DNA of 32,000 nt, taken from assembly GCF_000012905.2 (NCBI RefSeq), contig NC_007493.2:1020001-1052000 (forward strand), given 5' to 3'. Positions 1 to 32,000 of the stretch are shown here, one piece after another. Source of the stretch: Cereibacter sphaeroides 2.4.1 (GTDB lineage Bacteria; Pseudomonadota; Alphaproteobacteria; Rhodobacterales; Rhodobacteraceae). Both the position numbers and the translations under genes were made by a program. A model generated the notes under the pieces. It was not told the origin of the DNA and ran no database searches. It saw nothing but the letters and a program-made list of their open reading frames with translations. How positions within the stretch are numbered: the first letter of the stretch is position 1; the number at the start of each line of letters is the position of its first letter.

Positions 1-347
1 TGGCGGGGCTCGGCCTGTTCGGCGGCGAGCGGCCCCGCGCCGTCTGGGCGGGCCTCCGGCCCTCGGACCCGCTCGCGCGCCTTCAGTCCAGGATCGAGCG
101 CGCGGCGCGGGTTGCGGGGATCGAGCCCGAGCGCCGGCGCTTCGTGCCCCATGTCACCCTCGGCCGCTTCGCGCCGCCGCCCCCCGAGGAGCGCTTCCGC
201 CTCGAACGGGCGGTGGCGGAGGGTGCCTCCTTCCGCGGCGGCGGCTTCGAGGTCACGCGCTTCGTCCTCTACCGCTCGCATCTGGGGCCGAAGGGGGCGC
301 GCTACGAGGAGCTCGCCTCCTATCCGCTGCGCGGGGGCGCTCCTTAG
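1..347 (+). CDS. thpR: RNA 2',3'-cyclic phosphodiesterase / 2'-5' RNA ligase family (2H phosphoesterase), C-terminal part; the 5' end lies outside the window (reading frame 3)
   Basis: Own translation from base 3 gives AGLGLFGGERPRAVWAGL...RRFVPHVTLGRF...VTRFVLYRS. It contains the second HxTL motif of 2H phosphoesterases (PHVTLGRF). The stop is at 345-347. Confidence 0.7.
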   Translation, partial: AGLGLFGGERPRAVWAGLRPSDPLARLQSRIERAARVAGIEPERRRFVPHVTLGRFAPPPPEERFRLERAVAEGASFRGGGFEVTRFVLYRSHLGPKGARYEELASYPLRGGAP

Positions 348-357
348 GACGGGGCCC

Positions 358-915
358 TTAGTAGTAGTTGCCCATGAAGGGGTTGTGATCGAGGAAGATG
401 TGGGTCGAGGTGATGGCGCCGTAGAGCGCGAGGCCGATGCCCACCAGCACCGCATCGCGGCGGAGCGGACCGGGCGGCGGGCGCACCCATTCCCCCTCCT
501 GCGCATTGATGAGCAGGATCGACCCCGCCGCCCAGAGCCACATGCTGCCGAAGAGCAGGATGGCCGCCAGATCGCCGTTCACGAGGAGATGTGCCGTGGC
601 CCAGATCATCGTGGCGAGGAACTGCGGATGCCGGATGCGCGTCCAGATCACGCCCTTCAGCACGCCTGCGCCGAGGAGCACGATCGCCACGAGCATGAGC
701 AGGTTGTTGAGATAGCCCGTGTCGGGGAGGGGCACATAGACCGGGACGTAGTCGGCGGTCCGGTAGCCGTAGATCATCAGCACGAGGCCCGCGGTGATGA
801 TGAGGGTGACGAGGCCCTTTCCCGGATCGCCCATCCGGGCGCGGAGGTCGGGGAAGACCCGCTTGAACAGATGGCCTGCGACCCAGAGGAAGATCCCGAG
901 CGTCAGGAGGATCAT
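358..915 (-). CDS. nnrU: NnrU family membrane protein
   Basis: ORF 358..1005. It is multi-pass hydrophobic from MILLTLGIFLWVAGHLFKR onward and resembles the NnrU/DUF2418-type family. I chose the ATG at 915 because the upstream 30 codons are non-hydrophobic and poorly protein-like. Confidence 0.7.
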   Translation of the reverse strand: MILLTLGIFLWVAGHLFKRVFPDLRARMGDPGKGLVTLIITAGLVLMIYGYRTADYVPVYVPLPDTGYLNNLLMLVAIVLLGAGVLKGVIWTRIRHPQFLATMIWATAHLLVNGDLAAILLFGSMWLWAAGSILLINAQEGEWVRPPPGPLRRDAVLVGIGLALYGAITSTHIFLDHNPFMGNYY

Positions 916-1212
916 GGCACGATAACTCCGGCAGACTGACAAGATGCGGGAGGATGCATCCGGACCTGTAAAAGTTCCCTTTTCCGCCGACTGTCGTTGG
1001 GTCAACCAGGGGAAGCGCGCCCTGCGGTTGCAGGCGGCACCGGCGCGCGTCCGCCGGGCGTGTCGGCCGGGGGGCTGCCGACGGAGCGCCCGGAGAGGGG
1101 GCGGGATGGGGGAGGGGGGCGCTGGCTGCGTCCGGCGCGTGGGGGCGCTGCCCCCACACCCCCGGGATATTTGAGCCAGAATGAAAGGGAGGGGATGGGG
1201 GTGTCGCCCGGG

Positions 1213-2436
1213 TCAGGCGGGGCGGGTGAGCCGGTCGAGCGCTGCGAGAATGGGGGTGGGATCCGTGGCGCGCGGCTGGGCGTGGGCGGCGGCTATGAGC
1301 GCCTGTTGGCGCTCGGGCGTGAGCCGGGCCAGCGCCGCGCCCAGATCTTCGGCCGAGCTCACGGGCAGGGCGGCGCCGGCCGCGTCGAGCGCTGCGAAGA
1401 CCTCGGCGAAATTGTGGATCGAGGGACCGTGGACCAGCGCCGATCCCGCCTCCATCGGCTCGAACGGCGTATGGCCGCCGCGCGGCGCGAGTGTGCCGCC
1501 GATGAAGGTCGCGCCGCAGAGCCCGTACCAGAGCCCCATCTCGCCCAGCGTGTCCGCGACATAGATCGGCGCGTCGGGCGTGTCTCCGCGCGAGCGGAGG
1601 CGGGCGTCGATCCCTTCAGTCCGGGCCAGGGCCAGAATCTCGGGGCCGCGCTGCGGATGACGGGGCGCGATCACCAGAAGGTCGAAGAGGTCGCGGGCGC
1701 TGCGGAAGGCCTGCAGCACCGCGGCCTCCTCGCCCTCGTGGGTCGAGGCCGCGAGCAGGCAGCGTGCCCGCGGCGGCGCGGGAAAGGGGGGCGTCGCGGG
1801 CAGGGCGGGGCGCACGCCCGCCTTCAGGAGGAGCCGCGGGCCGAGACGCTCCGGCGAAAGGCCCGCCGCGACGAAGCGCCGCTCGGAGGCCGCGTCCTGC
1901 GCCGAGAGCCAGCCGATCGCGCCGAGCATCTGCCGCAGGAGCCCGGGCGCAACCCTTCCCCAGCGCCGCGCCGAGCTTTCCGACAGGCGCGCGCCGATGG
2001 CGAGCACCGGGATGCCGCGGGCGGCGCATCCGGCGAGCCGCTCGGGCCAGAGCTCGTTCTCGAGGAGAAGGAGGGCCCGCGGCCGCCAGTGGGTGAGGAA
2101 GCGGTGGACAGCGCCCGGGCTGTCCCAGGGCGCGAGGCGGGCGTCGGTGCGGGGCAGGCCCCAGCTTCGGACCATCGTCCGCGCCGTGGGATTGTTGCAG
2201 GTGACGATCAGGCTTGCGGACGGATCGCGCGCCAGCAGTTCCTCGAGCAGCCAGCGCGCGGAGGTGATCTCGCCGTTGCTCGCGCCATGCAGCCAGATCG
2301 GGCGGCCTGCACCCGGATCCAGAGCCAGCCGCTCCCTCAGCTCGTGCGCGACGCCCCGGCCGCGCAGGCGGCGGAGGAGGACGCCCAGAACGAGGCCGGG
2401 CAGCAGGAGGCGGAGAAGGAGGCGGTAGAGCGTCAC
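1213..2436 (-). CDS. waaA: 3-deoxy-D-manno-octulosonic acid (Kdo) transferase
   Basis: 407-aa ORF with an N-terminal anchor. It shows WLHGASNGEI, a central glycosyltransferase fold and a C-terminal GGHTPFEPMEAGSALVHGP, all typical of WaaA/KdtA. The start codon is GTG. Confidence 0.88.
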   Translation of the reverse strand: MTLYRLLLRLLLPGLVLGVLLRRLRGRGVAHELRERLALDPGAGRPIWLHGASNGEITSARWLLEELLARDPSASLIVTCNNPTARTMVRSWGLPRTDARLAPWDSPGAVHRFLTHWRPRALLLLENELWPERLAGCAARGIPVLAIGARLSESSARRWGRVAPGLLRQMLGAIGWLSAQDAASERRFVAAGLSPERLGPRLLLKAGVRPALPATPPFPAPPRARCLLAASTHEGEEAAVLQAFRSARDLFDLLVIAPRHPQRGPEILALARTEGIDARLRSRGDTPDAPIYVADTLGEMGLWYGLCGATFIGGTLAPRGGHTPFEPMEAGSALVHGPSIHNFAEVFAALDAAGAALPVSSAEDLGAALARLTPERQQALIAAAHAQPRATDPTPILAALDRLTRPA

Positions 2437-2522
2437 GCGGGTCCATCCCTTGGGTCGCGCGACTTGTCGCCGGGAACCGCGCTCCGCGCAAGCCTGGTCG
2501 CCGCCGAACTGGCAGATTAGAA

Positions 2523-2536
2523 TTGATCTAAGTCAA
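2523..2536. promoter_or_regulatory. Candidate FNR/FnrL-type box TTGAT-CTAA-GTCAA in the waaA/ccpA divergent region
   Basis: The sequence TTGATctaaGTCAA matches the FNR consensus TTGAT-N4-ATCAA at 9 of 10 positions. Its centre is about 71 nt upstream of the ccpA ATG, in a locally lower-GC stretch. Confidence 0.5.
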
Positions 2537-2600
2537 AGGTATCGGGTTGGAATCGTTCTAGCCTCCGGTCAATGCGTATCGATTGCACAGGAGACCGACC

Positions 2601-3644
2601 ATGCGCCTGACCCTCACCGTCCTGATCGCGACGACGGCCCTCGCCGGCGCGGCTCAGGCCGACGCCCTCCGGGACAAGGCTCTGGGATATTTTGCCCCGC
2701 TGCCCTCGACGGTTCCGGCCGTGAAGGACAACCGCATCACCCCGGAGAAGATCGAGCTCGGCAAGGCGCTCTTCTTCGATCCGCGTCTGTCGGCCTCGGG
2801 CGTCTTCTCCTGCTATTCCTGCCACAACCTCACCACGGGCGGCGACGACAACCTCGAGACCTCGATCGGCCACGGCTGGCAGAAGGGGCCGCGGAACGCG
2901 CCCACCGTGCTCAATGCGGTGCTGAACGAGGCGCAGTTCTGGGACGGGCGGGCCGACGACCTGAAGGCGCAGGCCAAGGGGCCGGTGCAGGCGGGCGTCG
3001 AGATGGCGAACACGCCCGGGCAGGTCGAGGTGACGCTGAAATCCCTGCCGCAATATGTCGACTGGTTCGCCGCCGCCTTCCCGGGCGAGCCGGAGCCCAC
3101 CAGCTTCGACAACATGGCCAAGGCCATCGAGGCCTTCGAGGCGACGCTCATCACGCCTGCGCCCTTCGACGCCTTCCTGAACGGCGACGATGCGGCCCTG
3201 ACCGAGGATCAGCGGGCGGGACTCGATCTCTTCATCGACAAGGGCTGCTCGACCTGCCACTCGGGCGTGAACGTGGGCGGGCACGGCTACTATCCGTTCG
3301 GCCTGATCGAGAAGCCCGGCGCGGACATCCTGCCCGAGGGCGACAAGGGCCGTTTCGCGGTGACGGCCACGGTGGACGACGAATATGTCTTCCGGGCGGC
3401 GCCGCTGCGCAACGTGGCGGTCACGGCGCCCTACTTCCACTCGGGCAAGGTGTGGGACCTGAAGACCGCCGTCACGATCATGGCCGAGAGCCAGCTCGGC
3501 GAGACGATGAGCGATCAGGAGGTGGGGCAGGTCGTGGCCTTCCTCGAGAGCCTCACGGGGACCATGCCGCCGGTCACGCTGCCGGTGCTGCCGGCCGAGA
3601 CGGCAGGCACGCCGCGCCCCACGGCCGAGATCCGGGTCGAGTGA
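2601..3644 (+). CDS. ccpA: Di-haem cytochrome c peroxidase
   Basis: Signal peptide MRLTLTVLIATTALAGAAQA and two CxxCH haem motifs (CYSCH, CSTCH). FWDGRA and PLRNVAVTAPYFHSG are also conserved. An AGGAGA RBS lies 6 nt upstream of the ATG at 2601. Confidence 0.9.
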   Translation: MRLTLTVLIATTALAGAAQADALRDKALGYFAPLPSTVPAVKDNRITPEKIELGKALFFDPRLSASGVFSCYSCHNLTTGGDDNLETSIGHGWQKGPRNAPTVLNAVLNEAQFWDGRADDLKAQAKGPVQAGVEMANTPGQVEVTLKSLPQYVDWFAAAFPGEPEPTSFDNMAKAIEAFEATLITPAPFDAFLNGDDAALTEDQRAGLDLFIDKGCSTCHSGVNVGGHGYYPFGLIEKPGADILPEGDKGRFAVTATVDDEYVFRAAPLRNVAVTAPYFHSGKVWDLKTAVTIMAESQLGETMSDQEVGQVVAFLESLTGTMPPVTLPVLPAETAGTPRPTAEIRVE

Positions 3645-3666
3645 CCGGACGTCCCGTCTGAAGGGC

Positions 3667-3699
3667 AAGGGCGGTCCCGCGGGGCCGCCCTTTCTCTCT
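3667..3699 (+). terminator. Rho-independent terminator downstream of ccpA
   Basis: Stem AAGGGCGG (3667-3674) pairs with CCGCCCTT (3685-3692) and is followed by TCTCTCT. Confidence 0.6.
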
Positions 3700-3718
3700 A
3701 CGCGGATCTGGTCTGCCG

Positions 3719-4720
3719 TCAGGGGCGGCGGAGCCGGCTCAGGGCCTTCGAGAGCGCCGCCGTCGCCCGGTAGGTGCGGGTGCTGCCGCAGACGACGTAG
3801 CGCGGATGGACGGTGCCGCCGAAGCCGGTGAAGAACACCCGGTTGCCGCGGGTGTAGAGGCCGTCGAAATCGAAGATCAGCCCCATCCGGTTGGCATGGC
3901 GGATCGCTTCCCAGAGGAGGAGGCTCGTCGCGCCGTGATCCTCGCCCCGCGAGCGGGTGGCGAGCAGATAGTAGCAGGAGGTCGCGTCCCAGATGGTGAA
4001 GATCGCCGCTGCAAGGCCGCCATCCGGTCCCGTGGCCGAGAGGATGCGCCCGCGGCCGCGCTCGAGCGCCGCGGTGCAGACGCGCACGATCTCGTCCGTC
4101 TCGTAGTAGCTCTCGTGGCCGGCCTCATCCACATTGCGCCGGTAGCAGGCGGCGAAGTCGCGCGGGTCGAGCGTGTCGCTCACGCAGTGCTTCTCCTGCG
4201 CGCGGCGGATGATGTTGCGGGTCTTGTCGCGCATCCCGGCCCAGATCGCCTGCTCGCAGCCGGGCGCGATCTCGAAGGTGAAGTTGACCAGCATGTGCAG
4301 CCCGGCCTCGGCATGGACCATCGTGTCGGTCACGCCCCGGTGCATCCGCATGTAGAGATTGCCGGTCGGCGGCAGCTGTTCGTGCAGCTCGCGCACGATC
4401 TGCGCCTCCTTCAGCGCGCGGTTGGCCCGGGCGCCGGGGCCCGGCGCCACCGCCGGCCCGAGGAAATGCGCGAATTTCGGCATCTCGCAGGAGGTCTGGC
4501 CGAAGGGCTTGCGCAGGATCATGTAGGGCAGCCGGCCCACGATGCGGTTGTCGGCCCGCACCAGCGTCTCCGACCAGCCGTCCGGGGCGGAGGCGTCGAG
4601 CCACCAGGCCTCGTGGAAGATGGTGGGTGCGAGCGGGTCGTGAAGGCCGCTCGCGGCGCCCGCAGGAGCGGGGCGCGGAACGGGCTTCGCCCGGGCGTTC
4701 TTGAAAATGCTCAGATCCAT
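3719..4720 (-). CDS. FemAB-like / BioF2-like GNAT family acetyltransferase (function unknown)
   Basis: ORF 3719..4750. The pattern HEAWW...RLPY...FHFLGP plus the C-terminal YYLLATR...LLLWEAIRHA...FDFDG resembles the Acetyltransf_6 (FemAB-like) family. I chose the ATG at 4720 (MDLSIFKN). Confidence 0.6.
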   Translation of the reverse strand: MDLSIFKNARAKPVPRPAPAGAASGLHDPLAPTIFHEAWWLDASAPDGWSETLVRADNRIVGRLPYMILRKPFGQTSCEMPKFAHFLGPAVAPGPGARANRALKEAQIVRELHEQLPPTGNLYMRMHRGVTDTMVHAEAGLHMLVNFTFEIAPGCEQAIWAGMRDKTRNIIRRAQEKHCVSDTLDPRDFAACYRRNVDEAGHESYYETDEIVRVCTAALERGRGRILSATGPDGGLAAAIFTIWDATSCYYLLATRSRGEDHGATSLLLWEAIRHANRMGLIFDFDGLYTRGNRVFFTGFGGTVHPRYVVCGSTRTYRATAALSKALSRLRRP

Positions 4721-4982
4721 AAATCTCGTCCCGTTATAAAATGACGGCAATCTCTAGGGGCGATCTTACACATCTTCCGCGGGAGGCCGGACGGGAAAGC
4801 CGGTCTCCTGATCGTTATTACGTGGAATTGGGAGGGTCTGTGACGGACCGATCACGCCGCCGCTCCCCCGCCCGGAGGTGGGGTGCAGAGGGGTGCTGCG
4901 TCCTAGGGAGTAGGGCATATGGCCGCAGGGAGCAGGGCTCAGCCCTCCTGATGCGCGGGCCGGCGCCCCGGCACGAATCGAT

Positions 4983-5005
4983 CCGGCGGGGGCAGGCCCC
5001 GCCGG
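4983..5005 (-). terminator. Candidate terminator hairpin downstream of the pot binding-protein gene
   Basis: A 9-bp stem CCGGCGGGG/CCCCGCCGG with a 5-nt loop lies 7 nt after the stop. The trailing U-tract on the minus strand is weak (AUCGAUUCGU). Confidence 0.4.
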
Positions 5006-5011
5006 TCAGGG

Positions 5012-6031
5012 TCACTTCTGAAGCTCGGTCCAGATCGCGGTGATATATTCCTGCGCCTTCGGGCTGCAGGCCGGCAGGAAGATGCCCTTGTCGGCGAACT
5101 CGGGCGGGATCACCACCTCGGGGGCGGTCTTCATGTCCTCGGGCAGGAAGTCCGCCGCGCCGGCGACACCCGGCGAGTAGCGCGCGAAGGCCGAGATCAT
5201 GGCGGCATTCTCGGGCTCGAGGATGAAGTTCAGGAACTTGTAGGCCTCTTCCACATTCTTCGCATCCCGCAGCAGGGCCACGGAATCCATGAAGGTGATG
5301 AAGCCCTCCTTGGGGTAGCCATAGGCCACGTCCGGGTTGGCCAGCCGCGCCCGCATCGACGAGCCCGACCAGTTGACCGAGGCCGCCCAGTCGTTGTTCG
5401 ACAGTTTCTCCGTCGCGCCGTAATCCATCGAGATCCAGTCGGGCTTGGCCGCGATCAGCAGGTCGCGCGCCTTCTTCAGCACCTCGAGATCCTCCGAGCA
5501 GGGCTCGCCGCCCGCATACATCGTGGCCAGCGCCACCACGTCGTTCATCTCGGGCACGACATTGACCTTGCCCTTCAGCTCGTCCGGCACCTCCAGCCAG
5601 ACCGCCGAGGTGTTGATGTCGCCCTTGTAGACGGCCGTATTCACCGAGATCGCGGTCGTGCCCCACCGCCACGGCACCGAATACGCGCGGCCGGGATCCC
5701 AGGCCACGTCCGCCCATTCGGGGGCGATGTTGGCGTGGTTCGGGATCTTCGAGAGGTCGAGCTCGGTCAGAAGGCCCTTGTCGCGGAAGATGCCCACATA
5801 GTTGGCCGAGGGCACCACGAGGTCGAAGCCGTGGCCCCCCGCCTCGATCTTGGCCAGCGCCGTGTCGTTGCTGTCGTAATCGGTGACCGTGACCTTGATG
5901 CCGGTCTCCTTCTCGAACTTCGCGAGCAGCTCGGCGCTCGTGTAGTTGCCCCAGTTGTAGAGGTTCAGCTCCGCCGCCCCCGCGAGGCTGGTCGAGGCGA
6001 GCAGCAGGGCTGCGGCTGCGAGATGTCTCAT
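5012..6031 (-). CDS. potD: Polyamine (spermidine/putrescine-type) ABC transporter periplasmic binding protein
   Basis: Signal peptide MRHLAAAALLLASTSLAGAA followed by ELNLYNWGNY...DLVVPS...WRWGTT, the PotD/PotF family signature. Confidence 0.85.
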   Translation of the reverse strand: MRHLAAAALLLASTSLAGAAELNLYNWGNYTSAELLAKFEKETGIKVTVTDYDSNDTALAKIEAGGHGFDLVVPSANYVGIFRDKGLLTELDLSKIPNHANIAPEWADVAWDPGRAYSVPWRWGTTAISVNTAVYKGDINTSAVWLEVPDELKGKVNVVPEMNDVVALATMYAGGEPCSEDLEVLKKARDLLIAAKPDWISMDYGATEKLSNNDWAASVNWSGSSMRARLANPDVAYGYPKEGFITFMDSVALLRDAKNVEEAYKFLNFILEPENAAMISAFARYSPGVAGAADFLPEDMKTAPEVVIPPEFADKGIFLPACSPKAQEYITAIWTELQK

Positions 6032-6058
6032 CGGTCTCTCCTTGTTGGAAGCGCGGGT

Positions 6059-6859
6059 TCACTCCCGCTTTCGGGTCAGTAGGAAGAAGACGGTCAGCAG
6101 CGCCACGGTGAGGCCGAGGAGGGCGGTCGAGATCGCATTGACCTCGGGCGTGATCGCCCGGCGCATCTGGCCCAGCATGTAGGTGGGCAGCGTATCCTGC
6201 CCGGCGGATTTCACGAATTCGGTGATGACCACATCGTCGAGCGAGATGACGAAGGCCAGCATCGCGCCCGCCACGATGCCCGGCGCCATCAGCGGCAGGG
6301 TGACATGGCGGAAGGTCTGCCAAGGATTGGCATAGAGATCCGCCGCCGCCGTCTCGAGGCTGAGGTCCATCCCCTCGAGCCGGGCCCGGATCGGCAGATA
6401 GGCGAAGGGGATGCAGAAGGCGGAATGGGCGAGGATCAGATAGCCGAGCCCCGAATAGCCGGTGGCGACCTTGACGGTCGCGAAGACGATGAGGAGGGCC
6501 ACGGCGGTCACGATCTCGGGCACCATCAGCGGCTGGTTGATCGCCACATAGATGAAGGTCTGGCCGCGGAAGGCGCCCCGCCTCGTGGTGCCGAGGGCCG
6601 CCATGGTGGCCGCCGACGTGGCGATGACCGAGGCGCTCGCGGCGATGACGAGCGAGCGCGCGGTGGCCGCCTGCACCTCCCGGTTGGCCCAGGCGGCCTC
6701 GTACCAGCGGAACGAGAAGCCGCCCCAGATCGAGATGGCATTGGCATCGTTGAAGGAATAGGCCACCAGAGTGAAGATCGGCGCGTAGAGCGCGAGGAAG
6801 GCCAAGCCCGCCACGAAGGTCACGCCGGGCAGGCTCGTCACGTCGAAGCTCTTACCCAT
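6059..6859 (-). CDS. potC: Polyamine ABC transporter permease
   Basis: Six-TM BPD-type permease with the EAA-like loop LETAAADLYANPWQTFRHVTLPL. The ATG at 6859 overlaps the potB stop by 8 nt (ATGGGTAA). Confidence 0.85.
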   Translation of the reverse strand: MGKSFDVTSLPGVTFVAGLAFLALYAPIFTLVAYSFNDANAISIWGGFSFRWYEAAWANREVQAATARSLVIAASASVIATSAATMAALGTTRRGAFRGQTFIYVAINQPLMVPEIVTAVALLIVFATVKVATGYSGLGYLILAHSAFCIPFAYLPIRARLEGMDLSLETAAADLYANPWQTFRHVTLPLMAPGIVAGAMLAFVISLDDVVITEFVKSAGQDTLPTYMLGQMRRAITPEVNAISTALLGLTVALLTVFFLLTRKRE

Positions 6860-7745
6860 GGCCGGTCCCCCGGCCCGCGGCGCGGACATAGACCAGAAGC
6901 GCCACCATCACGATGGCCAGAAGCAGCATCGAGAGCGCGGCGCCGAGCGGCCAGTTGCGGCCCTGTCCGAACTGCAGCTCGATGAAATTGCCGATCATCA
7001 TGTTCTTGCCGCCGCCCAGCACCCGCGGCGTGACATAGGCGCCGAGCGAGGGGACGAAGACGAGGATCGAGCCCGCGACGATCCCGGGCTTCACCAGCGG
7101 CAGGATGATCCGCCGCAGCACCTGCCAGCGGCTCGCATAGAGGTCGTAAGCCGCCTCGAGCAGTCGCATGTCGAACCGGTCGATCGCGGCGAAGAGCGGC
7201 AGCACCATGAGCGGCAGGTAGACATAGGCCATCCCGATCAGCACCGCCGTGTCGGTATAGAGGATCTGGATCGGCCGCTCGATCAGGCCCGCACGGATCA
7301 TCAGCGTGTTCAGGATGCCCTCGTTGCGGATCACCTCGTTGATGGCGAAGGTGCGGATCAGCAGGTTGGTCCAGAACGGGATGGTGATGAGGAAGAGCCA
7401 GAGCGCCCGCCGGTTCGGCGGCCGGGTCGCGATGAACCAGGCGGTGGGAAAGCCCACGGCGAAGGTGATGGCCGTCGTCATCAGGGACAGTTTCACCGAG
7501 CGCCAGAAGATCGCGAGGTGGGCGTCGGCGAGCGTCACTTCGTCCGAGAAGATGTCGCGGGTGAAGAGCACCTCGAACCAGGCCTCGGTCGAGAAGGTCC
7601 AGATCACGCCGCCATACTGGCCCTTCACGAGAAAGCTGTAGACCAGCACCACCAGCAGCGGCCCCGACGCGGCAAGGAGGAGGATCACGAGGGCCGGGGC
7701 CGACAGAAGCCAGCCCGTCCGCGCGCGCTTGGTCTTTGCCCCCAT
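6852..7745 (-). CDS. potB: Polyamine ABC transporter permease
   Basis: BPD-type permease with LLEAAYDLYASRWQVLRRIILPL. The ATG at 7745 lies 1 nt after the potA stop. Confidence 0.85.
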   Translation of the reverse strand: MGAKTKRARTGWLLSAPALVILLLAASGPLLVVLVYSFLVKGQYGGVIWTFSTEAWFEVLFTRDIFSDEVTLADAHLAIFWRSVKLSLMTTAITFAVGFPTAWFIATRPPNRRALWLFLITIPFWTNLLIRTFAINEVIRNEGILNTLMIRAGLIERPIQILYTDTAVLIGMAYVYLPLMVLPLFAAIDRFDMRLLEAAYDLYASRWQVLRRIILPLVKPGIVAGSILVFVPSLGAYVTPRVLGGGKNMMIGNFIELQFGQGRNWPLGAALSMLLLAIVMVALLVYVRAAGRGTGHG

Positions 7746-7746
7746 G

Positions 7747-8811
7747 TCAGTCCCCCAGCAGCTGCACGGCGCCCGGTGCAAAGCGCAGGCCCGCGGGCTG
7801 GCCGGGGGCGAGCCCCGGATCGCCCGAGGCGCTGCTCTGCAGGCGCGCCACCACCTCGGTCCCGTCGGCGAGGGCCAAGTGGCAGTGGGTGTCGGTTCCG
7901 AAATAGACCAGATCGCGGATCGTGGCGGGCAGGGCGCCCGGCTCGTCGGGGGCCACGAGGCGCACCTGCTCGGGGCGCACGGCGACCGTCACCCGCCCCT
8001 CGGGCCCGCCTTCGACCGCGAGCTCTCCGCCCGCATCGAGCGTGACCCGCCCGCCCGCATGGCGCGCCGGCAGGAAATTCGTCTCGCCGATGAAGCTCGC
8101 CACGAAGCGGTTGGCCGGGCGCGTGTAGATCTCGCGCGGCGGGCCGATCTGCAGGATCCGGCCCGCGCTCATCACCCCGATCCGGTCCGACATGGTCAGC
8201 GCCTCCTCCTGATCGTGGGTCACGAAGACGAAGGTGATGCCCGTCTCGTGCTGGAGCCGCTTCAGCTCGATCTGCATCTCCTTGCGAAGCTTCAGATCGA
8301 GCGCCGAGAGCGGCTCGTCGAGCAGGAGCACCCGCGGCTGCGGCGCGAGCGCCCGGGCCAGCGCCACCCGCTGCTGCTGCCCGCCCGACAGCTGCGCCAC
8401 CTTGCGCTGCGCCAGCGCCTTGAGCCGGACGAGCGCCAGCATCCGCGCCGTCACCGTCTCGATCTCGGCGCGCGGCTTGCCCTGCATCCGGAGGCCGAAG
8501 CCCACGTTCTCGGCCACCGTCAGATGCGGAAACAGCGCGTAGCTCTGGAAGACCGTGTTGATCGGCCGGCGGTTCGGCGGCAGGGCGGTGATGTCGCGCC
8601 CGTCGAGCAGGATCGCGCCGGAGGTCGGCGCCTCGAACCCCGCGATCAGCCGCAGAAGCGTGGTCTTGCCGCAGCCCGAGGGGCCGAGCAGGGTGAAGAA
8701 CTCGCTCCGCCGGATCCCCACCGAGACATCGTCCAGCGCGCGGACGGCCACCTCTCCCTGTCCGAAGGCCTTGACGACATGGCGGGCTTCGACGGCATCG
8801 GGTTCGCTCAA
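7747..8811 (-). CDS. potA: Polyamine ABC transporter ATP-binding protein
   Basis: Walker [10 protein letters not shown], signature [15 protein letters not shown] and Walker [12 protein letters not shown], plus a C-terminal TOBE-like domain. The start is TTG at 8811 with a GGGAGG RBS upstream. Confidence 0.9.
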
Positions 8812-8841
8812 GGACGGCCTCCCATCGGGTGTGGCTTGAGG

Positions 8842-10299
8842 TTAGGCGGCGCCCGGGCGCGAAATCAACGGCGCGCGCAGCCTTTCGACCAAAGGGGCAG
8901 GCCTGCGCCCGATCCACGGCGCCGCCCGCTCGATTTCTGCGCAGAGCGCGATCAGCTCCTCATCGGCGCCGAAGCGGGCCGCGAGATGGACGCCGATCGG
9001 CAGGCCCCCGGCGCTCATGCCGAGGGGCAGCGAGGCCGCGGGCTGGCCCGAGGCGTTGAAGACGGCGGTGAAGGGGGAATAGGCGAAGACGCCCTCCGTC
9101 CCGTGCGCGAACCGGCCGACGCGCGCCGGCGGTTCGGCCAGAGTGGCCGACAGGAGGATGTCGATGCCCTCTCCCGTCTCCGGGTCGAAGACCGCGGCCA
9201 TCTGGCGGCCGAAGGCATGGATCTGGCCCACCGCCTCGAGATAGCGCTCGCCCGGGATCTCGGCCGCGCGCCGCATCGCGCCGAGCGAGACCGGCTCGAC
9301 CAGCCCCTCGGGCGCGCGGCCCTTCAGCGCCTTGCGGATGCCGAGCGCCGTGCCGCAGGCCACGATGTCGGTCCAGGCCTCCATCATCATCGCCACATCG
9401 GCGCGGGGCAGGCAGGGGCTGACCGTATGGCCCAGGCTCTCGAGCAGCCGTCCCGCCGCCTCGACCGCGGCCCGCACCTCCGGGTGGATGGGCGCGCCGG
9501 TGAAGGTCGTGTCGCAGATCCCCACGCGCAGCCGCCGCGGCGGGCGGCCGATCGCATCCGCATGGCCGCGCAGGAGCGGCGGCGCCCAGTAGGGCGCGCC
9601 GGGATCGGCGCCCGCGCAGGCGTCGAGCATGTGGGCCGTGTCGCGGACCGACCGGGTGAGGAATCCGTCGATGGCCATGCCCGCCCAGCCCTCGCCCGCA
9701 TAGGGGCCGTCAGGCAGGCGCGCGCGGGTGGGCTTCATCCCGAAGAGCCCGCAGGAGGAGGCGGGGATGCGGACCGATCCGCCCCCGTCCGAGCCATGCG
9801 CCATGGCCACGATGCCCGCGGCCACCGCCGCGCCCGCACCGCCCGAGGAGCCGCCCGACGTATGCTCGAGGTTCCACGGGTTGCGGGTGGGCCCGCCGTA
9901 GACGGCCGATTCCGTGGCAGGCCCGATGCCGCCCTCGGGCGAGGTGGTCCGCCCGAAGGTCACGACGCCCGTGGCCCGGATCCGCTCGAAGATCGCCGAA
10001 TCGCGCGGATAGCGCGTATCCGCCAGCAGCCGCGAGCCGTTGTGCGAGGGGAAGTCCACCGCCTCGCATCCGAGATCCTTGAGCAGGAAGGGCACGCCGC
10101 GGAAGGGCCCGTGCGGCAGGCCCCGAGCGATGCTCCGCCGCGCGGTCTCCTCCTGCACCAGCACGACGGCATTGAGCGCAGGGTTGACAGCCGCAACCGC
10201 GTCGAGGGCCGCATCGAGAAGCTCCTCGGGCGATGTGTCGCGGCGGGCCACGAGGGCCGCGAGCCCGGTGGCATCCTCGGCGCCGAAGCTGCGGAACAT
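8842..10299 (-). CDS. Amidase-signature family amidase
   Basis: Shows FLLKDL and [14 protein letters not shown]...[13 protein letters not shown], the AS-family Ser-cisSer-Lys signature region. A perfect AGGAGG RBS lies 6 nt upstream of the ATG at 10299. Confidence 0.85.
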
Positions 10300-10410
10300 G
10301 TCTTTCCTCCTGCTTTTTTCCCCTCATGCTACGGTGGAGAGTCGCATCCGGTCCAGTCCTTTTTTCGCGGCTTTCCGCAAGGGGCGGCCAACCCGCCGCG
10401 GCACCGCCGC

Positions 10411-10438
10411 TTGACAGGGCCGTCACTTGTCATATTGA
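10411..10438 (+). promoter_or_regulatory. Candidate sigma-70-type promoter for the riboswitch-btuB transcript
   Basis: TTGACA (10411-10416), a 16-nt spacer, then TATTGA (10433-10438), immediately upstream of the riboswitch. Confidence 0.4.
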
Positions 10439-10439
10439 G

Positions 10440-10640
10440 GAACGGCTTCGGTTCCGGCGTGATGGCCGGATGAAAAGGGAACGCGGTGCGGGGAGATCTC
10501 CCCAACTCCGCGGCTGCCCCCGCAACTGTAGGCGGCGAGCGACGACCGACGGCGCCACTGGGATGTCCCGGGAAGGCCGGTCCGAGCTGCGACCCGCAAG
10601 TCAGGAGACCTGCCGGAGCGATCACCCTTTCCTGCGCGCG
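10440..10640 (+). promoter_or_regulatory. Cobalamin (adenosylcobalamin) riboswitch
   Basis: Conserved core GAAAAGGGAACGCGGTGCGGGG...CCGCGGCTGCCCCCGCAACTGTA...GCCACTGGG...GGGAAGGCC, plus the B12 box AGTCAGGAGACCTGCC at about 10609-10624. It sits in the leader of a TonB-dependent receptor gene. Confidence 0.85.
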
Positions 10641-10758
10641 GGGCGCGTGCGGGAGGCGGACCATCCGCTTCAGGTGACGGTCACCGTCGGCGGAGGGGCA
10701 TACCCTTTCCAAGGACATTGCAGGTCGGATCCGGGGGTCGCCCGGACGGAAGGGACAG

Positions 10759-12594
10759 ATGAAGAAGACAGCCGCCTCGCTCCTCACCCTCATGGCCGCA
10801 GCCCCGCTGCAGGCTCAGGACATCGCTCTCGACGAGATCCTCGTCTCGCCGAGTCTCGTCGCCACCGAAACCAGCCGCACCGGCGCCACGGTGGATGTGG
10901 TCACCGCCGAGGACATGCAGGCCACGGGCGAGATCTCGGTGAGCGACCTGCTCGCGCGCCTGCCGGGCGTGTCCTACACGCGGAACGGCGGGCTCGGCGC
11001 CACGACGACGCTCCGGATCCGCGGGCTGGGCAGCGCCTATCAGGCGGTGCGGATCGACGGCATCGACGTGGCGGACGCGTCCGGAACCAAATCCGAGTTC
11101 GACTTCGGCTCGCTCACCGCCGGCGGCATCGACCGGATCGAGGTGCTGCGCGGGTCGCAATCCGCGATCTACGGCTCGGAAGCCGTGGCGGGCGTCATCG
11201 ACATCGCCACCTACCGGCCGCGCGATCCGGGCGTCAGCGGGCAGCTGTCGCTCGAGGGCGGCAGCAACCGCACCTTCACCGGCGGCCTCTCCACAGGCCT
11301 TCTGACCGAGCGCGGCGAGCTGGCCTTCAGCGTGGCCCGCACCGTCTCGGACGGGATCTCGCAGGCCGCCTCGGGCACCGAGCGCGACGGGTTCGATACC
11401 ACCTTCTACGCCCTCTCCGGTGCCTACGACCTGACCGAGGACCTGCGGATCGGGGCCGCCTTCATCGCGCGCGACTCCGATCTCGACATCGACGGCCCCG
11501 GCGCGGGCGGGATCGTCGACACGGACGACCGGGCGCTCAGCCGGCTGAGAGGCGGCAGGATCTTTGCGGATCTCACCCTCGGCCAGGTGCAGAGCGTGCT
11601 CGCCTATGCCGCTACCGACACGCGCCGGGAATATCCCGGCGGCTATATCGAAGTCTACGAGGGCGAACGGCGCGCGCTCTCCTACCTCGGGACGGTCGAG
11701 GTGGGGCTGGCGAGCCTCTCGTTCGGGGCTGAGCGCACGAAGGAGAGCTTCAGCAGCGACACGGATGAGGGCGATCTCACCACCGACTCCGTCTTCGGCG
11801 AGGCGCGCCTCGCGCTCTCGCCCGATCTCGATCTGTCGCTCGCGGCGCGTCGTGACGACCCGTCCGACTTCGACGGCAAGACCACCGGGCGCGTGGCGCT
11901 GGCCTGGCGGCTGGCCGACGACCTGATCCTGCGCGGCGTGGCCGGAACCGGCTTCCGCGCGCCGTCGCTCTACGAACGGTTCGGTCCCGAAGGATCCGAC
12001 CGCCTCGGGCCGGAATCGAGCCGCAGCTACGAGCTCGGCCTCGAGAAGCGGTTCGGCAGCGGTGCGACCGTTCAGGCGACGCTCTTCAAGACCGATGTCA
12101 CCGACCGCATCGTCTATCTGGACGGCGCCGACTTCTGCGCCTCGCCCTGGGGCTGCTACGATCAGCTGGACGGCGAGACGCATAGCCAGGGGATCGAGCT
12201 GTCGGCGCGCGCGCCGCTCGGGTCGGAGTGGGAGCTCTTCGGCAGCTACACCTACACCGACGCCTCCGACGAGGCGAACGGCACCGAGACCCGGGCCGTC
12301 CGCGTGCCGCGGCACGACCTCGTGCTGGGCCTCGAGGGGCAGATCGCCGACCGCACCCGCGGGATCCTCACGGTGCAGCATATCGCGGATGTGATGGATA
12401 CGACCGGCTACCTGCAACCCGATGCCCCGCTCGATGACTGGACGGTGGTGAATGCGACGGTTAGCTACGATCTGAACGACCGGGCCGAGGCCTATGTCCG
12501 GGTCGAGAACCTGTTCGACGAGGAGTATCAGACGGTGCGCGGCTATGCCCAACCGGGGCGTTCGATCTTTGCGGGCCTGCGTGCGCGCTTCTAG
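10759..12594 (+). CDS. btuB: TonB-dependent vitamin B12/cobamide outer-membrane receptor
   Basis: Signal peptide, TonB-box-like DEILVSPS, plug domain (VRIDGIDV, IEVLRGSQSAIYGSEA), beta-barrel repeats and a terminal aromatic residue (GLRARF). It lies downstream of the B12 riboswitch. Confidence 0.9.
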   Translation: MKKTAASLLTLMAAAPLQAQDIALDEILVSPSLVATETSRTGATVDVVTAEDMQATGEISVSDLLARLPGVSYTRNGGLGATTTLRIRGLGSAYQAVRIDGIDVADASGTKSEFDFGSLTAGGIDRIEVLRGSQSAIYGSEAVAGVIDIATYRPRDPGVSGQLSLEGGSNRTFTGGLSTGLLTERGELAFSVARTVSDGISQAASGTERDGFDTTFYALSGAYDLTEDLRIGAAFIARDSDLDIDGPGAGGIVDTDDRALSRLRGGRIFADLTLGQVQSVLAYAATDTRREYPGGYIEVYEGERRALSYLGTVEVGLASLSFGAERTKESFSSDTDEGDLTTDSVFGEARLALSPDLDLSLAARRDDPSDFDGKTTGRVALAWRLADDLILRGVAGTGFRAPSLYERFGPEGSDRLGPESSRSYELGLEKRFGSGATVQATLFKTDVTDRIVYLDGADFCASPWGCYDQLDGETHSQGIELSARAPLGSEWELFGSYTYTDASDEANGTETRAVRVPRHDLVLGLEGQIADRTRGILTVQHIADVMDTTGYLQPDAPLDDWTVVNATVSYDLNDRAEAYVRVENLFDEEYQTVRGYAQPGRSIFAGLRARF

Positions 12595-13441
12595 GCGCCT
12601 CGCCCTGCTGCTGGCGGCCACGCTTGCCGCCGCCGCTCCCGCCGTGGCCGAGGCGCCGCGGCGGGTGGTGTCGATCAATCTCTGCACCGATCAGCTTGCC
12701 ATGATGCTCGCGGCGCCGGGACAGCTTCTCTCGGTGTCCCATCTTGCCACCGAGCCGCAGATCTCGGCCATGGTCGAGGAGGCGCGCGCCTATCCGGCGA
12801 ACCGGGGGCAGGCCGAAGAGGTGTTCCTCATGCGCCCTGATCTGGTGCTGGCAGGCACCTTCACGGCGCGGCAGACTGTCGATCTGCTGCGCAGGCTCGG
12901 GATCGAGGTGATCGAGCTGCCGCCCGCCAATGCCTTCGCCGACATTCCCGACCAGCTGCGCACGGTGGGCCGGGCGCTCGGGCGCGAGGCGCGGGCCGAA
13001 GAACTGGTGGCCGAGTTCGAGGCGGACCTCGCCCGTCTCAGGGTGGATCTGCCGCCCGTGCGGGCGGCGCTCTATTACCCGCGGGGCTATACCACGGGTT
13101 CGGGTACGCTCGCCGACGCCATCCTGCGCCATACCGGCTTTTCCAATGTCGCGGCCGAGCTCGGGCTCGACGGCGGGGGCGACCTTCCGCTCGAGCGGCT
13201 GGTGATGGCGCAGCCCCAGATGATCGTGACCTCCTCGCCCTATCCCGGCGCCTCGCGGGCCGAGGAACTTCTGGACCATCCCGCGCTGCAGGCGGTGCGC
13301 GAGGAAGCGGGCTCGGTCGAAGTGTCCGACGGCGGCTGGATCTGCGGCACGCCCGCCGTGCTGCAGGCGCTCGAGGTGATGGGCGCGGCGCGGCGGAGCC
13401 TCGCCGAAGTCCGGCTGACGGAACTGGACGGGCCGCGGTGA
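12545..13441 (+). CDS. btuF: Cobamide/siderophore-type ABC transporter periplasmic binding protein (BtuF-like)
   Basis: Signal peptide RRLALLLAATLAAAAPAVAEA followed by RVVSINLCTDQLAMML...PDLVLAG, a cluster-A binding-protein pattern. The start is ambiguous: ATG 12545 or GTG 12581. Both overlap the btuB 3' end. Confidence 0.78.
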   Translation: MPNRGVRSLRACVRASRRLALLLAATLAAAAPAVAEAPRRVVSINLCTDQLAMMLAAPGQLLSVSHLATEPQISAMVEEARAYPANRGQAEEVFLMRPDLVLAGTFTARQTVDLLRRLGIEVIELPPANAFADIPDQLRTVGRALGREARAEELVAEFEADLARLRVDLPPVRAALYYPRGYTTGSGTLADAILRHTGFSNVAAELGLDGGGDLPLERLVMAQPQMIVTSSPYPGASRAEELLDHPALQAVREEAGSVEVSDGGWICGTPAVLQALEVMGAARRSLAEVRLTELDGPR

Positions 13442-14427
13442 GATATTCCCTCCTTCTTCTGGCGCTGGCGCTTCTGGTGGCCCTGCTGTTCCTTCTGTCG
13501 CTCCTCGTGGGCCCTGCGGCACTCGGCTTAGGCGAGTCGCTCCAGGCCCTCGTCACGGGTCAGGGCGAGGCGGTCGTGCTGGTGATGCGCGAGATCCGCC
13601 TGCCGCGTGCGATCCTCGGGCTGACGGTGGGGGCGGTGCTGGGAATCTCGGGGGCGGCGATGCAGGGGTTCCTGAGAAATCCGCTTGCAGAACCGGGGCT
13701 TGTGGGCGTGTCTTCATCCGCCGCTCTGGGCGCGGTCATCGCGCTCCAGACCGGGCTCGCCGCAAGCTTCACGCTGGCGCTGCCGCTTGCGGCGCTGGCG
13801 GGCGCGGCGATCTCGGTGCTTCTGATCCTCGGCCTTGCGGGGCCGCGCGGCGGAGCGCTCGCGCTGATCCTCGCCGGGGTCGCCATCTCGGCGCTGGCCG
13901 CGGCGGGCGTGGCGCTGATCCTCAACCTCTCGCCCAATCCCTTCGCCGCGATGGAGATCGTCTTCTGGATGATGGGCTCGCTCGCCGACCGGTCGATGAC
14001 CCATGTGGCGCTGGCGCTGCCCTTCATGCTGGCGGGCTCGGCGCTGCTTCTGACGCTCGGCCGCGGGCTCGATGCGCTCACGCTCGGCGAGGATGCGGCC
14101 GAGGCGCTGGGCGTGCGGCTCGGCCGGGTGCGCCTGCTGCTGATCCTCGGCACGGCGCTTTCGGTGGGGGCGGCGGTCGCGGTGGCGGGAGCGGTGGGCT
14201 TCGTGGGGCTCGTGGTGCCCCATATCCTGCGGCCGCTGGTGGGGGCGCGCCCGTCGCGGCTGCTGCCCGCCGCGGCGCTGGGGGGCGCGGCCATGCTGCT
14301 CGCGGCCGATGTCGCGGTGCGGGTCATCGCGCCCGACCGGGATCTCAAGCTCGGGGTGCTGACGGCGATCGTGGGCTCGCCCTTCTTCCTCCATCTCATC
14401 TGGCGGATGCGGAGGGTGGAGGCATGA
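13438..14427 (+). CDS. btuC: FecCD-family ABC transporter permease (BtuC-like)
   Basis: Polytopic membrane protein with LREIRLPRAILGLTVGAVLGISGAAMQG and GAVGFVGLVVPHILR, both FecCD hallmarks. The GTG start overlaps the upstream stop (GTGA). Confidence 0.85.
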   Translation: MRYSLLLLALALLVALLFLLSLLVGPAALGLGESLQALVTGQGEAVVLVMREIRLPRAILGLTVGAVLGISGAAMQGFLRNPLAEPGLVGVSSSAALGAVIALQTGLAASFTLALPLAALAGAAISVLLILGLAGPRGGALALILAGVAISALAAAGVALILNLSPNPFAAMEIVFWMMGSLADRSMTHVALALPFMLAGSALLLTLGRGLDALTLGEDAAEALGVRLGRVRLLLILGTALSVGAAVAVAGAVGFVGLVVPHILRPLVGARPSRLLPAAALGGAAMLLAADVAVRVIAPDRDLKLGVLTAIVGSPFFLHLIWRMRRVEA

Positions 14428-15176
14428 GCCTGCTCGCGCTCGACAATCTGACCGTGCGCCGGGGCGACTGTCCGGTGGTGGATCATGTCACCTTCACGGT
14501 GGAGCCGGGCGAGGTGCTGGGCCTGATCGGGCCGAACGGGGCGGGCAAGACCTCGCTTCTGCGCGCGGCGATGGGCCTTCTGCCCTCGGCGGGCAAGAGC
14601 AGCCTCGCGGGCCTTGCGCCCCGGGCGCGGGCGCGGGCGGCGGCCTTCCTGCCGCAGGCGCGCGAGATCGCCTGGCCGGTGGATGTCGAGACGCTGGTGA
14701 TGCTGGGCCGCGTTCCCCATGCCGGGCGCCGCGTCACCGCCGCCGACCGCGAGGCGGTCACGCGCGCGCTCGACCGGATGGGGCTGGCGGGCTACCGCCA
14801 CCGCATCGCGACGGCCCTGTCGGGCGGCGAGCAGGCGCGGGTGCTGATCGCGCGCACGCTGGCGCAGGAGGCGCCGCTCCTTCTTGCCGACGAACCGGTG
14901 GCGGGGCTCGATCCCGAAAGCCAGATCCGCACGATGCAGGTGTTCCAGAGCCTTGCGGCGGAGGGACGCGCGGTGGTGGCCTCGATCCACGATCTGGGCC
15001 TTGCCGCGCGGCACTGCACGCGGCTTCTCCTGATCGCGCGCGGGCGACTGGTGGCGGACGGGCCGCCCGGCGTCGTGCTGACCGCGGCCAATCTGGCCGA
15101 GGTCTTCGGGGTGCGCGCCTATTACGCCGACACGCCCGACGGGCCGGTGTTCCAGCCCTTGGGCGTCACCCGGTGA
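14424..15176 (+). CDS. btuD: ABC transporter ATP-binding protein (BtuD/FecE-like)
   Basis: Walker A GPNGAGKTS, signature LSGGEQARVLIARTL and Walker B LLLADEPVAGLD. ATGA overlap with btuC. Confidence 0.85.
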   Translation: MSLLALDNLTVRRGDCPVVDHVTFTVEPGEVLGLIGPNGAGKTSLLRAAMGLLPSAGKSSLAGLAPRARARAAAFLPQAREIAWPVDVETLVMLGRVPHAGRRVTAADREAVTRALDRMGLAGYRHRIATALSGGEQARVLIARTLAQEAPLLLADEPVAGLDPESQIRTMQVFQSLAAEGRAVVASIHDLGLAARHCTRLLLIARGRLVADGPPGVVLTAANLAEVFGVRAYYADTPDGPVFQPLGVTR

Positions 15177-15832
15177 TCGAGGTCGCGCTGGAGCGGCCGT
15201 GGCTCGTGGCGCGCCTGCCCGGGCCGATGCGGGTGCTGAGCTGGGCGCCGCACCGTCCGGGACTGGTGATCGCGGATCGGGTCGTCTGGCGGGAGGTGCG
15301 CGATGCGGAGCTCGCGCCGGGCTTCGATGCCGAGCGCTGGCTGGCCGCCGAGATGGCGGGGCGCGATCTGGGGGCGGCGGTGGGGATGCTCACCTCGCGC
15401 ACGCTCGACCGGCATCATCTGGCGGAGGCTTCGGCCGAGGGGCTTCGCGCCGCCTGTCTGGCGACCGTCGGGCTCGGCAATGCCGAGGCGGTGGGGCGGA
15501 GGCTGGTGCCTGAGCGGGCGCTCGGCACGATCAACCTCCTTGTGGCGGTCGAGGCGGAGCTGTCGGAGGCGGCGCAGCTCGAGGCCCTGTCGATTGCCGT
15601 CGAGGCGCGGACGGCTTCGGTGCTGGAGGCGGGGCTCGTCCTGCCCACGGGCCGCGCCACCGGCACCGGCACCGACTGCGTGGCGCTCGCCTGCCATCCG
15701 GGTGCGGGCCGCTACGCGGGCCTCCACACGGCGGCAGGAGAGGCGATCGGCGCTGCCGTCTGCGCAGCGGTGGGTCTGGGGAGCCGGATCTGGATGCAGG
15801 AGCGCCGCGCGCAAGCCGGCCGGGCGGGCTGA
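15173..15832 (+). CDS. cbiZ: Adenosylcobinamide amidohydrolase
   Basis: 219-aa product with GTINLLV and RATGTGTDCVAL motifs that I associate with the CbiZ family. GTGA overlap with btuD, and it is the last gene of the B12-riboswitch operon. Confidence 0.75.
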   Translation: MIEVALERPWLVARLPGPMRVLSWAPHRPGLVIADRVVWREVRDAELAPGFDAERWLAAEMAGRDLGAAVGMLTSRTLDRHHLAEASAEGLRAACLATVGLGNAEAVGRRLVPERALGTINLLVAVEAELSEAAQLEALSIAVEARTASVLEAGLVLPTGRATGTGTDCVALACHPGAGRYAGLHTAAGEAIGAAVCAAVGLGSRIWMQERRAQAGRAG

Positions 15833-15894
15833 GACCTCCTGTGAGGGTCGCGGGACAATGGGTTGACATGGAACCAGTATCCCGGGACCGAGAC

Positions 15895-15985
15895 GGCTCT
15901 CGGCTCTCGGCTCTCGGCTCTCGGCTCTCGGCTCTCGGCTCTCGGCTCTCGGCTCTCGGCTCTCGGCTCTCGGCTCTCAGCTCTC
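15895..15985. repeat. Heptanucleotide microsatellite (GGCTCTC) x 12 perfect copies plus 1 variant copy (AGCTCTC)
   Basis: Counted directly. Perfect 7-bp units begin at 15895 and repeat every 7 bp to 15978. The 13th unit (15979-15985) starts with A instead of G. Confidence 0.97.
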
Positions 15986-17704
15986 GTCGGGATGCGCGAG
16001 TCCCAGCACGCGGCTGAGTTCGGCCGACATCCGGTCGGGGGTGACGGGCTTGGCCACATAGCCGGTGAGGCCCGCGCCGAGATACATGTCGCGCTGTTCC
16101 TCGGTCGCATCGGCGGTCATGGCCACGACCGGCAGGCTCGCCGCGGGGCCGGGCATCGCCCGGATCCGCCGCAGGGTCTCGAGCCCGTCCATGCCGGGCA
16201 TGTTCATGTCGAGCAGCACCAGATCCACCGGCTCGCGTTCGAGGAGGGCCAGCGCCTCGGGCCCGCTCTGGGCCTCGATCGTGCGGACGCCGAAGAGCTG
16301 GAGATAGGCGGCCGCGACCAGCCGGTTCGTGGATATGTCATCGACCACGAGGACGCGCCGTCCGCCGAGCCGGTGTTCGGCCCGCGGTGCGGCGGGCGCG
16401 GAGGCGGGCGCCTCGACGGTCTGGAGCGCGATGGTCAGCGCGAACCGCGCGCCCGGCCCCGGCTGCGCCAGAAGCCGCAGATCGCCGCCCATCTGCCGCG
16501 CGAGCGCCCGGCTGATCGAGAGGCCGAGCCCGTTGCCCGCAAGGCGCCCGTTGCCCGTGGGCATGAACGGATCGAAGATGGCTTCCGCCTCTTCCCGAAG
16601 GATCCCGTCGCCCGTGTCGCTCACCTCGATGCGGAGAAGCGGGCGCGGCCCCGCGCCCTCGATCCGGGCCTCGACCCGGATGCGGCCCTCCTGCGTGTGC
16701 TTCAGCGCGTTCGACAGGAGGTTCGACAGGCACTGGCGCAGGCGCTGCGGATCGAGCCGCGCGCGCTTCGGCAGATCGCCCAGCACGAGCTCGAGCGCCA
16801 CGCCCGTCTCCTCGACCAGAGGGCGGAACAGCTCGACGCTGGCCACGATCTCCTCGCGCGGCGAGACGGTCTGCGGCCGCACCGGCATCCGGCCCTGCTG
16901 GACCGCCGACATGTCGAGGATGTCGTCGAGCATCGTCGAAAGCCCCTCGGCCGAGCGGATCAGCACGCCCAGACGGTCGCGGCTGACCGGATCGGACGCG
17001 CCCCGCAGTTCGGCATGGCCGATGCCGAGGATCGCATTGAGGGGCGTGCGCAGCTCGTGGCTCATCTGCGCGAGGAACCGGTCCTTCGTCGCATTGGCCG
17101 CGAGCGCCTCGGCCCGCCCGGCGGCCGCCTCGCGATGCAGCCGGTAGGTCATGAGGATGGCCGCCAGCGAATAGGCCAGCGCCACCAGCGCGCAGAGGGT
17201 GGTGAGCCCCAGCGCCGCAAGATCGTGCCGCGGCAGCCAGTAGAGCGTGTTCGAGGCCAGCGTGAAGAGCGCGATGGCGCTGCCGCCCGCCAGTCCCATC
17301 GGCAGGTGGATCGACCGCACCGTCGCCACATGCATCATCGAGCAGACCATGAACCCGATGGCGAAGGCCTTCACATAGGGGTTCTCGAGATGCCACATCA
17401 GCGCGGGCGGCGTCACGAAGGCGCACTGGAGCAGGAAGGCGGAGAGGATGTAGGCGGGGTGGCGCCACCTTTCGGTGATCCGCGCCGGGCAGGCGTCGAG
17501 GTGGTTCGTGACGATCTCGCCCAGGGCCGAGAGCAGGACGCAGGTCCAGACGATCCAGCCCGGCAGGAAGAGCATCGAGACGGCGAAGGCCAGCGCCATG
17601 GCGGGGAAGCGCACGAAGGCCTCGCGCCGCAGGATCGCGGCCTGACGGGCGACCTCCTGCTGGAGGGCCGCGGGCGGAAGGGGGGCGAGCCAGGGCGGGC
17701 GCAT
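15977..17704 (-). CDS. Hybrid sensor histidine kinase / response regulator with a membrane-embedded N-terminal sensor
   Basis: About 6 N-terminal TM helices. H-box FLAQMSHELRTPLNAILG, N/G boxes (LSNALKHT, DTGDGI, GNGLGLSISRALA) and a C-terminal receiver (VLVVDD...DLVLLDMNMPGMDG...GYVAKP). I preferred the ATG at 17704 over the TTG at 17710. Confidence 0.9.
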   Translation of the reverse strand: MRPPWLAPLPPAALQQEVARQAAILRREAFVRFPAMALAFAVSMLFLPGWIVWTCVLLSALGEIVTNHLDACPARITERWRHPAYILSAFLLQCAFVTPPALMWHLENPYVKAFAIGFMVCSMMHVATVRSIHLPMGLAGGSAIALFTLASNTLYWLPRHDLAALGLTTLCALVALAYSLAAILMTYRLHREAAAGRAEALAANATKDRFLAQMSHELRTPLNAILGIGHAELRGASDPVSRDRLGVLIRSAEGLSTMLDDILDMSAVQQGRMPVRPQTVSPREEIVASVELFRPLVEETGVALELVLGDLPKRARLDPQRLRQCLSNLLSNALKHTQEGRIRVEARIEGAGPRPLLRIEVSDTGDGILREEAEAIFDPFMPTGNGRLAGNGLGLSISRALARQMGGDLRLLAQPGPGARFALTIALQTVEAPASAPAAPRAEHRLGGRRVLVVDDISTNRLVAAAYLQLFGVRTIEAQSGPEALALLEREPVDLVLLDMNMPGMDGLETLRRIRAMPGPAASLPVVAMTADATEEQRDMYLGAGLTGYVAKPVTPDRMSAELSRVLGLAHPDES

Positions 17705-17753
17705 GGGCAAATCCGGCAGGGGGAGAGGCGGGGGCCGGTGGCCCCGGCCGGCA

Positions 17754-18080
17754 TCAGGGCTGCGCGGGAGCGAGCTTCACCTCCTGGCGCAGGCGGCCGT
17801 CGCGCTCGAAGATCAGGATCCGGCCGTCCTCCGTCACCACGCCCAGCCAGTCGCGCCCCTGGGTGAAGGCCTCGGCGCGGGTGCCCTCCGGCAGCGCGAG
17901 GCTCTCGGGCAGCGCGAGGTCGGCGGTGGCGAGGCTCGTGGGCATACGGGTGACAATCACCGAAACCACCGTTATGACGCCCACGATCAGGGTCAGCATC
18001 AGCACGATGACCAGCCCCTTGAGAAACCTGAGGCTGGGCGGGAGCCGCCCTTCCGGTTGCGGAGCCTGCTGCATGGCCAT
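17754..18080 (-). CDS. Small single-pass membrane protein of unknown function
   Basis: One clear TM helix (FLKGLVIVLMLTLIVGVITVVSVIV) followed by a soluble tail of about 65 aa. It lies directly upstream of, and co-oriented with, the kinase. The start is ATG 18080 or 18074. Confidence 0.5.
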   Translation of the reverse strand: MAMQQAPQPEGRLPPSLRFLKGLVIVLMLTLIVGVITVVSVIVTRMPTSLATADLALPESLALPEGTRAEAFTQGRDWLGVVTEDGRILIFERDGRLRQEVKLAPAQP

Positions 18081-19122
18081 CCTTCCGCCCCACGGGGGCA
18101 AACTGAGCATCACGATCGGAGAGGATCCTCCCGACCGTCTTGATAAGGCGCTCGTGCGCGAGGCGCCAGAGGAGGCCGCGCTGTCGCGCTCGCGGCTGAT
18201 GAAGCTGATTGGCGAGGGCGCGGTGCGGCTCGAGGGCGCGCCCGTGACGGATCCGAAGGCGAAGGTCGCCGAGGGGCAGGTCTACGAGATCGCGCTCGAT
18301 GCGCCGGCCGAGGTGGAGGCCCGCCCCGAGGCGATCCCGCTCTCGGTCGTGTGGGAGGACGAAGACCTCATCGTCATCGACAAGCCGGTGGGGATGGTGG
18401 TCCATCCCGCGCCCGGTCAGTGGACGGGGACGCTGGTCAATGCGCTTCTCCACCATTGCGGCGAGAGCCTCTCGGGCATCGGCGGGGAGAAGCGCCCCGG
18501 CATCGTCCACCGGATCGACAAGGACACGTCGGGGCTTCTCGTGGTGGCCAAGACCGACCGCGCGCATCAGGGCCTTGCGGCGCAGTTCGAGGCGCATACG
18601 GTCGAGCGGCGCTATCTCGCGCTGGTGCATGGCGTGCCCGAGGTCTCGGACCCGCGGCTGCGCGGCGTGCGCGGCACGAGCTTCGAGCCGGGCGGCGTGC
18701 TGCGGATCGCCACCGGCCTCGCCCGCCACCGCACCGACCGGCAACGGCAGGCGGTCACCTTCGAGGGCGGGCGTCATGCCGTGACCCGGGCGCGGCTGCT
18801 CGAGCGGTTCGGCATGCCGTCGGTGCTGGCGCTCGTCGAATGCCGGCTCGAGACGGGGCGCACGCACCAGATCCGGGTGCATATGGCCCATGCGGGCCAC
18901 GGGCTGATCGGCGACCAGACCTATGGCGGCAGGCGCAAGCTCTCGCCGAAGGCACTGGGGGCCGAGGCCGCGGCGGCGGCGGAAGCCTTCCCCCGGCAGG
19001 CGCTCCATGCGGCGAGCCTCGGCTTCCGCCATCCGGTGAGCGGCGAGGAGCTGAGCTTCGAGAGCCCCTTGCCCGCGGATATGGCGAGCCTCCTGTCTCT
19101 CCTGCCGCGGATGCAAGGGTAA
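18073..19122 (+). CDS. rluD: 23S rRNA pseudouridine synthase, RluA/RluD family
   Basis: S4-like N-terminus (RLDKAL...SRSRLMKLIGEGAVRLEG) and the catalytic motif GIVHRIDKDTSGLLVVAK, plus THQIRVHM. The upstream part of ORF 17863..19122 is not protein-like, so I chose the ATG at 18073. Confidence 0.85.
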   Translation: MAILPPHGGKLSITIGEDPPDRLDKALVREAPEEAALSRSRLMKLIGEGAVRLEGAPVTDPKAKVAEGQVYEIALDAPAEVEARPEAIPLSVVWEDEDLIVIDKPVGMVVHPAPGQWTGTLVNALLHHCGESLSGIGGEKRPGIVHRIDKDTSGLLVVAKTDRAHQGLAAQFEAHTVERRYLALVHGVPEVSDPRLRGVRGTSFEPGGVLRIATGLARHRTDRQRQAVTFEGGRHAVTRARLLERFGMPSVLALVECRLETGRTHQIRVHMAHAGHGLIGDQTYGGRRKLSPKALGAEAAAAAEAFPRQALHAASLGFRHPVSGEELSFESPLPADMASLLSLLPRMQG

Positions 19123-19176
19123 CGCCGGATTACATTCGCGTGAAATTCCGCAACAAATCTGGCATCGCGACGGTTC

Positions 19177-19208
19177 CTTGAACATCTCTCGTTAAAACGT
19201 CCATGGTA
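19177..19208 (+). promoter_or_regulatory. Candidate sigma-32-like promoter upstream of rpoH
   Basis: CTTGAA (19177-19182), 18 nt, then CCATGGTA (19201-19208). This loosely resembles the heat-shock promoter pattern CTTGAA-N(13-18)-CCCCATNT. The spacing is at the long end of that range. Confidence 0.25.
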
Positions 19209-19282
19209 GCGCTGACGTCGCTGCCGGACGGAACGGAACGTGCGTCGCCGGAACGCCGGCAGACGTCAGAGGGGGTCAACGA

Positions 19283-20179
19283 ATGAGCACTTACACCAGC
19301 CTTCCCGCTCCGAGTCCCGAACAGGGCCTCAACCGCTACATGCAGGAAATCCGCAAGTTCCCCCTGCTGGAGCCCGAAGAGGAATACATGCTGGCCAAGC
19401 GCTGGGTCGACCATCAGGACAATCGGGCCGCGCACAAGCTGGTCACCTCGCACCTGCGCCTCGCGGCCAAGATCGCCATGGGCTACCGGGGCTACGGCCT
19501 GCCGCAGGCCGAGGTGATCTCCGAGGCGAACGTGGGCCTGATGCAGGCGGTGAAGCGCTTCGACCCCGAGAAGGGCTTCCGGCTGGCCACCTATGCGATG
19601 TGGTGGATCCGCGCCTCGATCCAGGAATATATCCTGCGGTCCTGGAGCCTCGTGAAGCTCGGCACCACCTCGGCGCAGAAGAAGCTGTTCTTCAACCTGC
19701 GCAAGGCCAAGGCCAAGCTCGGCGCGCTCGAGGAGGGCGACCTGCGGCCCGAGAACGTGGCCCAGATCGCCAAGGATCTCGGCGTGTCCGAGACCGAGGT
19801 CATCGACATGAACCGCCGCCTGTCGGGGTCGGACGCGTCGCTGAACGCGACCATCGGCTCGGACGGCGAGGGCTCGACCCAGTGGCAGGACTGGCTCGAG
19901 GATGAAGACAGCGACCAGGCGGCGGATTATGCCGAGCGCGACGAGCTCGAGATCCGGCGCGAGCTTCTGGCGCAGTCGATGTCGGTCCTGAACGACCGCG
20001 AGAAGGACATTCTCGTGCAGCGCCGCCTGACCGACGATCCGGTGACGCTCGAGGAGCTGTCCGAGGGCTACGGCGTCAGCCGCGAGCGGATCCGCCAGAT
20101 CGAGGTCCGCGCCTTCGAGAAGCTTCAGGCCAAGATGCGCGAGCTGGCGCGGTCGAAGGGCATGACGATCCCCGCCTGA
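19283..20179 (+). CDS. rpoH: RNA polymerase sigma-32 (heat-shock sigma factor)
   Basis: Regions 2-4 of the sigma-70 family and the diagnostic RpoH box QKKLFFNLRKAK. Also LVTSHLRLAAKIAMGYRGYGL and YGVSRERIRQIE. An AGAGGGGG RBS lies upstream. Confidence 0.95.
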   Translation: MSTYTSLPAPSPEQGLNRYMQEIRKFPLLEPEEEYMLAKRWVDHQDNRAAHKLVTSHLRLAAKIAMGYRGYGLPQAEVISEANVGLMQAVKRFDPEKGFRLATYAMWWIRASIQEYILRSWSLVKLGTTSAQKKLFFNLRKAKAKLGALEEGDLRPENVAQIAKDLGVSETEVIDMNRRLSGSDASLNATIGSDGEGSTQWQDWLEDEDSDQAADYAERDELEIRRELLAQSMSVLNDREKDILVQRRLTDDPVTLEELSEGYGVSRERIRQIEVRAFEKLQAKMRELARSKGMTIPA

Positions 20180-20197
20180 CGCGGGCGATGTATCGGA

Positions 20198-20231
20198 GCA
20201 AAGGCCGGGCACCCGCCCGGCCTTTGCTTTG
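20198..20231 (+). terminator. Rho-independent terminator of rpoH
   Basis: Stem GCAAAGGCCGGGC pairs perfectly with GCCCGGCCTTTGC across a 4-nt loop and is followed by TTT. It starts 19 nt after the stop codon. Confidence 0.8.
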
Positions 20232-20595
20232 GCGCGGCTTCCGTTCGCGAACCCGGGGGAGTCGGGTACGTTTTTGCTCCTGGACCCGAGGGATTTGGGC
20301 GCACCTTCCGCGGCGGACCCGGCGACGTTGCGTCTTTCCTGCGCTCCACCTTCTGGACCAGACAGCCGGCCCCCTAGGTGTGTCACGGAGGCCGCGTCTC
20401 ACAGAGGCAGGGTCTTCCGGGGACTCTTCCGTTACAAGCGGGGTCTTCCGGGGCCGTCCCCACAGGCGGCTCCTGCCGGAAGGCTGTCTTGCCCATAGGC
20501 GGGGCCCTAAGGGCTCGCGGATGACTTCTGTCTTGATATGGTGCGGCCATCCTCGGTGGGAGACCGATACGCGGTCGAGCGACACGGCTCTGTAA

Positions 20596-20782
20596 GGTCC
20601 GGGCCGCCGAGGAGGCAGCCCCCGGCAGGGTCGGCACGGTGTCGTTCCGGGCCGACGAGGAGGCAGTCCCCGGCAGGTGGGCGGCTTGTGTCGGTCCGGG
20701 GTGCCGGCGAGGAAGCTCCGGCAGGCGCTCCCGGTGTCAGTCCGGGGCGCCGAGAAGGAAGCTCACCTGCAGGCTCGCGTTC
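20596..20782. repeat. Tandem array of four 44-49-nt repeat units, each able to form a GC-rich hairpin with GAGGAGG/GAGGAAG in the loop (CCUCCUC on the minus strand); candidate sRNA array
   Basis: Units are 20596-20643, 20644-20692, 20693-20738 and a degenerate one at 20739-20782. Units 1 and 2 are identical at 31 of the first 34 positions. The shared core is GTCCGGG..GCCG.(A/C)GAGGA(G/A)GC...CCGGCAGG...GTGTC. Confidence 0.85.
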
Positions 20783-21552
20783 AGCCGGTTGAAGGCGGCG
20801 CGGTCCTTCAGATCCGCCGCGATCAGACGCTCGGAGACGCGACGGCCCAGCTCGGGATGAAGGGCGCCCAGCACCAGCGCGGCCTTGCCCAGACGGAAGG
20901 GCGCCACGCAGTTGATGAGGTAGAACCGCTCGGCGAGCTCGGCCTTCAGCTCTTCGGTCACCGGATGATCGGGCAGGCTCTCGGCCCGGAAGGGCCGGTC
21001 GATGGTCCGCACGAGCCGCGTCAGCGCGCCGCCGTCGGCCGGATCGGTGGTCACCACACGCCCCTCGATGGCAAGCTTCTTCAGGAGCCGGTCGAGAAAC
21101 GGGCCGCGGTCGGCCATCCTGTGCAGCACGGAATGGAGATAGATCACGTCATAGCCCGTCTCGCGGAAGGCGCCGGACATCGGATCGGCCTCGATCAGCC
21201 GCGCCGTCCGACCCTCGCCGAGCCGGACCTTCAGCGCCTCGAGCTCTGCCGGATCGGCCGAGACCGCGTGATAGGTGCGGGCCGTGTCCGCCAGCCACGG
21301 GCTCAGCGGCGAGCCCCCGCCGATCTCCAGCACCTTCTTGCCGGACAGATCGCCGAGCCACTCCTTGTGTACCTCGTAGAGCTGCGCCTCGGCCTCGGGG
21401 CCGATGGCCGAGAGGGCCCGGGTGCGGATCCGCCGCCAGAGGTCGGAGGCGACGCCCGCCCCCCGGCCGAGCGCGGTGCCGAGGGGGCCGTCGCCCGACC
21501 CTTTCGGCTTCAGCCGGTCGCTCTGGTTCTGTGGCATGGCGGAATGACCCAT
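20737..21552 (-). CDS. Class I SAM-dependent methyltransferase
   Basis: Motif I VLEIGGGS plus downstream YDVIYLHSVLHRM and a Rossmann-type pattern. GGAG lies 7 nt upstream of the ATG at 21552. The last ~14 codons are encoded by repeat unit 4. Confidence 0.72.
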   Translation of the reverse strand: MGHSAMPQNQSDRLKPKGSGDGPLGTALGRGAGVASDLWRRIRTRALSAIGPEAEAQLYEVHKEWLGDLSGKKVLEIGGGSPLSPWLADTARTYHAVSADPAELEALKVRLGEGRTARLIEADPMSGAFRETGYDVIYLHSVLHRMADRGPFLDRLLKKLAIEGRVVTTDPADGGALTRLVRTIDRPFRAESLPDHPVTEELKAELAERFYLINCVAPFRLGKAALVLGALHPELGRRVSERLIAADLKDRAAFNRLNASLQVSFLLGAPD

Positions 21553-21562
21553 AAGAAAACTC

Positions 21563-21595
21563 CAAACGAAAATAGTGCGGGGCCAGGCCCCGCAC
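21563..21595 (-). terminator. Rho-independent terminator of pepF
   Basis: The minus strand reads GTGCGGGGCCTGGCCCCGCAC followed by TATTTTCGTTT, starting 27 nt after the pepF stop. Confidence 0.65.
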
Positions 21596-21621
21596 AGGAT
21601 GCTAACAATCGGTCCCGGGCG

Positions 21622-23442
21622 TCAATCGTCCATGGCTTCGAGCTCGTCGATGAAGCCTGCGATCATGCTCAACCCCTTGTCCCAGAAGGTCGGGTCGCTC
21701 GCATCGAGGCCGAAGGGGGCGAGAAGCTCCTTGTGATGCTTGGAGCCGCCCGCCGAGAGCATCTCGAAATACTTGTCCTGAAAGCCCGGAGTGCCCTCGG
21801 CATAGACGGCATAGAGCGCATTCACCAGCCCGTCGCCGAAGGCATAGGCATAGACGTAGAAGGGCGAATGGACGAAATGCGGAACGTAGGACCAGAAGGT
21901 CTCGTAGCCCTCCATGAACTCGAACGCATCGCCGAGGCTTTCGGCCTGCACGCTCATCCAGAGGGCATTGATGTCCTCGGGCGTGAGCTCGCCCTGCCGG
22001 CGCGCCTCGTGCAGCTTGCACTCGAAATCGTAGAAGGCGATCTGGCGCACGACCGTGTTGATCATGTCCTCGACCTTGCCGGCGAGCAGCGTCTTGCGCT
22101 CGGCCGGGGTTCTGGCCGCATCGAGGAGCCGGCGGAAGGTCAGCATCTCGCCGAAGACGCTCGCCGTCTCGGCCAGCGTGAGCGGCGTCGAGGAGAGGAG
22201 TTCGCCCTGTCCCGCCGCCAGCACCTGATGGACGCCGTGGCCGAGCTCATGCGCGAGCGTCATCACGTCGCGCGGCTTGCCGAGATAGTTCAGCATCACA
22301 TAGGGATGGACGGTCGTCACGGTCGGATGGGCGAAGGCGCCGGGCGCCTTGCCGGGCTTCACGCCCGCATCGATCCAGCCCTTTTCGAAGAAGGGTTTCG
22401 CGATCTCGGCCATCCGCGGATCGAAGGCGGAATAGGCCTCCATCACCGTCGACTGCGCCTCGTCCCAGCCCACGAGCCGCGGCGTTTCGGTGGGCAGCGG
22501 GGCGTTGCGGTCCCAGACCTGCAGTTTGTCGAGGCCCAGCCATTTGGCCTTCAGCCGGTAGTAGCGGTGCGAGAGCTTGGGATAGGCCGCGACCACCGCA
22601 TTGCGCAGCGCCTCGACCACTTCGGGCTCGACATGGTTCGCGAGGTGCCGGCCGTATTGCGGCGTGGGCATCTTGCGCCACCGGTCGTGGATCTCCTTCT
22701 CCTTCGCGAGCGTGTTGTGCACCCGCGCGAAGAGCTTGATGTTGCGGCCGAAGACCTCGGCCAGAGCGCGGGCGGCGGCCTCGCGGCGCGGCCGCTCGGG
22801 GTCGGTCAGCAGGTTCAGGGTGGATTCGAGGTTCAGCTCCTCGCCCTCGAGCGTGAAGGTGAGGCCCGCCATCGTCTCGTCGAAGAGACGGTTCCAGGCG
22901 GCGGCGCCGACGGTCGATTCGTCGTGGAGGAAGCGTTCCAGCTCGTCCGAAAGCTGGTGCGGGCGCATGGCGCGCATCCGGTCGAAGACGGGCTTGTAGC
23001 GGGCGAGCGCCGCGCTCTCGGCCAGACGGGCTTCGAGATGGGCATCCTCCAGCCGGTTGAACTCGAGGCTGAAGAAGACGAGCGCGGTCGTGTAGTCGGT
23101 CACCTTGTCCTGCGCGTCGGCCATGAACTTGGCGCGCTCGCTGTCCATCGTGTTCTGGTAATAGCGCAGGCCGGCGTAGGACATGAGCCGCCCGGCCACG
23201 ATGTCGATCTTCTCGTAGGCTTCGATGCAGGCGAGGAGGCCCGCCGCATCGAGGCTCGCAAGCTTGCCCTCGTAGCTGGCGGCGAAGCCTGCACAGGCCT
23301 CCTTGAGCCAGGCCATGTCGTCGCGGAATTCCGGACCGTCCGGGGTGGGATAGAGGTCGCGCAGATCCCAGTCGGGCAGGTTCCCGAGGCCCCCGGCGCT
23401 GGCGTTGGCGTCGAAGACCGGGCGGGGCAGGGGCAGCGTCAT
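21622..23442 (-). CDS. pepF: M3-family oligoendopeptidase F
   Basis: 606 aa with the zinc motif HELGHGVH and a downstream E ligand region (LAETASVFGE). Architecture is PepF-like. An AAGGAG RBS is present. Confidence 0.9.
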   Translation of the reverse strand: MTLPLPRPVFDANASAGGLGNLPDWDLRDLYPTPDGPEFRDDMAWLKEACAGFAASYEGKLASLDAAGLLACIEAYEKIDIVAGRLMSYAGLRYYQNTMDSERAKFMADAQDKVTDYTTALVFFSLEFNRLEDAHLEARLAESAALARYKPVFDRMRAMRPHQLSDELERFLHDESTVGAAAWNRLFDETMAGLTFTLEGEELNLESTLNLLTDPERPRREAAARALAEVFGRNIKLFARVHNTLAKEKEIHDRWRKMPTPQYGRHLANHVEPEVVEALRNAVVAAYPKLSHRYYRLKAKWLGLDKLQVWDRNAPLPTETPRLVGWDEAQSTVMEAYSAFDPRMAEIAKPFFEKGWIDAGVKPGKAPGAFAHPTVTTVHPYVMLNYLGKPRDVMTLAHELGHGVHQVLAAGQGELLSSTPLTLAETASVFGEMLTFRRLLDAARTPAERKTLLAGKVEDMINTVVRQIAFYDFECKLHEARRQGELTPEDINALWMSVQAESLGDAFEFMEGYETFWSYVPHFVHSPFYVYAYAFGDGLVNALYAVYAEGTPGFQDKYFEMLSAGGSKHHKELLAPFGLDASDPTFWDKGLSMIAGFIDELEAMDD

Positions 23443-23613
23443 GGGAACTCCTTACATTCTATGACTGGCAAGGTGGCGTGGCGGGCGCGGAAGTTCAAGC
23501 GGGGCGGGGATCTCCCGTCCGCCTTCGGGCGCTGCCGGCGCGCGTCCGGGCGCCCAAAGTCTGCGGGCCTGCCGTCGCGCACCAGGGCATCCGGCTCCGA
23601 TCGGGCGACCCTC

Positions 23614-25215
23614 TCATGGGGCCGCCCCGCCCGTCGCTGCGAGCAGTTCGCGCAGGCTTTCGAGCGTGTCGATCTCGGCTGCGGGTTTGTCCTTCCGCCA
23701 GCGCACCATGCGCGGGAAGCGGAGCGCGATGCCGGACTTGTGGCGGGGGCTGGCCTGAATGCCCTCGAAGGCCAGCTCGAAGACCAGCTCGGGCGGGACG
23801 CGCCGGACGGGTCCGAACCGCTCCAGCGTGTTCTTCCGCACCCAGTCGGTGATCTGGCGGAACTCGGCATCGGTGAGGCCGGAATAGGCCTTGGTGAAGG
23901 GCACGAGATCGTCGCCGTCGCGCACGCCGAAGGTGAAGTCGGTGAAGAGGGTGGCGCGGCGGCCCGCGCCCTGCTGGGCATAGAGCATGACCGCATCGAC
24001 CGTATAGGGATCGAGCTTCCATTTCCACCAGTCGCCGCGCTTGCGGCCGACGAAATAGGGCGAGGAGGCGCGCTTCAGCATCAGCCCCTCGGCGATCTTC
24101 TCGCGCGCCGTGGCGCGGATCTCGCCCAGCGTCTCCCAGTCGTCGAAGGCCACCAGCGGCGAGGGCGAGATCGGCACGCCCGGGGGCAGGGCTGACAGCA
24201 CCGCCTCGAGCCGGGCGCGACGGTGCGCGAGCGGGGCCGCGCGCAGATCCTCGCCGTTTTCCTCCAGAAGATCGTAGGCCAGCAGATGCGCGGGCGCCTC
24301 GGCGAGGATCTTCTTTGGCACGGTCAGGCGGCCGATCCGCTTCTGGAGCGCGGCGAAGGGCAGGGGACCCTCGCCGCCCCAGGCCAGCACCTCGGCATCG
24401 ATCACGAGACCGGGGGGCAGGAAATCCCGGAGCGGAGCGAGATCCGGGAAACGGTCCGTCACCAGTTCCTCGCCGCGCGACCAGAGTGCGAAGGCGCCCG
24501 CGCGGTTCACGAGCTGGCCGCGGATGCCATCCCATTTCCATTCCGCAAGCCAGTCGGCGGGATCTCCCAGCGCCGCCACCTCCTCGACCGGCGAGGCGAG
24601 CGCGAACGGATAGGGCTTCGAGGCATCGGCCTCGGGATCGTGTGCGCCGATCAGCGTCTCGAAGCCGATCCGGCTGGGCTTCCAGTCGCCCATCAGCCGG
24701 TGCGCCAGCACCGCCTCGTCGACACCGGTCGCCTGCGCCAGCGCGCGCGTCATCAGCCCCTGGCTCACGCCCATGCGGAAACCGCCGGTGATGAGCTTGT
24801 TGAAGAGGAACCGCTCGGGCGTGCTGAGCCTGTCCCAGGCGTCGAGGATGGCGGCCCGGCGCACCTCGGCCGGGCGGCCTGTGAGGGAAACCAGCTCGCG
24901 CATCCACCCGTCGAGCGTGCGGTCGCTGGTCTGGCTAGGCTCGGGCAGGAGGAGCGAGATCGTCTCGGCCAGATCGCCCACGATTGGATGGACCTCCTCG
25001 GCGAGCCAGACCGGCAGGCCCGATGCCTCGGCCGCCCAGCTGCGCAGTTCGGTCGTGTTCACCGCCCGCTTGGGGCGGCGGCCCGAGAGGAGGCCGATGG
25101 TCCAGACCCGGTCCTCCTCGGGCGCGGTGCGGAAATAGTCGGCGAGCGCCGCCACCTTCGCGGAGGTGCGCGTCGTGCGGTCGAGCAGGTCGAAGAGGGC
25201 CGCGAACCGCTTCAT
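23614..25215 (-). CDS. ATP-dependent DNA ligase (ligase-associated DNA damage response type)
   Basis: Adenylation motif I AEWKWDGIRGQ, later nucleotidyltransferase motifs (EGLMLKR, WWKWK) and a C-terminal OB domain. ATGA overlap with the upstream exonuclease gene. Confidence 0.9.
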   Translation of the reverse strand: MKRFAALFDLLDRTTRTSAKVAALADYFRTAPEEDRVWTIGLLSGRRPKRAVNTTELRSWAAEASGLPVWLAEEVHPIVGDLAETISLLLPEPSQTSDRTLDGWMRELVSLTGRPAEVRRAAILDAWDRLSTPERFLFNKLITGGFRMGVSQGLMTRALAQATGVDEAVLAHRLMGDWKPSRIGFETLIGAHDPEADASKPYPFALASPVEEVAALGDPADWLAEWKWDGIRGQLVNRAGAFALWSRGEELVTDRFPDLAPLRDFLPPGLVIDAEVLAWGGEGPLPFAALQKRIGRLTVPKKILAEAPAHLLAYDLLEENGEDLRAAPLAHRRARLEAVLSALPPGVPISPSPLVAFDDWETLGEIRATAREKIAEGLMLKRASSPYFVGRKRGDWWKWKLDPYTVDAVMLYAQQGAGRRATLFTDFTFGVRDGDDLVPFTKAYSGLTDAEFRQITDWVRKNTLERFGPVRRVPPELVFELAFEGIQASPRHKSGIALRFPRMVRWRKDKPAAEIDTLESLRELLAATGGAAP

Positions 25216-26363
25216 GTCGGGGCGTCCCCCGCTGCCGGGCGCCTGCGCTTGCCCTCGGCGGGCTCCGACCCGTCCGTGGCCGGATCGGCTGCCGTCCCGT
25301 CCTCCTCGGCCACGGCCGCCACGCCTGCGTCGGGTTCGATCAGCGGACCCGCCTCGGCTTCGGCGGCATCGAGGCTCTCGCCCTCATATTCCGTGGCGAC
25401 GATGCCCGCTTCGAACCCCTGATCCTCGAGCCAGCGGCGGAAGATGGCGGTGTAGCCGTGGGTGACGAAGATCCGCTCGGCCCCCGTGGCGCGGATCGCG
25501 GCATTGAGCCCGTCCCAGTCGGCATGGTCGGACATGACGAAGCCCTGCGCGAGGCCGCGGCGGCGGCGGACGCCGCGCAGCGCCATCCAGCCCGAGGCGA
25601 AAGCCTCGGCCGAGGGGCCGAAGCGCGTGGCCCAGGGGGTGCCGAGTGCCGAGGGCGGCGCGATCACCAGTGCCCCCGGGTGCGACGTGCCGTCGATGCC
25701 GGGCGCCACATAGGTGGTGGGCGGCAGCGCCAGCCCCTGCTCGCGCAGGACGGCGGTGGTGGCTTCCACCGCGCCATGGGTCAGGATCGGGCCGATGGAG
25801 AGATCGGCCGAGACCAGAAGCCGCTGCGCCTTGCCGAGCGTATAGGCGCCCACGATCGACGTGCGCCCCTCGGCGGCATTCGCCGCCCACCAGCGGTTCA
25901 GCTGGGCCGCAAGCTCGGCCTGCGGCTTCCAGCGGAAGACCGGCAGGCCGAAGGTACATTCCGAGATGAAGCTGTGGCAGGCCACCGGCTCGAACGGCTC
26001 CGACAGCCCGTCCTCGGCCACCTTGTAATCGCCCGAGACCACCCAGACCTCGCCGTCCCGCTCGACACGGATCTGCGCCGAGCCCGGCACATGGCCCGCC
26101 GGATGGAACGAGACCGTGACGCCACCGATCCGCCGGGTCTCGCCGTAGCGGATCGTCTTGAGGCGGATGTCGCCCAGCCGGTAGCGGATCACCGGGGCGG
26201 AGCCCTCCGTCGCCAGATAGGCGCCGTGGCCGGATCGGGCATGGTCCGAATGGCCGTGGGTGATGAGTGCACGCTCCACCGGCCGCCACGGGTCAATGTA
26301 GAAATCGCCCGCGGGGCAGAAGATCCCGCGGTCGGTGAAGGTCAGAAGGGGGTCGCGTGCCAT
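25212..26363 (-). CDS. Ligase-associated MBL-fold (beta-CASP-like) exonuclease
   Basis: Metallo-beta-lactamase motif ITHGHSDHAR and a later SDHADW, with an acidic C-terminal tail. I chose the ATG at 26363 (MARDPLLTFTDRG). It is translationally coupled to the ligase. Confidence 0.82.
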   Translation of the reverse strand: MARDPLLTFTDRGIFCPAGDFYIDPWRPVERALITHGHSDHARSGHGAYLATEGSAPVIRYRLGDIRLKTIRYGETRRIGGVTVSFHPAGHVPGSAQIRVERDGEVWVVSGDYKVAEDGLSEPFEPVACHSFISECTFGLPVFRWKPQAELAAQLNRWWAANAAEGRTSIVGAYTLGKAQRLLVSADLSIGPILTHGAVEATTAVLREQGLALPPTTYVAPGIDGTSHPGALVIAPPSALGTPWATRFGPSAEAFASGWMALRGVRRRRGLAQGFVMSDHADWDGLNAAIRATGAERIFVTHGYTAIFRRWLEDQGFEAGIVATEYEGESLDAAEAEAGPLIEPDAGVAAVAEEDGTAADPATDGSEPAEGKRRRPAAGDAPT

Positions 26364-26532
26364 GGAAGGAAGGATAGCGCAGCGCGAACCGCCCGCCAGC
26401 GGGGCGCAATGCACAATCTTTAGGCGGTCGAGCGGGATGTGACGGATGTCTCGCCATCGGCTCTTCCCGGCCGCAAAGCCCGCTGATTAAACTGAAGGCA
26501 CGGCGGCGCGAGAACGGTCGGGGGCGAGCAAC

Positions 26533-27951
26533 GTGGCGGTGACCACCTATTTCAACGAAATGTATGAGAAGGGCCGGGTCCGCCCGCATTACCGCCAGCT
26601 CGAGGACTGGACAAAGGCCATGCCGGCCGAGCTGCGCGAGATGAAGCAGGCCGAGGCCGAGGCGCTGTTCCGGCGGATCGGCATCACCTTCGCCGTCTAT
26701 GGCGAGGGCGGAGACCCAGACCGGCTGATCCCCTTCGACATGTTCCCCCGTGTCTTCACCGCGCGTGAATGGTCGCGGCTCGAACGCGGGATCAAGCAGC
26801 GCGCGCGGGCGCTCAACGCCTTCCTCTGCGATGTCTACGGACGGGGCGAGATCGTGCGTGCCGGCCGCATTCCGGCCCGACTGGTCTACCGCAACGCGGC
26901 CTACGAGAAATCCGTGGTGGGCTTCACCCCGCCGAAGGGGGTCTATTCCCATGTGGTCGGGATCGACCTCGTGCGGACCGGAGCGGATGAGTTCTTCGTG
27001 CTCGAGGACAATTGCCGCACGCCCTCGGGCGTCTCCTACATGCTCGAGAACCGCGAGATCATGATGCGGATGTTTCCCGAGCTCTTCCGCGAGAACCGGA
27101 TCGAGCCGGTGGACAGCTATCCCGAGAAGCTGCGCCGCACGCTGGCCTCGGTCGCACCCGCGAAATGCTCGAGCGATCCGACCGTGGTGCTGCTCACGCC
27201 CGGCCATTTCAACTCGGCCTATTACGAGCACAGCTTCCTTGCCGACCTGATGGGGGTGGAGCTGGTCGAGGGCGCGGATCTCTTCGTCGAGGGCGAGTTT
27301 CTCTACATGCGCACGACCGAGGGGCCGAAGCGGGTGGATGTGCTCTATCGCCGGATCGACGATGCCTTCATCGACCCGCTCTGCTTCCGGCCGGATTCGA
27401 TGCTGGGCGTGCCGGGGCTGATGGATGTCTATCGCTCGGGCGGGGTCACGATCTGCTCCGCCCCCGGCGCGGGCGTGGCCGACGACAAGGCGGTCTACAC
27501 CTTCGTGCCCGAGATGGTGCGCTTCTACCTCGGCGAGGAGCCGCTCCTGAACAACGTGCCCACCTGGCAATGCGGCAAGGAGGAGGATCTGAAACATGTG
27601 CTGTCGAACCTCTCCGATCTGGTGGTGAAGGAGGTGCATGGCTCGGGCGGCTACGGGATGCTGGTCGGGCCGAAATCCTCGAAGGACCAGATCGCGGCCT
27701 TCCGCGCCCGGATCGAGGCCGATCCCGACAATTACATCGCCCAGCCCACGCTCGCGCTCTCCACCACGCCCACCTTCGTGAACGAGGGCATCGCCCCGCG
27801 CCACGTCGACCTGCGCCCCTATTGCCTCGTCGGCGAGCGCATCGAACTCGTCCCGGGAGGCCTCACCCGCGTGGCGCTCACCGAGGGCTCGCTCGTGGTG
27901 AACTCGTCGCAGGGCGGGGGCGTCAAGGACACCTGGGTTCTGGCGGAGTGA
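26533..27951 (+). CDS. Circularly permuted type-2 ATP-grasp protein (Anbu-operon amidoligase)
   Basis: YFNEMY...VRPHY...FRRIGITFAVYGE...LIPFDMFPR...ALNAFLCDVY...CRTPSGVSYMLENR matches my recollection of the CP_ATPgrasp_2 family. The start is GTG 26533; GTG 26539 or ATG 26560 are alternatives. Confidence 0.82.
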   Translation: MAVTTYFNEMYEKGRVRPHYRQLEDWTKAMPAELREMKQAEAEALFRRIGITFAVYGEGGDPDRLIPFDMFPRVFTAREWSRLERGIKQRARALNAFLCDVYGRGEIVRAGRIPARLVYRNAAYEKSVVGFTPPKGVYSHVVGIDLVRTGADEFFVLEDNCRTPSGVSYMLENREIMMRMFPELFRENRIEPVDSYPEKLRRTLASVAPAKCSSDPTVVLLTPGHFNSAYYEHSFLADLMGVELVEGADLFVEGEFLYMRTTEGPKRVDVLYRRIDDAFIDPLCFRPDSMLGVPGLMDVYRSGGVTICSAPGAGVADDKAVYTFVPEMVRFYLGEEPLLNNVPTWQCGKEEDLKHVLSNLSDLVVKEVHGSGGYGMLVGPKSSKDQIAAFRARIEADPDNYIAQPTLALSTTPTFVNEGIAPRHVDLRPYCLVGERIELVPGGLTRVALTEGSLVVNSSQGGGVKDTWVLAE

Positions 27952-27958
27952 TCGCGAC

Positions 27959-28909
27959 ATGCTGAGCCGGACCGCCGACAACCTCTACTGGATCGCCCGC
28001 TACATGGAACGCGCCGAGACGATGGCGCGGCTGCTGGAGGTGGGGGCGCGCATGTCGCTCCTGCCCTCGGCCCATGGCTATCGCAACGAGTGGGACAGCC
28101 TTCTGCAGGCCTCGGGCACCGCCGGGGGCTTTGCGCAGAAATACCGCCATGCCCAGCAGCGCGACATCGAGAGCTATCTCTTCTTCGATCTCGACAATCC
28201 CTCCTCGGTCGCCTCCTGCATCGGGCGGGCGCGCGAGAATGCGCGGATCGTGCGCACGGCGCTGACGGCGCAGGTGTGGGACGCGATCAACACCGCCTAT
28301 CAGGAGCTGCGCGCGCTGGAAAAGACGCCGCGCGACCGGCTGGAGCTGTCGCGGCTGATCGACTGGACCATGAACAAGGCCGCCATCATCCGCGGCTCGA
28401 TCGACACGACGCAGCTGCGCAACGACGGCTGGGACTTCCTGAACCTCGGCTATTACCTCGAACGGTCCGACAATACGGCCCGGCTGATGGATGTGAAGTA
28501 TTACGTCCTGCTGCCGCGGGTCGAGTTCGTGGGCTCGGGGATGGACAATTACCAGTGGGCGACGCTGCTGCGCGCGACCTCGGCGCACCGGGCCTTCCAC
28601 TGGGCCTATGGCGGCGAGGTGACGGCGCGCAAGATCGCCGATTTCCTGATCCTGAACCCGCAGTGCCCGCGCTCGCTCACCTCCTGCATCGACGGGATCT
28701 GCGGTCATCTGAAACGGCTCGAGAAGGCCTACGGCCGCCCCTCGCGGCCGCGCGAGGTGGCCGAGAAGCTCGCGGCCGAGCTGGAAGCGCTCAGTGTCGA
28801 GGACATCATCGAGGAGGGGCTGCACGAGTTTCTCAGCCGGTTCATCCTCGAGGCCGCGAACCTCTCCGGCGTGATCTTCGAAAGCTATCTCAGCGGAGAC
28901 GTGCGATGA
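27959..28909 (+). CDS. Alpha-E domain protein
   Basis: The N-terminus MLSRTADNLYWIARYMERAE is the hallmark of the alpha-E (DUF403) family. It lies 7 nt after the ATP-grasp gene. Confidence 0.8.
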   Translation: MLSRTADNLYWIARYMERAETMARLLEVGARMSLLPSAHGYRNEWDSLLQASGTAGGFAQKYRHAQQRDIESYLFFDLDNPSSVASCIGRARENARIVRTALTAQVWDAINTAYQELRALEKTPRDRLELSRLIDWTMNKAAIIRGSIDTTQLRNDGWDFLNLGYYLERSDNTARLMDVKYYVLLPRVEFVGSGMDNYQWATLLRATSAHRAFHWAYGGEVTARKIADFLILNPQCPRSLTSCIDGICGHLKRLEKAYGRPSRPREVAEKLAAELEALSVEDIIEEGLHEFLSRFILEAANLSGVIFESYLSGDVR

Positions 28910-29715
28910 TCCTCACCGTCGATCATGTGACCTGCTACCGCTACAACCGGCCGGCCCGCGCGCTGGTGCAGAGCCACCGGCTGACGCCCTCGACCTGCGC
29001 GGGCCAGCGCGTGCTGGAATGGGTCGTCACCGTCACCGACGGGATCGCGGGCGGATCGTTCCGCGACGGCGCGGGCGACTGGATCCAGGGCTGGACCGTG
29101 CCGGGGCCGGTGAGCGAGGTGACGGTCGCGGTCCGGGGCAGGGTCGAGACCTCGGATCAGGCAGGCGTGCTGCGCGGGCACCGCGAACTGACCGCGCCCG
29201 ACTGCTACCTGCGCTCGACCGCCGTCACCAGGGCGGATCCGGCGCTGGTGGCGCTTGCGGCGAAGGCCGACGGGATCGAGCAGCCGCTCGACCGGGCGCA
29301 CCGGCTGGCCGATCTCGTGGCCGAGGCCATCCTCTACGAGCCGGGTGTGACCGAAGCGCACACCACCGCGGCCGAGGCGCTGAAGCTCGGGCGCGGCGTG
29401 TGCCAGGATCATGCCCATGCGCTGATCGCGGCGGCGCGGGAGGCGGGCCTGCCCGCGCGCTACGTCTCGGGCTATCTCTTCACCGATGCAGAGACCGCGG
29501 ATCAGGAAGCGGCCCATGCCTGGGCGGAAGTCTGGGTGCGGGGCCTGGGCTGGGTCGGGTTCGACCCCGCCAACCGCTGCTGCCCGGACGAGCGCTATAT
29601 CCGCCTCGGCTCGGGGCTCGACGCGCAGGATGCGGCGCCGATCCGCGGCATCGCTCGGGGGCCGGGCGTCGAACGTCTGGAAGTGCAGGTTGCAGTGCAG
29701 GCGGTGCAGCAATAG
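28906..29715 (+). CDS. Transglutaminase-like cysteine peptidase family protein
   Basis: N-terminal domain MILTVDHVTCYRY. Transglutaminase core Cys (GRGVCQDHAH), His (AHAWAEVWV) and Asp (GFDPAN). ATGA overlap with the alpha-E gene. Only the 3' part of track ORF 28090..29715 is real. Confidence 0.85.
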   Translation: MILTVDHVTCYRYNRPARALVQSHRLTPSTCAGQRVLEWVVTVTDGIAGGSFRDGAGDWIQGWTVPGPVSEVTVAVRGRVETSDQAGVLRGHRELTAPDCYLRSTAVTRADPALVALAAKADGIEQPLDRAHRLADLVAEAILYEPGVTEAHTTAAEALKLGRGVCQDHAHALIAAAREAGLPARYVSGYLFTDAETADQEAAHAWAEVWVRGLGWVGFDPANRCCPDERYIRLGSGLDAQDAAPIRGIARGPGVERLEVQVAVQAVQQ

Positions 29716-29746
29716 GGTCCGGCGGAACCTTACGGAAGCGTGACCG

Positions 29747-30472
29747 ATGACCTATTGCGTGGGCCTGCTGCTCAACGAGGGAATGGTGCTCCTGTCGGAC
29801 ACCCGCACGAACGCGGGCTTCGACAATATCGCCATCTACAAGAAGATGTTCACCTTCGAGGAGCCCGGCGAGCGCATCGTGGCGATCCTGACGGCGGGCA
29901 GCCTCTCGGTCACGCAGACCACCATCGCCCGGCTGAAGGAGGCGATCCACGATCCCGACGCGACCGAGGAAAGCTCGATCCTGAAGGCGCCCACCATGCT
30001 CATGGTGGCCGAGATCATCGGCAACATGCTGGCGCAGGTGCGGCTCGACATCGACGAGAAGCTGTCGGCGATGAAGCAGAGCGCGTCGGCCAGCATGATC
30101 GTCGCGGGCCAGCGCCGGGGCGGCGAGATGCGGATGTTCCTCATCTACCCCGAGGGCAACTTCATCGAGGCGACCGAGGACACGCCCTTCCTGCAGATCG
30201 GCGAGCACAAATACGGCAAGCCGATCCTCGACCGGGTGGTGAAGCCCGAGACCTCGCTGGCCGACGCGCAGAAGGCCGTGCTCCTGTCGATGGATTCGAC
30301 CCTGCGCTCGAACCTGTCGGTGGGAATGCCGCTCGACCTTGCGGTGATCGAGCGGGACGGCTGCTGCATCGCCTCGCGCCGCCGGATCGAGGCGGGAGAC
30401 GAGAATTTCCGCGCCATGTCCGAGGCCTGGTCGCGCGCGCTGCGCGAGGGTTTCTCGCAGATCAGGATCTGA
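29747..30472 (+). CDS. Anbu (ancestral beta-subunit) proteasome-like Ntn peptidase
   Basis: Begins MTYCVGLLL, so Thr follows the initiator Met directly. Asp17 lies in LLSDTRTN and Lys31/32 in IYKKM, the proteasome beta-type Thr/Asp/Lys arrangement. It is the fourth gene after ATP-grasp, alpha-E and transglutaminase. Confidence 0.85.
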   Translation: MTYCVGLLLNEGMVLLSDTRTNAGFDNIAIYKKMFTFEEPGERIVAILTAGSLSVTQTTIARLKEAIHDPDATEESSILKAPTMLMVAEIIGNMLAQVRLDIDEKLSAMKQSASASMIVAGQRRGGEMRMFLIYPEGNFIEATEDTPFLQIGEHKYGKPILDRVVKPETSLADAQKAVLLSMDSTLRSNLSVGMPLDLAVIERDGCCIASRRRIEAGDENFRAMSEAWSRALREGFSQIRI

Positions 30473-31415
30473 CGGCGTCCGGGTCCGCGCTCGCCCGGAA
30501 CAGCGCCGCGGCGGCGTCGAAGAAGGCGTCGCGCACCTCGGGGCGGTCCATCATCACCTCGTGCTCGGCCCCGGGCACGATCTGCAGTTCGCCCCGGCCC
30601 CAGCCCTCCATCCGGCGCTGGATCTCCTCGAGATCGACCACCTTCTCGGCCGAGCCCACGATGCAGAGCGCGGGCAGATCCGGCGCGGGCAGCCGCTTCA
30701 GCCGCGCCGTCTCCTCGAAGGCCGCGCGCAGCCAGTCGAGGCTCGGGCCGGCAAGACCCAGTTCCGGCGCCTGCACCAGCTGCTCCTGCATCCAGGCGAA
30801 CATCTCCGGGTCGCGGGTGAGGACGTTCGTGTCGAAGGCGGCGGTGGCGACATAGCTGCGCGTGCCGGTGCCGGGGACATAGCGGTGCCCGAGCCCCGTC
30901 GCGCGGGCGAGCGCCCCGAGTGCCGCCGCTACGATCCGCAGCGCGGCATGGACGCGGATGCCCCACATCGGCGCCGAGAAGCAGGCGGCGCGCACGGGCA
31001 GCCCCTCGTGCAGCGCGCGGAGCCCGATGCAGCCGCCCATGGAATGGGCCAGAAGATGGAAGGGCTCGGGCAGCCCCTGCGCGCGCAGCGCCGCGACGAA
31101 GGCCGTCACATCCTGCTGATAGGAGGCGAAATCGTCGACATGGCCCACGAGCGGATCGCGGAGCGACCGGTCCGACAGCCCCTGTCCGCGCCAGTCGAGG
31201 GTGGCTGAGGCAAAGCCGCGCCGGCGCAGCGCCTCGGCCGCGGGGCCGTATTTCTCGGCATATTCGGTGCGGCCCGAGAAGATGAGGACGGTTCCCGCCG
31301 CCCCCTCGGGCCAGACCACGGTGCGCAGCCGCACACCGTCGCCGGTGCGGATCCAGTCCGCATGCGCTCTGGCCGGTCCGCGGGCGAGGGCGGCGTGAAA
31401 AGGTGCGCCGCTCAA
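30462..31415 (-). CDS. Alpha/beta hydrolase (lysophospholipase/monoglyceride-lipase-like)
   Basis: Nucleophile elbow LLAHSMGG, plus the GRTEYAEKY and DWRGQGLS patterns. I prefer the TTG start at 31415, which overlaps the SCP2 stop (TTGA). The longer track ORF (to 31757) overlaps the SCP2 gene and is Arg/Gly-rich. Confidence 0.78.
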   Translation of the reverse strand: MSGAPFHAALARGPARAHADWIRTGDGVRLRTVVWPEGAAGTVLIFSGRTEYAEKYGPAAEALRRRGFASATLDWRGQGLSDRSLRDPLVGHVDDFASYQQDVTAFVAALRAQGLPEPFHLLAHSMGGCIGLRALHEGLPVRAACFSAPMWGIRVHAALRIVAAALGALARATGLGHRYVPGTGTRSYVATAAFDTNVLTRDPEMFAWMQEQLVQAPELGLAGPSLDWLRAAFEETARLKRLPAPDLPALCIVGSAEKVVDLEEIQRRMEGWGRGELQIVPGAEHEVMMDRPEVRDAFFDAAAALFRASADPDAVRS

Positions 31416-31696
31416 CTCAGCGCTGCGCCCACCTTCATCGCCATCGGGATCGAGCCCTCGACGGCGAGGCGGCCGGACATGAAGGCCATCGTGGGATTGA
31501 GGTCGCCCTCGAGGATCTGCCGGAACACGTCGGCCGAGGCGGTCATCGTGACGTCGGCCTCGCCATCGCCCTCGCGCACGCCCTGTTCGTCCATCATGAT
31601 CACGCCCTCGTCGGCAATGACGAACTTCGCGCTGCCATCGAAAGTCGCAACCTTCCGGCTCAGGGCCTCCACCGCGGCGTCGATCACCTTGCTCAT
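31412..31696 (-). CDS. SCP2 sterol/lipid-binding domain protein
   Basis: 94 aa with VTMTASADVFRQILEGDLNPTMAFMSGRLAVEGSIPMAMKV, typical of the SCP2 domain. GGAGA lies 9 nt upstream of the ATG at 31696. Confidence 0.75.
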   Translation of the reverse strand: MSKVIDAAVEALSRKVATFDGSAKFVIADEGVIMMDEQGVREGDGEADVTMTASADVFRQILEGDLNPTMAFMSGRLAVEGSIPMAMKVGAALS

Positions 31697-31771
31697 TCCC
31701 GGCTGTCTCCAATCCCGTTTTCTTGACGTTCCGCCACTGGCGTTTGCGCCGTGGCACGTTACATTCGGACT

Positions 31772-32000
31772 ATGAAAGCGCGGCGACCGTTTCACAACGC
31801 TATCGTGGGGGCAATCGTGCCGATTGTCCTCGGTCTCGCACCGGTGGGCGCGCAGACGGCCGGCGGCCCCGGCGGCATGGACGAGCTCTTCGCGCGCCTG
31901 AAGGAAGCCGATGCGGCCGCGGCGCGGCGGATCGAGCGGCAGATCTTCACCGAATGGTCGAAATCCGGCTCTGCCTCGGCCGATCTCCTGCTCGAGAGGG
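31772..32000 (+). CDS. Secreted protein, probably TPR-repeat family; N-terminal part only, 3' end outside the window
   Basis: Own translation gives MKARRPFHNAIVGAIVPIVLGLAPVGAQTAGGPGGMDELFARLKEADAAAARRIERQIFTEWSKSGSASADLLLER. It has a signal peptide and the frame is open to the window end. It is absent from the ORF track because it is truncated. Confidence 0.5.
   Translation, partial: MKARRPFHNAIVGAIVPIVLGLAPVGAQTAGGPGGMDELFARLKEADAAAARRIERQIFTEWSKSGSASADLLLER

Follow-up and report, generated by a model that had tools for sequence, protein, structure and literature searches.

The four plus-strand genes at 26533-30472 of the window (the whole 32,000-nucleotide stretch of DNA analyzed here) are almost certainly RSP_2415-2418 on chromosome 1 of Rhodobacter (Cereibacter) sphaeroides, its canonical Anbu-1 operon. 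The identification rests on matches to families and solved structures, conserved catalytic residues in all four products, the locus tags, and 100% identity of the Anbu product to the public R. sphaeroides protein. The locus is an already annotated copy of a published operon type and an ordinary member of its family. What is new as a lead lies solely in the upstream DNA, which suggests that the Anbu operon is controlled by nitrogen limitation.

Layout and conservation of the operon

The open reading frames and their junction sequences, together with the upstream elements, give the following arrangement.

26410-26426, no strand assigned: NtrC-like 17-bp dyad, TGCACAATCTTTAGGCG
26463-26492, + strand: promoter-like element (-35-like CTTCCC, 18-nt spacer, -10-like TTAAAC)
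26533-27951, + strand: ATP-grasp gene RSP_2415, GTG start, 472 aa (alternative GTG at 26539)
27959-28909, + strand: Alpha-E gene RSP_2416, 316 aa
28906-29715, + strand: transglutaminase-like gene RSP_2417, 269 aa (Cys peptidase or transamidase)
29747-30472, + strand: Anbu gene RSP_2418, subtype 1, 241 aa (proteasome-beta-like Thr1 N-terminal nucleophile hydrolase)

The tight linkage of the genes claimed in a preliminary description holds at each junction: a 7-nt gap (27952-27958) separates the ATP-grasp and Alpha-E genes, an ATGA overlap (28906-28909, -4 nt) joins the Alpha-E and transglutaminase-like genes, and 31 nt (29716-29746) precede Anbu. Neither a terminator nor a promoter stands out inside the operon, and no terminator-like site stands out after the genes. 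Third-position G+C is high in all four reading frames (e.g. 0.89, 0.90, and 0.95), as is typical of real genes here. About 60 of 80 related loci (Anbu identity 44-98%) have the four genes in this order, which, with tight or overlapping junctions, spans alpha-, beta-, and gamma-proteobacterial loci. Retention of the order in dozens of genomes indicates that the adjacency is not due to chance, and the short junctions, the conserved order, and the lack of evident internal signals argue indirectly for transcription as one unit.

Public gene calls and most relatives place the ATP-grasp start two codons downstream, at GTG 26539 (470 aa); because C. ovatus lacks the second GTG, 26533 is still a possible start. 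On the other side, the divergent gene has its ATG at 26363, leaving a spacer of 169 bp (26364-26532), as described earlier, or 175 bp if translation starts at GTG 26539. The DNA ligase/exonuclease pair that had been placed across this spacer is not a conserved context: many relatives have pepF in its place, and the neighbor here is, by comparison of the loci, a lineage-specific insert.

The gene order of the canonical operon was published in 2008-2009 (Valas & Bourne 2008; Iyer et al. 2009), and ATP-grasp, Alpha-E, transglutaminase-like, and Anbu has been described as the predominant arrangement. Structures of Anbu followed in 2017-2018 (Fuchs et al. 2017; Piasecka et al. 2018; Vielberg et al. 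2018); as late as 2021, a paper states that its function is not known. This literature agrees with the earlier account of an operon recognized computationally, with structures at hand and a function unresolved. PMC11236759 confirms both the locus tag and the annotation of RSP_2417. None of the four proteins matches a PADLOC anti-phage defence profile.

The Anbu operons of P. aeruginosa, Yersinia bercovieri, and Hyphomicrobium sp. MC1 contain the same four families in the same order, and their Anbu proteins share with RSP_2418 the subtype (1), the Met-Thr start, Thr1, Asp17, Lys32, and Gly50, and the C-terminal helix region. The coding parts do not differ from published Anbu operons except at residue 30 of the S1 pocket, which is Tyr in RSP_2418 and Phe in P. 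aeruginosa Anbu. The control region is what sets this locus apart, with a Rhodobacteraceae-type dyad and a putative sigma-70-like promoter and no sigma-54 promoter.

Upstream DNA and the case for nitrogen control

The dyad has two mismatches to TGCNCAA-N3-TTGNGCA and is centered about 47 nt upstream of the -35-like hexamer; no other site with two or fewer mismatches occurs in the whole 32-kb window. Sites with three or fewer mismatches are found in 42 of 65 orthologous upstream regions, versus a mean of 4.9 in shuffles, and most are centered 113-124 nt before the start codon. At most one mismatch is seen at 15 sites within the upstream windows (6.4 kb in total) and at a single site in the remaining 1.04 Mb. 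The distance from the dyad to the ATP-grasp start is the same with either divergent neighbor, exonuclease or pepF. Compared with the Rhodobacterales NtrC consensus from the literature, YGCMNNNNTTNNTRGCA, the dyad is similar in its 17-bp span and, at the level of sequence, only in the outer half-sites; the inner positions differ. The copy at 26410-26426 is degenerate, its right half reading AGGCG, not GGGCA.

Downstream of the dyad, the -35-like CTTCCC (26463-26468) and -10-like TTAAAC (26487-26492) predict a transcription start at about 26499. The pattern CTT[TC][TC]C-N17/18-[CT]TA has 53 matches on both strands of 2.07 Mb of related loci, 28 of them within 90 nt before the ATP-grasp start, and the element at 26463-26492 is the sole match in the window. 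In the upstream alignment, the promoter blocks are conserved and the spacer sequence is variable. Judged from these alignments and counts, the NtrC-like dyad and the promoter-like motif, of sigma-70 type, are features that Rhodobacteraceae have in common in front of the ATP-grasp gene.

We propose that a sigma-70-type promoter near 26463-26492 would drive a single transcript of all four genes, that a regulator bound to the NtrC-like dyad would activate this transcription, and that activation would occur when fixed nitrogen is scarce. Several lines of evidence point to such control. First, the dyad and promoter-like motif are strongly enriched before the ATP-grasp gene and sit there at a fixed position. 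Second, beta-proteobacterial orthologues have sigma-54 promoters upstream (e.g. TGGCACACCGGTTGCT), with enteric-type NtrC sites about 90 nt further upstream in two of the loci (L076 and L078). Third, the motifs fit a report that nitrogen limitation induces Anbu in Pseudomonas putida. Fourth, the sigma-54 regulons predicted for alpha-, beta-, and gamma-Proteobacteria are reported to be enriched in COG3484. Fifth, NtrC of Rhodobacterales has no GAFTGA loop and acts as an activator of sigma-70 RNA polymerase. Counting against nitrogen control, expression of P. aeruginosa Anbu has been reported to be constant over many conditions; for RSP_2415-2418 under nitrogen limitation, we found no published expression data. 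We give the promoter and dyad step, taken as a whole, an even chance.

NtrC-activated sigma-70 promoters in R. capsulatus and Paracoccus denitrificans include those of nifA1, glnB, and nasT. As at those promoters, an upstream 17-bp TGC...GCA dyad here precedes a promoter of a type other than sigma-54. Only one clear dyad is present here, however, and the inner positions of this putative site depart from the quoted consensus.

The same promoter-like blocks could instead place the operon in the RpoH heat and singlet-oxygen stress response of R. sphaeroides. They resemble TTG-less RpoHI/RpoHII promoters, such as CTTTCC...CCATAT at RSP_2649, and Thioclava relatives carry CTTTTC-N17-CTAGAG; moreover, the divergent neighbors belong to RpoH regulons (RSP_2414 to that of RpoHII, pepF RSP_2412 to that of RpoHI), and rpoHI itself lies 7 kb away. 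Nevertheless, RSP_2415-2418 are absent from published RpoHI/RpoHII regulon tables and promoter lists, including the text and supplementary tables of Dufour et al. 2012 with their differentially expressed and ChIP-bound genes, where both RSP_2412 and RSP_2414 do appear. With a matrix derived from published RpoHI/RpoHII promoters, the site scores 6.4, below the 10th percentile of known sites (median 12.3). Stress control of this kind seems very unlikely.

The four proteins and their proposed chemistry

Profile searches and comparison with solved structures bear out all four family assignments made previously. The ATP-grasp protein matches Pfam CP_ATPgrasp_2 (E 1e-167; 558.2 bits versus a cut-off of 32) and CP_ATPgrasp_1 (E 1.7e-149; 497.8 bits versus 23.1), aligns over residues 3-471 with PDB 3n6x (E 4.7e-197), and is at least 97% conserved at 172 of 472 positions among 66 orthologues; on these matches, RSP_2415 is a circularly permuted ATP-grasp amidoligase. 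The Alpha-E protein matches the Pfam profile of that name (PF04168) over its full length, positions 1-294 of 294 (E 7.7e-93; 311.8 bits versus a cut-off of 20.8), and carries two Glu-Arg motifs, E17-R18 and E168-R169, at least 97% conserved in 70 orthologues. Its AlphaFold2 model is all-helical (pLDDT 84.6, pTM 0.85), and no solved relative was found by sequence or fold (best Foldseek E-value 0.24). Its relatives fall into about 6,000 clusters at 50% identity, and no ATP-grasp/Alpha-E fusion occurs among the top 150 Alpha-E representatives. The transglutaminase-like protein contains Transglut_core (E 1.8e-26) and Bact_transglu_N (E 2e-16), domain matches of 92.9 and 60.9 bits, and aligns with PDB 3isr (E 6.6e-12), including a Cys166-His204-Asp220 triad that is at least 97% conserved in 67 orthologues.

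RSP_2418 matches Pfam Proteasome (E 9.6e-7) and, much more strongly, the PDB Anbu chains 5loy (E 2.3e-75), 5nyj (4.6e-72), 5lox (3.7e-56), and 5nyw (2.1e-54). These alignments run end to end, from residue 1 or 2 to 235-239 of 241, and the C-terminal region aligns up to the end of the solved chains; the public R. sphaeroides Anbu protein is 100% identical. As stated in the preliminary description, the protein begins MTYCVG and has Asp17 and Lys31/Lys32. There is no propeptide, and Thr directly follows the initiator Met. Met1 and Thr2 (the latter being Thr1 of the mature numbering) and D18, K33, and G51 (Met-inclusive numbering for Asp17, Lys32, and the oxyanion Gly50) are at least 97% conserved in 81 orthologues, among which Thr20, Leu52, and Thr55 are also conserved. 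Removal of the initiator Met to expose Thr1 has been demonstrated for P. aeruginosa Anbu only. The S1 pocket consists of T20, Y30, T48, L52, and T55; the Anbu-1 consensus protein 5loy agrees at positions 20, 48, 52, and 55 and has Phe at 30. The corresponding pocket of P. aeruginosa Anbu, also Anbu-1, is T20, F30, T48, L52, and S55. Anbu-2 pockets are basic, and in the sequence alignment RSP_2418 has no Arg at the Anbu-2 positions.

From these families we infer a chemistry of ATP-dependent amide ligation combined with Cys and Thr hydrolases. The ATP-grasp enzyme, probably with Alpha-E, would use ATP to make an acyl-phosphate and join a carboxylate to an amine, giving a peptide or protein substrate an amide or isopeptide bond. 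Amide or peptide bonds would then be cut by two hydrolases, the transglutaminase-like enzyme with its Cys-His-Asp triad and Anbu with its Thr1, so that the module might mark and degrade peptides or proteins and recycle their nitrogen, although we consider this hydrolysis and recycling step rather doubtful. The chemistry is supported by two observations on homologues: the Y. bercovieri ATP-grasp protein hydrolyzes ATP, freeing phosphate, and inhibitor binding by P. aeruginosa Anbu depends on Thr1.

Two known systems offer comparisons. HslVU shares with Anbu the homologous Thr1 Ntn-hydrolase fold in stacked beta-type rings. Unlike HslVU, Anbu has no AAA+ partner gene, its family forms open split rings where HslV forms closed hexamers, and hslV is in the RpoHI heat-shock regulon list, whereas Anbu is not. 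R. sphaeroides also encodes HslV (RSP_1531). In the Pup-proteasome system of actinobacteria, substrates are marked by an amide ligase that depends on ATP, the mark is reversed or prepared by an amidase of a related type, and degradation falls to a proteasome-type Thr protease. The proposed Anbu model would follow a similar logic of ligase, hydrolase, and Thr protease. The Pup ligase family is that of the glutamine-synthetase-like PafA/Dop, whereas the Anbu operon ligase is a circularly permuted ATP-grasp. The Pup system also has a small tag protein of its own and an AAA+ unfoldase; the Anbu operon encodes neither, and no tag gene fits the gaps.

This last point bears on a different use of the same enzymes, a synthetase/amidase cycle in which the ATP-grasp enzyme, acting much as in the synthesis of glutathione or glutathionylspermidine, would build a small metabolite (a peptide or an amide) and the two hydrolases would degrade or trim it. 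The 169-bp spacer and the 7-nt and 31-nt gaps are too short for a small tag-protein gene, and the sole homologue of the ATP-grasp protein with a solved structure, 3n6x, entered the PDB as a putative glutathionylspermidine synthase. Proteasome substrates are not cut by Anbu. Epoxomicin and MG132 react with Thr1 of homologous Anbu; in characterized homologues activity has been limited to such covalent inhibitor binding, and purified Anbu proteins have no peptidase activity with standard substrates. The Y. bercovieri structure also has a small S1 pocket with S2/S3 sites occluded. Against such a cycle, homologues assemble as dodecameric open split rings or helices held by the C-terminal helix H5, and Fuchs et al. 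read two features as favoring processive proteolysis: the many identical active sites of the split-ring dodecamer and the divergence between the Anbu-1 and Anbu-2 S1 pockets. Moreover, no product has ever been identified. We consider a metabolite cycle somewhat unlikely.

It is also conceivable that Anbu acts alone, as an ATP-independent protease for damaged proteins resembling an uncapped 20S core, with the other three genes merely co-located. Fuchs et al. favor a protease role and note that the other operon proteins occur even where Anbu is absent; such trios are the same first-three-gene module to which Anbu is added here as a fourth. Anbu stands alone, with no trio within 7 kb, in 8-9 Rhodobacteraceae loci; unrelated genes (DUF2927, an MFS transporter, a 5'-nucleotidase) separate the transglutaminase-like gene from Anbu in four loci; and the transglutaminase-like gene is dropped or moved in some beta-proteobacterial loci. 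Work on homologues did not detect a stable complex of the four proteins. The solo and split arrangements imply that coupling to the ligase is not obligatory, and across the loci compared, Anbu is separable from the other three genes. A purely stand-alone role nevertheless seems unlikely: alpha-, beta-, and gamma-proteobacterial loci retain the four-gene order with its tight or overlapping junctions, and the dyad characteristic of the operon is missing from the solo copies. Operon and solo Anbu may thus be regulated and used differently.

In our favored reading, which as a whole we hold tentatively, at a little less than an even chance, R. sphaeroides would use this canonical Anbu-1 operon, under nitrogen control, to ligate and then cleave amides.

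The canonical Anbu operon and its surroundings

It is nearly certain that this locus is a canonical Anbu operon. An ORF listing and a reading of the sequence at the junctions bore out the preliminary description of four same-strand genes at 26533–30472: the first two stand 7 nt apart, the second and third overlap by ATGA, and 31 nt separate the third from the fourth. A spacer of 169 bp leads to a divergent gene whose ATG lies at 26363.

Genes of the operon, from the ORF listing and junction reading
26533–27951, plus strand: ATP-grasp gene, 472 aa, GTG start
27959–28909, plus strand: Alpha-E gene, 316 aa
28906–29715, plus strand: transglutaminase-like gene, 269 aa
29747–30472, plus strand: Anbu gene, 241 aa

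The Anbu protein matches a Rhodobacter (Cereibacter) sphaeroides protein on 259 contigs at 100% identity, and public gene calls on identical contigs give the same operon boundaries except at the ATP-grasp start, placed at GTG 26539, two codons downstream of 26533 (470 aa). The N terminus of most ATP-grasp relatives, MT(T)YFNEM, is compatible with the 26539 start; because Cereibacter ovatus lacks the second GTG, however, the start is ambiguous between these positions. No convincing terminator was seen downstream of Anbu, and an Rfam search of the operon and its leader matched no RNA element.

The locus tags follow from published landmarks. A published cloning primer for rpoHI (RSP_2410) matches exactly at 19283; published tables list RSP_2412 as pepF and RSP_2414 as a beta-CASP “mRNA 3-end processing factor,” corresponding to the ligase-associated exonuclease of the window; and a transglutaminase-like enzyme at 1,049,374 on chromosome 1 carries the tag RSP_2417 (PMC11236759). 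Because the neighboring tags and that of RSP_2417 match, the four genes are RSP_2415–2418, annotated already in this model organism.

Other features of the window
10759–15176, plus strand: metal-chelate uptake cluster (TonB-dependent receptor, periplasmic binding protein, FecCD permease, ABC ATPase)
15977–17710, minus strand: hybrid histidine kinase with receiver domain, adjoining the uptake cluster
19283–20179, plus strand: rpoHI, heat-shock sigma factor gene
20677–24195, plus strand: open frame of 1172 codons, running antisense to both pepF and the ligase gene
23614–26363, minus strand: DNA-damage module (ATP-dependent ligase and exonuclease)
30462–30472: 11-nt overlap of the 3′ ends of the Anbu gene and a convergent alpha/beta-hydrolase gene
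31412–31415: TTGA overlap of the apparent alpha/beta-hydrolase start (TTG 31415, minus strand) with the SCP2 stop codon

The 1172-codon frame failed the coding filter on codon-position G+C and looks like a high-G+C artifact rather than a gene. Downstream of the operon, the convergent alpha/beta-hydrolase and SCP2 genes (317 and 94 aa in public calls) are conserved within Rhodobacteraceae, and their TTGA start/stop overlap suggests that translation of these two minus-strand genes is coupled. There is no terminator-like structure between Anbu and the hydrolase gene. The two genes also abut in several related genera (for example, the comparison loci L001, L011, L013, and L028).

Published papers on Anbu operons describe exactly the arrangement found here, and they credit Valas and Bourne (2008) and Iyer et al. 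(2009) with noting the gene combination. In P. aeruginosa Anbu, the Met is removed and Thr1 reacts with epoxomicin and MG132; standard proteasome substrates are cleaved by no Anbu assayed; the ATP-grasp protein of Y. bercovieri liberates phosphate from ATP; and the four operon proteins have not been seen to form a stable complex. The preliminary description agrees with these papers on the function, and searches of the literature up to 2026 found no report that settles it. Its interpretation was thus right, and the system is of a known kind. The copy here is canonical and annotated, earlier work on the same operon in Pseudomonas and Yersinia did not succeed, and RSP_2415–2418 do not represent a new type of system. 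Of the relatives of the proteasome, Anbu is the least understood: structures exist, yet the literature names no substrate, partner, or physiological role.

Protein families and gene context

All four proposed family assignments held in Pfam profile searches, which place product 1 in CP_ATPgrasp_2 (E = 1e-167) and CP_ATPgrasp_1 (1.7e-149), product 2 in Alpha-E (7.7e-93), product 3 in Bact_transglu_N (2e-16) and Transglut_core (1.8e-26), and product 4 in Proteasome (9.6e-7). Among solved structures, the Anbu protein matches Anbu entries only, end to end: the designed Anbu-1 consensus 5loy (E = 2.3e-75), 5nyj from Hyphomicrobium (4.6e-72), 5lox from P. aeruginosa (3.7e-56), and 5nyw from Y. bercovieri (2.1e-54). 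The ATP-grasp protein matches 3n6x (E = 4.7e-197) and no other solved relative even at E up to 10, and the transglutaminase-like protein matches 3isr (6.6e-12).

Orthologues from the 80 related loci (Anbu identity 44–98%) were aligned, and residues present in at least 97% of sequences were counted as conserved. In Anbu, Thr1, Asp17, Lys32, and Gly50 reach this level, so that the Thr1/Asp17/Lys equivalents expected from the first reading are indeed present, as do Thr20, Leu52, and Thr55 of the S1 pocket. The full pocket (T20, Y30, T48, L52, T55), set against that of P. aeruginosa Anbu (T20, F30, T48, L52, S55), is of the Anbu-1 type and not the basic Anbu-2 type. Also conserved are Cys166, His204, and Asp220 of the transglutaminase-like protein, two Glu–Arg pairs in Alpha-E (E17–R18 and E168–R169), and 172 of the 472 positions of the ATP-grasp protein.

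Alpha-E itself has no solved relative found by sequence. Its AlphaFold2 model is confident and all-helical (pLDDT 84.6, pTM 0.85), and a Foldseek search of the model against the PDB returned no significant match (best E = 0.24, TM below 0.3) and so gives no hint on function. The family comprises ∼6,000 clusters at 50% identity (6,021 representatives); the best 150 of these are all stand-alone, none being fused to an ATP-grasp domain, so no fusion supports an Alpha-E/ligase complex. Membership in an anti-phage defense system was considered and rejected, PADLOC finding no match.

The four-gene order is retained in ∼60 of the 80 related loci. The divergence from a DNA ligase/exonuclease pair, which the preliminary description had also noted, is real in the window but does not hold as conserved context, the pair being absent from many relatives; in Thioclava, Tabrizicola, Pseudorhodobacter antarcticus, and others, the immediate divergent neighbor of the ATP-grasp gene is pepF. 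The ligase/exonuclease pair has the look of a lineage-specific insert. Only a part of the Rhodobacteraceae have this module in the interval from pepF to the Anbu operon, and it, compared with L008, L009, L014, and other loci, behaves as an inserted two-gene cassette.

In eight to nine loci, none of the other three genes lies within 7 kb of Anbu, which can thus be separated from this trio. These solo loci support a second rival to the reading developed below, namely that Anbu is functionally independent of the trio, which we regard as improbable. In the solo loci (L021, L033, L044, L047, L050, L053, L059, L062, and L066), the NtrC-like dyad described below is absent upstream. A terminator-like element (CTGGGTGGGGCAAGGGCGCG...CGCGCCTTTT) just upstream of solo Anbu is conserved in L050, L053, L059, L062, and L066; the idea that it marks a tmRNA was rejected, as ARAGORN and Rfam found nothing there. 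Four loci carry DUF2927, MFS transporter, and 5′-nucleotidase genes between the transglutaminase-like gene and Anbu; these are unrelated to the operon and were rejected as accessory components. In several beta-proteobacterial loci, the transglutaminase-like gene is missing or placed after Anbu: L069, L071, L073, L076, L077, and L078 have none between Alpha-E and Anbu, and L073 and L076 have a distant copy downstream of Anbu instead.

Elements upstream of the ATP-grasp gene

Alignment of the 260 nt before the ATP-grasp start reveals two conserved blocks in Rhodobacteraceae, a dyad and a promoter-like motif.

Elements in the window
23471–23499, minus strand: published RpoHI promoter of pepF (RSP_2412), between the ligase gene and pepF
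26372–26399, minus strand: published RpoHII-dependent promoter of RSP_2414, CTGGCGGGCGGTTCGCGCTGCGCTATCC
26410–26426: NtrC-like dyad, TGCACAATCTTTAGGCG
26463–26492: promoter-like motif

The promoter-like motif, CTT(T/C)(C/T)C-N17/18-(C/T)TA, lies 21–51 nt upstream of the start codon. Of the 65 upstream regions, 33 contain a looser form of it (3.1 on average after shuffling), and the pattern has 53 matches in 2.07 Mb of related sequence, both strands counted, 28 of them within the 90-nt windows before the ATP-grasp start; its sole match in the window is at 26463–26492.

Because both divergent neighbors (RSP_2414 and pepF) belong to RpoH regulons and rpoHI is 7 kb distant, we built an RpoH matrix from 120 published RpoHI/RpoHII promoters and considered, as a minor rival, that the operon is read from an RpoH-type promoter. 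The matrix recovers the published RSP_2414 site (26399–26372, minus strand; score 9.7) and the pepF site (23499–23471, minus strand; 11.9), the latter among the top-scoring sites of the window. The Anbu-side site, however, scores only 6.4 (rank 180 of 191,814 positions) against a median of 12.3 for known RpoH sites, and RSP_2415–2418 are absent from the published RpoHI/RpoHII regulon lists; HslV (RSP_1531) is listed in the RpoHI regulon. The −10 element of the RSP_2414 promoter ends only 9 nt before ATG 26363, so its mRNA would have almost no leader, unless the true start codon is further downstream.

A sigma-54 promoter in the window was rejected: GGCACG at ∼26497 is followed by a GC one base too early, and a relaxed sigma-54 pattern has no match in the spacer upstream of the ATP-grasp gene. 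Beta-proteobacterial orthologues have clear sigma-54 promoters, such as TGGCACACCGGTTGCT and TGGCATACCGGTTGCT. The pattern is matched by L069, L073, L076, and L078, and L071 is similar by eye.

The dyad spans 17 bp, TGC(A/C)CAA-N3-TTG(G/T)GCA, and is mostly centered 113–124 nt before the ATP-grasp start. With up to three mismatches it occurs in 42 of 65 upstream regions (mean of 4.9 in shuffles), and with up to one mismatch at 15 sites in 6.4 kb of upstream windows versus one in the other 1.04 Mb. The copy in the window, degenerate in its right half, is the only one there with up to two mismatches. The dyad belongs to the Anbu operon, since its distance to the ATP-grasp start is constant whether the divergent neighbor is the exonuclease gene or pepF.

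Enteric NtrC recognizes the consensus TGCACCA-N3-TGGTGCA, and the dyad departs from it at just two positions, the symmetric 6 and 12. The Rhodobacterales NtrC consensus, YGCMNNNNTTNNTRGCA, which mutation of the nasT site of Paracoccus denitrificans confirmed, has the same outer half-sites as the dyad and spans the same 17 bp, whereas the inner positions differ. The GAFTGA loop is missing from Rhodobacterales NtrC, which activates RNA polymerase carrying sigma-70; this fits a dyad placed before a promoter of non-sigma-54 type. In two beta-proteobacterial loci, L076 and L078, enteric-type NtrC sites (TGCACTAAAATGGTGCG and TGCCCCACAATGGTGCA) lie ∼90 nt upstream of the sigma-54 promoter. A comparative study found COG3484 (proteasome-type protease) enriched in predicted sigma-54 regulons, and Anbu is reported to be induced in nitrogen-limited P. 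putida. The likeness of the dyad, the NtrC type, the beta-proteobacterial sites, this enrichment, and this induction together suggest that the conserved signal is nitrogen limitation and that the lineages have exchanged promoter class.

A possible role in nitrogen recycling

These considerations lead us to a tentative reading, to which we would give rather less than an even chance. The Anbu operon would be a conserved member of the proteobacterial NtrC regulon, and its promoter class would have been swapped with the NtrC type: the promoter is sigma-54 in beta-proteobacteria, two loci of which have enteric-type NtrC sites, and of sigma-70 type in Rhodobacteraceae. Its task would be nitrogen recycling, peptides or proteins being marked in an ATP-dependent manner and hydrolyzed. 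The mechanism that we favor has three steps. First, when nitrogen is limiting, activation from the bound dyad would drive transcription from the promoter at 26463–26492, a step that we judge about evenly balanced. Second, the ATP-grasp enzyme, probably with Alpha-E, would make an acyl-phosphate and ligate an amine to a carboxylate on a peptide or protein. Third, and more doubtfully, the Cys-His-Asp enzyme and the Thr1 hydrolase may cut amide bonds, the outcome being that marked peptides or proteins are degraded and their nitrogen is recycled. The main rival to this nitrogen-recycling scheme is that the operon encodes a synthetase/amidase cycle acting on a small metabolite, which is possible but in our estimate unlikely.

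The predicted nitrogen/NtrC control is the one useful new handle beyond the preliminary description; should the prediction fail, the locus would be one more annotated copy. The dyad and the promoter make induction of the operon by nitrogen limitation via NtrC a testable prediction in a genetically tractable organism. Inducing conditions were missing from the earlier biochemistry, in which the proteins, once purified, neither showed activity nor formed complexes. If the operon does belong to the NtrC regulon, R. sphaeroides would offer defined inducing conditions for finding the long-missing substrate.
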